A DNA stretch of 64,000 bases from Spirochaetia bacterium (GTDB lineage Bacteria; Spirochaetota; Spirochaetia; SP-2023). The DNA lies in NCBI GenBank assembly GCA_965263295.1, contig OZ253665.1, positions 1,952,001 through 2,016,000 on the forward strand, written 5' to 3'. The first letter of the stretch is position 1. Each line of letters starts with the position of its first letter. A model generated the notes under the pieces. That model ran no database searches, was not told the origin of the DNA, and was given only the letters and a program-made list of their open reading frames with translations. Shown here one piece after another: positions 1 through 64,000 of this stretch. The translations under genes and the position numbers were made by a program.

Positions 1-265
1 GGCAATCCTGGCCAAACCGTTGACAGACCTAGGTGTCGACCCGGTGCACTTTGGCGTGGTCATGAGTATTAATGTCACAATCGGCTTGGCAACGCCGCCG
101 ATGGGCCTGGTGCTGTTTGTCGCTTCTAAGCTTTCTGGCGTTTCGTTTGAGAAAATCGCTTATGAAGCTCTGCCATTTATTTTGGTGGAAGTCGCTATTG
201 TATTTTTAATTTCTTTTTTCCCGGATATTGTCATGTTTTTACCCAGGTTGTTTGGCTTTGCATAA
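1..265 (+). CDS. TRAP transporter large permease (DctM family), C-terminal part, truncated by the window edge
   Basis: GVDPVHFGVVMSINVTIGLATPPMGLVLFV is the typical DctM C-terminal motif. Confidence 0.9.
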   Translation, partial: AILAKPLTDLGVDPVHFGVVMSINVTIGLATPPMGLVLFVASKLSGVSFEKIAYEALPFILVEVAIVFLISFFPDIVMFLPRLFGFA

Positions 266-301
266 GCCGATATTTTTAAGAATGTTTTTGGAGGTTTGAT
301 T

Positions 302-1159
302 ATGAAGCTTGGTTTTATTGGTTTGGGTATCATGGGAACTCCTATGAGTAAAAATATTAAGCTCAAGGGAAGCGATGTCGAACTCACTGTCTACAGCCGC
401 AGTACCCAGAGCAAGGATGAGCTGGAGCATATCGGGGCAAAGTTTGCCCGTTCCAGCAAGGAGCTGGTCCAGAATTCAGAAATTGTCTTCACAATGGTGC
501 CCACAGGGCAAGATGTCGCCAACCTGTACGAAGAATTCATGAGCGAAATTCGCCCCGACCAGATACTGGTGGATATGAGTACCATTGAACCATCCGTCTC
601 TATAGATTTGGCAAAGAAGGTTCAAGCGGCTGGAGCGCTCATGCTGGATGCTCCGGTGGTAAAGTCCAAGGCGGCTGCGATTGAAGGAACTTTGGGTATT
701 TACGTCGGCGGGGATGAGGCGGCCTACTTGAAGGTCAAGCCGCTGCTTGAATGTATGGGGAGTTCCATCATTTACATGGGGCAAAATGGCGCCGGTCTCG
801 TCATGAAGATTTGCCACAACATGCTCGTAGGTGAAATTCAGAATGGAGTGAATGAGATGATTACTTTGGCGCAGAAGTTTGGCATTTCGGTGCCCACTTT
901 TCGGGAGGCGATCAATGCCGGCGGCGGCAGCAACTTTTACTTGAACAGCAAGGCAGAAAACATCGCCGGCGAGAATTTCCCGACTGCGTTCTCGGTGCGC
1001 AATATGCACAAGGACGTCCACATCGCCCAGGAGTTGTCAAAATCCGTCGGCTTGGTATTGCCCGGCGCTGAAAATGTGGTAGAGGTTTACGAACGAGCTA
1101 TGGAACAGGGTCTGGGTGATTCGGACTTTTCGGCCTCATTTCTGGCCGTAAAAAAGTAG
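302..1159 (+). CDS. NAD(P)-dependent beta-hydroxyacid dehydrogenase/reductase (3-HIBADH/GarR/YihU family)
   Basis: GFIGLGIMG Rossmann motif, DAPV motif, catalytic K in MKICHNML; RBS GGAGG before ATG 302. Confidence 0.9.
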   Translation: MKLGFIGLGIMGTPMSKNIKLKGSDVELTVYSRSTQSKDELEHIGAKFARSSKELVQNSEIVFTMVPTGQDVANLYEEFMSEIRPDQILVDMSTIEPSVSIDLAKKVQAAGALMLDAPVVKSKAAAIEGTLGIYVGGDEAAYLKVKPLLECMGSSIIYMGQNGAGLVMKICHNMLVGEIQNGVNEMITLAQKFGISVPTFREAINAGGGSNFYLNSKAENIAGENFPTAFSVRNMHKDVHIAQELSKSVGLVLPGAENVVEVYERAMEQGLGDSDFSASFLAVKK

Positions 1160-1185
1160 TTAAAGATAGTTTTGGGGATCGCGGC

Positions 1186-2253
1186 ATGAACATCACCAAA
1201 GAGCCTTACGGCAAACTGTGGAATACAGAGGCCAGCCTCTATACCTTGACAAATTATCGGGAAAATTGCCGGGAAAATCATCGCGGCATACAGCTAAAAA
1301 TTAGCGATTATGGCGGTATTATAACCCATTTTTTTGTGCCGGATCGCAATGGGGTCGCGCGCGATATCGTCCTCGGCTTCGACAGTTTTGCCGAATACCT
1401 CTCTGGCCATCCGTTTTTTGGCGCTATCGCCGGGCGGTTTGCCAACCGCATCAACGGCGGACGCTTCGCCTTGAACGGCGTTCGCTACCAACTGGCGGCC
1501 CAGTCTGGCGGCAATCACCTGCACGGCGGCGTGCGCGGTTTCGACAAATACATTTGGGACAGCCACATTGAAAATCACCGTGACCGCGTGACGCTGGTAC
1601 TCAGGCATTGTTCTGCAGATGGCGACGAAGGCTACCCAGGCAACTTGCAGGCCGAGGTTCGCTATTCATTGTGCCAAGAGAATCGCTTACAGATTGCCTA
1701 TCGGGCGACGACAGATGAGCCCACCATTGTCAACCTGACGAACCACAGCTATTTCAATCTGACGGGAGACCCGCGGCGCGGCATTGAAGATCACAAGATC
1801 ATGATCAATGCCCAGCGTTTTGTCGCAGTAGACAATGCGCAGATTCCGACCGGGGAGCTGCCCGCAGTTGGCGGGACTTATCTCGACTGCCGCGAGCCGC
1901 GCGAGATGGGGGAAATGTTTGCCGCAGCTCCGCGCGGCATTGTCGATCATTGCTATGTATTGCAGGAACGAGCAGGTTTTCAAGTCGAGGCGGCACAGGT
2001 CGAGGCGGAAAGTAGTGGCATTCGAATGCTCGTCTCAACCGATAATGTCGGAATGCAGTTTTACAATGGCAATAAACTGGGCGAGCAGAAAAAAATTGGC
2101 AAGAATCAAGTGCCATATCCGAAATATGCGGGTTTCTGCCTGGAGACCCAGTGCTGGCCAGATGCCCCCAACCACGCTGGTTTCCCTTCTTGCGTCTTGT
2201 CCCCAGGCGAGAGCTACCGGCACAATGCCGAATTTCGCTTCACAAACTTTTAA
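1186..2253 (+). CDS. galM: aldose 1-epimerase (mutarotase, GalM family)
   Basis: GRFANRI, HLHGG, NLTNHSYFNL and GFCLETQ motifs. Confidence 0.9.
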   Translation: MNITKEPYGKLWNTEASLYTLTNYRENCRENHRGIQLKISDYGGIITHFFVPDRNGVARDIVLGFDSFAEYLSGHPFFGAIAGRFANRINGGRFALNGVRYQLAAQSGGNHLHGGVRGFDKYIWDSHIENHRDRVTLVLRHCSADGDEGYPGNLQAEVRYSLCQENRLQIAYRATTDEPTIVNLTNHSYFNLTGDPRRGIEDHKIMINAQRFVAVDNAQIPTGELPAVGGTYLDCREPREMGEMFAAAPRGIVDHCYVLQERAGFQVEAAQVEAESSGIRMLVSTDNVGMQFYNGNKLGEQKKIGKNQVPYPKYAGFCLETQCWPDAPNHAGFPSCVLSPGESYRHNAEFRFTNF

Positions 2254-2337
2254 TTAGATTTGCCGTCGAGAACTGCAGTTTACGGCGGCGACCCAATACT
2301 AAAAATGGACTAAAAATGGACCCAAAATGGACCCAAA

Positions 2338-3687
2338 ATGGAGAATATAATGCTTCCAAAGATTGGTATCCTGGCCTTGGCACGGGATACTTTTGATGTG
2401 CCCTTCGCGCGGGAAATACACAGTCAGTGCTTGGCGGAACTGCGAAAGCTGTCTATTGAGATTGTGGGCGGCAGCGAACTGCTGTTTGATGCCGCTGCTA
2501 CGCAGCAGGCTCTCAATGAGGTCAACGCCAGCCGGCCGGACTTGTTGGCCATATTGCAGGTGACCTTCACCGATTCAAGTATGACCTCTAAAATTGCAGA
2601 ACAGACCGAAATACCCCTGTTGCTCTGGTCTTTTCCCGAGGAGCGCACTGGCGGGCGCCTGCGGCTCAACTCGTTTTGTGGCATAAACTTGGCCGCACAT
2701 ACCCTGAGCCGCAAAGGCAGGCCGTATCACTACCTCCACGGCCTGGCGAGCGAGCCGCAAGTCCAGAATAAATTTCTCGCCTTGGTGCGGGCGGCACACG
2801 CGCGTTCAAGATTTCACAACGCGACAATGCTTGTGATAGGAGAATTTCCCGAAGGCTTTGATGCCTGTGATTATGACCCCGCAGAGGTGAAAGAGACCTT
2901 TGGCCTAGAATTTCACAATATGCCTGTCTCCCGCTTCATTCAAGAGGCGCGGCAGGTTCCCGAAGCAGTGGCTGCTGCACATCTGGAGGAGCGCAAAAAA
3001 GTTTTAGGGAAGCTGGAACAACTGGAACAGGAACCCTTGCTCAATACCATGAGGGTCTATCATAGACTGGATGAGTTAGTGAAGGAGAAAAACGCGATAG
3101 GCGCCGCCGTCCGCTGTTGGCCGCAGTTTTTTACCGAATGGGGCACGGCGGCTTGCGGGGCGCTGGCCATGATGGGTGAACAAAAAATCCCATGTGGCTG
3201 TGAAGCCGATGTGTATGGAGTTCTGACCGCCAAACTTCTGGCCTTGATTTCCGGTGGTGCGGCCGTCTTTAACACCGATCTTGTGGACTTGGATTTTGCG
3301 AGCAATACTTGCGTTTTCTGGCATTGCGGCCAAGCCCCAGTTCAGATGGCGGATCCTGAAATCCCGCCAGTTGGAACGATCCATACCAACCGCAAGCTGC
3401 CTTTGCTCAGTCAGTTTCCACTCAAGCCCGGACAAATAACCCTGGCGCGCCTGAGCCGGGGAGGGGGGGAGCTCAAGCTGGTTCTGGGACAGGCCGAAAT
3501 GTTGAAGGCCCCCTTGGCCTATGCCGGCACTTCTGGTGTCGCGCGTTTTCCGCGTCCGCTGGAGCAAGTTGTCGATACCTTGATGAATTGCGGCCTGGAA
3601 CACCATACAGCCATTGTCTACGGAGATTACTTGGCAGAATTGAAGGCTTTTGCCCAATTACTGAGTATTCAAACTGTAGAGTTGTAA
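2338..3687 (+). CDS. L-fucose/L-arabinose isomerase-family sugar isomerase (possibly SqvD/SftI-like)
   Basis: RLRLNSFCG, AVRCWPQFF, CEADVYG, WHCG and GLEHH motifs. Confidence 0.8.
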   Translation: MENIMLPKIGILALARDTFDVPFAREIHSQCLAELRKLSIEIVGGSELLFDAAATQQALNEVNASRPDLLAILQVTFTDSSMTSKIAEQTEIPLLLWSFPEERTGGRLRLNSFCGINLAAHTLSRKGRPYHYLHGLASEPQVQNKFLALVRAAHARSRFHNATMLVIGEFPEGFDACDYDPAEVKETFGLEFHNMPVSRFIQEARQVPEAVAAAHLEERKKVLGKLEQLEQEPLLNTMRVYHRLDELVKEKNAIGAAVRCWPQFFTEWGTAACGALAMMGEQKIPCGCEADVYGVLTAKLLALISGGAAVFNTDLVDLDFASNTCVFWHCGQAPVQMADPEIPPVGTIHTNRKLPLLSQFPLKPGQITLARLSRGGGELKLVLGQAEMLKAPLAYAGTSGVARFPRPLEQVVDTLMNCGLEHHTAIVYGDYLAELKAFAQLLSIQTVEL

Positions 3688-3694
3688 CGGGATT

Positions 3695-4456
3695 ATGTTC
3701 AGCTCTATACTGGCCTTTTCCGGAATATTCTTGCTGGGTAGCTTTGTCCAGAGTCTTACTGGGTTTGGCCTGTCCCTGGTCTCTGTGTCCCTGCTTTCGA
3801 TGCTGCTTGACCCTAAGCTTGCTGTCCCACTGGCGGCTGTCTACGGTTGCTTCGTCACTGTGCCGCTGGTGATACGCATGTGGCCGAATGTTCGCCACAA
3901 AGAGGCGTTATGCTTAGCCATATGTGCCCTCCCCGGTGCATATCTAGGGGCTGCCACTCTAAAAAATTTGCAATCTGCCTACATTCTGCTATTTATGGGG
4001 GCACTTCTGGTCGTCTCCAGTGTTTATTCCCTGGCATTTAAGCCGGTTCGGTTTGGCATTGACAATCCCGTTCTCAATGCCAGCGCCAATGGTGCGATCG
4101 GTTTTCTCGCGGGAGCGCTGGGAGCTGCCGTGGGAGGCTCTGGCCCCCCCGTTATCCTTTGGCTTTCCGCGCGTCCATGGCAAGCCCGAGAAATTAAGGC
4201 GACCCTGTCTTTTTTCTTTATGATGCAAGCGATTGGCGCCATTATCGTCTTTGCGTTCGACAAGCTGTTAAACATGGAGCTGCTGCGACTCGGGCTGTAT
4301 GCCCTGCCCGGCCTTGTAGTGGGAACAGTCGCCGGGATACTCACTTTTGATTATCTGCACAAGAAGAAGCTGGACTACCATAAAATTGTCCATGCATTGC
4401 TTGTCGTAATTGGCATCAGGTTGATTTGGCGCAGTGTGGTGGAAATTCAAGTCTGA
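3695..4456 (+). CDS. TauE/SafE-family sulfite/sulfonate exporter
   Basis: VQSLTGFG and GALGAAVGGSGPP motifs, about 8 hydrophobic segments. Confidence 0.85.
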   Translation: MFSSILAFSGIFLLGSFVQSLTGFGLSLVSVSLLSMLLDPKLAVPLAAVYGCFVTVPLVIRMWPNVRHKEALCLAICALPGAYLGAATLKNLQSAYILLFMGALLVVSSVYSLAFKPVRFGIDNPVLNASANGAIGFLAGALGAAVGGSGPPVILWLSARPWQAREIKATLSFFFMMQAIGAIIVFAFDKLLNMELLRLGLYALPGLVVGTVAGILTFDYLHKKKLDYHKIVHALLVVIGIRLIWRSVVEIQV

Positions 4457-4655
4457 AGACTCTTGTTTAAACTCTTGAAAGTCAAACCTTTCTTGCCTCC
4501 CGTTGTCCTTCCGCCCCTTTTAAATCTTTCCCCTGCCTAAATTTCGTGACTTTTCGCAGTCTTCGTGCCTTTCGTGGTTCCCTCTCATGGGTTCCCGGCC
4601 CGATAACCACGAAAAACACAAAAAAAAGCCCCTCTGTCTTGCAACAGGAGGCGGC
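4071..4655 (+). repeat. direct repeat copy 1 (3' half of the TauE gene plus downstream DNA)
   Basis: near-identical to 5676-6247. Confidence 0.95.
4536..4636. repeat. CACGAAA/TTTCGTG element (right arm followed by a truncated left arm)
   Basis: CCTAAATTTCGTG..TTTCG..CTTCGTG..TTTCGTGGTTCC then GGCCcgaTAACCACGAAA. Confidence 0.85.
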
Positions 4656-4673
4656 ATACTCAAGCTAAAATAA

Positions 4674-4887
4674 ACAAAAATTCATTGGCGAAATCCAAGT
4701 CATATTTCTTTCATAATTGTCGGTTTTAAAACGCTATATTTAACAATTGTAAGGTGCAATATTAAAAATATCGCCATTTCAATGCTTGGTTGCGGTAAAG
4801 GTGGTCTTGATTGGTCAAAAGTTCGTGAGTATACTATGGAAAGAATTTGAAAATATGGGAAATGTAAAAATTATTGTATGCGAATGA
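4674..4887 (+). pseudogene. macrodomain (DarG/Poa1p-like ADP-ribose hydrolase) relic, 5'-truncated and frameshifted
   Basis: hand translation TKIHWRNPS...IKNIAISMLGCGKGGLDWSKVR, then after a frameshift ILWKEFENMGNVKIIVCE*. Confidence 0.75.
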
Positions 4888-4946
4888 TTAAAAATTGAAA
4901 ATACGATATGAAATCTTAATATTGTTTTAATAAAGGAAAGCTTTTC

Positions 4947-5366
4947 ATGAATAAAAATGACATTATGGTTGAGAAATTTAATTCTTACAAAAAAGACAAG
5001 GAATCCAAAGAAATTCACCTTCCAAAAGTGTGGGATTCTTGGTTATTGGCTTACGATAACCGAAAAAGGTACGGTTTCATGCACAACGTTGAATTTCACA
5101 AACTCTGTCGTGAAAGTCGTCAACTTCGGATTGAAGAACTTGAAGAAATTACCGACGAATACCTGAAATCTTCACTTGAAAGTATACTGGAGACAGAAAA
5201 CAGGGTTATGGTGGAGTTAGATAGACGAAATAACGATTTCAAACAAGACTCCGAAGATTCTAAGACTTTAAACGACGAATCTTTAACGGATGATACATAT
5301 TTGGTGAAACTTTCTGAAAGTTTCTTTCACAATTACAGCGAAATTCTTTCAATGATCGATTTTTAA
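4947..5366 (+). CDS. hypothetical protein in the AT-rich insert
   Basis: 139-aa ORF, AT-rich, GGA-containing RBS candidate upstream. Confidence 0.55.
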   Translation: MNKNDIMVEKFNSYKKDKESKEIHLPKVWDSWLLAYDNRKRYGFMHNVEFHKLCRESRQLRIEELEEITDEYLKSSLESILETENRVMVELDRRNNDFKQDSEDSKTLNDESLTDDTYLVKLSESFFHNYSEILSMIDF

Positions 5367-5675
5367 GTTATAAATCGATCATTTTATTGTGAATTATGAA
5401 TGAAAATATGCATTCTACAATCTTGGATATATTATGACGATATTCACGGGTCTATAAAATATTTTTAAGGGTCTTATACTATGAAGAAAGAATATTCCAA
5501 CGATAAAAATAATTTTATCAAAGGTGTATACCCACCAAGTATTGAAGATTTGGGAAAATCGAGAAACGATTAAAATATTCAAGTCATAAAGATGGTTTTT
5601 TCAATGAAAAATCGTTAAGATGGTAAAAGATATTAAATTTTAACAATACTTGACGAAATACCCACACGCATTCAA

Positions 5676-6247
5676 TTCTCAATGCCAGTGCCAATGGTGC
5701 GATCGGTTTTCTCGCGGGAGCGCTGGGAGGCTCAGGCCCCCCGTTATCCTTTGGCTTTCCGCGCGTCCATGGCAAGCCCGAGAAATTAAGGCGACCCTCT
5801 CTTTTTTCTTTATGATGCAAGCGATTGGCGCCATTATCGTCTTTGCGTTCGACAAGCTGTTAAACATGGAGCTGCTGCGACTCGGGCTGTATGCTCTGCC
5901 CGGCTTTGTCGTGGGAACAGTCGCCGGGATACTCACTTTTGATTATCTGCACAAGAAGAAGCTGGACTACCATAAAATTGTCCATGCATTGCTTGTCGTA
6001 ATTGGCATCAGGTTGATTTGGCGTAGTGTGGTGGAAATTCAGGTCTGAAGACTCTTGTTTAAACTCTTGAAAGTCAAACCTTTCTTGCCTCCCGTTGTCC
6101 TTCCGCCCCTTTTAAATCTTTCCCCTGCCTAAATTTCGTGACTTTTCGCAGTCTTCGTGCCTTTCGTGGTTCCCTCTCATGGGTTCCCGGCCCGATAACC
6201 ACGAAAAACACAAAAAAAAGCCCCTCTGTCTTGCAACAGGAGGCGGC
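5676..6247 (+). repeat. direct repeat copy 2 (TauE 3' pseudogene fragment to 6048, plus repeat element 6128-6228)
   Basis: matches 4071-4655 with a 12-bp deletion, a 1-bp deletion and 8 substitutions. Confidence 0.95.
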
Positions 6248-6286
6248 CGCAACCAGAGAAAGCTCAGTATCCAGCTGAATATTTAG

Positions 6287-7630
6287 TTATGGATTCTTAC
6301 ATGTATTTTTTGAATTCGGAGCATCACATGCCGTGATGGTGATTTCTTTCTTACCATAGAAATAGATATCCTTCTGCTCATTCCCCTTCCAAAGACAGAC
6401 CTCAACTTTAATCCTACCATTATCAACTTTGATATCACCACCACTAGCATCTGCAGAAACAAAATATGATAGACTTTTGTCGTTCGGCCATTGAGGGTGG
6501 TGTCCATCCTCATCCAATAATGGCATGACTATTATACCATTACTCAGGGTAGAAGGGACCGTATAACCCAATTCTTCATGGCTAAAAACTGGAATTTGTT
6601 TACCATTGCGCGTAACATGCAATGGTTGCTGATTTTTGTTAAGTTGCTCAAGTTCTGTAATGGTCTTTGATGATCGGGCATCTGTAAATTTTTCTAGATC
6701 GGGCTGAAAGTTGAAGTAATATACAAGCTCTATGTCTTTTTGTTTTGTAGCACCATCTACACTTACCGCTGCAGTTAAACAAATGTGATCTGTCCCATCG
6801 TCTCGCTGATCAAGCATAGACTTGACTGTAAAACTTAGTGTTGTTGTTGGATCAAGAGATGCTCCAGACTGTACAAAAAATATAGACTCCGGATATCCCA
6901 AGTCTGACAATGGAACAGTAGCATTTGGCTTCACAGAGCGCAAAGCGCTTGGACTTTGGTTAAGTCCTGTGTTTCCTTCAACTGTATTTTTTAGCTTGTC
7001 CAATTCACTTTGGGCTTTGGCCTCGGCTTTGGCTTTGGCCTCCGCTTTAGCTTTGGCCTCGGCTTTAGCTTTGGCCTCAGCTTTAGCTTTGGCCTCGGCT
7101 TTAGCTTTGGCCTCGGCCTTGGCTTTGGCCTCGGCTTTAGCTTTGGCCTCGGCCTTGGCTTTGGCCTCAGCTTTAGCTTTGGCCTCGGCTCTTTTTCGAA
7201 GTTCCAAAGACCCGGTCACTGTGAATCTCAAGCTGCCGCCGCTGGGACTGGTGAATACCAGCTCAATGCTTTCACCATTATCAATATTTTGATCAATACT
7301 TTCACCATTAGCCAGAATTTCACCTCTTGGGCCAACAACTGACAGTTCTGAAATTTTCGCGGTCGCGGATTCGCTCTTAAACATGTCTTTGATTGCGGAA
7401 ATCTTGGTATCGGCGCTCACTCTCGATTCAAAACCATCACTTATGGCAGTCCCACTAGGCAGAAAGGCATTGTTGGAATCGGAAAGAGTGTCTGGCAAAG
7501 CGACTTTAACTGTCGGTACCTTGGGGATATCGCCGCCATCATTGTGGGAGAAAGTCGAAAAATTAGACATCCGGCATTGGCATAATGCCAGACCCAACAA
7601 GATGAGCGACAGAGAAAGCAGTAATTTCAT
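6287..7630 (-). CDS. putative secreted protein or lipoprotein with an AEAKAK repeat linker
   Basis: signal peptide [28 protein letters not shown], 447-aa ORF. Confidence 0.75.
7010..7189 (-). repeat. 18-bp coding tandem repeat x10 (AEAKAK)
   Basis: GCCGAGGCCAAAGCTAAA-type units read directly. Confidence 0.95.
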
Positions 7631-7740
7631 AGTCTAAAGACTCCTCAATGCAAGTTCTCTAATCAATTATAGGCCAGGCGAGTGCTCAAGTACAAGCCGA
7701 AAGCGCTTCCCGTAGTTCATTTTTTGCCTTGTTTGCCCTC

Positions 7741-7929
7741 CGTGCCACCCGTGGTTCCCTTTGAGTCTCTGGCCGAGTAACCACGAAATACACAAAAAAA
7801 GTACGAAACAACACGAAAAATTCTAAAAATTCTAAAGCCCCTCTGCCTGAACGCCCCCGTCGTTTCTCCCACAGCTCCCCAGCCTAAATTTCGTGTCCTT
7901 TCGCTGTCTTCGTGGCTTTTTGTGGTTCC
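7741..7929. repeat. CACGAAA/TTTCGTG element, complete left and right arms
   Basis: GGCCgagTAACCACGAAATACAC...CCTAAATTTCGTG...GTGGTTCC, abutting the pepA stop codon. Confidence 0.9.
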
Positions 7930-9546
7930 TCATCCCAAACAGGCTTGCGCATACTGCCGCACGAAGCTGGCCAACAGGCGCACGCCGGCACTACGCGAGC
8001 TCTCGCCCAACGAAGGATGTTCCTCCAGGCTGGACCATCCCGCGAGATCCAGATGGACCCAAGCGTGCCGGCAAGCGTCTGTCACTTGCGCGCCGCCCTC
8101 GCCATCCTCACTTTCTGGGAAGGCAAACTTTTGCAGAAATAAGGCCGCCGTCAGGGAACCTCCACCCATGGAACTCTTGGTCGAAATATTCGACATATCG
8201 GCCAATTTGCTGTCAAGAAAGCCGGCATAAGGTTGAAACAAAGGCATGCGCCAGACCTCTTCGCCGGTATCGCGGGCGGCCTGAGCCAATAGAGAGGCCA
8301 CTTGATCGTCATTGCTGTAAAAAGCGGCGCACTGCTCTCCCAGGGCCACGATGGCCGCTCCCGTCAAGGTGGCGCAATCCAGCAACAATTTGGGTTTTTG
8401 CCGCACGGCGTGGTAGATGGCATCGGCGAGAATCAGGCGCCCTTCGGCGTCCGTGTTGTTAATCTCCACAGTCGGTCCCATGGCGGACTTAATAATGTCG
8501 CCGGTCTTGATGGCATTACAACCTATCTCATTTTCCACCAAAGGTATATATGCCTTGAGATTGGCCTTCAGGCCAGAGCTGGCCAAATAATGGAAGGCCC
8601 CATAGACAATGCCGGCCCCCATCATGTCGTATTGCATGCCTTTTAAGCCGGCACTGCTTTTTAGGTTCGTTCCACCAGTATCAAAACAAACGCCCTTGCC
8701 CACCATGGCAATGTGCTGGCTGCTGGAACTGTCGCCTCGGTAGTCCAGAAGCAGCAGGCGCGATTCGCGTGGGCTGCCACGCCCTACCGCCAAGAGCAAG
8801 TTCATGCCTTCCTTTCGCAACCGGGACTCCCCCCAAATTTCCGCGCTTACTTCTGGCAACTTGCCCGCCTCCGCGGCGGCAAAATCGCTAAAGAATTCTG
8901 GGGTACAAATATTGGCCGGACTGAGAACCAGCTTTAAGGTCTGCCGCGCCGCGGCGATCTGATGCTCCAAGTCTTTCAGCACAGTTTGCAATTCGGTCGC
9001 TTTTCCGCGTTCGGCCGCGGGGACAATAAGCTGCAGCTGAACTTCTACGGCGTCGTCTTGTGGCTTCTTCAGTTCCAAAAACTGATGAGAACCAAACCAC
9101 AAACCTTCCAAGACGAGGCGAAACTGCTCCAGGCTGAGCCCCGGAATTACGGGCAAAGCCGCCTCTTCCCAGCGCTGCTTACGGATGGCCGCCGCCAAGG
9201 ATTTGCCCCACTGCAGCAGGGCCGCGCTTTCATTGCCCAACTCTTTGGTTTTGGCGCCCAGGCGAATATTACTCAGGTGCACAGGCAAGGCGCTCTCGTT
9301 GTCCAAACCGCTGGCCAGAGCGCTCAAATCTTGCTGCTTGCCTTTCAAAGCCGTTTCTTGCTCCAGAAAATGAGCCAGCACCTGCTGTATGCCCGCCCGC
9401 CAGGGTTCCGTTCCCGCGATCCCGGCAAGATCGGGAAATTCTTGACCAGACGGCTTGGCCAAGATCAAGCCACCCTTGACTCCCTTAGTTCCCTGGGCTC
9501 TTTTGTCGGTGGCTAGCTTCAAGCTATCGTTGATAATGAAGGTCAT
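7930..9546 (-). CDS. pepA: M17 leucyl aminopeptidase
   Basis: VGKGVCFDTGG, NTDAEGRL and ATLTGA motifs. Confidence 0.92.
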   Translation of the reverse strand: MTFIINDSLKLATDKRAQGTKGVKGGLILAKPSGQEFPDLAGIAGTEPWRAGIQQVLAHFLEQETALKGKQQDLSALASGLDNESALPVHLSNIRLGAKTKELGNESAALLQWGKSLAAAIRKQRWEEAALPVIPGLSLEQFRLVLEGLWFGSHQFLELKKPQDDAVEVQLQLIVPAAERGKATELQTVLKDLEHQIAAARQTLKLVLSPANICTPEFFSDFAAAEAGKLPEVSAEIWGESRLRKEGMNLLLAVGRGSPRESRLLLLDYRGDSSSSQHIAMVGKGVCFDTGGTNLKSSAGLKGMQYDMMGAGIVYGAFHYLASSGLKANLKAYIPLVENEIGCNAIKTGDIIKSAMGPTVEINNTDAEGRLILADAIYHAVRQKPKLLLDCATLTGAAIVALGEQCAAFYSNDDQVASLLAQAARDTGEEVWRMPLFQPYAGFLDSKLADMSNISTKSSMGGGSLTAALFLQKFAFPESEDGEGGAQVTDACRHAWVHLDLAGWSSLEEHPSLGESSRSAGVRLLASFVRQYAQACLG

Positions 9547-9725
9547 GCTTAACTCCTCGTGATTATTTTGTATTATGATAAAGAAAACAAATACCGAGAG
9601 CCAATATCGAGAGCCGATATCGAGAGCCGATATCGAGAGCTAAGCGGCGATCGCGCAAGCGCCAGCCAGAATTATTGTCGGCACGGACGGGCTCTTTTGG
9701 GTGGGTTCTATGTCATGGGTGCACT

Positions 9726-9815
9726 GGCCCCGTAACCACGAAAAACACTAAAAAACACGAAAATGCTAAAACACCGCGCCTCCCGCTTGAACGCCTTTCA
9801 CTGCTCCCGTCATCC
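9726..9815. repeat. CACGAAA element, left arm only
   Basis: GGCCccgTAACCACGAAAAACACTAAAAAACACGAAAA. Confidence 0.8.
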
Positions 9816-9838
9816 ATTATTTTACAGGAATTTTGCGC

Positions 9839-9970
9839 CTAAATTTTCAGTCCTTGACTTTTTAGCGCCTTTGCAACTGAAGGCACTGGCGAGGTATAGC
9901 GACCGCTATGAAAAATACGGCATAATTCCTGGCCGCCGTACAAATGCGGTGTATGGCACTGGGCTAGCAT
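9839..9970 (-). CDS. small 43-aa ORF of unknown function
   Basis: GAGGAG RBS 7 nt before ATG; ends in LKSQGLKI*, the same as the rhodanese at 52212. Confidence 0.3.
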   Translation of the reverse strand: MLAQCHTPHLYGGQELCRIFHSGRYTSPVPSVAKALKSQGLKI

Positions 9971-10069
9971 CTCGTGGCTCCTCTATCTAAGAAAAGAGGA
10001 CGAACAATTTCTACGCATCGGCAATCCATGAATTTTCGGATATTTAATCTTGCAATTTGGGCAACTCAT

Positions 10070-11716
10070 TTACGGAGTGAACGGCTCCTTGCTTTGCAGA
10101 GTCACCAAGTCCAGCCAGACAAATTGCTGTTTGTGCTCTCCTACCAACACAAAAGCCCCGACAAACTGCGGCGCCATGTCCGGCAATAATTCTTTATTCG
10201 ATTCACTTTGCAGTTCCAGATCGAGATTAAAACGCCCCAGGTGACCATTTTTTAGGAAAGCAAACAGTTCGCCGTCGTGTTCCCACACCCCACTATCGGC
10301 ATGGATGTCGTCACGGCCCTGCAGCGTGGGTTCGAGAATTTTATCCAGCTTGAGCAGGCGGATGCGGCGGCGGTTTTCGCGACCAATTGGAGTCTCCGTA
10401 ATATCGTACTCGCCTGCCACGACAACATATCCGTTCTCATTGGCAACATACTGCCTACTGCGAACCGAGTTGACAGGCGAACGCTTACTGACATCCAGGC
10501 TGCTGCCATCTACAGCATAAAACTGGAAAAAACGATTTTTCACTGGCAAAAGTATGACTTCTGAACCCGGCGGCAGCTGTCCTGCCGGCTCTTCAGCTGC
10601 CGTGGCATCCTGCCCTTGTGGGGGTGAAGGCGGATTTTCCGCGCTCAGTGTGCGTTGTTCTTTATTCAGGGATTCCTGGCGCTGGGCAATGGTCTGTTGT
10701 TCCGCACCTAATTCATTTTGGGCCTTCTGGTTGTCCTGCAATTGTTCCTTCAGCTCCTGCTGCGCAGCTTGGGCCTCTTCCTGATCATCGGTTGTGGCCT
10801 CCGCCACCGCTTCCAAAGTCTCCTGAGTCTCGCGGTTTTCCTGCTGTAAATCTTCCTGCTTAGTTTCCAGAACTTCTTGGTCGTCATTCAGTTTTCCCTG
10901 ACGGAGCTCCAGCATGTCCTGGCGCAGGTCTTTTGCTTGCTGTTTGTCCTCTTCGCGCTCATTCAAAAACTGGGAGACAGTCTGCTGTCCTGTTTCGTCC
11001 AGATCGGGACTGGCAGGCTGATCCAGAACAGGATTGGCGCTAAGCGGAATAACAATTTGCGTATTTCCCGCCCAGTCCGCATAATTGGTACTGAGTCCGA
11101 TGATATCCGGCTGCAGCACCGCATTCACTTCCGGGCTAAATTTATTTTCAAAGTAACTGGCATCCTGGCGGTAATAAGCGTTGTAATAGGTTATAAACGT
11201 GCTGATGGTGTCGGCATCCGCCACATCATAGCGATAGCGGGCCTGTAAATAGCCGGAAATAATATGCCTCAAGTTGCGGATGTGATCGACACCTGCAGTA
11301 GGGCTAAGGCTCAGAATATCGGCATCAAAAAATGGGCTACTTTCTGCACTGCTTAAATGCTGCACAGAGTATTTGCCGGCATAATCCGAACGGCCTGTCT
11401 CAGTAAGATCGGCCAATTGAGTTCCGATGGCCATAATTTCGGCCAGACTATCGACCCGCTCATGTGGCCCGACATAATTGATAAATTCGACTGGATCGAC
11501 AGATTTTAATTCTAGGTCGGCAATATCGGGACTTGCACCCTGCTGGGCCAGCAAGCTAGCACTGGTCATGAGCAGAATCCCGACCAGGATACTTGATGAA
11601 ATCCTTGACAAAATTCCCAGAATCGCTAGCGTCGCCACCGAAAATGAAATGCGTGATGTAAAATTGCTATGTCGCACAGTGCCTACCTTCCAAACCTGCT
11701 GAAATATTAGCCTCAA
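10070..11716 (-). CDS. P83/100-family spirochaetal protein (true start probably downstream of 11716)
   Basis: VEFINYVGP and GVDHIRNLRHIISGYL conserved block, central coiled coil. Confidence 0.8.
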   Translation of the reverse strand: MRLIFQQVWKVGTVRHSNFTSRISFSVATLAILGILSRISSSILVGILLMTSASLLAQQGASPDIADLELKSVDPVEFINYVGPHERVDSLAEIMAIGTQLADLTETGRSDYAGKYSVQHLSSAESSPFFDADILSLSPTAGVDHIRNLRHIISGYLQARYRYDVADADTISTFITYYNAYYRQDASYFENKFSPEVNAVLQPDIIGLSTNYADWAGNTQIVIPLSANPVLDQPASPDLDETGQQTVSQFLNEREEDKQQAKDLRQDMLELRQGKLNDDQEVLETKQEDLQQENRETQETLEAVAEATTDDQEEAQAAQQELKEQLQDNQKAQNELGAEQQTIAQRQESLNKEQRTLSAENPPSPPQGQDATAAEEPAGQLPPGSEVILLPVKNRFFQFYAVDGSSLDVSKRSPVNSVRSRQYVANENGYVVVAGEYDITETPIGRENRRRIRLLKLDKILEPTLQGRDDIHADSGVWEHDGELFAFLKNGHLGRFNLDLELQSESNKELLPDMAPQFVGAFVLVGEHKQQFVWLDLVTLQSKEPFTP

Positions 11717-11873
11717 CTTCTATCGTGCTGCCTTAATATTTTCGTGCCTTTGCCGTTATTCTTTAATACATTGCGCTGAATACAGCAGAGTCTGAACGTC
11801 ATCGCTTCTCCTCCTTGATCCACTATAATATAAATGGTGGATCAACAAAAATACAAAAAAAATGAAGGGCTCA

Positions 11874-11901
11874 TTGACATTTTAACTTAATTCAGTATTG
11901 T
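11874..11901 (+). promoter_or_regulatory. sigma70-like promoter for tRNA-Asp
   Basis: TTGACA-16 bp-TATTGT. Confidence 0.5.
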
Positions 11902-11940
11902 TTGCCCACCTGAAGACGCTACAATTGTCAAAGGCCGTTC

Positions 11941-12014
11941 GGAGGTGTGGTGAAGCCGGTTATCACGTCGCCCTGTCAAGGCGAAGGCCGCGGGTTCGAG
12001 TCCCGTCACTTCCG
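11941..12014 (+). tRNA. tRNA-Asp(GTC), CCA not encoded
   Basis: acceptor GGAGGTG/CACTTCC, anticodon arm TCGCC-CTGTCAA-GGCGA, T-loop GGTTCGAGTCC. Confidence 0.97.
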
Positions 12015-12143
12015 TTATATATTTCTATAAAGTTATCAAGACTTGGAAATGCTTGGAGTATACTTTAAGACTCCCCTGCAAAGATTGCCCCGGTAAATCA
12101 CTGGGTTTGCTTTTAGCTTGCAATCTGTTACAGGAGGCGAAGC

Positions 12144-14318
12144 TTGTCTTCAGAGAATAACAAACGGACAACTCCAGCAGAAGCAAGTCATCCCGGCGAA
12201 AGTCATGGCGTTCCTGATGCGGCATCGCCACAAGAACAACTGCCAGCCATAGAAATTGTTTCCCGTGAGAATGGCTACAGCAAGCAAAGCCGACACCAGG
12301 TCCCGTCGAACCAGACCTCAGTTTCCTGTTTAAACGAGGACCAGACGGAAACGAAAAACACGGTAAATACCCCAGAGAATAATGCAAGTCCAGAGGCTCG
12401 CAGACAGAGAGGAAAGCCAAGAGGGCGCTTTGGTTACAACCTGCGCTTCAAACGGCTAAAAAGCCTAAAAAACCTCAACAACTTATGGGCCGGTCTGGCT
12501 CTTGCCGCACTATGTTTCCTGTTGAGCTATGGCTTCGCCTCCCTGTTCTATTTAAGCCGCCAGGCCCAGGCGAGCGGCGGGCTATCTTTAAAGCTAATAG
12601 CAGAATACAGCCAGAACAATATTCTAATCCTGCTGTTTCTTGTCGCCTCAATTTCCTGCTTGATGACTTTGTTATTTTTGGCTTTGTCTGCCGCGGGACG
12701 CAAACTCTCTCTGCTGGTGCGCTCCGGTTTTTCACTGCGGAAATTCCCGACACGCCCAGAGCCGGAATCGGCGGTGCAAAACGGAGTAAATGCATGTTCT
12801 GAAATGAGATATTCTTCTGCGCCGGCAGCTGCCGCGCAAAATGCTGAGCTCGGAAGCGACGACAATCGGCTTGCTCAAGACCCGCAACCAGAGATAACAA
12901 CCAATACGGCCTGGCCCGGAATTGAGGAACTAGAGGATACCGATGTGCCATTATTCGCCCCACACTCAGGCGAGCAACTCCACAGCCAAGCAGAAGATAA
13001 TACGACGCCAGCCTCTACGGAGGACTCAACTGTTGGAGACCCAACGCTCTTGCCACCAACGCAATATTACGACATCGAAAATCGCAACGGACAGTTTTAC
13101 GCCAATTTGCACTTCCTGCTGCACAAAAAGTTCTCACTGTATGTACAAGGTTTTACTGTCGTACTTTCCAGTCTGGCCTGTGCCCTGATCACCCTCGGCT
13201 TTTTGGGGCAAGTTCCCGGCAAGCTGTTATTCTTGTTTTCTATTCTATTTCTGTTTATTGGAGCCCTATTTACGTTAATTCTGCGCAATCAGTATTCCCA
13301 AGGTATGGAAGCCCTTTACCAAAATCTACTGCAGCAAATTTATCAGCATTCCAGCCCGACGAACTCCTATAAGCAGCTGGACGCAATCAGCATGCTGTAT
13401 GGCCTAGCTTTTGTCGAAGCCCGTTATTTCCAGGCACGAGTCATCGCCGAATTCCAAAATGTGTTGAAATTAACCCGCAGCTCCTGGTATCAAGCTAGGT
13501 ACAGCCAATCACCTTCAATTCTGGTGGAAGAAGTTCTGCGCAAGCTGCTCTCTGCGGTAGACTTTTGTCACTTATTGCTTGGCGACAGAACAACACCCAA
13601 TACGGCAACATTTTGCAACACAATGCAGAACTTATTTCGAGAGTGGCTGTATCATCGCCTCTTTCTCAAGGACTTCCAGAAGTTCGGAGCCTTTCGGCAT
13701 CACGCCACAGTCGGCCTGCTTAGCCACATGGACAAACTGCGACAGGCGAGCGGAAGCCGGACCAGCCTGGACAAGCCGCCAAACGGTTTATCCCAGCCGC
13801 CGGTGCAAGATCAGAGGATATTGCCCTATTTTGTCCTAGAGAACTATTACCTGGTCGGAACCAACCTGTCTAAATTGCGGGTCACAGAGGCGCACTTCCA
13901 AAACTGTCAGCTCAGTCACAGCAATTGGTCAGGCAGCAAGCTAAGCGATTGCAGCATATCGTCTTGCCATCTAGATCAGGTTATTCTGTATCGCTCCAGC
14001 TGGCGGCGCTTTCTTTGGGCCGGCAATACAGCGCGTGAAATCGACGTTGAGCATTGCTCCTTCCTGCAAGGGAACCTTAGAGACTGCGACCTGCAAGGTA
14101 TCCAAAACCCGCTTGACAGCCACTGGCACCTGCGGCATTGCTTACTGCAGGAATGCAGGCTCGGCAATTCGACAATCAGCATTGATTGCTGGCAAAATGT
14201 CAAAGCCTCAAGCTGCGATTGGAGCTCAACCTTGCTTTCCATAGCCGGCGAGCTCTATTCGCCCGAATCTGAAGGTGAGACAGAGACTTTGAGCAAGCAT
14301 CTGGAGATTAAAGCCTAA
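12144..14318 (+). CDS. membrane protein with C-terminal pentapeptide-like repeats (start uncertain)
   Basis: two pairs of hydrophobic helices; C-terminal NLSKL/HFQNC/QLSHS/NWSGS/KLSDC periodicity. Confidence 0.65.
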   Translation: MSSENNKRTTPAEASHPGESHGVPDAASPQEQLPAIEIVSRENGYSKQSRHQVPSNQTSVSCLNEDQTETKNTVNTPENNASPEARRQRGKPRGRFGYNLRFKRLKSLKNLNNLWAGLALAALCFLLSYGFASLFYLSRQAQASGGLSLKLIAEYSQNNILILLFLVASISCLMTLLFLALSAAGRKLSLLVRSGFSLRKFPTRPEPESAVQNGVNACSEMRYSSAPAAAAQNAELGSDDNRLAQDPQPEITTNTAWPGIEELEDTDVPLFAPHSGEQLHSQAEDNTTPASTEDSTVGDPTLLPPTQYYDIENRNGQFYANLHFLLHKKFSLYVQGFTVVLSSLACALITLGFLGQVPGKLLFLFSILFLFIGALFTLILRNQYSQGMEALYQNLLQQIYQHSSPTNSYKQLDAISMLYGLAFVEARYFQARVIAEFQNVLKLTRSSWYQARYSQSPSILVEEVLRKLLSAVDFCHLLLGDRTTPNTATFCNTMQNLFREWLYHRLFLKDFQKFGAFRHHATVGLLSHMDKLRQASGSRTSLDKPPNGLSQPPVQDQRILPYFVLENYYLVGTNLSKLRVTEAHFQNCQLSHSNWSGSKLSDCSISSCHLDQVILYRSSWRRFLWAGNTAREIDVEHCSFLQGNLRDCDLQGIQNPLDSHWHLRHCLLQECRLGNSTISIDCWQNVKASSCDWSSTLLSIAGELYSPESEGETETLSKHLEIKA

Positions 14319-14347
14319 ACTGCCATTAACTTGCCAATGAACTTGCC

Positions 14348-15034
14348 ATGAAACGACAGACGCTATTTCAAGTCGGTCGCCTGTGTACCCGTTTTTTGCT
14401 GGCGGCCACGCTTATACCCACGCTTATACTATATGGTTTTCCTTTTATACAGGTACATGAAAACTCCATGCGCCCTACGCTAAAACCAGGCGACTTGCTA
14501 ATTTTGAGTCGCCTGGCCTATCGACTAAGAGAAATTAAGATTGGAGATATATTGGCTTTTCACCATCCGTCTGCTGCGGCTGCAGGTAACAAAGATTTAA
14601 CAGCCGCCGGCAGCCCAAAGCTCACGATGATAAAGCGTTGCGCCCTAGTGGCGGGCATGCCCCTGTCTTGGCGGGGCTCACGCCTTTACATTCCTTATTT
14701 ACAAGGTTATGTCGAGCTGGAAGGCTCAATATGCCGCAAGCTCAAAAGCCTGAGGCGCATACCCACCGGCTTTATTTTTGTACTGGGTGACAATGCTCGT
14801 CATTCCCTAGACTCACGCAACTATGGCTTAGTATCAGTTTCAGCGGTCCAGGGTAAAGTGTTATGGTTGCCATCACCATTCCGCCGCAGCGGGGAGGCTG
14901 TTTATCCTGCACCGATTAAAACTTCAGACCAGCTTGCGGTTGCATCTGCGCTGTTTTGCCACCCCTCGCGCACAGCACTGGGGCCTCACTCTGGCTGCAG
15001 CGCTCTATCTAAGACTTCTGCGGGCACGGAATAG
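14348..15034 (+). CDS. lepB: signal peptidase I
   Basis: SMRPTL (catalytic Ser), IKR (Lys), GDNARHSLDSRNYG. Confidence 0.9.
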   Translation: MKRQTLFQVGRLCTRFLLAATLIPTLILYGFPFIQVHENSMRPTLKPGDLLILSRLAYRLREIKIGDILAFHHPSAAAAGNKDLTAAGSPKLTMIKRCALVAGMPLSWRGSRLYIPYLQGYVELEGSICRKLKSLRRIPTGFIFVLGDNARHSLDSRNYGLVSVSAVQGKVLWLPSPFRRSGEAVYPAPIKTSDQLAVASALFCHPSRTALGPHSGCSALSKTSAGTE

Positions 15035-15969
15035 CCAAACTGGCGCACGACTGCCGGATCAATATAGAGCTCGCTGGCGTCAGCCCCTTCAAGAGTGTGG
15101 TCTTTCTCGGCGAAAATAGCCTGCCGGGCCTCATCATCCTGGGCTTCAAGAAATTGGATAAGCAAGTTTGCCGTTGCTTCGGCCATCTGAGCATAGTTAG
15201 GGCCGTAGGCGAGCATCACACCGGCATTGGCGGCGCTGACTGAATCGGAAGTGACAACCGGCACCAAGTTGCGATTTGCAATTTCGACAATGTTAGCGAG
15301 GTCTTTAAACAGTAAACTGCTGTTGGCCAAATACAATACATCAACCTTGTCGTCGAGGGCAACTAGCGCACTTACGGCATCGGTAATTTGAGCAATATTG
15401 CTAATTACGGTCGTCTTGGTAGAATTGATACCCGCTATTGCGGCGCGGTAGCGCACGACGCCGGTCATATATGCAGAGTTAGCCTCATTGAGAGACTCAA
15501 TCTGCCCCAGCAAACTTAAATCAGGCATGATCGCCAGGAGCTCCTTAAAGGCGTTTTCAGTCGAAACAGGGTCTTTGTAGCCAGTGATCGGGCTGCTGCT
15601 CTCCAGGAGTCCAGCGCTCTCAGGGTCGGTAACCCCGACATAAATAATCGGAGCGCCATCATCCTCGGCAAAGGCCTGGGCGATAGGGGCATCGACGGCA
15701 ACACGCAGCTTGAGTTCGGTATTGGCGGCGAACTGAGTCGAAATTTCCTCAATGCGATCAGTGTGGCCTTCCGCATTTTCTTGCGCAAAGATTACCTCTG
15801 GATGCTTTTTGTTGACGATAGCCATGATCCTTTCTGTCAGCAAATTATTACTGGGACTATCGTTATACTTGGCTAGTCCAATGTGGACGGGCTCCTTTTT
15901 ACAAGCCGTTAAGGCGACTATGACGACCAAGGCCGGCAAAATGCTGAAATAGTTCCACTTTTCGTTCAT
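14986..15969 (-). CDS. ABC transporter substrate-binding lipoprotein (ABC_sub_bind type), no permease nearby
   Basis: lipobox LTAC, PIIYVGVTDPESAGL, EANS motifs. Confidence 0.8.
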   Translation of the reverse strand: MNEKWNYFSILPALVVIVALTACKKEPVHIGLAKYNDSPSNNLLTERIMAIVNKKHPEVIFAQENAEGHTDRIEEISTQFAANTELKLRVAVDAPIAQAFAEDDGAPIIYVGVTDPESAGLLESSSPITGYKDPVSTENAFKELLAIMPDLSLLGQIESLNEANSAYMTGVVRYRAAIAGINSTKTTVISNIAQITDAVSALVALDDKVDVLYLANSSLLFKDLANIVEIANRNLVPVVTSDSVSAANAGVMLAYGPNYAQMAEATANLLIQFLEAQDDEARQAIFAEKDHTLEGADASELYIDPAVVRQFGYSVPAEVLDRALQPE

Positions 15970-16230
15970 GTTATATTCCTCACAAACTTATTTGCTAGGA
16001 AATCTAGCAGTTAGGCTTAAAATTTAATGGATTCAAAGATAGGGCTCAAGTGTTTGGGCTCTTAATTACAAATATTTATGCTTGAGTTTAGGTGACGATC
16101 ATTGTATAAAATGATATCTGTTTATAATTTGCTTCCCTGCTGCGCACTTGTCGGACGCACAGCTTACAAGTAGAATGCCCCCAAAATGGAATGTCGTTTT
16201 CCACCAGTGATGACGACTTAGAAGTAGAAT

Positions 16231-17529
16231 ATGAAAACTGTATTTGTTTCAATGAGTGGGGACATTGTTCACCACGGCCACATCCGGATAATCGAAAAGG
16301 CACGCGAGTATGGCGAAGTGACGATTGGCCTGCTTACGGACAAGGCTATTGCAGATTACAAGCGTATACCTCACCTGAATTTTGCCCAGCGCAAACAAGT
16401 TTTAAAAAATATCAAAGGTGTGGCGCAGGTTGTCGCGCAAAATGAGTGGGATGACTCAATCATCGTTCGCCAGTTAAAACCGCACTTTGTCGTTCACGGC
16501 GATGACTGGAAACACCATCCGATGAACATTTTTCGCAATCGGGTCCTTCAGGCTCTGGCCGAATGGGGAGGACAGTTAATTGAAATTCCCTATACTGAGG
16601 GCATCAGCTGCAGCGACATTGTACGCAATATTTCAGGCTTGGGTATCACCCCGACCATGCGCCTGCAAAGCCTGAAACGCCTGATTGCGGCAAAAGAGAT
16701 CGTGCGCATCCTGGAGGCGCACAACGGGCTTTCAGGTCTGATCGCCGAAAATGCTCAAATAGAACGCGAGGGAAAAATCATTAGTTTCGACGGCATGTGG
16801 TCCAGTTCCCTTACCGATTCAACCAGCCGTGGTAAACCCGATATTGAAATAGTCGATACGACCTCGCGCCTGGTGACCATCAATGACATTTTTGCCGTGA
16901 CGACTAAACCGATGATTTACGATGGGGACACCGGCGGCAAATTGGAGCACTTTCCGTTTACCGTGCACAGCCTGGAATGTGTCGGCGTTTCCGCGGTAAT
17001 CATTGAGGACAAAACTGGTCTCAAAAAAAACTCGCTGCTAGGTAATGAAGTTCTGCAACAGCAAGAAAGTATTGAAGGTTTTTGCTCCAAGATCCAAGCG
17101 GGAACAAAGGCGCGGGTCAATCCGGAATTTATGATTGTCGCCCGGATTGAGAGCCTGATCCTCAATGCCGGCATGGAAGATGCCATCGCCCGCGCCGAAG
17201 CGTATATCGGTGCCGGTGTCGATGCCATTATGATCCACAGCCGCCGCGAAGATCCGTCAGAAATCTATGAGTTCTGCTCGCGTTTCCATCGCCTGGGCAA
17301 GACGGTGCCCCTGATTGTCGTGCCAACCAGCTACAACAAAGTTTACGAGCGCGAGCTGGTCGACCACGGCATTAAAATTTGTATTTACGCCAACCATATG
17401 TTGCGCTCAGCCTATCCGGCGATGTGGGATGTGGCCCACAAAATCCTGCAAAATGGCCGGTCTTACGAGGTCGATGAACAATGTCTGTCGATACAAGAAG
17501 TTCTAAAGCTGATTCCCGGAACAATTTAA
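16231..17529 (+). CDS. pepM: phosphoenolpyruvate mutase with N-terminal cytidylyltransferase-like domain
   Basis: HHGH and HGDDW in the N-domain; PEP-mutase signature EDKTGLKKNS. Confidence 0.93.
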   Translation: MKTVFVSMSGDIVHHGHIRIIEKAREYGEVTIGLLTDKAIADYKRIPHLNFAQRKQVLKNIKGVAQVVAQNEWDDSIIVRQLKPHFVVHGDDWKHHPMNIFRNRVLQALAEWGGQLIEIPYTEGISCSDIVRNISGLGITPTMRLQSLKRLIAAKEIVRILEAHNGLSGLIAENAQIEREGKIISFDGMWSSSLTDSTSRGKPDIEIVDTTSRLVTINDIFAVTTKPMIYDGDTGGKLEHFPFTVHSLECVGVSAVIIEDKTGLKKNSLLGNEVLQQQESIEGFCSKIQAGTKARVNPEFMIVARIESLILNAGMEDAIARAEAYIGAGVDAIMIHSRREDPSEIYEFCSRFHRLGKTVPLIVVPTSYNKVYERELVDHGIKICIYANHMLRSAYPAMWDVAHKILQNGRSYEVDEQCLSIQEVLKLIPGTI

Positions 17530-17688
17530 AGTCATTGCCACAGGCCCTGTCTAAACGGGATGCGGGCTTTTTGCCTTCAATCTGAAAAAAATCCTTAAAA
17601 AATCTGAAAAAATCCTTGGCGCAACGGGGCTTAATTTTGTATTTTCACTCCGCGATAAGACCAGCCTGTTTATTGGAGAAATTCGGCC

Positions 17689-17937
17689 ATGCCAACTTAC
17701 GATTATCAATGCGATGCCTGTGACGCTGTGTTTGAGGCCTTTCAATCCATTCACGACGATGCCTTAAAGAACTGTCCATACTGCCAGCAAGCAAAATTGC
17801 GCCGCCTGATTTCTGGTGCCGGCATCATCTTCAAGGGCAGTGGTTTCTACGTCAATGACAGTAAGAAAAAAAACGATCGGCCGCCTGCGGCTTCTGCTGG
17901 AGACACTCCAAAATCTTCAACAGCCGCCTCAAACTAG
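17689..17937 (+). CDS. FmdB-family zinc-ribbon protein
   Basis: MPTYDYQCDAC...CPYC...FKGSGFYVND. Confidence 0.9.
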   Translation: MPTYDYQCDACDAVFEAFQSIHDDALKNCPYCQQAKLRRLISGAGIIFKGSGFYVNDSKKKNDRPPAASAGDTPKSSTAASN

Positions 17938-17989
17938 TCTTAATTTATTTCGCCCTCCCCTCAAAAAAAGGCAGAAAAAAGGACGCGAC

Positions 17990-18142
17990 GGGGACCACGA
18001 ATTGCACGAAAGACGGCGAAAAGTCACGAAAGTTAGGCGGGGGAGCCGCGGGGGAAACGATGGACGACGGGAGGCGCGGGGGCGTTTTAGAATTTTCGTG
18101 TTGTTCGTACTTTTTTGGTGCTTTTCGTGGTTCCTCAGCCAG
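17990..18142. repeat. CACGAAA/TTTCGTG element, complete, reverse orientation
   Basis: GGGGACCACGAA...CACGAAAGTTAGG...TTTTCGTGGTTcctcaGCCAG. Confidence 0.9.
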
Positions 18143-18147
18143 GGTCT

Positions 18148-18223
18148 CTCCTCTCAGCTCCGAACCAAGAGGCCCCAAAAGCAACAGGTTGACTGCGAAC
18201 AGTCGTTTAATTAGGGACGACAT
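18148..18223 (-). pseudogene. decayed lipoprotein signal-peptide fragment paralogous to the 52010 lipoprotein
   Basis: MSSLIKRLFAVNLLLL versus MSSDLIFKRLFAVSLVLL; 1-nt frameshift, and the lipobox Cys position reads TGA. Confidence 0.65.
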
Positions 18224-18407
18224 GAAATAAAAATAAGTTAAATATATTATTCATAGACATGTAATGAATGCTTGTCTGAGGAACTGACTATTACGTTTTA
18301 ATATAAGACTCCAAATAATCTTCTCAAGTATTTGCAGGAAATTTTCAACTAACTGGCCAAAAGTAAATTACAATGCCATGCTTTTCCCTTATCCTATTGT
18401 CAGTATA

Positions 18408-18426
18408 AATAATAATTATTATTATC
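18408..18426 (+). promoter_or_regulatory. Fur-box-like site
   Basis: AATAATAATTATTATTATC, 15/19 match to GATAATGATAATCATTATC, upstream of the uptake operon. Confidence 0.6.
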
Positions 18427-18518
18427 ATAATCATAAATTCGGACGAGCAACACTGGTAATGATAAAGAACACGCAGTCGTTATATTTCATTGCCGCATTA
18501 CCTGGGAGAGTTGCTGCC

Positions 18519-20321
18519 ATGCTGAAATCCAAGTTGAAGTCAAAGCTGAAGTCCAAGTTGAAATCAAAGTTGAAATCGAGGCTGAATCCAAACACTGATT
18601 CTTTGCTGATGGTTTTGAGGCCGGTAATGCTGCCAGCGCTGATTGCCGTCGTGATTCAAATCGTTGCCAGCCTGAGTAGCTGGCTTGTCTATCAGTCTCT
18701 GGCCGATATTACTCAGGGACTGGTGGGGGGACTACCTGCGGAGTCCGTGTATCTGGCGCTATGGTGGTTTTTGACCGGGCTCGGTTTGCAGTCCGGTCTG
18801 GGTGCGGTTGCCCTGGCGATTACCCATTTTGCAGATGCCAACCTGCAGCGCCACCTGCGTATGCGGCTTGTCGACAAGCTGGGCAGACTGCCCGCCATGT
18901 GGTTCAGCGAACGGCCCGCCGGCGATACCCGGCAGCTTATTCAGAATAACGTAGAGGCGCTGCATCAATTAGTGGCGCACAGTCTGGTAGAAGGGGTGGC
19001 CTTTGTGGTGACCCCCTTGGTAGGTCTCTGCTTCTGCCTTGCTCTCAACTGGCGGCTGGGACTCGCGGCCTGTGCGCCAATCGCGCTCTACTTCCTGCTG
19101 CTGACGTCTCTGTCGCGCGGCAGCATGCGGGACATCATGGCGCAAATCTCCACCCAGTTGGCCGGAATCAGCGGCGTCATTGTCGACTATGTTCGCGGTG
19201 TTGCCGTGCTCAAGGTATTTGGTCGCGCAGGCGAGGGTTACCAGCGATTTACCGATGCTTCACGCCGTTTTCACGACGACTTTAGCAGCCTGGTACGCCC
19301 GGCGATGAAGGCTCAGTCTGTCGCCATTATCGCCATCTCTTCCCCCGTTGTGGCGTTGCTAATGATGTTGACGGGAATCTGGGGAGTGGAAAGCGGCACG
19401 ATGAGGGCCACAGAAATCATGGTCGCTACGCTGGTGGCGATGCTGCTGCCTGCCTCAATTATGACGGTGGCGCTGGCCAAGCAGTTGCTGAATACCGCCC
19501 TTGTGGCGGCAACCGATATGCAGACATTCCTCAATCAGGAGGAGCTCCCTAGCTTTACAGAGCCGGTTTCGCTGGGAGGAGGAGAGCTAAGCCTGCGGGA
19601 TGTGGGATTTTTCTATGGTGAGAAGGCGATTCTGCGAGAGATCAATCTGACTCTTCCCGCTGGCAGCTTTACGGCATTAGTCGGGCCTTCTGCAGCGGGA
19701 AAGACTACGCTGGCGCGCTTGCTCGCTCGCCAGCAGGATGTGACCAGTGGGCAAATTTGCATCGACGGACACGACATTCGACAGATACCCCTGCCCCAGC
19801 TCTATGAGATGGTGGGCGTTCTTGAACAAACGCCTTCGCTGCCGGCTATTTCCCTGGCGCAAAATATCGCGCTGGGAATGGAAGAGGTGCCGCTGGCGGC
19901 GATCCGCCAGGCGGCGCGGGCGGCTCTGATTGATGAACGGATTATGGCGCTACCGCGCGGGTATGAAGCCGTACCGGGGATTGATGTGCATCTTTCAGTT
20001 GGGGAAGCGCAGCGGGTGGCGATCGCCAGGCTGATCCTTGCTGCCCGCCCAATCTTAATCATGGACGAGGCCACTTCTGCCATTGATCCGGACTCTGAAA
20101 CCGAGATCCGTCAGGCCATTGCCAATCTCGCTCGTGGACGGACAACGCTGGCGATTGCGCACCGGCTGTCGACGATTCAGGATGCGGATCAAATCGTGGT
20201 CCTCGATAAAGGTCAGTTACAAGAGCGGGGCAAGCATGAGTCGCTCTTGGCTGACGACGAGCTATACGCCCGCTTGTGGCGCGAGTTTACTGCCGAACGG
20301 CAGACGGAGGGGCTGACATGA
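18519..20321 (+). CDS. ABC transporter, fused TMD-NBD (YbtP/IrtA/MptA-like)
   Basis: GPSAAGKT, LSVGE, ILIMDEAT, IAHRL; start chosen from the GGAGAG RBS. Confidence 0.88.
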   Translation: MLKSKLKSKLKSKLKSKLKSRLNPNTDSLLMVLRPVMLPALIAVVIQIVASLSSWLVYQSLADITQGLVGGLPAESVYLALWWFLTGLGLQSGLGAVALAITHFADANLQRHLRMRLVDKLGRLPAMWFSERPAGDTRQLIQNNVEALHQLVAHSLVEGVAFVVTPLVGLCFCLALNWRLGLAACAPIALYFLLLTSLSRGSMRDIMAQISTQLAGISGVIVDYVRGVAVLKVFGRAGEGYQRFTDASRRFHDDFSSLVRPAMKAQSVAIIAISSPVVALLMMLTGIWGVESGTMRATEIMVATLVAMLLPASIMTVALAKQLLNTALVAATDMQTFLNQEELPSFTEPVSLGGGELSLRDVGFFYGEKAILREINLTLPAGSFTALVGPSAAGKTTLARLLARQQDVTSGQICIDGHDIRQIPLPQLYEMVGVLEQTPSLPAISLAQNIALGMEEVPLAAIRQAARAALIDERIMALPRGYEAVPGIDVHLSVGEAQRVAIARLILAARPILIMDEATSAIDPDSETEIRQAIANLARGRTTLAIAHRLSTIQDADQIVVLDKGQLQERGKHESLLADDELYARLWREFTAERQTEGLT

Positions 20322-22060
20322 TCGCAACATTATTACAGTTGGACGAGCGTGCGGCAGGGGCGAAATTCTGGCGATTTATCGTCTGCGTTGCGTTGGTTGG
20401 CGTTTTTCAGGGACTGGTTCTCGGTAGTTTTATTGCCGTTGTCTATGCGCTTTTCAGCGCCGACATGCACGCCGCGCTTATCGGCTGTTTGTGCCTTCTG
20501 TTGGGTTCGTCAGTTAACGGTATGCTGCAGGCCTGGGTGACTATGTGTGGCTTTAATGAGGCGATGCGCATCATCGTGGTGATGCATCATCGCCTGGGGG
20601 AACAACTGGTGGCTTTGCCACTCGGCTGGTTTACCTCCCGCGCCACGGGCTTCGCCAGCGGCGTGGCTGTTCGAGGAACGCTGTTCGTGGCGCAGACGGT
20701 AATGGACTTGCTGGTGCCGCTGATTATTAACAGCGCCACGCCGCTGACGATCGCGCTGATGAGTTTCGCGCTCGACTGGCGGATCGGGGGCATTTTGCTC
20801 GTGAGCGCACCGCTGATCTGGCTGGCGGCCCGCTGGGAGACCCGACTCAATGCGGCGGTACAAGAGCAGGTCCATGCCACGTTCCAGAAGACGGATGAAC
20901 GACTGTTGGAGTTTATTGATCATCAGATGCTGCTGCGTCAGGCTGGACTGAGCGGGCCGGGCAGTCAAGGTTACCGTCCCTTAACCGAAGCCGTTGACCA
21001 CCAGTGGCAGGCTACGGTGAAGGCTTTATGGTCCTCGGTGCGTGGGATGATTACCCAATCTACAGTGGTGCAATGCATCTATGCCTTGGTGCTAGGCGTG
21101 ACCGTGTGGCTGACGCTGAAGTCGGAACTTGAGCCAGTGTGGGCGGTTGTCCTGATCGGACTGGGCGTTCAGTTTATCGGGCCGCTGAAAATCCTCTCTG
21201 AGTTGGGCATCGCATTTAAGCGTGCGCAAATTGAGCTTAATGACGTGGTTCGGCTGATAGCGCTCCCGGCGCTGCCCGAAGCGGAGGCGCCGCATTCAAT
21301 GCCTGCCCGTTATGGCCTCTCTTTTGAACACGTTGCCTTCCGCTATGACGAAAAATCTCCCTGGCTTTTTCAGGACTTCAATCTGGAAATTGCCCCCGGC
21401 TCTCTGACGGCGCTGGTGGGGCCTTCCGGGTGCGGCAAAACCACCCTCACGCGGCTGGCCGCTCGCTTTTGGGATGTCGATCAAGGCCAAATCACGCTTG
21501 GTGGGGAGGACATTCGCCAACTGCGCCATGCCGAACTGATGAGCGCCGTCTCTTTGGTTTTTCAGGACGTGTACTTGTTTGACGATACGCTAGAGGCCAA
21601 TGCCCGTATGGGGAATCCTGATGCCAGTGAGGCGCAGTTGACGGCGGCAGCGGAGCTGGCCTGCGTAACGGATATCGTCAAGCGGCTGCCGCAGGGATGG
21701 CAAAGCCCAGTAGGGGAAGGGGGGCAACGGCTCTCTGGCGGTGAGCGCCAGCGAGTCTCCATTGCCCGCGCGTTATTAAAGGATGCGCCCGTATTGCTGC
21801 TGGACGAAGCCACCGCCGCGCAGGATCCGCTGACGGGAATGGCGATTGCCCGCGCCATCAATGCCTTGAAGGAACGTGCCACAGTCATCGTCATTGCCCA
21901 TCAACTAAATACGGTGAAAACGGCCGACCAGATTGTGTTCATTGATGGCGGACAAGTCCGCGAGCAGGGGACGCATCAGGCGTTAATCACCCGAAAAGGA
22001 CGCTATGCCCACTTCTGGCATAGCCATATTAATATCACACCGGCCACGACGGCCACATAA
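20318..22060 (+). CDS. ABC transporter, fused TMD-NBD (YbtQ/IrtB/MptB-like)
   Basis: GPSGCGKT, LSGGERQR, LLLDEAT; ATGA overlap with the previous gene. Confidence 0.9.
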   Translation: MIATLLQLDERAAGAKFWRFIVCVALVGVFQGLVLGSFIAVVYALFSADMHAALIGCLCLLLGSSVNGMLQAWVTMCGFNEAMRIIVVMHHRLGEQLVALPLGWFTSRATGFASGVAVRGTLFVAQTVMDLLVPLIINSATPLTIALMSFALDWRIGGILLVSAPLIWLAARWETRLNAAVQEQVHATFQKTDERLLEFIDHQMLLRQAGLSGPGSQGYRPLTEAVDHQWQATVKALWSSVRGMITQSTVVQCIYALVLGVTVWLTLKSELEPVWAVVLIGLGVQFIGPLKILSELGIAFKRAQIELNDVVRLIALPALPEAEAPHSMPARYGLSFEHVAFRYDEKSPWLFQDFNLEIAPGSLTALVGPSGCGKTTLTRLAARFWDVDQGQITLGGEDIRQLRHAELMSAVSLVFQDVYLFDDTLEANARMGNPDASEAQLTAAAELACVTDIVKRLPQGWQSPVGEGGQRLSGGERQRVSIARALLKDAPVLLLDEATAAQDPLTGMAIARAINALKERATVIVIAHQLNTVKTADQIVFIDGGQVREQGTHQALITRKGRYAHFWHSHINITPATTAT

Positions 22061-22075
22061 AGGAGAGTTTTTCCA

Positions 22076-22669
22076 ATGAAAATTCAAACGAAGGAGCTGA
22101 TTACGCTGGGTATTTTCTCGGTGATTATCATCAGCATCAACATCGTGATTGGCTTGCCGACGATGTTTTCACCCATTCTGATCCCGATTGCCCGATGTCT
22201 GTGCTGTTTGATCACGGGTATCCCTTTCATGCTCTATCTGACGCGAGCGAAGCAGGGGGAATTGATTTGGCTGATGGGGCTGATCATGGGCGTAATAATG
22301 GTGCTTTTCGGGGACTACGTACTGACCCTGGCCACGGGGCTGTTGGCAGGCGTGATTGCCGACCTTATATGCCGAGCGGCGAGAAAAAACCAGAGCCGCG
22401 CTCTGGTTGTCCTCGGCTACGGCGTTTTCAATCTCTGGACTGTCGGCGGGTTACTGCCGCTGCTGTTTATGCGCGAGGAAATTGAGGCTCAGACTGCGCG
22501 ACAACTGGGGGCGGAGTATGCCCACCGTCTTATTGAACTATTTTCCGTGTCAATGGTGTGTTGGACGCTGGTGGGGATTTTTGTCTCCGGCTTGCTGGGC
22601 GGGGTAATCGGTTTGAGGATGCTCAATAAGCATTTTGTGAAGGCCGGGCTTGTCCAGAAACATGGCTGA
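22076..22669 (+). CDS. MptD-family putative ECF transporter S component
   Basis: KELITLGIF...ITGIPFMLYL...LNKHFVKAG pattern and operon context. Confidence 0.8.
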   Translation: MKIQTKELITLGIFSVIIISINIVIGLPTMFSPILIPIARCLCCLITGIPFMLYLTRAKQGELIWLMGLIMGVIMVLFGDYVLTLATGLLAGVIADLICRAARKNQSRALVVLGYGVFNLWTVGGLLPLLFMREEIEAQTARQLGAEYAHRLIELFSVSMVCWTLVGIFVSGLLGGVIGLRMLNKHFVKAGLVQKHG

Positions 22670-23384
22670 TAAGACTTTGCTGGCGCAGCGGGCCGGCGTC
22701 GTCGATGTACGCACCAATATGCTTGGGCTGCTGCTTATCAATACGTTGGTTATGACCGGCAAGGGCGGCGTTTTCCAGATGGCATGCGTTGCGGTGGTTT
22801 GTGGATTGCTGTTGCAGCAGCGTCGCTGGCGTGCCGCTGCGATACTGGCGTTCTGTATTGGCGCATTGGTGATGCTTCCGGTAATTGCCACGCTGGACGG
22901 TATGCCCGCCAGCGTGACGATGCTGCTGACGGCGCTGATGTTTACCCGTCCTTATCTGATCGCGGGTTTTATGGGGTATTACTTTATCTGCGCTACGTCG
23001 CCCAGTCTGTTGATTGCCGGAATGAATCGCCTGCGGGTGCCGCAGATGGTGATTATTCCGCTCGCCGTTATGCTGCGTTTTTTCCCGGTCATATGGGAAG
23101 AGCAGCAGGCGATTCGTGGCGCTATGCGCATGCGCGGGTTGCCGGGCCGCGGCGGCGTTCTGCTGCATCCCTGGCGTACGCTGGAGTACATTTTGATCCC
23201 GCTTATCGGTGCGGCCATACGATCCGGCGAAGCGATGTCTGCTTCTGCGCTGAGCCGTGGCTTGGGCAATCCCGTTACGCCGTCTTCGATTGTGCCGCTG
23301 AGATTCGGCGGAGCGGACCTGTTGCTGTGTCTTTTGTACGGCGGGCTGGTGGTGCTGTTTTTTTACTGCGGAAGTGTATGGTAG
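22662..23384 (+). CDS. ECF transporter T component
   Basis: LAVMLRFFP, MRMRG and LSRG motifs. Confidence 0.88.
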   Translation: MADKTLLAQRAGVVDVRTNMLGLLLINTLVMTGKGGVFQMACVAVVCGLLLQQRRWRAAAILAFCIGALVMLPVIATLDGMPASVTMLLTALMFTRPYLIAGFMGYYFICATSPSLLIAGMNRLRVPQMVIIPLAVMLRFFPVIWEEQQAIRGAMRMRGLPGRGGVLLHPWRTLEYILIPLIGAAIRSGEAMSASALSRGLGNPVTPSSIVPLRFGGADLLLCLLYGGLVVLFFYCGSVW

Positions 23385-24748
23385 ACGGCATTGTTCTCAA
23401 TCAGGTCAGCATTACGTTTCCGACTTCCGCTAGTCCGGCGCTAGATAAGGTCAGCCTCTCGATCGATCGGGGGGAGTGCGTGCTGTTAATCGGGCAATGC
23501 GGCTGTGGCAAATCTAGCCTGCTGAATCTGATTAACGGGATCGTGCCGCATGTTATTCCCGCTGAGATTACCGGTCGTATCAACATTGACGGCAGCGTAC
23601 CGATGCAGGAAAAACTCTGGCAACTGGGTCGCAAAGTTGCCACGGTCTATCAAAATCCACGTCGCCAATTTTTCTGCGCCGATCCGCTGGGAGAACTGGC
23701 ATTCGGCAGTGAGCATGCGGGACAAGACCCTGACGAGATTCTGGCGAGGGCTGCCGGTGTAGCCGAGCATCTGGGGATCACTCACTTACTGACGCGCAAT
23801 ATGTTTGCCCTCTCCGTCGGGGAGCTGCAGCGGATAGCGATAGGAGCGGGGCTGATGGACCGGCCTTCTTTTTTGCTGCTGGATGAACCAACTTCGAATC
23901 TTGATGCAAAAAGTATGGATGCGTTGATCCGGATATTGCAAATCCTGCGGGCTGGCGGTATGACTATCATGATTGCCGAGCATCGACTCTGGTTTTTGCG
24001 TGATGTGGCTGACCGCGTCATTCGCCTCTATCGCGGAAAAATCGTTGAGGATTTACCCGCCAGCCAGTTCTGGTTGCGCGATGACGCTCTACGTCATCAA
24101 CAGGGGCTGCGGGTGCTATCGAGGCCCGGAACGACCCTGTTGCCTGAGCCGCGCGCCGAAACTGAGGGGATTAGCTATTGCCATCCAGGAGAAAGAACTC
24201 TACATTTCGCGCGCGGGCACATTACGGCGCTGTGTGGTGAAAATGGGGTGGGGAAAAGTACGTTGGCCAGCAGATTGGCAGGGCTGGAAAGCACTCGCGA
24301 TAAGATACTGCTCGATGGAAAACCGTTTCCATTGCGAGAACGTTTGCGACGCGCATTTCTGGTAATGCAGGATGTGAATCGTCAACTTTTTGGCGCCAGC
24401 GTGGCGCAGGAACTGCGGATGGGACGGCATGCCGCGACCACTCTGTCTCTGGACAGAGCGATTCACGATATGGGGCTGAACGAACTCCTGGAGCTGCACC
24501 CTATGGCGCTCTCTGGCGGTCAGCAGCAGCGGGTTGTGGTGACTCTTGCGCTGCTGGAGCAGCGAGAGGTGTTTATCTTCGATGAGCCTACTTCCGGGTT
24601 AGATTATGAAGGGCTGCTGCAGGTGGTGGCACGACTGAAGCAGCTGGCGAGCACCGGCGCAGTGATGATTCTGATTACACATGATGAGGAGCTCCTCGCA
24701 CTTTGTGCGGACTATCAGATTGTGATACCGCCCGCGAACTCAGCTTAG
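23378..24748 (+). CDS. ECF transporter tandem ATPase
   Basis: two NBDs: GQCGCGKS/LSVGE/DEPT and GENGVGKS/LSGGQ/DEPT. Confidence 0.9.
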   Translation: MVDGIVLNQVSITFPTSASPALDKVSLSIDRGECVLLIGQCGCGKSSLLNLINGIVPHVIPAEITGRINIDGSVPMQEKLWQLGRKVATVYQNPRRQFFCADPLGELAFGSEHAGQDPDEILARAAGVAEHLGITHLLTRNMFALSVGELQRIAIGAGLMDRPSFLLLDEPTSNLDAKSMDALIRILQILRAGGMTIMIAEHRLWFLRDVADRVIRLYRGKIVEDLPASQFWLRDDALRHQQGLRVLSRPGTTLLPEPRAETEGISYCHPGERTLHFARGHITALCGENGVGKSTLASRLAGLESTRDKILLDGKPFPLRERLRRAFLVMQDVNRQLFGASVAQELRMGRHAATTLSLDRAIHDMGLNELLELHPMALSGGQQQRVVVTLALLEQREVFIFDEPTSGLDYEGLLQVVARLKQLASTGAVMILITHDEELLALCADYQIVIPPANSA

Positions 24749-24784
24749 GTGTGGAGAAGATAAAAAATGAAAGGTTGCGAAAGA

Positions 24785-25003
24785 GGAACCACGAAAGTGC
24801 ACGAAGACAGCGAAAGGTCACGAAAGTTAGGTAGGGGGGCCGCGGGGACGACGACGGGGAGCTGCGGGTGACAGGGAAAAGTTAAAATAGGGGCTGGATG
24901 GAGAACGGGAGCTGTGGGGGGCGTCGAGGCGGGAGGGGCGGTTTTTTAGAATTTTTCGTGTGGTTTCGTACTTTTTTGGTGTTTTTCGTGGTTAGCGGGC
25001 CAG
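24785..25003. repeat. CACGAAA/TTTCGTG element, complete, reverse orientation
   Basis: GGAACCACGAAAGTGCACGAAG...TTTTCGTGGTTAgcgGGCCAG. Confidence 0.9.
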
Positions 25004-25077
25004 GGACTTTGAGGCGTGCCACAGGCACAGCCCCAAAGATCAAGCAAGAACTATCAGAGAGTTTTGGCCACTCTTCT

Positions 25078-26904
25078 CTATTTTGATTTTGATTCCTCCA
25101 AGATAACTTTATCTTTGAATTCATGTGTACCAAAGTCTTTATAGAACCAGAAGCTCATTGGATCTTGACAAGTTTTTGGCAATGGGCCCTCGGCCTCTAA
25201 AACTAATTTGCCTTTTTCCGTTTCGCTCCATTTGAGATACCCACTCAGTTCAAACTGTTCATAATTTTTCATCCAGTTCAAGTTTTCATCTTCTTTAATG
25301 CGATGCCTCTTATCATTTTGATTATTAATCTTAATGAATATAAAAGCTTTCATGGTAATGATTTCTAACAGGCCATTCTCTGGATTAAATTTCCATTCCA
25401 TATCCTGATGCACTTTATAATTTTTATTATTATGAGTCCGCTCATACTGCCATTGCGCATCCTTTCCTTCTTTACGGTTCATATTCGGTGGAAATTTGAG
25501 AAAGCGATGAATTTTATCATTTGCATCTTCTTCAGTTCCTTTGATTAAATCATTGTTACAGAATCTCTTGCCCTGCAGATCATTTACCGTTACCGGGCGC
25601 GATTGCGGGGCAATGAATGCCGACAATTTTTTCCCTCCTTTGGTCGATGTAAAAGTGACTTTGTTGTCTATTTTTTCCACGCGGTAAGTTTTATCCGTGA
25701 AAAAGCTTTTTAACCCGTCTATTTTATCTATGTCCTTCACGCGCAGGACAAGTTTTTCAGGATCTTGCTTTCCCAGGGAGATGTAAAAATTGGATTGCGT
25801 ACTCTTGATTTTCTGAAACATGCCATTGGCTTTGCTTTTCCACAGTATGGTTTTCAAAAACAAGTGCTTAAATTTATTGACTTGTGAAGAATCAATGCTG
25901 TCGAAAGACAGGGCATACAAGACATCATCACCCTGTTCTTCCGCTTTTGTGCCCAGGGACAGGACTTGGTTTTCCTTTTCATAATATTTGCTAAAAGTTT
26001 CTTTGAATTTAGATTTCAACGTATTTTCATATTGAGCAAGCTTTGATGAAACAGAAGGAACAGTAGCAGTTTCAGTAGATTCAACTTCAGTAGTAGTAAT
26101 AGTAGTTGTTATCTCCTTAGCTACTGTTCCTTCTGTTTCGGCTTCCTCTAATACTTCAGACTCTCCTTCCTCAGTCACAGTAGTAGTGGAGGTAGCGCTT
26201 GATTCTCCTGTGGTTCCCATCCGTCCTTTTTGGCCTTTATCATCACCTTTATCTGTGGCTTCTACCCCTGACCCTTTACTGCTAGAAGTCTCAGTTTGGG
26301 TCTTGCTTTTTTGGCCTTTATCTACATCATCACCTTTTTTACTTTCTGCCTTTAAAGTTTCCCCAATTAGTTTTTGAGCAATTTCATCGGGTAGCAAATT
26401 CTCATCAGTTTTGTCGTTTACAATTGAGGTACCATCAGGCAAAATCAATTGGGCGCTGATTTCTATGCCTGATATCTTTTGGAGGTTCAGTTCTTCTACC
26501 GGGAAGCCTGACGGCATTGTCTTCGACAGAGTAAATTCGGCTTTATTCTCTTCTGTAACTTGCTCTTTGTCACACGTGTATATTTTTGACGTGCCTTTTT
26601 TGCGCAGGCCCCACTCAATTTTGCACCCATCCCAGATCTTTTGGTTGACGATGCGCTTATCTTCAGGTTGATGGCTATCGTAGACAAGCTCGCCGTCTTT
26701 CTCAAATTTGTCGACAATGTAGACTATCGACTGCTCTGATGCATTAGTAAAAGCCTGGCTTTCGATATCTTTTTGTTTAATGTGAAAAACACTCTTGGGG
26801 ATTCCTTTGTGTTTTGCAGTGTCATCACAGCCTGCAAGTAGCAGGAGAGTCAGCATATATATGCTGAACTTTCTTGTTTTCCCCCAAATGTTTTTGGTCG
26901 ACAT
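25078..26904 (-). CDS. lipoprotein of unknown function with a T/E/S/K-rich linker
   Basis: lipobox LAGC, 608-aa ORF. Confidence 0.8.
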   Translation of the reverse strand: MSTKNIWGKTRKFSIYMLTLLLLAGCDDTAKHKGIPKSVFHIKQKDIESQAFTNASEQSIVYIVDKFEKDGELVYDSHQPEDKRIVNQKIWDGCKIEWGLRKKGTSKIYTCDKEQVTEENKAEFTLSKTMPSGFPVEELNLQKISGIEISAQLILPDGTSIVNDKTDENLLPDEIAQKLIGETLKAESKKGDDVDKGQKSKTQTETSSSKGSGVEATDKGDDKGQKGRMGTTGESSATSTTTVTEEGESEVLEEAETEGTVAKEITTTITTTEVESTETATVPSVSSKLAQYENTLKSKFKETFSKYYEKENQVLSLGTKAEEQGDDVLYALSFDSIDSSQVNKFKHLFLKTILWKSKANGMFQKIKSTQSNFYISLGKQDPEKLVLRVKDIDKIDGLKSFFTDKTYRVEKIDNKVTFTSTKGGKKLSAFIAPQSRPVTVNDLQGKRFCNNDLIKGTEEDANDKIHRFLKFPPNMNRKEGKDAQWQYERTHNNKNYKVHQDMEWKFNPENGLLEIITMKAFIFIKINNQNDKRHRIKEDENLNWMKNYEQFELSGYLKWSETEKGKLVLEAEGPLPKTCQDPMSFWFYKDFGTHEFKDKVILEESKSK

Positions 26905-27189
26905 AAGCTTGCCCCCTTAAATTCAAAATAGATATCCCCGAAGTAGATATCCCAAAGGGCAAAAATCCGACGCAAAAACCGGGCAGGCAAAATACCAACG
27001 ATATTTATTCCACATTGTTTGCAATGCATTTTGAGTTTCGATTTTCGATGAAATACCATTTTGAATTGTCATTTGAAATTTGCTTGTGGTATTAACCACT
27101 GATAAGTATAATTTACTAAAAATCTATATTTTAATCAATATTTTTTTAAATAAAAATTGTTATTTTTCATTATTTTCTATTTATAACCG

Positions 27190-27577
27190 GCTTAAAATAT
27201 CCATTCATGCAGACTGCGATAATCCGGCTCAGCGTGTTGTTGTAATGCTTAGCAGCTTGAGTCAATCAGGAAGAAATAGAATTTTTGTCATCGCCGACGT
27301 GGAATCTTCAAAGTCTGTGTTGCCTCGGTTTGCCTTGCTGCGTGGGCGGCAAGCGGTTATGATACCGAGGCTATGAGCTAGTGGCTTCAGTTTGCTAGCC
27401 GGCAGACTGGCAGATTTAAATAAAGAAACGGGACAAAGGGCGCTGCGGGGAGCAGCTGGCAGTGAATAACCGGAATAAACAAGAATGTGCGGCTATTACG
27501 GGCTCTTTGTGCCGGAGGATGAAGGAGTTCTCCATATGGACAATTTGGACAGTGGCATTCTGGTGGCCCAATGTTAA
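27190..27577 (+). pseudogene. possible decayed ORF of unknown family
   Basis: GC-richer patch between AT-rich DNA; one frame is interrupted by three stops. Confidence 0.25.
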
Positions 27578-27578
27578 A

Positions 27579-28931
27579 ATGAATACGCAAGCTAATAAAA
27601 TAGAATTTAAAAAGTTTCCTCAAACAAAGGGAAATGTGAAATTTAGGGAATCGTTGTTACGTGAATTATTTTATGTCGCAAAGTTAGAAACGATATTATT
27701 AGTACTTTTAAATTTGATTTCATTTTTTTCCCCTCTAATTTTTATATATGTGATATCTCAAATCATCCAAGGTAATATTTATTATCGTAATAACGATTCA
27801 GCCATAATATTTGCTATTTTATGTGTGTTATTTAAGTATCTTTCTAGTATGGCCAGTTTGTTTACAGAGATAAAAATATCAAAGCTTATATGCTTTAAAT
27901 ATATGGGTATGATTTTAAATAGTCAAAACTCAGTTTCTATTGATAAAAAGCTAAAAGTATCTTCTTTTGATCTTAATATAATTTTAGACAATTTGAGTCG
28001 AGCTATACAGTTTTATACTTCCCCTCTGCTTATACTGTTTATATCTATTTACTTCTTTTTATCAGAAGGATTGCTTGGTTTATTTATTATTATATTAGTA
28101 TTCATATTCATACCTATCACGCTATTATTATCAAAAAAATCAAATCAAAACTATCAACGAGTGATGGACTTGACTTCTACTCGGATTGAAAATTTTAAAT
28201 CTTGGCTTCGTTATGCTCCATACAAATTACAGTTAGGTATGGTAGATACTGAGTTAAAGGAACATTCTGAAATAGCAAAAAGAGAAGTTAAATGGAGAAA
28301 CTTTGACACTATCATAAGAGGAATCGATGGATATATCATTGCTTTTGGGAGAATTATTCCTTTCGCTATCTTGATGTTTCTCGACTACATTCATCCAAAT
28401 TCAGGAGTGTATACATCATTTATATGGTTTTCCATACCAATATTACAAGTTATATTGTCCATTCCAAGCTCATATACATACAATAAAGCAGCTAATAAAT
28501 CTATTCAAGAGATAAATATTGTTTTACGTCAAGCTTATATAGATAAAGTTGGGGCAAATAATAACGAAAGTTTGGTTCTCGATGTCGATTGGCCAATATG
28601 GCGTGGTCAATTAAAAGCACTAGTGCCTGACTTAGAGCATGTAGAGAAAAGCTTTCTGATAGATTTATTATCAGCAGCTAGACTAATTCCTGAATTTGGA
28701 GAAAGTATAGATGCGGCATTAGAAAAAATTATTGACCTAGATGGAAAAAATATATCCAAAGGTCAACTTTTAAGATTGCAGATATTCAGGGGATGTGTAT
28801 TGGCTTATTTAAATAATCAAAAGCTCTATATTGATAATCAATTTTTTAGTTTAGATATGATGGTAAAAGAAAATCTATTAGAATTTTTAAATAACAATAA
28901 ATATATTAAAATATCAATCACTAAAAATTGA
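27579..28931 (+). CDS. ABC-exporter-like TMD plus partial NBD (signature and D-loop only)
   Basis: hydrophobic helices, GKNISKGQLLRLQIFRG, YIDNQFFSLD; no Walker A; start uncertain. Confidence 0.65.
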   Translation: MNTQANKIEFKKFPQTKGNVKFRESLLRELFYVAKLETILLVLLNLISFFSPLIFIYVISQIIQGNIYYRNNDSAIIFAILCVLFKYLSSMASLFTEIKISKLICFKYMGMILNSQNSVSIDKKLKVSSFDLNIILDNLSRAIQFYTSPLLILFISIYFFLSEGLLGLFIIILVFIFIPITLLLSKKSNQNYQRVMDLTSTRIENFKSWLRYAPYKLQLGMVDTELKEHSEIAKREVKWRNFDTIIRGIDGYIIAFGRIIPFAILMFLDYIHPNSGVYTSFIWFSIPILQVILSIPSSYTYNKAANKSIQEINIVLRQAYIDKVGANNNESLVLDVDWPIWRGQLKALVPDLEHVEKSFLIDLLSAARLIPEFGESIDAALEKIIDLDGKNISKGQLLRLQIFRGCVLAYLNNQKLYIDNQFFSLDMMVKENLLEFLNNNKYIKISITKN

Positions 28932-28946
28932 TTTTGTAGGCCTCAA

Positions 28947-30365
28947 ATGGATTACTCAAGGAAAAAATATTTCGATATTTGGTCACTAGCAAAGCTCGTA
29001 TGGAAAGGCATTGTTATAATGTTTTTACCGGCAATAATGGTTTCTTACTCCGCAAATCTATTAGATTTAGAAATTATGAATACCCCGGCTATGTTATTGT
29101 CTTTCGCTATCTCAGGAGTGTTATTAGGCATGCTTGGTGGGTTAATGATTGAGTCAAAAGTTAGGAAGGTATATACTTATAAGTGGATCTTAGCCATTAA
29201 AAATATTAAAGAAAACATCGATATTAATTACATCCAACTCTGTTCGAGAGATTTAACTACGATATATGAAAGAATTAGCTGGTATGCCCAAGACATATTT
29301 TGGGTTTGTAGTTTATTGCTGATTCTATTAGTCGGCTTGTTTTGGACATATACTTACGTAGGGCTAATCATTTCTTTCGGGTTCTGTCTCCTATTGTTTA
29401 TTTTATACTGTGGGACTATTGATTGGCTTATAACCACAAGAAAGAATTCCATTACAGGTTTCGATAAACTATTAGAGGCTACGCAAAATGCGCACAATTT
29501 GAATAAAATGAGTAGCTACATCAAAGATAATTTTTTTAAAAAAATTATAAATGAAAATAAGTATACTTGTATTTATGAGCCCGTAATGCATTTCTATAAA
29601 TCTAGATCAAGTATGCTGATATCAAAATCTATTGTTGGTATACACTGTTTGCTATTATGCGATATTATAATATTAACTTCACTTTTTTGGGGCATTAGTC
29701 AGCAAGAAAAATCGGAAAACATAGTTTTAATAATAACTATCTTGTTGCTAATTAAAGGTTATTTAGTAAATACATTTTTTGCTGTAACCGGATTTAAATC
29801 TCATGCTATCTCGGTCGATAGGCTTGAAATATCTTCTCAAAAGCATCAGTGTGTCAGAGCATTAGCTCATAAAAATGAATTTATGATTCCGGCTTTTAGT
29901 AGCATAATTGATTTCAAAAATTTGTCACTTAAAAAAGGGCATATATACCATCTTAGCGCAGACTCAGGTAGTGGTAAAACGACATACATGAAATGCGTAT
30001 CCAATATTATGCGTGTCAATTATTCAGATGTTTTTACACAGCACAAATATCAAGATGTTAAGATTGTTTACATCGACTCAGGGTGGGAAAAATATGTACC
30101 GGCTAAGTTTTCATCTATGGAAACGAAAGATACTCAAATCCAGATTCTCTTTAATTTAGTCAAGAAAATAATAGAGGAACACAAAAGACCTATAATTATT
30201 TGTTTAGATGAGATATTGAACGGTTTCGGAGAACAAGAGAAAGAATATTTTCTAAATAATATTACAAAGTTTATTAAAAATACTGAAGTCTCCGTTATTA
30301 TTTCTGATCATTCAGTGGCAGGGATACGCACGATAAAATTATTAGATTTGATAGAAACTAGGTAA
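28947..30365 (+). CDS. ABC-exporter-like TMD plus partial NBD (Walker A/B and H-loop, no signature)
   Basis: SADSGSGKTT, IICLDE, IISDH. Confidence 0.7.
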   Translation: MDYSRKKYFDIWSLAKLVWKGIVIMFLPAIMVSYSANLLDLEIMNTPAMLLSFAISGVLLGMLGGLMIESKVRKVYTYKWILAIKNIKENIDINYIQLCSRDLTTIYERISWYAQDIFWVCSLLLILLVGLFWTYTYVGLIISFGFCLLLFILYCGTIDWLITTRKNSITGFDKLLEATQNAHNLNKMSSYIKDNFFKKIINENKYTCIYEPVMHFYKSRSSMLISKSIVGIHCLLLCDIIILTSLFWGISQQEKSENIVLIITILLLIKGYLVNTFFAVTGFKSHAISVDRLEISSQKHQCVRALAHKNEFMIPAFSSIIDFKNLSLKKGHIYHLSADSGSGKTTYMKCVSNIMRVNYSDVFTQHKYQDVKIVYIDSGWEKYVPAKFSSMETKDTQIQILFNLVKKIIEEHKRPIIICLDEILNGFGEQEKEYFLNNITKFIKNTEVSVIISDHSVAGIRTIKLLDLIETR

Positions 30366-30485
30366 GAATGCATAAAAATTTATTTTTGGGAGATAAGGCT
30401 TTTTTGCTCCGATATAATACCAAGTTAAATGATGTCGAGTCAGAGAAATTATACCTGACTGAAATCGAATTAATTATGAACATCC

Positions 30486-31169
30486 TTATTTAGATATCTC
30501 GTCCCTGATAGCATTCAAAAAAGAACCTATGATAGCTCCGCTAAAAAACAAGTGATCATATACAACAAATAATTCTTTTCTTGTATACACAAAGGTCAGT
30601 GGTGGCCCCACAGACGCTTCCATAAGTGGCAAGAATCCACTGTCGACTCCAATACTATGCCAGTCTGTTATGGCTAAAGTAGGGAAATACTTTTCTCCCT
30701 TTTCCTGTAGCTTTTCATGATCTTTTATGTATAGCCACTGTTCTTCATGTGTCTTACAATATAAAATACATTTTTTAATATAATCATTGATCTCGTCGAT
30801 AGTTAACCTGTTGACAAACGGCACCATCGACAAATGACCTTCCCTGGTCTGGATGGAAAAACAGAAATGATGGTTGTCGTTAACAAACATCACATCCTGA
30901 CCGCCATGTCTGCCGATAATGCCGTTCAGGCCCTTGAATTCTTCTCTTGAAAGAACGTTGGAAATTGCTTTTAGGTTATGAGCAAGAAAATGCTTCTTTC
31001 TCTCAAGATTTATGTTAACTGAATGCTTCACACTTATGGGTTTGCTCTTTCGTCTTCTCCATATGTTATTTCTAATATTTGAAAAAGACATTTCAAAAAA
31101 TGGGTTGTTTTTATCTCTTTTCCCCAGCAGACCTCTGCCTACAATGTCCATCTCTCTTATTGTTATCAT
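30486..31169 (-). CDS. stand-alone CoA-acyltransferase-like protein (2-oxoacid dehydrogenase E2/CAT catalytic fold)
   Basis: PTLAITDWHSIGVDSGFLPL and YDHLFFSGAIIGSFL resemble E2 motifs; RBS GGAGG before ATG 31169. Confidence 0.6.
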   Translation of the reverse strand: MITIREMDIVGRGLLGKRDKNNPFFEMSFSNIRNNIWRRRKSKPISVKHSVNINLERKKHFLAHNLKAISNVLSREEFKGLNGIIGRHGGQDVMFVNDNHHFCFSIQTREGHLSMVPFVNRLTIDEINDYIKKCILYCKTHEEQWLYIKDHEKLQEKGEKYFPTLAITDWHSIGVDSGFLPLMEASVGPPLTFVYTRKELFVVYDHLFFSGAIIGSFLNAIRDEISK

Positions 31170-31263
31170 TTTGCACCTCCATGAAAGAACCGTGTCAGAT
31201 GTGTAATTAGGAACGCCGATCGCATTCTTATAAAAGTAGTATAATAAAAAAGCGATGTGAAAA

Positions 31264-31562
31264 CTATATGAATGGATTTCCCGTCGCCAACTGCGCACCT
31301 CTAAAAATCTGGAGGTGACCTTGAAGCGCTGTGTGCCATGTGGGTTCACTCGCGTTATACAACTCGGTGGGAATGAAGTCCGGTTCTATGAGGACGACTT
31401 CAATTCCTGGGAAGCAATAGATCATCTCTCTGCGCAGGGCATCGGCCAACGCTTCGACAGCATGTTTTGTCGACGGATACCAGCCCATCCCAGGTGGCGA
31501 TATATATACTGGCTGGATGAATTCTTCTGCTTGAACAGAGTATCGATTATGTTTTTAATCAT
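31264..31562 (-). pseudogene. short-chain dehydrogenase/reductase fragment
   Basis: YPSTKHAVEALADALRRE...VVLIEP; no Rossmann N-terminus, upstream frame broken. Confidence 0.75.
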
Positions 31563-31764
31563 GTTGGAGCCGATGGGGCAATTTTAGGTACGGGCAATTC
31601 TGAGCATTTGAAAAGTTTCGTTGACAATGCTGCTTCGATAGGGGTTTTTAGTGACAAAAATATTGATGCGACATAATAGGTTTGAAGGTCGCTCTTTGGA
31701 TGATTCCTTAAAATTTTTAAAAAATGCTTAGCTCTGGGGTAAAGCCTGGATATGACAAGCGGCG

Positions 31765-31811
31765 AAAGCGAGTAGCCCCCCGATTAGCCCTTGGGGGTTA
31801 CTCGCTTTTTT
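31765..31811 (+). terminator. intrinsic-terminator-like hairpin
   Basis: AAAGCGAGTAGCCCC...GGGGTTACTCGCTTTTTT. Confidence 0.65.
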
Positions 31812-31860
31812 CATGGTTACTTGGCCAGGAACTGTGAAAGGGGGGGCTAGTCAACTTGAA

Positions 31861-31917
31861 ATACTATCTATAGTATATATTTGTAATTTTATAGGATATA
31901 TAACCTATATATAGTGT
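31861..31917 (+). promoter_or_regulatory. tandem NrdR boxes
   Basis: ATACTATCTATAGTAT (31861) and AACCTATATATAGTGT (31902), starts 41 bp apart, directly before nrdD. Confidence 0.75.
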
Positions 31918-31943
31918 ATGCAATCGGGAGTGGAGCCATACCT

Positions 31944-33683
31944 ATGAAGCAAGTTGAAGTGTTAAATCCGAAATCGACGCGTGGTTGGGTTGATAGCCGT
32001 GAGACCTTTGAAGAATATCTATGGCAACAAGATTGGCGGGTACGGGAAAATGCCAATCAGAGTTATTCACTGGGTGGATTAATGCAGGGTCTGTCGGGGA
32101 AACTGACAGCCAATTACTGGCTGGAAGAGGTTTACCCGCAGTCAATAAGCGAGTTACACCGCAACGCCGATATTCATATTCACGATCTGGGCATGTTTTG
32201 TGGTTATTGTGCCGGGTGGTCGTTGCGTCAATTGTTGCACGAAGGCTTCAATGGGGTTGCCGGTTCAGTGGAAGCTGCTCCGGCACGCCACCTGCGCTCG
32301 GCCATTGGTCAAATAGCCAATTTTCTGGGTACACTGCAAAATGAATGGGCCGGCGCTCAAGCCTTATCTTCAGTGGACAGCTATCTAGCTCCCTACGTGC
32401 GAGTCGATCAGCTCAGTTACAAAGAAGTCAAGCAAAATATGCAAGAACTTATTTACAATCTGAATGTGATGTCGCGCTGGGGATCGCAGGCACCGTTTAC
32501 CAACTTCACCTTTGACTGGAGTTGTTCGCCCGACTTGAAGGCCCAGCGGGTTGTGCTGGGCGGCGAAGAGCAGGATTTTTGTTACGGTGACCTGCAAACA
32601 GAAATGAACATGATCAACAAGGCTTTCATTGAAGTCATGAATCGAGGGGATGCCAAAGGGCGTATTTTCACTTTTCCAATCCCGACCTATAACATAACGG
32701 AAGATTTTGACTGGGACGGGGAAAATGCGCAGTTATTGTTTGAAGTGACAGCCAAGTATGGCCTACCATACTTTCAGAATTTCCTGAACTCTGATCTCTC
32801 CCCCTCTGATGTGCGGTCAATGTGTTGTCGTTTACAACTGGATTTACGCGAGTTGCGCAAACGAGGCGGCGGGCTTTTTGGTTCGTCAGAGCAGACAGGT
32901 TCAATTGGCGTGGTGACAATTAACTGCGCACGCCTGGGGCATCTTTTCAGTAACCGACAAGAAGCTTTGCTGTTCAAGCATCTGGATTATCTGCTGGCGC
33001 AAGCTAAAGACAGCCTTGAAATCAAGCGCAAGGTCATTAACCACTACCTCAAGCGCGGTCTATTTCCTTATACACGACGCTACTTGCACAATTTAGATAG
33101 ACACTTTGCCACTATCGGGGTCAATGGTATCAACGAGATGCTGCGTAATTTCACCAATGACAAAGAGGACATTACGAGCGCTTGGGGTAAGAATTTTGCC
33201 GAGCAATTTCTGGAATACATACGGAATCGGATGCAAGACTTCCAGGAAGAAACTGGCGGGCTTTACAATCTGGAGGCCACGCCAGCCGAAGGAACAACTT
33301 ACCGCTTTGCCCGCAAGGATCAGGAGTTGTATCCCGGTATCCTTCAGGCTGGTGTTCCAGAAGCGCCATATTATACCAATTCCTCCCAATTACCGGTGGG
33401 ATATGGGGGCAGCCCGCTAGGGACGCTGGATCATCAGGAATCTTTACAACGCAAATATACGGGTGGCACCGTTTTACACTTATATATGGCCGAGCCAATT
33501 AATTCCTGGCATCAGTGTCAAAAACTGGTTCGTCGAATTTTGGAAAACTATCGCATCCCATACCTGACAATTTCACCCACTTTCTCAATTTGTCCGAAGC
33601 ATGGATATATTGGTGGAAAGCACGAATTTTGTCCCAAATGTGATGCGGAACTACTAATTGAATACTCGCAACGAAGGAGTTAA
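31944..33683 (+). CDS. nrdD: class III (anaerobic) ribonucleoside-triphosphate reductase, large part, no ATP cone and no Gly-radical loop
   Basis: HIHDL..GYCAGWSL, SMCCRL, NLEATPAE, CPKH..CPKC. Confidence 0.92.
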   Translation: MKQVEVLNPKSTRGWVDSRETFEEYLWQQDWRVRENANQSYSLGGLMQGLSGKLTANYWLEEVYPQSISELHRNADIHIHDLGMFCGYCAGWSLRQLLHEGFNGVAGSVEAAPARHLRSAIGQIANFLGTLQNEWAGAQALSSVDSYLAPYVRVDQLSYKEVKQNMQELIYNLNVMSRWGSQAPFTNFTFDWSCSPDLKAQRVVLGGEEQDFCYGDLQTEMNMINKAFIEVMNRGDAKGRIFTFPIPTYNITEDFDWDGENAQLLFEVTAKYGLPYFQNFLNSDLSPSDVRSMCCRLQLDLRELRKRGGGLFGSSEQTGSIGVVTINCARLGHLFSNRQEALLFKHLDYLLAQAKDSLEIKRKVINHYLKRGLFPYTRRYLHNLDRHFATIGVNGINEMLRNFTNDKEDITSAWGKNFAEQFLEYIRNRMQDFQEETGGLYNLEATPAEGTTYRFARKDQELYPGILQAGVPEAPYYTNSSQLPVGYGGSPLGTLDHQESLQRKYTGGTVLHLYMAEPINSWHQCQKLVRRILENYRIPYLTISPTFSICPKHGYIGGKHEFCPKCDAELLIEYSQRRS

Positions 33684-33685
33684 AT

Positions 33686-33859
33686 ATGAGTAAGAGTATT
33701 GAGACGGCAGATAAGTTACCCTTAGAATGGCAGGAACGTCGTTGCCGTTGTGAGATCTGGACACGTGTTATGGGCTACCACCGCCCGTATAAGTCGTTTA
33801 ACGCCGGCAAGCAGGCCGAGTTTCGCGAACGGAAATACTGGGGCAAGGATTCTTTTTAA
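33686..33859 (+). CDS. separately encoded NrdD glycyl-radical domain, 57 aa (absent from the ORF track)
   Basis: CEIWTRVMGYHRPYKSFNAGKQAEFRERK; own RBS AAGGAG. Confidence 0.9.
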   Translation: MSKSIETADKLPLEWQERRCRCEIWTRVMGYHRPYKSFNAGKQAEFRERKYWGKDSF

Positions 33860-34028
33860 AGGATTTTTGTTAGCTGTAGAACATCCCACCCTAAGCGTAA
33901 AGTCAAGGATGGGTCTGAAATCATCAGGGGAAAATCTGCGATAAGAAGTACCAAAATCTGCGTCAGTTCTAAATCGCGGCCCGGTTGTTGGCCCGATCAC
34001 GCAACAAAGGGCTGGCTAAGGAATGGTT

Positions 34029-34856
34029 TCAGGGTGCTTTGATCTTTATTTTAGGCCGTTTGCGGAAGTACAGACCGCGCTCTAGCTCATCGTGCACCTG
34101 GAGGTAGAAGTCTTTGGCTGCCGCGGCAGATTTGAGTTCACTGTGCGGGCTTTGAAATACAAAATGCACGGCGCGGTGCTGGATAAAAAGGATGAATTCG
34201 GTATATAAATATTTTTTAGACATAAAATACAGCAAATAGCCATAGTTGTCGTTGTGCCCAAAGCTATGTACCTCCGGTGCTCGCACCTCGCGTATTTGCA
34301 CCGAATTTTGCCAGCTGGCCCGCAAGTTCGCCAGGTATTCGCGGGGTTGTACCTGATACGCTTCGTCATAGACGACGAACTGGATGCTTGGGCTGGGCTT
34401 CCTTCCGCTCCGTTGTGACCTGTAGGCCCGCATAGCGATATTTTGTGGCATCTGTTGCAGGTCCTGCAGGGCATCGGCGCCAAACTGCGCCGTATTTGGC
34501 ACAGACATTGTTGTGTTCGTTGTTGTGCCCGTTCCGGGACTTTGACAATCGTGAGCCTGCCAGTTGCGCAGCTCATCCCAGCGTTTTGAGGCACGGAAGA
34601 ACAGAAACTCTGTCTTGTTGTTCTCCTTGCTGTTCTCGCGCGCCTGGCTATCAGGTCCTGGCACATTACGCGGAGCTTGGGCCGTGGCGTGCTTGCCTGT
34701 CTTGAAGTCCACAACTGGGAATTGCAGCAAACGCGACTCGGAATTGGCGTGTACGATAAGACGGGAGGGTGCCGCATTGCCGCCAGCAGCCTGGCTCTGG
34801 CAGCCGAGAAGAGGAAGCGCCAATAGTTGGCTAATCAGGTATAGCGAGAACTTCAT
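34029..34856 (-). CDS. lipoprotein of unknown function
   Basis: signal peptide ending LLGC, 275 aa. Confidence 0.65.
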   Translation of the reverse strand: MKFSLYLISQLLALPLLGCQSQAAGGNAAPSRLIVHANSESRLLQFPVVDFKTGKHATAQAPRNVPGPDSQARENSKENNKTEFLFFRASKRWDELRNWQAHDCQSPGTGTTTNTTMSVPNTAQFGADALQDLQQMPQNIAMRAYRSQRSGRKPSPSIQFVVYDEAYQVQPREYLANLRASWQNSVQIREVRAPEVHSFGHNDNYGYLLYFMSKKYLYTEFILFIQHRAVHFVFQSPHSELKSAAAAKDFYLQVHDELERGLYFRKRPKIKIKAP

Positions 34857-34922
34857 ATCTTGGGTATCCTAGTGAAATCGTTATTTTTTTTGACAGGCCC
34901 CCCAATACTGCAAGGTCATAGA

Positions 34923-34951
34923 TTGACTGTCAATTATGATCTAATTATAAT
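34923..34951 (+). promoter_or_regulatory. sigma70 promoter of the rplU operon
   Basis: TTGACT-17 bp-TATAAT. Confidence 0.8.
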
Positions 34952-35085
34952 ATTGCGCCGCTAAGATTTGCCTCCATGCCAAATGGAGGGAGCTCTGGTT
35001 TTTGATGGTGGTGGAAATTGCGGTTCGTGTGTGCGGCTTTCCGCGACGACATAACCAATAAAATGTTCAATTTATGGAGTAGCTC

Positions 35086-35403
35086 ATGTACGCATTAGTC
35101 GAAATTAAAGGTAAGCAATATAAAGCGGTCAAGGGTGAAACCCTGAAGGTCGACCGTTTTAATGAAGGGGCCGGCACTAGCTTGGACTGCGATAAAGTCA
35201 TGCTGTTATCCGATGGCGATAAAAGTGTTGTCGGTAAACCTTACGTGGCCGGTGCCAGTGTGAAATTAACTCTCGGTGAGGCCGTCAAGGGTAAGAAGCT
35301 CCGCGTATTCAAGTACAAACGTCGCAAAAAGTACCGCTTGACTCGTGGCCACCGTCAACAGTATAGCCTACTGAAAGTTGAAGATATTCAGGGTAGCCTT
35401 TAA
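35086..35403 (+). CDS. rplU: 50S ribosomal protein L21
   Basis: MYALVEIKGKQYK...GHRQQYS. Confidence 0.97.
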   Translation: MYALVEIKGKQYKAVKGETLKVDRFNEGAGTSLDCDKVMLLSDGDKSVVGKPYVAGASVKLTLGEAVKGKKLRVFKYKRRKKYRLTRGHRQQYSLLKVEDIQGSL

Positions 35404-35441
35404 GCCCCGCCGCAAAATTGCGCTGAGCAAGTACCGAGGTC

Positions 35442-35771
35442 TTGAGTTTGCAGGCTGTATTGCAATGGCGCCGCGCTGTACTGGTGTATGTCAGAGTGTC
35501 GGGCCACGCTGCGGCCGGCCAAGTTGAGCTTTGTATTGCCGCAAGTTGTTTGTTGCGCAGCTGTGCTTCGGCCATACAGGAGCTGAGGCTACCGGCTGCT
35601 TGCTGGCAATTAAGCTTGCCGCAAGAAGGTGAGTTTGTTTGGCGACTGATAGACTGGCCTGCTGAATGTTTGGGAGTCGTACAGGGGATTTCGTCAGTTC
35701 TAGCCACTGGTTTGCGCCGGCTGGCCGCAGACTTTCCGGCTTTAGAGCTCAGAGAGTTGGCGGCAAATTGA
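35442..35771 (+). CDS. prp: Prp/YsxB-like ribosomal-processing cysteine protease
   Basis: SGHA...LCIAAS His/Cys pair; position between rplU and rpmA. Confidence 0.7.
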   Translation: MSLQAVLQWRRAVLVYVRVSGHAAAGQVELCIAASCLLRSCASAIQELRLPAACWQLSLPQEGEFVWRLIDWPAECLGVVQGISSVLATGLRRLAADFPALELRELAAN

Positions 35772-35817
35772 TTTTATGAATAAATAGCTGTCGGGAGGCA
35801 GTAAAAGGAAGGAAGTC

Positions 35818-36078
35818 ATGGCACATAAAAAAGGGGGCGGTAGCTCAAAGAATGGGCGCGATTCTAAATCGAAGCGTCTGGGTGTAAAGCGCTTCGGCGG
35901 TCAATTAGTCAAGGCCGGTGAGATTATCGTGCGTCAGCGCGGCACTAAGTTCCATCCCGGCAAGAATGTGGGCGTTGGTCGCGACCACTCTTTGTTCGCT
36001 CTGGAGCAGGGTCACATCCGTTTTCATTTCACCTTGGGCAAAAAACGCGTTTCGGTAGACACTCAAGTCACGGCCTAG
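35818..36078 (+). CDS. rpmA: 50S ribosomal protein L27
   Basis: [16 protein letters not shown]. Confidence 0.98.
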
Positions 36079-36191
36079 TTGTCCAGCGCAGAATTCGTGA
36101 TTCGTGTTCATGATTCATGATGGCGAGGCCTGGATTTCTGCAGGCCTTGTTTTCTATTCATATTTTTCCTGTCCATGAAAGGCAGAAAAAA

Positions 36192-37214
36192 ATGCGACGT
36201 TCGCGATCGTTTGTCGACTCAGTGCATCTGCGGCTTTGTGCCGGCCAAGGAGGAGATGGTGCGGTATCGTTTCTGCGTGAGCGCTGCCGGCCCAATGGAG
36301 GGCCCGACGGCGGTGACGGCGGGGCCGGTGGCAATGTGTTGATTGAGGTCTCGCACAATTTGAACACATTGTCTCATTTAGTTGGAATAAAACAAATTAA
36401 TGCCGATCAAGGCAAAAGGGGCACAGGGGGCTGTCGCTCTGGTCACAGTGGCAACGATGTCAAGGTTTTGGTAGCGCCGGGGACGCTGATTTACAATGCC
36501 GAGACGGGCGAATTGATACTGGATACCGTGAATATCCAGCCCGGCGAGGGCCATGTATTGTTGCATGGAGGCCGGGGCGGCAAGGGTAACCACCATTTTA
36601 AGGGACCTCGACGTCAATTGCCGCGTTTTGCTCAAGCGGGAGAAGAGGGCGAAGAAGGCTACTTTCGCCTGGAACTGCGCCTGATTGCCGATATTGGCCT
36701 GGTCGGCTTGCCCAATGCGGGCAAGTCTTCGCTACAAAACTTGCTGACTAACGCCCGCGCCCATGTCGGCGCTTACCCATTTAGCACCACCGTCCCCAAC
36801 CTGGGGGTTCTTCAAGTTTCTGGCCAGGACATCGTGATTGCCGATATTCCCGGTATTATTCAAGGTGCCGCCGAGGGTTGCGGCCTCGGATTGCACTTTC
36901 TCGGCCATATATCCCGCGCCGCAGCCCTTCTTTTTGTCGTAGATACCGCGGAAACCGGTTGTGAAGTCGTGGTTGAGCAGCTGCGCGGGGAGCTGGCCTC
37001 TTACGATGAGCAGTTTCATAGCCAGTTGTCGCAAAAACCTTGGGCTATTCTGGCCAACAAGATCGACATACCTGAAGCCGCTGGGAATTTACAGCGGTTG
37101 CGCCATACTTATCCGAAGATTGAAATTGTAGCGGTATCTTGCCTCGACCCCAAATATGTGCCGCACTTGCAGGAATTCCTGCCGCGTTTGAAAAAAATGG
37201 CTAAATTGGGATGA
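36192..37214 (+). CDS. obgE: Obg GTPase
   Basis: GGPDGGDGG, GLPNAGKSS, DIPG, NKID. Confidence 0.95.
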   Translation: MRRSRSFVDSVHLRLCAGQGGDGAVSFLRERCRPNGGPDGGDGGAGGNVLIEVSHNLNTLSHLVGIKQINADQGKRGTGGCRSGHSGNDVKVLVAPGTLIYNAETGELILDTVNIQPGEGHVLLHGGRGGKGNHHFKGPRRQLPRFAQAGEEGEEGYFRLELRLIADIGLVGLPNAGKSSLQNLLTNARAHVGAYPFSTTVPNLGVLQVSGQDIVIADIPGIIQGAAEGCGLGLHFLGHISRAAALLFVVDTAETGCEVVVEQLRGELASYDEQFHSQLSQKPWAILANKIDIPEAAGNLQRLRHTYPKIEIVAVSCLDPKYVPHLQEFLPRLKKMAKLG

Positions 37215-37228
37215 AAATTGGATGAAAA

Positions 37229-37909
37229 TTGATTGGGCCACACGGCAAAGAACAGTCGGTTGTGCACTCTGAGAAATTCCAGGCTCTCTATTTCGGCGGC
37301 AGCTTTAATCCCTTTCATAGAGGGCATATGACTATCGTGGGCGAGCTGCAGCGCCTGTTCCCACAAAACTTGATCGTCTTGCTGCCCAACCGTGTTTCGC
37401 CGTTAAAACAGCCAGATGATACGTGGCCGACGGTCCAGCAAAAGCTGGCAATGATGCAGGCCGTTCTGCTCGATTTACAAGAATCCCTGCCAGGGGCTTC
37501 GTTGCGTTTAGAGCTCTGCGAGCTCCAACGAAATGCTCCTTCTTATACTTCGGATACCCTGCGTTATTTGCAAGGGGAAAATATTTGCCGTGCGGTCGAT
37601 GCTGGGCGGCGTCACTTCGCGCTGGTCCTAGGCTGGGATAGTTTTTGTTCCTTACCGTTGTGGCGAGATTGGGAGTTTCTGTTGGGGGCCTGCCATTTTC
37701 TTGTCTTCTGCCGCCCAAGTCAAAAGCCGCTCTGTGAGCCGCCGCGTGAACTGCTCGTGCGCTCTGAATACACCCTGCTGGAATTGAATGAGCCATGGTC
37801 TTCGCGCGACTTGCGGCAATGGCTGGCCGCAGGTCGTCACAAGCCTTGGGATTACCTGCTGGGGCCGCGGCAATGGACTTATATCCGGCAGCATGGCCTG
37901 TATCAATAA
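37229..37909 (+). CDS. nadD: nicotinate-nucleotide adenylyltransferase
   Basis: FGGSFNPFHRGH, SYTSDTL, LGWDS. Confidence 0.88.
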   Translation: MIGPHGKEQSVVHSEKFQALYFGGSFNPFHRGHMTIVGELQRLFPQNLIVLLPNRVSPLKQPDDTWPTVQQKLAMMQAVLLDLQESLPGASLRLELCELQRNAPSYTSDTLRYLQGENICRAVDAGRRHFALVLGWDSFCSLPLWRDWEFLLGACHFLVFCRPSQKPLCEPPRELLVRSEYTLLELNEPWSSRDLRQWLAAGRHKPWDYLLGPRQWTYIRQHGLYQ

Positions 37910-38074
37910 GCTGAGAGCAGGGATCTACTTTGAGGCGACTTGTGAAGAGCCGGTCTGGCGGCCGAATGGCATTCCTGCCCTAGATGGGGAAAGACTGGAA
38001 AAGGCTGGGCAGAAGGCCCTGCTTTCGCTACCTTTTAAATAGCACAAACAAAAATAGCCCGCAACGAGAACAAT

Positions 38075-38698
38075 ATGAACAACGAGCAAAGCAAGCAAGC
38101 TAAAGCTGTCCGCGATTTCTGTAAACATTACCTGAGTGAGGATCGTTATCGGCACTTGGAGCGAGTATTCCAAACGATGATAGAGCTTAACAAACGTAAG
38201 AGCCTCGGCATCTCGGATGATCAAATGGCTCTGGCGGGCTTTGGCCATGACATCGCGCGTGAGTTACCCGGCGAGATCTCGGCGCTATTGCTGGAACAGG
38301 CCGGTATGGAGCTGGAACCGTGGGAGCATGAGTTTAAATTATTCTGTCATTCCCGGGCCAGCATTGTGATTTTACGCCAGTGCTTCGGCGTAGAAGATGC
38401 CGAGGTATTTCAGGCGATGAAGTGCCACACCTTGGGCGACGCCGGCCTCTGTACTTTGGCAAAACTCCTTTATGTTGCCGACTTTCTGGAGCCCAAACGC
38501 CATTTTCTCCAGCCCGAAGAGAGACAGAAATGCATGGATGCGGAATTGAACTCCATGGTCTACGAAGTTTGCCGTCGCACTTCCAAGTTCTTGCAGGACA
38601 ATGACAAGCCCATCCTGCCTCCCACGCGGGCCATGATTAAAGAGCTGGAGCAGGAGTTGGCGATTTCCCGTGAACAGCGCTTTGATCTCAACCGCTGA
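38075..38698 (+). CDS. yqeK: HD-domain Ap4A hydrolase, YqeK family
   Basis: RYRH, HDIAR, HTLG, LYVADFLEP; follows nadD. Confidence 0.85.
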   Translation: MNNEQSKQAKAVRDFCKHYLSEDRYRHLERVFQTMIELNKRKSLGISDDQMALAGFGHDIARELPGEISALLLEQAGMELEPWEHEFKLFCHSRASIVILRQCFGVEDAEVFQAMKCHTLGDAGLCTLAKLLYVADFLEPKRHFLQPEERQKCMDAELNSMVYEVCRRTSKFLQDNDKPILPPTRAMIKELEQELAISREQRFDLNR

Positions 38699-38701
38699 GC
38701 A

Positions 38702-40108
38702 GTGCAACTGGCAAGCTGTCTGATTTATATGTCAAACAACTTAATATATAATCCAAACGAAAGTAAAAAAATCTTCTCGCGCATCTATGCCGGGGTCTTC
38801 TTCTCGTTGCTGATTGCCCTGATTACAATAATATTCACTTTGATCCGTACAGATATTGTGACAAACAGTGTGCTGAAGAAGGAGAATCTGCCCTTCTTGC
38901 TGATTGTCAGCGATGAAAACGGGCCAGTCATGACAGAGGTGGTTTTGTTTAATGCCCAAACCGATCGTCTGGCTTTGATTGACATCCCTTACGAGGCGGG
39001 GGACCTGTTGCCAAATCTAAAGCGTTCGGACCGCTACAGTGTGTTCTACCAGCAGGGTGACAAAGAGAGTTATCGCCACAGCATTGAAGAGCTACTGAAT
39101 ATTAATTTTTTGTTTACATTAGAGTTGAATGTGACGCAATTAGTCAAACTGGTGGATTTGCTTGAGGGGATTGACCTATATTTTTTTGCGCCTATTGATC
39201 GTATAAATCCAATAACACAAAAACGTTATATATACAATGCCGGTGAGCAGCATTTAGATGGCGATCAATCGCGTGATTTTCTCTATGCAGTAGCGGGAAC
39301 CTCGGACTATACCGAGTTTCTGCAACAACAGGAGATTCTAGGGGAATCCTTTGAAGGAACGGATCCAGAACCTCTTTACACAGGATATCTACCCTCTCAG
39401 TATGTAGCCCGTCGGGGCGCTAATTTAACCCGAACTCAAATTGATACAGAGATGGAGAGTCGCAGCATCCTGCGGCAGAAAAATCTGCGCTATACCCGCG
39501 AATTATTGTTGGGTATAGCGTCTACTTTACAGAAATACAGCGGTGAGCGCGAAAAATATATCAATCTGCTTTACAACTATTTTCAAACCGATCTGAACAA
39601 ACGTTCTTTCCGCAAGTTGTTATTTTACCTAAGTAAAGTTGATACCAAATCAGCAGAAGTCATATTTCAGGATTTTCTGGGTGAAGAGCGTATGGTTCAA
39701 GGGAAACGCATTAACTTCCCAATTTATGACGGTCAAGTAATTCGCTCGCAGGTTGTGCGTATTTCCACCCAACTGCGCAATAATGAAGAGATTGTTGCAG
39801 AGCTGTATCCCGTGCGTGTCGAGATTTTAAATGGCACCAATGTAAATGGCCTGGCCTCCCGTACAGGGGCCTTGTACAGTCGGGAAGGTTTTGATGTAAT
39901 CAATGTTGACAACGCAGATCGTTCGGACTACGACAAAACAGTGGTTGTCAATCTGCACAGCAAAAATCTGGATGATGTACGCCGAGTAGCCCAGTTGGTT
40001 GGCGCTGAAAATGTGATTTTACAACCATTGCCAGGTGGTGAACAGTCTGAGGCTGAAGTGCGGGTTGTATTGGGAAAGGACTTTGATGAAGACCGAATTA
40101 CGGAATAG
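38702..40108 (+). CDS. LCP-family protein with LytR C-terminal domain
   Basis: N-terminal TM helix, LVDLLEGI, VEILNGTNVNGLA...VVLGKDF. Confidence 0.8.
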   Translation: MQLASCLIYMSNNLIYNPNESKKIFSRIYAGVFFSLLIALITIIFTLIRTDIVTNSVLKKENLPFLLIVSDENGPVMTEVVLFNAQTDRLALIDIPYEAGDLLPNLKRSDRYSVFYQQGDKESYRHSIEELLNINFLFTLELNVTQLVKLVDLLEGIDLYFFAPIDRINPITQKRYIYNAGEQHLDGDQSRDFLYAVAGTSDYTEFLQQQEILGESFEGTDPEPLYTGYLPSQYVARRGANLTRTQIDTEMESRSILRQKNLRYTRELLLGIASTLQKYSGEREKYINLLYNYFQTDLNKRSFRKLLFYLSKVDTKSAEVIFQDFLGEERMVQGKRINFPIYDGQVIRSQVVRISTQLRNNEEIVAELYPVRVEILNGTNVNGLASRTGALYSREGFDVINVDNADRSDYDKTVVVNLHSKNLDDVRRVAQLVGAENVILQPLPGGEQSEAEVRVVLGKDFDEDRITE

Positions 40109-40454
40109 CGTGCTGCAGCTTGCGGGACTACTGCAAGAGCTTAAGGGCGAAGACACCATTGCCGTGCGTTTAGAGCCTAGTGTATCGTGGGCTAGTTACT
40201 GTATAATCAGCACCTGTAATAGCGTGACCCATATGCACGGCATCCTCGGCCGATTGCGCAAAGAACTGATTTTTGAAAATAGTGAACTGAGATGGAATGT
40301 CTGTGCTCTGTCGCGACAACTTGAATATACTTCCTGGTTTCCGATTGATTTAGGTTCAATTGTGATTCACCTTATGAACTATGATGCCCGCGAATTTTAC
40401 GAATTGGAAAAACTTTGGCCTGTGGCCGAGATACTTGAACTAAAGAAATTTTAA
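40086..40454 (+). CDS. rsfS: ribosome silencing factor
   Basis: WFPIDLGSIVIHLM...REFYELEKLW. Confidence 0.88.
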   Translation: MKTELRNSVLQLAGLLQELKGEDTIAVRLEPSVSWASYCIISTCNSVTHMHGILGRLRKELIFENSELRWNVCALSRQLEYTSWFPIDLGSIVIHLMNYDAREFYELEKLWPVAEILELKKF

Positions 40455-40507
40455 ATCCTTTTTGTAAATTTTCGCTAAAAATGAAAAGTGCGACATGATG
40501 ATAGTTT

Positions 40508-41281
40508 TCATTGGTAGCGGCGGGCGACATTGGCGCTTAAAAGTCTGCAGATTGAGGCGGCATAAGGTGCAAACAGCTTCAGCATGGCCTGCTCGGAATA
40601 TGTGCAGCTGCGATCCGCAAAAGCTAGCCCCGCAATGGGCTTTTGTATAAGGCGCAAACGGGCAAGACTTTCCGGGGCCGTCAACACCTCTTCTTTGGCG
40701 CTAGGGGTGTGACCGATGGGAAAACAGATCTTGTGCTCACGGTATTCATTTTGTTTTTCAAGATACAAATAGCCCAGATTTTGTGATTTTTCATCTGCTT
40801 GCTGACTCTGGTAGTGCTGCAGCAGGCTACCAATGATTGAGTCTTGGCAGTTGTATAAATTTGTGGGGTGGATAGCGTCGATAGGTTGTTGGCCCGGTTC
40901 TTTATGCAGTAAGTACAGGACCTTATCTTTATACAGCACGCCGAGGGCTAAAACGAGATCGTTGGCTATGGCCGCCGGCAGTGTTCTAATAGTCCTCACG
41001 GTGGCGCTCAGCAACCTGGAGGCATGCAAGCTTTGGGCAGCTAAGACGTGGATGCCTGGGCCTGGTATATATTTGCGACGATGGTCTTGAGTCAAGAACC
41101 CCATGAATTTTAGTGTTCCCAGCAGGCGATTAACCGTCGTACGCCCTTTGTTCAATTTTCTAGCCAGCTCTACGCTACCGATAGGCTGATCCGCGCTGAT
41201 TACCGCATATAGACATTCTATGCCTGAGATTAGACTGTTATTGGGCTGTGCGGGCAAGCCGGTATCTATTTTCTTTCCCAT
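40508..41281 (-). CDS. IclR-family transcriptional regulator
   Basis: QPNNSL..G, HTH ELARKL..TVNRLLGTL. Confidence 0.8.
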   Translation of the reverse strand: MGKKIDTGLPAQPNNSLISGIECLYAVISADQPIGSVELARKLNKGRTTVNRLLGTLKFMGFLTQDHRRKYIPGPGIHVLAAQSLHASRLLSATVRTIRTLPAAIANDLVLALGVLYKDKVLYLLHKEPGQQPIDAIHPTNLYNCQDSIIGSLLQHYQSQQADEKSQNLGYLYLEKQNEYREHKICFPIGHTPSAKEEVLTAPESLARLRLIQKPIAGLAFADRSCTYSEQAMLKLFAPYAASICRLLSANVARRYQ

Positions 41282-41414
41282 AAAAAAGTATTGCAAGTCT
41301 GACGACGGGTTTAAAGTATAATGCCCCAGCCGCTTAGGCAATCAGATTTAGGCATTAGATTTGAGCATCAAATTTGGACATCGAAAATAGGATCATATCA
41401 TAATTAGTAGCTGG

Positions 41415-43673
41415 CTAGAAGCATTCCAGCCCAAAGATGGCCACGGGCATGTGGGGAGGCGGTTCAAACTCAATGATCAAAGTGTCGGTTGTAACTGCGC
41501 ACGGGACTTGATTTCGCCCCTGATAGTTGTTGTGGCATTCATGCACTAAATTCTTTTGCCCATTGAGCAGGGCAAAAACCTTGTATTTGCGCACGCACAA
41601 TGGGGCAATTCTATCGTGATGCCGCATCTGCACTGATTCGAGGGCAAAATCGTAATCGACATCGAAAAATAATAACAATGCGGTCAATTTTTTGGCATTG
41701 TCCCAGTGGAGGGTTAGGCTGGGCTTGAGGTCGGTGATTGCCGCGACCCAAAGGTTGCTGCGAATAAATGGGCGTCGGTAGCCATTTTGCAGGTATTCTT
41801 TTTTGTAAACTGCCGCACACGGAGAAAAACGCAGTGCAAGGTTCTTGGCTTCTTGGGCTGGGCGGCGTGCCGGTGTCCAGAACTCAAAGGCATCCACGCC
41901 GATGTCCGGCGGAGGATTCTGGCTGGCAGATCTGGCTACTTTTTTATTGTAACAGTTGTGTAGGGTCAGAATTCCGGGCAGCAGGCCCTCGCTGAGCTGT
42001 ACGGAAACGTGCGGATTTTCTTGCAAAGAGAAGAGTACATATTGAGCTTCGCCGAGTGTTGCCATCGGTTGGCAGTACAATTCTTGCTGCCCTTCTTTCA
42101 GTGCAAAATGGAAACTTTCGAGCGTGATTTCGGGGGTGTAATTGCCGGCTTTACTCGCCGTGCGTAGCTCCACGGTCAGCGCGGAAGTCTGGGAAGCCAC
42201 TACGGTAAAAGAAAACTCGGGCAGTCGCCCCGGCTCAAGAGGGACGAGGAGAGCTGCGGAGTAATTTAGAGGCAGCCAGTCTTCACTGCCCTGAAATCCC
42301 TCGAAAATATACGTGCTGCTGACGCTGAGATCGGCTTGCAGGGCCTTATCCACGGCAGGGTCATGCGATGGCACATCGGGAATGAACTGACCGCCGCGCA
42401 GCAGATATTGCTGCAGCTCACCAATCCTCTCGGTTTGCGCAATATCTCGCGGCAAGAGCCCATTGCGTTTGCATAGCACGGAGGCCGCGCCCACGGCTTG
42501 GGCGTTGCTGGCACAGGTGAGCATTACGCGCGTGCTGCCAAAGGCCGCGCGCGTAGTTGAGATCAAACGTCCAGCCGTGAAGAGGTTCGGGACGTTTTTG
42601 CTATACATGGTGCGATACGGTATCTGATAGACACCTTTGGTGTGCCACTGATAGCACGGGGCATATTCTTCACTGTAGGCGCCTGCAGCTGGGTGATGGT
42701 CAAGTGACCACCCGCCAAATGACACGGCATCGAAATGTCGCCGTTGGCGGACTAAATCTTCTTGGCACAGTAGGTAGTCGCCGATAATACGGCGGCTTTC
42801 GCGTTTGCCGGGAATCAGTCCCACCCACTCTAGCGTCAGGTTCTCCGCTTCGGGGTAATTACCTGAGTTTTTGATGTAGTCCCACACGCCATAAATTATG
42901 CGCCATAATTCAAACTTAATCATTTCAGATTCGTGGATCGTATCATATTGCCCACCCCATTCAATCCACCAATAATTGCAGCCTGTGGATTCAACGTCGA
43001 CATGGTGCAGGCGTTTCAGCTTGCCAATGTCTTTGAGTGAATTTTCAGGGGCGATGTAGCGCACGGGTTGCTGCAGTTTTTTGGTGTAAAAGAATATGGA
43101 ATGCCCTAGCAGTTCCCCAAAGCTTTCGGGATATTGCAAAAGGTCTTTGTCGTCGTCACTGCGCCCGAACAAGTACTCGGCACCAGAAAGGTAGGCGAGT
43201 ATTCCGTCGCCGCTCGCATCGCAGAACAAAGGGGCCATCAGTTCATAGCGTGTCTCATTGATGGGGTTAAGAGCTTGTATTGAGCGGATTTTGGGACCGT
43301 CCAGTTCGCAGTCATGCATGAGAGTGTTTAAAAACAAGGAAATGTTTTTTTCGCTGCGCACTTTGTCCAGCAATACTTGATCCAGCAATACCGGGTTGCC
43401 TTCGGGGTTGCGGTAGCGGTTTTCACACAGCAGTTCGTCGATAACCCCGCCTTCGCGCGACCAGCGATTGTTGTTTCCCATATGGGAGCTTGCACCCAGG
43501 GCCCAGAGGCGCACCTCGCTGGATGCATTGCCGCCGAGTACAGGACGGTCCTGAACTAAGGCCACACGGTTGCCGCCGCGGGCGGCCGTGATACTGGCGC
43601 ACACTCCGGCCAGGCCGCCCCCCACTACGATGAGGTCATAGGAATCCCTGATCAATCTGGTCGCTCTTTTCAT
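41415..43673 (-). CDS. FAD-dependent oxidoreductase, 752 aa
   Basis: VVGGGLAG, DRPVLGGNASSE, GKRESRR. Confidence 0.88.
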   Translation of the reverse strand: MKRATRLIRDSYDLIVVGGGLAGVCASITAARGGNRVALVQDRPVLGGNASSEVRLWALGASSHMGNNNRWSREGGVIDELLCENRYRNPEGNPVLLDQVLLDKVRSEKNISLFLNTLMHDCELDGPKIRSIQALNPINETRYELMAPLFCDASGDGILAYLSGAEYLFGRSDDDKDLLQYPESFGELLGHSIFFYTKKLQQPVRYIAPENSLKDIGKLKRLHHVDVESTGCNYWWIEWGGQYDTIHESEMIKFELWRIIYGVWDYIKNSGNYPEAENLTLEWVGLIPGKRESRRIIGDYLLCQEDLVRQRRHFDAVSFGGWSLDHHPAAGAYSEEYAPCYQWHTKGVYQIPYRTMYSKNVPNLFTAGRLISTTRAAFGSTRVMLTCASNAQAVGAASVLCKRNGLLPRDIAQTERIGELQQYLLRGGQFIPDVPSHDPAVDKALQADLSVSSTYIFEGFQGSEDWLPLNYSAALLVPLEPGRLPEFSFTVVASQTSALTVELRTASKAGNYTPEITLESFHFALKEGQQELYCQPMATLGEAQYVLFSLQENPHVSVQLSEGLLPGILTLHNCYNKKVARSASQNPPPDIGVDAFEFWTPARRPAQEAKNLALRFSPCAAVYKKEYLQNGYRRPFIRSNLWVAAITDLKPSLTLHWDNAKKLTALLLFFDVDYDFALESVQMRHHDRIAPLCVRKYKVFALLNGQKNLVHECHNNYQGRNQVPCAVTTDTLIIEFEPPPHMPVAIFGLECF

Positions 43674-43700
43674 GGATTTCCTTCCAATTCTAATCCAATT

Positions 43701-44666
43701 CTATTTCCACTGGGTGTGCCAGAATTGTGCGGCCTCTTCCAGCATTCTGGCAAACGAATATTGAGCTTTGTAGCTCAGGATTTTCTTTGCCTTTTGATTG
43801 GAAGTTTTATAATGAAGCGCGTACGGCATTTTGATGCGGACGACTTCCAGACCTGTGATTTCCGCCATTTGTTCTAAAGCCTGGCCAAAATTTACGGGTT
43901 CGTCAAAGCCGATGTTGAAAGTTTCGCCAATTGCGTCGGGGTGGAAGAGGGCGGCCTCCAGTCCGGCGACGGTGTCGCGCACATCGCTGATATGCATCTG
44001 GTAGGGGCGGCCATCTGGGCAGCATTGTAAAATGTGCTGTAACTTTCCGCGCTCATATGGCAAGAGTTCTTCAACCATTGCGGTATTGCCCAATTGTTGC
44101 ATCTGCCTGATTTTCGCTTGTAAAAAGAAGCGCGGTCCAGAGAAGAAGCTATTGGGATTTAGCAGCTCTTCTGCCGCCTGGGTGTGGGGAAGGCGCAGAA
44201 TGACGGTGTTCAAACCGCGCCGCTGCCGAAAGAAACGCAACAATTCTTCGCCCATTTTTTTGGTTTCGCCATAGACTGAGGTCGGCTCACAGGGGTGCTG
44301 TTCATCTATCGGTAGGTACTGGGGGGCCCCTTCAGGATAAACTTCTCCAGTGCTGGCAAAGACAAAACGTGAAATTCCGGCCTGGGCGCAAAGCTCCAGC
44401 AGCTCAAAGGTCATTTGTACATTCTGGCGCAAGAGCTCCGCGTGATCTCTTGGGTTCCAAGACATAAAAGCTCCGAGATGGGCCACTGTGTCTACGCCAG
44501 AGAGCGCTGCCGCCGGTAATGTCTCGCCGATGAAATACTGGACCCCGCCAAGTTGCTCCTTGGGCGGCAAAATGTCATAGCCGCAGACCTGGTGGTTTTG
44601 AGCCACTAGGGAGTGAAGTAGAGCCGTTCCGACCCGTCCCGATATACCGGTAATTAAAATTTTCAT
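43701..44666 (-). CDS. NAD-dependent epimerase/dehydratase (extended SDR)
   Basis: TGISGRVG and YGETK. Confidence 0.88.
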   Translation of the reverse strand: MKILITGISGRVGTALLHSLVAQNHQVCGYDILPPKEQLGGVQYFIGETLPAAALSGVDTVAHLGAFMSWNPRDHAELLRQNVQMTFELLELCAQAGISRFVFASTGEVYPEGAPQYLPIDEQHPCEPTSVYGETKKMGEELLRFFRQRRGLNTVILRLPHTQAAEELLNPNSFFSGPRFFLQAKIRQMQQLGNTAMVEELLPYERGKLQHILQCCPDGRPYQMHISDVRDTVAGLEAALFHPDAIGETFNIGFDEPVNFGQALEQMAEITGLEVVRIKMPYALHYKTSNQKAKKILSYKAQYSFARMLEEAAQFWHTQWK

Positions 44667-44673
44667 AATAAAT

Positions 44674-45519
44674 TTATTTTCCTGATCCAGCAGTCAGTCC
44701 TGAAATAAAATATTTTTGCATTGTGACCATCACGAGCAGAATAGGTGCGGCAGAAAGCAGGGATACCGCCATGACTTGGTTCCAGGGAGTAATAAATTCG
44801 CCTTTGAAACTGGAAATGCCTAGGGAGATTGTCCAGGCATTGCGCGTGGAGGCCAGAAAAATCTTGGAGAAAATATAGTCGTTCCAGGAGAGAACAAAGC
44901 TGTACAATCCCGTAGCGGCGAGGCCGGGGACGGCCAGGGGCGTAATGATATGGATAAGTGAATACAGGCGCGAGCCGCCGTCCATCCACACGGACTCTTC
45001 TATTTCGCGTGGAATGGTGTCGAAGTAGCCCTTGAGCATCCAGACGACGAAAGGCAAGACAATGGCGCAGTGTGATAATACGACAGCCACAACCTTGCCG
45101 CCGGTCGAGAACGTCAGTCCCAAGTCGCGAAACATAATGAACAAAGGGATGGAAAGCAGGGTGGCCGGCAGCATTTGGCTCACGAGCATCAGCAGGCCCA
45201 GCGCCCTGGTCTCACGATATTGATAGCGCGAAAGACTATAGGCTCCGGGAATGCCGACTAAGAGCGTCAAGATAATTACAATTGCCGCGATAAACAAAGA
45301 ATTGCCCAGCCACTTGGCTATGCCCGTCTGGATGAATATCTGGACGAAGTTTACCCAATTGAATTCTGAGGGAAAAAACTGCGGCGGAAACTGACGTAGG
45401 GCATACGGCTGCTGCAGAGAGGTATTCAGTACCCAATAAATGGGAAAGTTCACCAGCAAAACCAGTAGAAAGGCAATCAGCCACTGCCGTTTCTTGGATA
45501 AGCTCTTTTGAGACCGCAC
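44674..45519 (-). CDS. carbohydrate ABC permease (MalG-like)
   Basis: FDTIPREIEESVWMDG EAA loop. Confidence 0.9.
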   Translation of the reverse strand: MRSQKSLSKKRQWLIAFLLVLLVNFPIYWVLNTSLQQPYALRQFPPQFFPSEFNWVNFVQIFIQTGIAKWLGNSLFIAAIVIILTLLVGIPGAYSLSRYQYRETRALGLLMLVSQMLPATLLSIPLFIMFRDLGLTFSTGGKVVAVVLSHCAIVLPFVVWMLKGYFDTIPREIEESVWMDGGSRLYSLIHIITPLAVPGLAATGLYSFVLSWNDYIFSKIFLASTRNAWTISLGISSFKGEFITPWNQVMAVSLLSAAPILLVMVTMQKYFISGLTAGSGK

Positions 45520-46385
45520 TACAGTTGTCCTTCTTTTTTGCGCAGGCCAATGACAAAGTAAGAGAGCGCCAGGCAGATCAATAGGGTGAATACGCCCATG
45601 CTGGCACCATAGCTCATGTTGAATGACTCAAATGCCTGTTGATAGGTCGCTAGCGCGAGGGTTCGCGTGTGGCCGAATGGGCCCCCGCCAGTAAGCAAAT
45701 AGACGATGGGATAATCGCGGAAAATCCACAGTGCGGACAATAAGCCGCTGACTGTGACTACCGGCCTGAGGAGCGGCAGGGTGATGCTCCAGAATTGGCG
45801 CCAAGGAGAAACTCCTTCAATATCTGCCGCTTCATAGATATCTTCGGGAATGGATTGTAAGCCTGCCAAGCTCATGATGGTGATGAATGGGTAGCCCTTC
45901 CATACCAAGACTAAAATGACCATGGCCATTGCTCCGAGAGTATCTTGGTTCCAGACGACCGGTTGACTCAGAATTCCCATGCGCACCAGCAGCCAGTTTA
46001 TCAAACCAAAAGAGCCGTCAAAGAGCCAACCCCAGACTACGGCAGCTGTCACAGAAGGAATGGCCCAAGGCAAGATGGCCAGAATGCGCAGGAGTTTGAA
46101 AGAGTTGACCAAGACGGCGCTGCCTACACCTAAGCTCAGACTCAACAACGATGCCATCACGACGATGATGCCCGTGTTGCCTAAGGAAGTATAAAACTCC
46201 TTGCTGCTAAACATCTTTTGGTAATTTGCCAGCGTCTGTATGGCGAAGGGCACGCCCCCTTGTGGAATGCGCACTTCCTGAAAGCTTAAAAAAATTGCAG
46301 ACAGGAGTGGATAGATTAGTACCAGTACGGAAAACAATACTACGGGCAATAGAAATAGGTGGGCCTGGGCGCGATGGCTTAGCAT
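45519..46385 (-). CDS. carbohydrate ABC permease (MalF-like)
   Basis: LQSIPEDIYEAADIEG. Confidence 0.9.
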   Translation of the reverse strand: MLSHRAQAHLFLLPVVLFSVLVLIYPLLSAIFLSFQEVRIPQGGVPFAIQTLANYQKMFSSKEFYTSLGNTGIIVVMASLLSLSLGVGSAVLVNSFKLLRILAILPWAIPSVTAAVVWGWLFDGSFGLINWLLVRMGILSQPVVWNQDTLGAMAMVILVLVWKGYPFITIMSLAGLQSIPEDIYEAADIEGVSPWRQFWSITLPLLRPVVTVSGLLSALWIFRDYPIVYLLTGGGPFGHTRTLALATYQQAFESFNMSYGASMGVFTLLICLALSYFVIGLRKKEGQL

Positions 46386-46431
46386 TGAAGATTCCTCCAA
46401 AGATTCCCCGAAGTTTCCTGCTTGCCGCTCG

Positions 46432-47712
46432 CTAGCGTCCGGACTGCAAGGCCAGGACTTTGTCTTGCAGTTCGGCGGCCACCTCTGCCGGGTCCCGGTC
46501 CTCTTGCACCATGCGTTCCATTTCATCTTGCACTATGCGGCCAAAGTCGTTGTATACGAGCTCTAACCCTAGAGGCAGCCGGTCTACTTTTGCTTGGGTC
46601 GCCTGGTTCATCGCTGCGAATATTAAGTCTAGATCTGGGACATTCTGTTTTGCTTCTGCGGGGATACTGACTCCGGGCCGGGGCGAAGTCTGGCCACTCG
46701 CAATGTATTTTTCCTGCCACGGCTCGGATACAGCCAGGTTGATAAAATCCCATACGAGGTCTTTTTTCTCCTGCGAAATACTGGCCGGCATCGCCAGCCC
46801 GTTGCTGCTGCCACCCACAGGAGGACTAAAAGGCGAAAGAGCTAATTTGATTTCAGGCAAGACATCCGGAGCCGCATTGCGTGAAACGCCCCACATCCAA
46901 GGGCCTTCAATCAACATGGCAATTTTCCCTTCGTTGAAGAGCTGGCGAATGTCATTGATTTTGCTGCCACGCGGGGTCAATTTTTCCTGTAGCAATGCCT
47001 TCCATTGACCAAAGGCATTGATCATCGCCGGCGTATTGATGCTGGGCTTGCCATTTTCATCTGTCCAGCGGGCTCCAGAGGCCAATACAAAGTTGAGCAG
47101 CCCGGTCAGATACTGGCCTGGGCCGGGAGCCGTCTGGAACCCCACGCCGTATTGGTCCGTGATGCCGTCGGCATCTTTGTCCACGGTCAGGGCTTTAGCT
47201 GCGGCGTAGTATTCGTCCCATCCTTGGGGAGGGGCGGAAATACCTGCTGCTTGCAGCAATTGCTGGTTGTAATACAAGTTAAAGCCAAAGTAAAGCAGCA
47301 TTAGGCCGTAGTTGTTGCCATCTTTGCGCAGCACGCTTTGCCCGGCCCACTTGTCGATGGGTAGATTCGCCTCGCTGATATATGAATCCAGATTTTCCAG
47401 AAAACCTTGCTCCATAAATATCGGAAACTCAAATGAAGCCAGCTGAACAATGTCGGGCGGAGAACCCGCGGCAAATTGTGAGAGCAGAGTCTCGGAGTAG
47501 CTGTCTCGGGCTAAATCTGTGACGCTGATGTCCACAGCTTCGTGGTTCTCCTCATATTCCTGGATAAGCCCACCCCACCACTCGACTAAGTCACCGTCAA
47601 TGAGTTGCCAGGTGGTGAAACTTAGCTGCGTGGTTTCCGCTTCGCTTTTACAGGCAAGGGCAAGCGTTAAAATAAGCGCTAATACTAAGTATTTATAAGA
47701 TGTTCTGGCCAT
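46432..47712 (-). CDS. sugar ABC transporter substrate-binding lipoprotein
   Basis: lipobox ALAC, AGSPPDI, FNEGKIAMLIEGPW. Confidence 0.9.
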   Translation of the reverse strand: MARTSYKYLVLALILTLALACKSEAETTQLSFTTWQLIDGDLVEWWGGLIQEYEENHEAVDISVTDLARDSYSETLLSQFAAGSPPDIVQLASFEFPIFMEQGFLENLDSYISEANLPIDKWAGQSVLRKDGNNYGLMLLYFGFNLYYNQQLLQAAGISAPPQGWDEYYAAAKALTVDKDADGITDQYGVGFQTAPGPGQYLTGLLNFVLASGARWTDENGKPSINTPAMINAFGQWKALLQEKLTPRGSKINDIRQLFNEGKIAMLIEGPWMWGVSRNAAPDVLPEIKLALSPFSPPVGGSSNGLAMPASISQEKKDLVWDFINLAVSEPWQEKYIASGQTSPRPGVSIPAEAKQNVPDLDLIFAAMNQATQAKVDRLPLGLELVYNDFGRIVQDEMERMVQEDRDPAEVAAELQDKVLALQSGR

Positions 47713-47760
47713 GCTGCCTCCGTTTTCAAGCTAGAATTCCAAAGTGCTATAATAGTGCTG

Positions 47761-47789
47761 ATTATAAATCATGTCTCAAGGCTTGTCAA
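47761..47789 (-). promoter_or_regulatory. consensus sigma70 promoter of the sugar operon
   Basis: TTGACA-17 bp-TATAAT on the minus strand. Confidence 0.85.
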
Positions 47790-48212
47790 GGAAAACTTGA
47801 GCGGCGTCGATGGCAAGCAATAATTGGAGCTTTTTAGTTTCGGGTATAAATTCCTCCGTTACTTTTTCTGGGGGCGTACTGCCTCAAACTACGGAATATG
47901 GCGGGGCAGGATTCTACCACTCGGCCGCCGGCATTGCCGCAAATAAAAGGCCAATTCTTGCAAGGATTTTGGCGGGAAGCTGTTGGAAACCTTGCAGGCG
48001 AAACTAAAATATTTATAATATTTACATTGCTTTGCCTGCGTGGCGACGTCTCCAATTCCCTTGGAATTTGCTTTGAATCTAATTTGAATCCACTGGGCAA
48101 ATTCCAGAGGTTTATTTTTCCGCTGCCTAGGCGTCAATGAATTTATCCCTGTTTGCTTACCGTGCAACTTGCTCTGCGCTGGCAGGAATACCGGCGAGGC
48201 TCCCGTAAGACA

Positions 48213-48563
48213 ATGTATTATTTGGTCATAAAATATCTGTGCACCGCGGCTGTCGTGGTGCTGGTTTCCGAGCTGGCCAAACGCAGCGACCGGCTCGGCG
48301 CATTCGTTGCCGCATTGCCTATAGTGACAATTCTATCCCTGGTCTGGATGCACATAGAAGCCCAGCCGACTGAGAAATTATCTAAGCATATGTTTTATAC
48401 TTTCTGGTATGTAGTCCCCACATTGCCAATGTTTCTAATTTTCCCGCACCTGTATCCACGTTTTTCGTTTTGGCTAGCACTTGTCGCTTGCATCTTGCTT
48501 TCGATCATTTGTTTTCTTTTATTTGCGCATTGCGCTAAATTTTTCGGGGTAAAGTTAATCTAG
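48213..48563 (+). CDS. DUF3147-like small membrane protein
   Basis: VSELAKRS..GAFVAALP, FWYVVPTLPMFL. Confidence 0.75.
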   Translation: MYYLVIKYLCTAAVVVLVSELAKRSDRLGAFVAALPIVTILSLVWMHIEAQPTEKLSKHMFYTFWYVVPTLPMFLIFPHLYPRFSFWLALVACILLSIICFLLFAHCAKFFGVKLI

Positions 48564-48568
48564 ATAAT

Positions 48569-49205
48569 GGCCGAGTAACCACGAAATACACTAAAAAAGT
48601 ACGAAACAACACGAAAAATTCTAAAATTCTAAAGAGCCCATCCGCCTGGACGCCCTTCCTGGCTGCCGTCCCCTTTTTTTACTTTTTCCCTGTCACCCGC
48701 AGCTCCCCGTCGTGCCTCCCGCGGCTCCCCCTGTCTAACTTTCGTGCCCTTTCGCCACCTTTCGTGTACTTTCGTGGTTCCCTTTCAAAGTTCCCCGTCG
48801 TGCCACCCGCGGCTCCCCCGTCTAAATTTCGTGCCCTTTCGCCGTCTTCGTGCACTTTCGTGGTTACTCTTTCGCCACCTTTCGTGCCTTTCGTGGTTCC
48901 GGGCCAAGTAACCACGAAATACACTAAAAAGTACGAACGACACGAAAAACCCTAAAACACCGCGCCTACTCCCTGGACGCCCCCCGCGCCTCACGTCGTC
49001 CATCCGGCCCCTTTTTTTCTGTCACCCACAGCCCCCCAGCCTAGATTTCGTGCCCTTTCGCTGTCTTCGTGCCCTTTCGTGGTTCCCTTTAAAGTTTCCC
49101 TGTCACCCGCGGCTCCCCATCGTGCCACCCGCGGCTTCCCTGCCTAAATTTCGTGACTTTTCGCCACCTTTCGTGCAATTCGTGGTCCCCCTTTCGTGGT
49201 CCCCC
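48569..49205. repeat. compound cluster of CACGAAA/TTTCGTG elements (2 left arms, 4 full and 2 partial right arms)
   Basis: arms read directly, separated by C-rich spacers. Confidence 0.92.
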
Positions 49206-49212
49206 AAAAACC

Positions 49213-49245
49213 AAAAAAGCGAGCAACCTTAAAGGTTACTCGCTT
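49213..49245 (-). terminator. intrinsic terminator of the Ig-repeat lipoprotein gene
   Basis: AAGCGAGTAACCT-TTA-AGGTTGCTCGCTTTTTT on the minus strand. Confidence 0.75.
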
Positions 49246-49325
49246 GCGCGGCTCGTCATATCACCGGCAGGAATTCATTCCAGCTGGCATGCGCTCAAGC
49301 TTAAAGCCAAGTCCAAGAGTAAATA

Positions 49326-52010
49326 TCAGTCATCCAAATCATAGTCAACAGCAGCCATCAAGTTGTAGATCCTCTCAGCGAAGCCTCCGTGCTCATCCGA
49401 GACCCGCACCCGCATCTGGTATTCACTTTCACCAATCGGAATGCTCAGATTAAAAGTCTGCTCCGATGACTTTATTTCCCATCTGCCGTACACCAATCTA
49501 TTCTCCCGATTATCCCACTGGGATTTCTCCCGATAATCCCACTGGTATTGAAAATCTTTATTTGGTTCTTCGTCGCGCACATTTACTTCAAACGAAACCA
49601 CTCCATATTTATTGGTGAAACCGGAATCATCATTAGTTCTACTGATTGGACTTCCACCCTGTAAAGGCACCTTAAAAGAAATCTGTGGCGCCACATTCAC
49701 AAATACATGCCGATGTTTCGTATCTTGCGCCCCCATGTCATCCGTCACCGTTACTGTTACCAGAACCTTGTGGGGGTCGCCCTCAATCTGCGTTTGCCCC
49801 TCTTTCAGCGGCGAGTACAAGGCCAAGCTTGCTTCCGGGCCTGTTTCGCCTTCCTGCTCCACACCATTGACCTCCCAGCGGTAGGTCAGCTTTCCGCCAT
49901 CTTCGTCATGGCCTTGAACAATGAAGGTCTGTGGCTCCGTGGCAGTATTTATATCCGCAAGCTGAAACCATTCATCCTCTGCAACCGTAGCATCCGCAAA
50001 CTCTAGCGTCGGCTTCACATTCACGTACAGCGTTCGAAATTTCTTCGAGCTCTCCCCCATGTCATCCGTCACCGTTACTTTTACCAGAACCTTGTGGGGG
50101 TTGCCCTCAATCTGCGTTTGCCCCTCTTTCAGCGGCGAGTACAAGGTCAGGTTGGCTTCCGGGCCTGTTTCGCCTTCCTGCTTCACACCATTGACCTCCC
50201 AGCGGTAGGTCAGCTTTCCGCCATCTTCGTCCTGAGCCAAAACTTTAAAGGCCTGCGGCTCCGTAGGATCATTCACGTCTTCAAGCTGCAACCATTTACC
50301 ATCTGCAACCGTGCCATCCAGAAAGTTAATCTCCGGCGCATCGTTAGGCTCCAAGGTCAACTGGTAAACCGCCTCGGCACTGCCGCCGTCCTCATCCTTA
50401 ACCGTCACCCGCACTTGATACGGATCCTCACTTGCTGCAAAACCCTTCGTTGCCAGCGTAAAAGCCTCTGTCTCCACGCCTCGCGTCCAGTCGCCAGCCC
50501 CAGGTGCCCGGGACTCCCACTGGTATCTAAAACCCTCACTTGATTCCTCGTCGCTCACAGTCACTGCAAAGTTGACAGTTTCGCCCGCCCTGGCCGTGCC
50601 AGAGTTCCCAGCCGTCGGCTGCGCAAAGCTCAGCTGCGGCTGCGCATTCAGCTGCACTTCCACGCCATCTGCCCCAGCGGATGCCGGCTGCGCCGCCTGG
50701 CCATGCTCATCCTGCGCCTCAACCTTAACCAAGTAGCGGCCCGCCCTTTCGCTAAACTCATACTCCAGGCCCGCTCCCTGACCTATTATATGGGACGATT
50801 CAGACCAGTCGCCATTGTCGTCTTGGTCGTCTTGGTCTTCTTGCGCATACAGATGCCAAGTGTAACTTAGCCCATCAGCTTCTCCATCAACCACGGCCTC
50901 AAATGTCATACTTGGCTTTTCACCACTAGCCAGCTGCAAAATCTGCGATCCCGACGGGTTGACAACCCGCAAGCCAGCTGGCGCCACCTTGAAATCAAAT
51001 TTTCGCTCGGCCGTCGCCCTACCATCGCGGTCATCGCTGACCTCAACTTTTACCGTCTTTATACCCGGATTTTCAGCTGTAAAAGTGAATTCCGCAGAAC
51101 CTCTGGTAGTTTCCTGCTTTTCCTCCTGCACTGCTCCATCCTCGTCGAGCAACTGCCACTCGTAGGTAAAGCTGCTCATCGATTCTACACCGCCTTCCGC
51201 AGAAACTACGACCGTCACATCCGAACCCACCGACACAGCGGTCGGCGCCGCATCAAGCGTGAGTGCGGCATCGCGCTCATCCTCGCCATTTGCGAATCCC
51301 GTCGTGCCAATCTCCCAGTATATCTTCGGATCGGCTACAGTGGCAGGACTTAAAGTTGCCCAAGGCTGTATCCGCATCGAGAATTTTTCCGGCAGCTCAA
51401 TGCTGGCCGTGGCCTGGAATTGCCCTTCGGCAGTTTGGGTAGCCAAGAAAGCCTCAACCACCACCTCTAATTCACCGGCGGAAATATCGGACCATTCAAC
51501 AGGCAAATAATCTTTCCAATCCTGAGGATCGAGGACAAAAAATTGTTTTTCACCCTCTACCGCCGTGATCTGATATTCAGTGGCATCGCCGCCATCATTG
51601 TAATTTTCACTCCGCTGCAGCCAGAAAGTTTCGGCAATTTCATCCGCAGTCTCAGCAGAATCTTCAGAGGCGCTTGCTTCAGCTTCTGAATTTTCGGCGG
51701 CTTCATCTGTCGCCTCACTGTCTGCCATTTTTTGGCGCAGACCCCAGCGCACGACCACATCAGCCCAAAAATCGGCCAGATCCTCCGTGCCCAGCTCGCT
51801 ATCTTCCAAGACGATGTACTCGTCTTTAATAAAGGAATCAATATAAAATTGAATTTCCCCGGTATCGTCAATTCTCTTTGAGTCCAGGTCAATTAATGTT
51901 TTGGGCCCAGAGTCCGAATCGGATGAATCATCCTCACAACCCCAAACAAACAGGGCCAAAAGCACAAGGCTGACGGCAAAGAGCCGTTTAAAAATTAGGT
52001 CAGATGACAT
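49326..52010 (-). CDS. large acidic lipoprotein with tandem PKD/Ig-like domains (putative adhesin)
   Basis: RBS AAGGAGG, lipobox VWGC, repeated Y.W...V.V.D..G modules. Confidence 0.82.
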   Translation of the reverse strand: MSSDLIFKRLFAVSLVLLALFVWGCEDDSSDSDSGPKTLIDLDSKRIDDTGEIQFYIDSFIKDEYIVLEDSELGTEDLADFWADVVVRWGLRQKMADSEATDEAAENSEAEASASEDSAETADEIAETFWLQRSENYNDGGDATEYQITAVEGEKQFFVLDPQDWKDYLPVEWSDISAGELEVVVEAFLATQTAEGQFQATASIELPEKFSMRIQPWATLSPATVADPKIYWEIGTTGFANGEDERDAALTLDAAPTAVSVGSDVTVVVSAEGGVESMSSFTYEWQLLDEDGAVQEEKQETTRGSAEFTFTAENPGIKTVKVEVSDDRDGRATAERKFDFKVAPAGLRVVNPSGSQILQLASGEKPSMTFEAVVDGEADGLSYTWHLYAQEDQDDQDDNGDWSESSHIIGQGAGLEYEFSERAGRYLVKVEAQDEHGQAAQPASAGADGVEVQLNAQPQLSFAQPTAGNSGTARAGETVNFAVTVSDEESSEGFRYQWESRAPGAGDWTRGVETEAFTLATKGFAASEDPYQVRVTVKDEDGGSAEAVYQLTLEPNDAPEINFLDGTVADGKWLQLEDVNDPTEPQAFKVLAQDEDGGKLTYRWEVNGVKQEGETGPEANLTLYSPLKEGQTQIEGNPHKVLVKVTVTDDMGESSKKFRTLYVNVKPTLEFADATVAEDEWFQLADINTATEPQTFIVQGHDEDGGKLTYRWEVNGVEQEGETGPEASLALYSPLKEGQTQIEGDPHKVLVTVTVTDDMGAQDTKHRHVFVNVAPQISFKVPLQGGSPISRTNDDSGFTNKYGVVSFEVNVRDEEPNKDFQYQWDYREKSQWDNRENRLVYGRWEIKSSEQTFNLSIPIGESEYQMRVRVSDEHGGFAERIYNLMAAVDYDLDD

Positions 52011-52211
52011 ATCTGTATCCTCCTTATAAAAAGAATGTGGGCTACAAATTTTAAATGAGGAACGATATGAAATAGAAAATAATAATATTGGTTCGCAGGC
52101 ACGGGCAAACTTGCCAATAGAAGCGCCTACAACAGCTCTAGTATATTGCCCAAAACCAACTTTGACAAGTATTTTCAAATATTTCACAAAACATTTACAG
52201 GAATTTTGCGC

Positions 52212-52559
52212 CTAAATTTTCAGTCCTTGACTTTTCAGTTCTTGGTAAGCCGTGATTCCACCGGCCATATTCCACAGTTTTTTAAACCCTTGGCCAGCCA
52301 GGAACTGAGCCGCTTTCATGGAACGCCCACCGCTCTTGCATTGCAAGATCAGTCCCGTTTCCTGGTATGGAAGTAACGACACCCATTTACCGTCGAGAAT
52401 CTCTGCCAGCTCCAGATGCATACTGCCAGGAATTGAGGACTCTGTATATTCATCGGAACGCCGAACGTCCAAAAGTATAATCTCCGGATACTGCTCTAAG
52501 AGCTCCAAACATTCCTGAACGGACAAACTGACAATTTTTGTGTCCTCAGGGAAAAACAT
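52212..52559 (-). CDS. rhodanese-like protein
   Basis: LLDVR..EY...IPGS, CKSGGRS, MAGGI. Confidence 0.9.
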   Translation of the reverse strand: MFFPEDTKIVSLSVQECLELLEQYPEIILLDVRRSDEYTESSIPGSMHLELAEILDGKWVSLLPYQETGLILQCKSGGRSMKAAQFLAGQGFKKLWNMAGGITAYQELKSQGLKI

Positions 52560-52566
52560 GTTGCCC

Positions 52567-53427
52567 CTACTCTTCCACGTTAAGCCACTTGCGAATCAGG
52601 TGGCTCAGCCCTTTATTGTCGCGGGCTTCTTCGCGCTCCAGACGGCTGACAATATTTCGCACACAAGCTGTAACTTTCGCCTTGGGGTCCATTACGTAAA
52701 AAGGCCGCTGGCGACGAACGGCTTGCTGTATCAATGGATCATTGAACACAAAACCCAAGTAGTCAACTTTCATATTTAAGAATTGAGTCGAAATATTTGC
52801 CAGGCGCTGGGCCACACCCCGCCCCTCGGAGACAGAGTTGACCTGATTGACAATAAGCTGTACTTGAGCCCGCTCTTTTTGCACTTCAGTTGCAATAATC
52901 TTAATCATCCCATAGGCATCGGTAATGGCCGTGGGTTCGGGAGTCGTAATCACCAGAATATCATCAGCTATGTCGATAAAATCGACAACGCTGCTATTAA
53001 TACCTGCCGCGGTATCAATAATGATAATATCGGCAAAGCTCAAACTAACCAGACCCTTCAGGAAAGGTTCCCGTTCATCCGCACTCAAATTCGCAATCTG
53101 CGAGAAGCCAGAGGCTCCAGCAACCAAGTAGATTCCATACTGAGTCTTGAGCAAGATCTCTTCCATGGTCTTCTGGCGCCGAATCACATGATAGAGGTTA
53201 TACTTGGGGACAACATTCAGTATAACATTGACATTGGCCAAACCTAGGTCGGCATCAAATACGACTACTTTCTTACCTCTTTCAGCATAAGCAATTGCAA
53301 GATTAGTAGAAATATTGGTCTTACCTACACCACCTTTGCCACTCGTAACAGTAATCACACGGGTTTTGCCATGCTCGCTCTCACGCCTTACTAATTCACG
53401 TAGCGTTTCTGCCTGATCTTGCGCCAT
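52567..53427 (-). CDS. flhG: MinD-like ATPase FlhG
   Basis: SGKGGVGKT, DADLGLAN, PEPTAITDAY; follows flhF. Confidence 0.92.
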   Translation of the reverse strand: MAQDQAETLRELVRRESEHGKTRVITVTSGKGGVGKTNISTNLAIAYAERGKKVVVFDADLGLANVNVILNVVPKYNLYHVIRRQKTMEEILLKTQYGIYLVAGASGFSQIANLSADEREPFLKGLVSLSFADIIIIDTAAGINSSVVDFIDIADDILVITTPEPTAITDAYGMIKIIATEVQKERAQVQLIVNQVNSVSEGRGVAQRLANISTQFLNMKVDYLGFVFNDPLIQQAVRRQRPFYVMDPKAKVTACVRNIVSRLEREEARDNKGLSHLIRKWLNVEE

Positions 53428-53537
53428 TCTAATTAATCGCCTACAACCTCGCCAGGTATAACCATTATCGTAAAGCCACCCAACCCTATAAAATATTCTG
53501 CCATACTCTACCAGAAATTAGCGTTTTCTTGCATAGC

Positions 53538-55616
53538 TCAAAGTATGCTTTCTTCCAATTTTTGTGCGAAGCTTTGCCAGTTGACCTGCACGTCCGAGAG
53601 TTGCTGGAACAACAGCAAAGCCGATGCCTGCCTGATGTCCTGAGGCACCTTCTGACCCGTTGTCACATACGACACAGGGATATCCTCTTGCAAAAAGCTT
53701 GCCAAAGTGCCTCCAATACGCCCCAGCTCGTCCAGTTTTGTCAATATCACGGAGCGGAAACCAAAAGGCTTGAATTGCGTGATAATTTCCTTCATGGCAC
53801 TGACCCCAGAAGTAGAACTCATAGCCAAGTGAATCTCGCAATTGCCGCTGTACTCCAGGAAACGGCGCATTTCCGCCAGCTTCATATGATCGCTGGGGCT
53901 GCGCCCCATAGTATCAATTAAGATTATATCAGACTCTTGGTCCTGGGCAATACAAGTTGCCAGTCCTTCAGTCGTTTCCACACAATCCACGCGGGCACCA
54001 AGTATTTCGCCATACGTGCGAATCTGATCCTGCGCGCCAATGCGATAATTGTCCAAAGTGACCAAATGCACTTTTTTGCTGCCGCCCATTGCTTCGACAC
54101 ATTGTCTCGCCGCCAGCTTTGCGATTGTCGTCGTCTTGCCCACACCCGTGGGGCCGACCAAGACCATAATCCTGGCATGCCCTTGATTCTCGACATCAAT
54201 AAAGCGCATATTCTCGGCAATATGCAATAAAACATACTCCCACAATACTTCTAGCTTTTCCAACTCTTCAAGCGGGAGCTCTCGCTTCATTTGACTCACC
54301 AGCCGATCGACAAAAAAAGGTGGAAACTCATTATGATACATATTTTCACGCAGCTGCACCAAACTGTTCGGTTCAACCAAGCTACCGCGCCTGTCGAGCT
54401 TCCGTTCTAAATTCTCTAAACGCCGCAGAAAAGTGGCTTCAATTTGCTCCATATGATAATGGTTATTGGAATCAATTGAATGATTTACGCCTGCCTGCCT
54501 CCGCCCGCTAGCATAATTTCCAGGGCGCTCTCCATACCCTACTCTCTCCCCAAAACCCGGACCAGAATGAGATGAGTTGTGGGCGGAATCACCCCTCCAG
54601 GATTGCGGACCTGAAGGTGAAGCTGGAGGTGAATGGGTAAATCGCTCTCGGTGTCCTTGCCCTTGATCTCTACTGCCCGCCCCTTGTCCCCGGTAGTAGT
54701 TCGGAGGCCAAAGTGGACTCGCTCCCTGGGATTGTCCCGGACTTGCCGAACCGGTTCGCATTCCGTACTGGGCCGGACCGGGCTGCGGACCCCAGGAGTC
54801 TGAGCGCCCATTGCTTTGGGGAGCTCCGGTGTTTACATTTTTGCTATCATACAACATATTGTCCCCAGCCTCTCCCGGCACAAAACCAGCCTGCACTTGC
54901 AACATGTCAGGGCTTCTCGCAGCCGAAGATGCGGACAAGACATCGTAATTGACGCTGGCGTACTCCGGCTCTTCCGCAGGGGCAGAAAAGCCGACGGGAT
55001 CATAAACGGGCGCAAAGCCATTTTCATTTCCCTCTTTCTGTGGTGATACCGCCTGCGGCTTGGCGCCAGGCGAATGAGGAGACGAATGAAGAAGCGGAGC
55101 ATCCTGTCGGGGAAGCTTTTCTTGTTCCGACGCATTCAACACCAGTTTCTTCTCTTGCAGCAGACGCTGAACCTCTTTATTTTTAGCGAATCGCGCCAAA
55201 ATTTCTTCGCGACTGCGCCGGTCGCGCTCTGCCTGAGCCCGTTCAGAAACCGGATAATATTCAGCTTCCCCTTCTGAAATATCGGGGAGCGCTTCCTTCA
55301 AGGACCCTTTTTTTCCTTTATTCCAGGCCCCTGGCTCTGTACCCATCACGCTTTCCGACTTACTCAGATTTCCGCCCATATGTTGAGAAACTTGCGCACT
55401 GACATCCTTGTTACGATTGAGGCGATTTCCTGTCACAAAAGCAGATTTTTCCAAGATGTAACCAAAGTATTCGACACCTGTACGCCGACCGACGCCAAAT
55501 ATTCCGCCCAGTTTTACCGTTTTACGCGACATAATTTGATAATTGTCGCCAAACTTTGCATTCAGCGCTTCAATAACTTCGTGATCGCTCTTACCCTGTT
55601 CACGGAAATAGCGCAT
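53538..55616 (-). CDS. flhF: flagellar SRP-type GTPase FlhF with a long low-complexity B region
   Basis: GPTGVGKTTT, DTMGRS, TKLDE, GQKVP. Confidence 0.92.
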   Translation of the reverse strand: MRYFREQGKSDHEVIEALNAKFGDNYQIMSRKTVKLGGIFGVGRRTGVEYFGYILEKSAFVTGNRLNRNKDVSAQVSQHMGGNLSKSESVMGTEPGAWNKGKKGSLKEALPDISEGEAEYYPVSERAQAERDRRSREEILARFAKNKEVQRLLQEKKLVLNASEQEKLPRQDAPLLHSSPHSPGAKPQAVSPQKEGNENGFAPVYDPVGFSAPAEEPEYASVNYDVLSASSAARSPDMLQVQAGFVPGEAGDNMLYDSKNVNTGAPQSNGRSDSWGPQPGPAQYGMRTGSASPGQSQGASPLWPPNYYRGQGAGSRDQGQGHRERFTHSPPASPSGPQSWRGDSAHNSSHSGPGFGERVGYGERPGNYASGRRQAGVNHSIDSNNHYHMEQIEATFLRRLENLERKLDRRGSLVEPNSLVQLRENMYHNEFPPFFVDRLVSQMKRELPLEELEKLEVLWEYVLLHIAENMRFIDVENQGHARIMVLVGPTGVGKTTTIAKLAARQCVEAMGGSKKVHLVTLDNYRIGAQDQIRTYGEILGARVDCVETTEGLATCIAQDQESDIILIDTMGRSPSDHMKLAEMRRFLEYSGNCEIHLAMSSTSGVSAMKEIITQFKPFGFRSVILTKLDELGRIGGTLASFLQEDIPVSYVTTGQKVPQDIRQASALLLFQQLSDVQVNWQSFAQKLEESIL

Positions 55617-55825
55617 GAATGCTCCTTTGAAATTTATCCACTAATTCACGATTAAGCCAAAATTAAGTCGAGAGAAGGACTCTTGCTTTCCATCTGACCA
55701 ACGCAAGCATCTTAATAATAGACCAAACTATAGATTTGGGCCGACAAAAATTGTATTATATACAAAACAGGCTGTAAATATAACATTTGCCCTTTAGCTA
55801 GGCAAGGCAGAATTTCCACAATTAT

Positions 55826-57946
55826 TTAACTCACAGCCGCCTGACCCAACCCGGAACCCGCGACAGAGCCAAATGGCACGCGGGCAATAACCTCCAGCTT
55901 TACTTCCCGTACGACTTCCAAAGTTGAAAGCACGGCTACGTCTACTCCTTCGCGCTCGCACAAGCTGCGCACCAGAACGCGCGCAGCTTCACTGCATAAA
56001 ATGATTGGCAGGAAACCTCTATTTTGGACATCGACAAGCACCTGGGAAAATTCCTGTGTCCACAGTTCCTGCAACTGAGGTTCCAAGGCCGCCACCGGCC
56101 CTGTCGCGGTGTCTAAGCGCGCCTGTATAATATGATTCTCCCATTCCGGGGCAAGCGTAGTCACCTGCAACGTTTTGTCATCACCGCCATATTGTAACGA
56201 AATCTGGCGGCCCAGAGCCTGACGAATTTTTTCTGTGATGTAGGCCAGATCTTTGGTCACGCCGGCGAAGTCGCCAACAGTTTCGAGTATATTGACCAAA
56301 TTGCGTACAGAAACCTGCTCGTGCAATAAATTCTGCAAGATCTTCTGAATTTCACCGACGCTAAAATCCTTTCGAGCTTCTTCAACTACAACGGCAAAGT
56401 TTTCTTTCAGCGATTCCAACATTGCCTGTACATCCTGGCGCCCCAAAATTTGCGCCGCATTGCGACGAACCAGCTCGCTCAAGTGTGTCGCCATGATTGA
56501 AGGGGGATCGACCACCGTATAGCCAAAGCGTTCGGCCTGTTCGCGCTGCTCGGCCGAAATCCAGACCGCATTCAGGCCAAATGCCGGATCAATCGTCGGC
56601 ATGCCTTCAATTACGCCTTCTTCGGCGCCGCCGGGGTTAATGGCCATCAAACTGCCCATCTGGATAGAGCCGCGTCCAATCTCGACACCGCGGAGCTTAA
56701 TCAGGTAGCAACTCGACTCCAAACGAATATTGTCGATAATGCGAATTTTCGGCACGACGATACCCAGCTCCAAAGCCGTTTCGCGGCGGATATTGGTAAT
56801 GCGATCGAGCAGCTCAGCCCCCCGCTCCTGATCCACCAAAGGAATCAAGCCATATCCCATCTCAATCAACAAGGCGTCCAATGGCACGACCGGTGCCAGA
56901 TCGCGGTCGTTGGGTTGCTCTTCCGCCTCGGCCTGGCTCTTGGCCGCAACTTCATCTTCTTTACGTTTTTTTTCCAAGTGATAACCTAAAAACACTGAAG
57001 CCGCAGCCAGGGCCAACAACATCAACCAGGGGAAACCAGGAACAAAAGCCAGGAGCAGGAGAAAGGCACCACCGATATAATAGACATACGGTTGCATGCT
57101 GAACTGACTTTTCGTCTCGGAACCGAAACTGGCTTCAGAGCCGGACCGAGTCACGACCAGACCAGTCGCAATTGAGACGACAAGAGTGGGAATTTGCGAC
57201 ACCAGGCCGTCACCAATCGTCAGCTGAGAGTAGATGCTAAGAGATTGCAGCAAGCTCTCACCTCGCATGCCCCCCATAATCAAGCCACCGATAATATTGG
57301 TCAAGGTAATTAATATTCCGGCCTTTACACTCCCTGAAATAAATTTAGAAGCACCGTCCATACGGCCATAAAAGTCCGAAGTCTGCTCCAGGTCACGGCG
57401 TCGCTTGCGCGCCTCCTCTTCGGTGATGGCCCCCGAGCCAAACTCGGCATCAATGGCCATCTGTTTACCCGGCATGGCATCCAGGGCAAACCGGGCCGCC
57501 ACCTCCGAAATACGCGAAGAGCCTTTAGTGATCACCAAAAACTGTACGATAACTATGATAATGAAAATAATCAGACCAGTTACCAGGCCATTTGTACCTT
57601 CACTGCCGACAACAAAACGGGCAAAAGCCCAGACAACCTGTCCGCCAAAGCTGGGCCCTTGAGTCAAAATCAAACGCGTCGAAGCCACATTCAACATCAG
57701 TCCGAACACCGTACTGACCAATAATATCGAGGGAAAGATTGAAAACTCAAGCGGGTCGCGCACATACAGCACCATCAGGATCATAAACAAGCTGATCGCC
57801 AAATTAAGGATCATCAGGAAGTCCAGCAAAGGGCTGGGGATCGGCACAATAAAAATCAGGATGACGGAGACGACGCCAATGGCCACGGCAATATCGGCAC
57901 CGCGATCCCCAAACAACCTGCGCGTCAAGTCTAGCAAAATCGTCAT
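55826..57946 (-). CDS. flhA: flagellar export protein FlhA
   Basis: EVAARFALDAMPGKQMAIDA, FYGRMDGASKF. Confidence 0.97.
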   Translation of the reverse strand: MTILLDLTRRLFGDRGADIAVAIGVVSVILIFIVPIPSPLLDFLMILNLAISLFMILMVLYVRDPLEFSIFPSILLVSTVFGLMLNVASTRLILTQGPSFGGQVVWAFARFVVGSEGTNGLVTGLIIFIIIVIVQFLVITKGSSRISEVAARFALDAMPGKQMAIDAEFGSGAITEEEARKRRRDLEQTSDFYGRMDGASKFISGSVKAGILITLTNIIGGLIMGGMRGESLLQSLSIYSQLTIGDGLVSQIPTLVVSIATGLVVTRSGSEASFGSETKSQFSMQPYVYYIGGAFLLLLAFVPGFPWLMLLALAAASVFLGYHLEKKRKEDEVAAKSQAEAEEQPNDRDLAPVVPLDALLIEMGYGLIPLVDQERGAELLDRITNIRRETALELGIVVPKIRIIDNIRLESSCYLIKLRGVEIGRGSIQMGSLMAINPGGAEEGVIEGMPTIDPAFGLNAVWISAEQREQAERFGYTVVDPPSIMATHLSELVRRNAAQILGRQDVQAMLESLKENFAVVVEEARKDFSVGEIQKILQNLLHEQVSVRNLVNILETVGDFAGVTKDLAYITEKIRQALGRQISLQYGGDDKTLQVTTLAPEWENHIIQARLDTATGPVAALEPQLQELWTQEFSQVLVDVQNRGFLPIILCSEAARVLVRSLCEREGVDVAVLSTLEVVREVKLEVIARVPFGSVAGSGLGQAAVS

Positions 57947-59118
57947 AAGGTCCTCCCTTTCATCCGGTAAACTTCCGCCAAAATGCGAGATACCACTTCC
58001 CAATAACGCTCCGGTATAATTTCTCCCACCTCGACATTGTCGTAGAGGCCCCGGGCCAAAGGCTTATTCTCCATAATCGGAACATTATTTTCCCGCGCTA
58101 TGCGGCGAATGCGAAAGGCGACCTCGTCGGCACCTTTAGCACTAAGCATCGGGGCCTCCATGCTGTTGCGATCCCACTGCAAGGCGACGGCAAAGTGAGT
58201 CGGGTTTGTCACGACCACATCGGCCTGCGGCACACTTTTGCCCAAATTCACCTTCAATAACTCACGCATTCTACGGCGTATCTGCGAACGCAACAAGGGG
58301 TCCCCTTCGGTTTGTTTCAGTTCATCCTTAAGTTCATGTTTGGTCATTTTTAGGGAATCGAGATATTGGCGTCGTTGAAAAATGTAATCCAGAATAGCGA
58401 CAACCAGAAACATCACGCTGGCCACCAATAAAATCTTAAATACGAGAAACCCCATATAGCCGATCGCATCTTCAGCGCTGCGCGAATGCAACAGAAGTAA
58501 CAACTTGGGAAACTCCGGATACACCAGGACAAAGATACCCAACATCACCACGCTGATCTTGCCCAAGATCTTCCCCAGGTTGAACAGGCCTTCGGGCCAG
58601 CCAAACGAGCGCATGAACCACTTGCCGAAGTTCGGGGCAATTTTTTTGAAATCTGGCTGTATGGGTTTGGCCGAAAAACGCAGCCCGCCGGTCTGTAACA
58701 GGTTTGCCAGCACGGCGCCAGTAGCTACGGCAAACATTAGAGGCAGCGTCAAACTGATAAAAAAACGTAGCGCGCCATACCAGATAACCTGCTCACGCAA
58801 GGAGCCCAGCTCGTGCGAAAAATAAAAACGCAGCACAGTCAGGAAGCGGGTCAGGCTGTGAGAACTCAAAAAACCCAGGGCAATGACCCCCAACAACATG
58901 GTAATCGCCCCCGTCAGGTCCGCGGATTTGGCAAAACGCCCCTCTTCCTGCGCCTTGCGAATTTTAGTGTCAGTCGGATCCTCGGTTCGCCCCTCATCCT
59001 CGGCGGCAAACCAGCGCAAATGCATGCCGGCCAAGGCTTCGACATGCCCTCTCTCTGCGCCGACGGCGACATGTCGCGCCAGGCAGTCCGCAAATTTTTT
59101 TTCCGCATTTACACTCAA
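57943..59118 (-). CDS. flhB: flagellar export protein FlhB
   Basis: NPTH autocleavage motif, EGRTEDPT. Confidence 0.96.
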   Translation of the reverse strand: MSVNAEKKFADCLARHVAVGAERGHVEALAGMHLRWFAAEDEGRTEDPTDTKIRKAQEEGRFAKSADLTGAITMLLGVIALGFLSSHSLTRFLTVLRFYFSHELGSLREQVIWYGALRFFISLTLPLMFAVATGAVLANLLQTGGLRFSAKPIQPDFKKIAPNFGKWFMRSFGWPEGLFNLGKILGKISVVMLGIFVLVYPEFPKLLLLLHSRSAEDAIGYMGFLVFKILLVASVMFLVVAILDYIFQRRQYLDSLKMTKHELKDELKQTEGDPLLRSQIRRRMRELLKVNLGKSVPQADVVVTNPTHFAVALQWDRNSMEAPMLSAKGADEVAFRIRRIARENNVPIMENKPLARGLYDNVEVGEIIPERYWEVVSRILAEVYRMKGRTL

Positions 59119-59939
59119 CGACCGGCTCCCGCACCTCCAGTGGTGCCAATTCCCTCCCTTGAGAATGAGCCCGTGGAGAGCACATACAAAATATCGCGCA
59201 AACCATAGTCCAAAAGCTGGGCGATCTGATTGAGCAACAACGGCATGACTAATAGCAAAACGACAAAACCCATCGTCGTTTGGATTGGAAAACCCAGAAC
59301 CAATAGATTCATCTGCGGAGCTGCCTTGGCCATCAACCCCAAAGTAATTGAAACGATCATTATCGTGCCTACGATAGGCAAGGCAAGAAATAGAGCCTGC
59401 TCCAGTAAAAAGCTCACTATGTAAATGCTAACATCCAGTAAATCCTGGTGCGCGAGCAGCAAAGTTTTAGCCGTCGGTAAGACTGTAAACCCTTGCGCTA
59501 GCACCCGCAACAAAAAAGTCTGCAGTGGGCCGACGCTCAAAAATACCAGCAAGGCAATGATATCCATGTACTGCGATAACAATGGCTGCTCGGAATTTAT
59601 GAGGGGATCAAAAATCTGCGCGGCGGAAAAAGCCATCTGCACCGAAAATACCTCGCCTGCAGTTCTGAAAATGGCAAACAGAGCCTGAACCAACAGACCA
59701 ATCAGTAGACCTAGCATAATTTCGGCCAACATGGAAAAAATAAAATCGCCTCCGGTGAGGCTGGGCTCAACCGGGTAATTATGCACCAACGGCATTACCG
59801 CCATGGCGACAAAAAAAATCAGACCTCCGCGAGCCATGGGTGGAATAGCAGTTGCCGAGAGGAAGGGCATAAGCGACATCATCGCACTAATGCGGGCAAA
59901 GATCAGGAAGTAAACCTGCAACTGCGTTTCAAAGTACAT
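59115..59939 (-). CDS. fliR: flagellar export protein FliR
   Basis: KAAPQMNLLVLGFP. Confidence 0.93.
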   Translation of the reverse strand: MYFETQLQVYFLIFARISAMMSLMPFLSATAIPPMARGGLIFFVAMAVMPLVHNYPVEPSLTGGDFIFSMLAEIMLGLLIGLLVQALFAIFRTAGEVFSVQMAFSAAQIFDPLINSEQPLLSQYMDIIALLVFLSVGPLQTFLLRVLAQGFTVLPTAKTLLLAHQDLLDVSIYIVSFLLEQALFLALPIVGTIMIVSITLGLMAKAAPQMNLLVLGFPIQTTMGFVVLLLVMPLLLNQIAQLLDYGLRDILYVLSTGSFSREGIGTTGGAGAGR

Positions 59940-59965
59940 CCGCTATCAGTCCCGGATATCAAGAA

Positions 59966-60250
59966 TCAACTGGCATTGACGACTTGCGGCACCATTTCCA
60001 GCAGGCGAACAGTATAATTGGCCAAAGTGTTGAGCATCCAGCTACCCAGCAAAGCCAACACCGCAAGTACCGCAAGAATCTTGGGTACAAATGTCAAAGT
60101 CTGGTCCTGGATGGATGTCGTCGCTTGGAAAATTGAGATTAACAACCCGACCACCACGGCTACAAGCAAAACCGGGCCAGCGATCAACAACACCTGCAAA
60201 ATTCCGCCCTGCAGGATTTGGGTAATAAGGGCATTTGCGTCCGCATTCAT
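59966..60250 (-). CDS. fliQ: flagellar export protein FliQ
   Basis: FQATTSIQDQTLTFVPK. Confidence 0.95.
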   Translation of the reverse strand: MNADANALITQILQGGILQVLLIAGPVLLVAVVVGLLISIFQATTSIQDQTLTFVPKILAVLAVLALLGSWMLNTLANYTVRLLEMVPQVVNAS

Positions 60251-61239
60251 CAGTTAAACCCTCCCATATTCTGTTGTATCGAAAGTATCACCTGGCGGGC
60301 AATCAGGTTCCAGCCGTCAACCATTACGAACAGCAAGAGTTTAAACGGTGTCGAAATCATGACGGGCGGCAACATGATCATACCCATCGACATCAGGATT
60401 GCCGAGACGACCATATCAATGATGATAAACGGGATGTAAATTAATACACCTATTCGGAAAGCCACCGTCAATTCATGCAGCACATATGAAGGCACTAACA
60501 CTTGCAGCGGAATATCTGCCAGAGTCTTTGGCTGCGGCAACTGTGAAGTCTGAAGAAATAACTCCAGTGAACGCGTGTCTCCAGCGAGCTGCTGGAACAT
60601 GAACTGCTTGAGCGGTGCCCGGGTACGCAAATATAATTCCTGCAGGTCAATCTGGCCGTCACTGAAAGGTACAAAGGCGTTGTTGTAAATCAGCGACAAC
60701 ACCGGCCACATTACGAACGCCGTCATAAACAAGGCTATCCCCATAATTACATTAGTTGGCGGGGCCTGCTGCAAAGCCATAGTTCGGCGAATAAAATCCA
60801 GTACGATGGATATCCGCAAGAAAGACGTCAACAACACAGCAAAAGTCGGGGCCAGAGTTATAATGGTTAAAAGTAACAATAACTGCAGCGACAAGGCCAC
60901 TTCGCGATTCGTTTGCGGCGCCCGGATATTTAGATCAATATAGGGCACATCAGGTAGCTGCAGTAGAGGCCCAACCCTACCGTTATCTGGCTGACGGCCA
61001 AGCTCACCGAGAGCTTGAGCCGTTAGATCCTCTCCCGTCGCCGTGCCGCGCTGGGCATCGCTGAGCTGAGCAGCCGCACGGCCAGCCAGCGAGCTAAAGC
61101 CTATAAAAGCCAAAGCCATTACCAGGCCCAGGCGCAACAACTTCAACTGCCAACGCCGCCAGGCCTCACGCTCGGTCTGAGCCTGGAGCGGTGAACGGCC
61201 ACCCACTGAAAAAAAATAAGAATCGGGCAGAGGCATCAC
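60250..61239 (-). CDS. fliP: flagellar export protein FliP
   Basis: LMSMGMIMLPP...PFKLLLFVMVDGW. Confidence 0.95.
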   Translation of the reverse strand: MMPLPDSYFFSVGGRSPLQAQTEREAWRRWQLKLLRLGLVMALAFIGFSSLAGRAAAQLSDAQRGTATGEDLTAQALGELGRQPDNGRVGPLLQLPDVPYIDLNIRAPQTNREVALSLQLLLLLTIITLAPTFAVLLTSFLRISIVLDFIRRTMALQQAPPTNVIMGIALFMTAFVMWPVLSLIYNNAFVPFSDGQIDLQELYLRTRAPLKQFMFQQLAGDTRSLELFLQTSQLPQPKTLADIPLQVLVPSYVLHELTVAFRIGVLIYIPFIIIDMVVSAILMSMGMIMLPPVMISTPFKLLLFVMVDGWNLIARQVILSIQQNMGGFN

Positions 61240-62141
61240 AATTCGTCCTTCTTCAAGCGCCGAGTTGCGGAACGTAAACGCTCACGATAATCGCGAGTAT
61301 GCGGAAAAGAGATCCCCAGCCCTTCGGTTGTTTCATCTGGCGACTCAGGGCTCTTCTCCTGCGAAACTTCCTCTGCAGGGGAAGCAAAGTTTGAGCCACG
61401 GCGCAGGCGCTCGCGCAACAGCTTGACAAAGTCTAGGGCCACGCCGCCACCCTGACTTAACAAAGTCCCCGACCTGGTGCGCGGATCCTGCGTTGCCTCC
61501 AGAATGATCCGATCCTTAACTTCTGGCTCAGTATAGTGATCGAGCAACTGGACTCCATTGGGACCAGAGCCCAGCAGGTAACATTCGCCCCCCACTTCGA
61601 CCACATGCAACATGCGATCACCGTGCAGAACTTGACTACTCAAAACCTGAATGCCACTACCCAAACCAGACAGTTGTGGTTTTTGCAGGGACAGACGACG
61701 TAAAAATCTCAATGTAAAATAAATTAATACAACCAGGAAGCCCAATATTAAAAAGACGCGCAAATACAGCGAAGCAGAAACGAGCCCACTGCCGTCAGCA
61801 CTCCGATCTGCGCTTGAAGCGCCAGATTCAGGTGCTGCGATTTGCCCGTTCGCTTGCGTCTGCTCCTGCGTTCCAAGCTGAACTTGTATATCACTTTCGC
61901 GCAGTATTTCAGCCGGGCTGGCCTGGACTTGCGTTACAGCCTCCACAGAATCAGCAGCAGGTTCCTGAGCGCCGATATAACCCCTTAGACCGTGGCCATA
62001 GAGCCCCAGCCAGTACAAACAGAGAAAAAATAAGACCAATCTCAGAGTTAAAACGTAGAAAGTCTCTAAATGTATTTTCTTTACAACTGCCGCGCCCATC
62101 ATACCCACAGAAATCACTGAAAAATAAGGCAAATTATACAA
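61236..62141 (-). CDS. fliO: flagellar protein FliO/FliZ (true start probably downstream of 62141)
   Basis: TM helix then LHVVEVGGECYLLG; position between fliY/N and fliP. Confidence 0.75.
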   Translation of the reverse strand: MYNLPYFSVISVGMMGAAVVKKIHLETFYVLTLRLVLFFLCLYWLGLYGHGLRGYIGAQEPAADSVEAVTQVQASPAEILRESDIQVQLGTQEQTQANGQIAAPESGASSADRSADGSGLVSASLYLRVFLILGFLVVLIYFTLRFLRRLSLQKPQLSGLGSGIQVLSSQVLHGDRMLHVVEVGGECYLLGSGPNGVQLLDHYTEPEVKDRIILEATQDPRTRSGTLLSQGGGVALDFVKLLRERLRRGSNFASPAEEVSQEKSPESPDETTEGLGISFPHTRDYRERLRSATRRLKKDEL

Positions 62142-62179
62142 AAATAGCGCGGCAAGGCTACCGGCTTGCCGCGCTATTT
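62137..62179 (-). terminator. 15-bp-stem hairpin with T-tract
   Basis: AAATAGCGCGGCAAG-8 nt-CTTGCCGCGCTATTT followed by TT on the minus strand. Confidence 0.75.
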
Positions 62180-62199
62180 ATCACCGAAAGGCTTAATGA

Positions 62200-63168
62200 C
62201 TACATGCCCTTTTGCATCATCTGTTCAAGAGATGTAATGATTTCAGTGATGCGAACCGAAAAATTTTCATCCACAACCACGACCTCGCCACGCGCTATCA
62301 AGTTGTTGTTCACCAACACATCGACAGGTTCTCCCGCCTGTTTTTCCAGTTCAATAATACTGCCTTCACCGATAGTCAGCACGTCGCGTAACTGCCACTT
62401 GGTGCGCCCTAGTTCAACTTCCAAAGTTACAGGTACATCCATCAGAAGGCCGAGGTTCTGCTCTTCTTGTGGCCCGATTTCCGTAGCTCGAAAGCTTGGG
62501 AAGCTAACACCTTCCACTTTAGGAGACTCACTGCTTGGGGTGGCCGCCGGCTTTCCCGCAAGTTCCTTACTATGTAAGAATTTGCCAATACTTTCAGCCA
62601 AGTCCTGATTGATAACTTCAATGACGGAGAGAGCCTTGGTCCCATCAAAGCTAATATCATAGAGCAAAGTAAACACGGGCGGCGTTAAGGCCAGCGAATC
62701 CTTCTGAATGAGCTGGACATCTGGAGCTCCCTGAGACAGGCTTTCTTCAAACTCCTTCTCAATAAAGCTCAGCTGGGCATTGACCGCCTGCGAAAAAGCC
62801 TCGCCAATAGCCGACATTGCAGTGGCGTCCAGCTCTTCGCTCTCGACACCCATCATAGGGTTGGCAATCTGTAGCGCCTCAACTTTGTCCAGATAATAGC
62901 TGTGTAGACCGTCATAGGCCCCCGGAAAGCTGATCCGCACATCGACAAACTCATCCGCCAAACGGGCCAGCACGTCGGCGGGAGAGGTCAACAACACTTG
63001 GGGATCGCTGACCGCACACTCCTTCCCGACCAGTCCACCGAAAGCCGTGACAAAGCTCGGCATAATTCGGCGGTTGACACGCAGGAAATCTTCCAACAAC
63101 GGAGTCAGTTTATCACTCTCCGGTGTTAAGAGAGCATTAATTTCGTCTTCACTCAGATTATCACTCAT
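62200..63168 (-). CDS. fliY: flagellar switch protein FliY/FliN
   Basis: LSEDEINALL, CheC-like middle, C-terminal LLMDVPVTLEVELG...GEVVVVDENF. Confidence 0.88.
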   Translation of the reverse strand: MSDNLSEDEINALLTPESDKLTPLLEDFLRVNRRIMPSFVTAFGGLVGKECAVSDPQVLLTSPADVLARLADEFVDVRISFPGAYDGLHSYYLDKVEALQIANPMMGVESEELDATAMSAIGEAFSQAVNAQLSFIEKEFEESLSQGAPDVQLIQKDSLALTPPVFTLLYDISFDGTKALSVIEVINQDLAESIGKFLHSKELAGKPAATPSSESPKVEGVSFPSFRATEIGPQEEQNLGLLMDVPVTLEVELGRTKWQLRDVLTIGEGSIIELEKQAGEPVDVLVNNNLIARGEVVVVDENFSVRITEIITSLEQMMQKGM

Positions 63169-64000
63169 TAGATTGAATTGCCTCCACCAATAATCAAGTC
63201 ATCCACATCAATTTCGTAAACATCAGCTGTCTTTTCAATTACCTGCACACCGATGCGCTTATTTTCCAAAACACCGACGCGGCAGTCAAACTTTGCCTTG
63301 CCGCCGATATGCAGGATCATCGGATTTTTGGCCAGCGAATCTAGCTGAATTACGTCCCCGGCTTGCAAATTCATAATTTCACGCAAGTTTAACGTGGTTC
63401 GCCCGACCTGGGCAACCAGGCTTAATTCGACTTTACTCAAGCGTTCTTCTACTTGAGTCAGATTTTCCGGCGAAGTCTGGCGATTGCGCGAAGCATACCA
63501 AAATTGTGAAGACAACTTGCTGATAATCGGCTCTAAAGTCATATACGGAATACAAAAATTAATAATGCCCTCCGTCTTATCAATTGCGGCCTCCAGAGTA
63601 ATCAACAGCACCATTTCACCAGGGGCCACTATTTGCACAAACTGTGGGTTCGTCTCTATATGACTCAGGCGCGGACGCAAGTCAATCAGCTGACTCCAAG
63701 ATTCGCGCAAGTTCCCCAAAATGCGCACCATGATCATTTCCGAAATTGAGACTTCAATGTCTGAGAGCTCTCTCGTGCGGTCCAACGTTTTTCCCGGACC
63801 ACCCAAGAGCCGGTCCAGAATAGCAAAAGTTACGGCCGGATCAATTTCTAAAATTGCCGAGCCTTTCAAAGGATCCATCTGCACCACAGCTAATGTTGTC
63901 GGGCTGGATAGCGAACGAATAAATTCATCATAAGTCAGTTCGTCCACTGCCGCCACATGCACGTTAACAATTGAGCGCAATTGTGCAGACAGCGAAGTGG
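63168..64000 (-). CDS. fliM: flagellar switch protein FliM, 5' end outside the window
   Basis: VDELTYDEFIRS, ETNPQFVQIV, NFCIPY. Confidence 0.95.
   Translation of the reverse strand, partial: TSLSAQLRSIVNVHVAAVDELTYDEFIRSLSSPTTLAVVQMDPLKGSAILEIDPAVTFAILDRLLGGPGKTLDRTRELSDIEVSISEMIMVRILGNLRESWSQLIDLRPRLSHIETNPQFVQIVAPGEMVLLITLEAAIDKTEGIINFCIPYMTLEPIISKLSSQFWYASRNRQTSPENLTQVEERLSKVELSLVAQVGRTTLNLREIMNLQAGDVIQLDSLAKNPMILHIGGKAKFDCRVGVLENKRIGVQVIEKTADVYEIDVDDLIIGGGNSI

Follow-up and report, generated by a model that had tools for sequence, protein, structure and literature searches.

The 64,000-nucleotide stretch of DNA analysed here (the window, positions 1952001-2016000 of a spirochaete genome of 2,407,850 bases in a single contig with 49.4% GC) contains the word CACGAAA or its complement TTTCGTG 36 times, as compared to an expectation of 9.2 ± 3.2, and not one of 100 shuffles reaches 36. 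What kind of element is built from these words, and which enzyme, if any, attends to it? The original prediction, made from the window alone, was a non-autonomous REP- or MITE-like family at junctions of accessory DNA that would drive the gain and loss of cassettes, with a proposed link to GxxExxY genes in other phyla, and as a whole this interpretation is now partly supported. For the survey, three nucleotide profiles (nhmmer) were made from the cluster at 48568-49205 and iterated over the whole genome, describing an A-rich arm of 57 nt (L), a C-rich middle of 72 nt (M), and a T/C-rich arm of 50 nt (R). All eight sites that had been listed carry the family, as found by repeat search and, except for the remnant at 31809-31841, by nhmmer:

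4508..4632, plus strand: M tail, R (4531-4578) and a truncated L start, 52 nt past the TauE gene (repeat search, nhmmer)
6100..6224, plus strand: second, identical copy of the 4508-4632 piece, with R at 6123-6170 (repeat search, nhmmer)
7733..7931, plus strand: single unit of a degenerate R-type word, L (7770-7828), a short spacer and R (about 7880-7926) (repeat search, nhmmer, folds)
9724..9817, plus strand: solo L (9725-9769) with the spacer that usually follows L (repeat search, nhmmer)
17983..18148, minus strand: single unit in reverse, R ... L on the plus strand, modules 17994-18141 (repeat search, nhmmer)
24769..25008, minus strand: full L M R unit in reverse, modules 24788-25002 (repeat search, nhmmer, folds)
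31809..31841, minus strand: remnant of an L start or R-L junction, 73 nt upstream of nrdD (inverted pair only)
48568..49205, plus strand: compound cluster L M R M R R L M R M R with two extra R-type words at the right end (nhmmer, genome 2000568-2001186; sequence)

The compound cluster holds 16 of the words and, as had been noted, adjoins the 3' end of the PKD/Ig-repeat lipoprotein gene, the stop codon of which at 49326 is 121 nt away. The remnant at 31809-31841, which is 85% complementary to 48887-48919, lies below the reach of the nhmmer models. It also holds that copies bracket the gene at 6287-7630 and the blocks at 18378-24748 and 25078-31587: the unit at 7733..7931 sits between the 6287-7630 gene and an M17 peptidase gene, the unit at 17983..18148 lies upstream of a GC-rich ABC-transporter block, and the unit at 24769..25008 is found at the border of a block with 56-58% GC and one with 30-42% GC. 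The flagellar export operon (52.5-64 kb) is free of copies, and none of the 50 ORFs scanned in the window has a Pfam match to a transposase or recombinase, again in line with what had been read from the letters. The copy at 6100..6224 is part of a 560-nt direct duplication that includes the TauE 3' end (98-100% identity, spacing 1592). This duplication (4071-4632 and 5676-6224) flanks 1 kb of inserted low-GC DNA that holds a single ORF (4947-5366), and the second TauE piece, at 5650-6048, is a fragment. The 30-42% GC block at 25000-31600, in a genome of 49% GC, has large ORFs without a Pfam family, one of which (28947-30365) gives a weak P-loop/STAND-like signal; this block is probably acquired DNA. 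The nrdD gene (31914-33683) was not found in three genus-mates with the query used.

Across the whole genome, the arm profiles recovered 324 modules (80 L, 85 M and 159 R) in 68 clusters, which together occupy 19,855 bases or 0.8% of the 2.41-Mb genome. The number of clusters and the lack of an enzyme gene in the window support the prediction of a non-autonomous, REP/MITE-like family. Within each of the 68 clusters the modules follow the order L, M, R in one shared orientation, with M being optional and R often multiplied. The arms have 50-57 nt with 3-4 words, the units 130-250 nt, and clusters reach up to 2.6 kb; when a 341-nt unit is used as query, 73 places are found in the own genome. The regular phasing of the arms was confirmed, only that it is tighter than the 9-11 bp that had been assumed: 434 of 443 intervals between successive TTCG cores of R modules are 9 nt (131) or 10 nt (303), and the cores of L are spaced by 9-10 nt or multiples thereof. 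Information is concentrated in about 7 positions per 10-nt unit, with free spacers in between, and the alignment of the L consensus with the R consensus is disrupted by indels. Further shared pieces are found at cluster borders (e.g. window 49207-49250), namely a terminator-like hairpin after an A-run that adjoins at least three clusters, and, at 3-5 clusters apiece, three or more additional motifs with a length of about 25-30 nt, and the family is thus more mosaic than the three-module models. On their G-rich strand, M modules (e.g. 48678-48730 and 24834-24893) contain at least four runs of 3-4 G, 6-9 nt apart, from which the formation of a G-quadruplex on that strand is conceivable.

The affiliation of the arms becomes clear from the only gene of the genome that matches PF13366 (1901353-1901697, minus strand, E = 3.9e-43). 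Its product scores 148.8 bits on the GxxExxY model TIGR04256, for which the cut-off is 35. The gene lies 50 kb upstream of the window within the densest repeat array (1900081-1904388), and it is itself part of a repeat unit, in which L comes first and is followed by the gene, on the opposite strand, and then by M and R. The L module touches the stop codon of the gene, whereas at the other side a 5' leader is followed by M and R, and the sense strand of the gene is the G-rich strand of the element. Seven gene-less units picked from the 68 clusters were aligned to this unit, and all seven match it at both 1901278-1901340 and 1901801-1901920, with 81-100% identity per block, while they have about 45 nt where the gene-bearing unit has a 460-nt gene segment. 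As the gene-less units align to both ends of the gene-bearing one, the repeats of the window are gene-less versions of the nuclease unit, and the roughly 70 intergenic clusters are gene-less copies of the arms that enclose the sole GxxExxY gene. The proposed GxxExxY link was thereby borne out in this genome, and GxxExxY genes of other phyla have the same type of arms.

This latter point comes from an alignment of three spirochaete GxxExxY proteins, with which 599 relatives were confirmed in a one-genome-per-species collection. The best 80 loci were kept, and these belong to Planctomycetota, Acidobacteriota, Verrucomicrobiota, Desulfobacterota, Cyanobacteria, Bacteroidota, Methanoperedens, Methanosarcinales, and others. 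At the 74 loci that have at least 160 nt on each side, flanks of 180 nt were compared, and a local inverted match with a score of at least 30 was found at 64 loci, as opposed to none of 74 with shuffled flanks and 22 of 74 in direct orientation. By eye, the arms at loci of the wider family consist of 10-nt repeats such as CGCAGATGAA and have the outer ends AACC.../...GGTT, and these ends are common to the arms of the own genome and of the wider family.

Within Spirochaetota, where 85 of 401 sampled genomes have a GxxExxY gene and the arms around it are visible by eye at several loci, the flanking word and the protein diverge together. Proteins with 75% identity to that of the own genome are flanked by CACGAAA, a genus-mate with 73% has CGCGAAA, at 63% CACGAAA / CACTAAA is found, at 58-65% CACGGAA, at 49-52% CGCGAAT, and at 47-48% CGCAGAT. 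The word CACGAAA was seen only with the closest protein relatives. The words of one element share the core of their lineage, which suggests that they are homogenised or are selected by a single reader; a simple co-inheritance of gene and arms could also bring about the divergence in step. In the genus-mate G001, on contig 4 (at about 2.006 and 2.011 Mb), the GxxExxY frame begins and ends within its own arms, a third array of arm words is found in frame in the 5' part of the next downstream ORF, which presumably resembles a DNA methylase gene, and the whole GxxExxY unit is duplicated at a distance of 4.6 kb.

As to the protein itself, it has 133 amino acids. In an alignment of 65 sequences, G20, E23, Y26 and K75 never vary, and at least 90% of the sequences retain D63 and E73. 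These residues form the E...D...ExK set of PD-(D/E)XK nucleases. A profile search of solved structures by sequence gave zero matches for GxxExxY. The AlphaFold model has a mean pLDDT of 93.5, and its best solved matches in Foldseek are Cas4 SSO0001 (4ic1, E = 4e-4, TM 0.60), Cas4 Pcal_0546, and an alkaline exonuclease; Hjc resolvases rank lower. From the modelled fold and the conserved residues it is likely that the GxxExxY protein is an active, Cas4-like PD-(D/E)XK nuclease, and it is predicted that this nuclease acts on the repeat arms.

The large number of copies is a peculiarity of this genome. The paired word TTTCGTGNNNTTTCGTG occurs 50 times in it. Among 400 other Spirochaetota genomes, no more than 14 contain this word at all, and none has more than three copies. 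The 341-nt unit has zero matches in 29 of 30 relatives and a single 33-nt match in the remaining one, and no match was obtained in plasmid or phage collections. The absence from 29 of the 30 relatives and the rarity of the paired word argue for a recent burst rather than for a conserved host feature. The genus-mate G001 has four GxxExxY genes and 11 copies of its own word pattern, eight of which are within 20 kb of two of those genes, and the carriage of the gene alone is thus insufficient for a burst.

We see an even chance that the repeats are gene-less copies of a hairpin-armed element, the GxxExxY nuclease of which reads the phased 7-base words and copies or maintains the units in trans. 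In such a mechanism, several nuclease protomers would bind the words, one per helical turn, on paired or synapsed arms. Of the two strands, the G-rich one would be active; it carries the nuclease gene in sense, lies mostly on the lagging-strand template, and pairs best by means of G-T or G-U pairs. New copies could then arise by a nuclease-started copying that depends on replication or repair, and the clusters could subsequently grow, shrink and recombine through their repeated words. Such a recombination might also place clusters at borders of acquired DNA, and it may have amplified one neighbouring gene eightfold.

There is a known precedent for such a partnership in the REP/REPIN sequences and their RAYT enzymes (the REPtron; PMC3116915, PMC3337134 and PMC5581495), in which an enzyme gene is flanked by inverted repeats and the repeat is dispersed as many gene-less units. 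Both systems share the single enzyme gene per genome, the inverted flanks, the intergenic palindromic units without a gene, and the lineage-specific populations. They differ in the enzyme, which is a Cas4-like PD-(D/E)XK nuclease and not an HUH Y1 transposase (PF01797 is absent), in the arms, which have 3-4 phased 7-base words at 9-10 nt spacing instead of a single palindrome of 20-40 nt, and in the modular L, M and R units that are stacked in clusters of up to 2.6 kb. By this analogy, the best account would be that the repeats work like REPINs with a different enzyme.

It is tempting to go further and to regard GxxExxY proteins in general as dedicated enzymes of pan-prokaryotic mobile hairpin elements that have helically phased words at their ends and are copied as single strands from the lagging-strand template, which would be a third route of single-strand transposition or homing besides HUH and DDE, with one gene sustaining about 70 loci that seed island borders and gene amplification. 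At present we consider this generalisation doubtful. In single-strand transposition of the IS200/IS605 type, the ends form hairpins and the orientation is biased with respect to the direction in which the DNA is replicated. These two traits are shared by the repeats, whereas the Y1 transposase is lacking, the ends are long word arrays, and no specific target or cleavage site was identified.

The repeats might instead be kept by the host, similar to the BIMEs of enterobacteria or the BOX A-Bn-C elements of pneumococci, which are modular and intergenic, with end modules that pair and one module that varies in number. They would then serve as transcript-end hairpins, as sites for nucleoid proteins, or as curved-DNA punctuation, and the GxxExxY gene would be a passenger. 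The likeness, compared by description only, lies in the modular build with its variable number of R, in the intergenic position, and in the fact that most copies have no enzyme. The A-tracts within L, which are spaced at one helical turn, and the terminator-like hairpins of neighbouring genes that adjoin several clusters fit such a function as well, and so does the genomic position: by rough gene calls (longest non-overlapping ORFs, n = 1813), all 68 clusters are intergenic, and their contexts are 20 convergent, 16 divergent and 32 tandem, as compared to 240, 240 and 1332 in the genome. According to these counts, however, both kinds of operon border are favoured and not gene 3' ends as such, as 52 of the 68 clusters face at least one gene 3' end, versus 87% of all gaps. 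A chance passenger also does not explain why the gene lies between such arms at 64 of 74 loci across phyla, nor does a host function go along with a family that is missing in 29 of 30 relatives and with a paired word that is found no more than three times in any of the 400 genomes of the phylum. To our knowledge, BIMEs and BOX elements neither have a dedicated nuclease gene nested in a unit nor a 10-nt word periodicity. A host-kept repeat is in our judgement unlikely.

A nuclease-dependent copying with subsequent word recombination would be compatible with the position of the clusters at compositional borders. The median difference in GC content between the 3-kb flanks is 0.060 at the 42 merged loci and 0.035 at 1036 other gaps (Mann-Whitney p = 1.2e-5), and 26% of the 42 loci are above the 90th percentile of the background. 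If GC content is taken to indicate acquired DNA, these figures lend statistical support to the repeats as markers of junctions. In the window, copies border the transporter block of 56-58% GC (19-25 kb), the block of 30-42% GC (25-31 kb), and a low-GC stretch (4-7 kb). These data support that the repeats mark composition junctions, whether they cause them, land there, or survive there.

The orientation of the clusters follows replication. Cumulative GC skew has its maximum near 0.84 Mb and its minimum near 2.08 Mb, and dnaA is found at 2.034 Mb, which is 45 kb from the minimum; an origin at dnaA would turn two clusters into exceptions. The C-rich strand, on which the modules read from L to R, is opposite to the G-rich leading strand in 54 of the 68 clusters (p = 1e-6); when merged loci are counted instead, the figure is 31 of 42 (p = 0.003). 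In most cases the G-rich strand is thus on the lagging-strand template. Where the flanking genes are co-oriented, the element runs antisense to them in 25 of 32 cases, and of seven discordant cases five go with replication and two with transcription, which are so few that the replication bias is inseparable from a transcription bias.

A function at the RNA level would mean that transcripts in the sense of the nuclease gene form, from the two arms, a long stem rich in G-U pairs, which is either processed, perhaps by RNase III, or is itself a small RNA, reminiscent of the ORF-bearing intervening sequences of 23S rRNA. The G-rich strand would be the transcribed one, as it is the sense strand of the nuclease gene and of the flanking genes in the 25 of 32 tandem contexts, and it also folds far better: for 7760-7940, -55.7 kcal/mol were calculated for the G-rich and -36.1 kcal/mol for the C-rich strand (z = -3.2 and -3.0), and for 24765-25010 the values were -68 and -36.2 kcal/mol (z = -1.1 and -1.4). 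The arms pair in the folds of both strands, with G-U pairs of the G-rich strand being A-C mismatches on the C-rich strand. The folds are only moderately better than those of shuffled sequences (z from -3.2 to -1.1). A selected stem should leave compensatory variation, and there is none between the arms, as the spacers of L and R match at 0.457 within units versus 0.466 after permutation (n = 65), and at 0.405 versus 0.416 across R-L junctions (n = 36). A general G-U strand bias was considered for the wider family and dismissed, since at the 64 loci with scores of at least 30 the wobble-type mismatches are 104 in sense and 80 in antisense direction, which is a weak asymmetry. Moreover, no Rfam 15 family is reached at gathering score, the window yielding only tRNA-Asp, and the word period of 9-10 nt would suit B-form DNA but not the 11-bp turn of the A-form. 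With no covariation of the spacers and a weak wobble bias, words that serve as recognition sites are preferred over a selected RNA stem, and we regard the RNA function as improbable.

That the repeats are MITEs moved by a resident DDE-type IS transposase, or attC-like cassette sites of an integron integrase, appears very improbable, since the ten DDE_Tnp_1 fragments of the genome include six with stop codons and, apart from one that is 1.4 kb from the cluster at 557 kb, have no L or R module near the places listed, since the stacking of L M R R R is unlike the simple terminal repeats of MITEs, and since the dense array at 1.900-1.913 Mb, although it alternates small genes with inverted-repeat elements in an integron-like manner, has no integrase to go with it: there are only two tyrosine recombinases, best assigned as XerC/XerD, with 83 and 104 bits on TIGR02249 (cut-off 265), and their genes are more than 130 kb from the array. 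Among the enzymes that had been proposed as co-located partners, GxxExxY is thus present and the tyrosine recombinases are Xer-like only, whereas HUH and rve-type transposases have to be dropped. There are zero matches of Y1 (PF01797) in the genome, with a control search finding this family in 6 of 14 named genomes, and zero matches of rve. A weak match to PF05635 (four-helix bundle) was found at 61.7 kb of the genome, with 23.9 bits and below the cut-off.

Traces of movement, and of the cassette gain and loss that had been proposed, were looked for. No empty site, target duplication, circle or excision joint was seen, in a setting of eroded synteny and of contigs that break at the repeats. 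Among three genus-mates, an M17 peptidase gene is the only one that is common within ±10 kb. No target duplication is visible at the borders of the clusters, which are fuzzy and often run into further modules. In public short-read contigs, six runs contain at least part of the stretch and four contain more than half of its words, and none of the runs listed is of RNA. In four runs that were compared, the contigs end at 48597 and restart at 49206, none spans the cluster, and the many internal contig 'joints' at the cluster stem from further family members.

A rearrangement that is linked to the repeats is directly indicated at one place only, 1907142-1912982, where a small gene is present in eight tandem copies with a repeat cluster at every junction. 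The eight junctions have identical flanks, and their clusters are L, LR, LRR, LRRR, LRRRR, LMR, LMRRR, and LRRMRMRR. As clusters differ between identical flanks, the number of modules changes fast in place, and the repeats are at least associated with the eightfold amplification of the gene. The tandem paralogues encode proteins of 137-159 amino acids with a conserved N-terminus, variable DKRFEQV-like, heptad-like coiled-coil repeats, and a C-terminal membrane anchor, and one dispersed paralogue is encoded at 1929963-1930355. In Pfam, the proteins have no match above cut-off, the best being weak coiled-coil families. Their build presumably recalls the Bdr proteins of Borrelia.

In the literature, no description was found of a pairing of GxxExxY with inverted phased repeats, and no explanation of GxxExxY proteins. 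Neither the passage on GxxExxY in PMC8934634 nor the opening of the abstract of PMC12085832 concerns repeats, four 17-nt arm words were found in no paper, and searches on PDDEXK, on four-helix-bundle/IVS proteins, and on spirochaete repeats yielded nothing about the pairing. A 2024 MITE census describes spirochaete genomes as rich in conserved MITEs, and the word 'nuclease' is absent from its main text. The ShiLan paper was considered and set aside, as the HNH insertion in a phage methylase of which it treats has no bearing on the repeat family. Among the new findings are the orientation linked to replication and the enrichment at composition junctions, both measured here for repeats linked to GxxExxY, as well as the single gene that is faced by about 70 gene-less clusters.

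Few small proteins of unknown function are as common in bacteria and archaea as the GxxExxY proteins, and this genome offers a clean natural test bed, with one gene, one word, a recent burst of about 320 modules, and a measurable strand rule. Should the arms be substrates of the nuclease, this would be a new partnership of enzyme and repeat comparable to REPIN/RAYT. Many of the intergenic repeats that are so far unclassified would thereby be explained, and a small programmable grammar of DNA recognition would be at hand, the word of which varies with the protein. Should they not be, the repeats can still serve to mark borders of this genome that are prone to recombination.

Some further features of the window may be mentioned. 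The gene at 6287-7630 contains an 18-nt tandem repeat (6978-7226, about 10-13 copies) that encodes (AKAKAE)n, and its product, a predicted lipoprotein without a Pfam family, may be a length-variable surface protein. A 45-nt sequence that is distinct from the L/M/R family is present at 9821-9865 and 52194-52238 with 98% identity, in both cases upstream of unrelated gene blocks, and may be a shared promoter or operator. A gene of the Borrelia P83/100 family is also present in the window.
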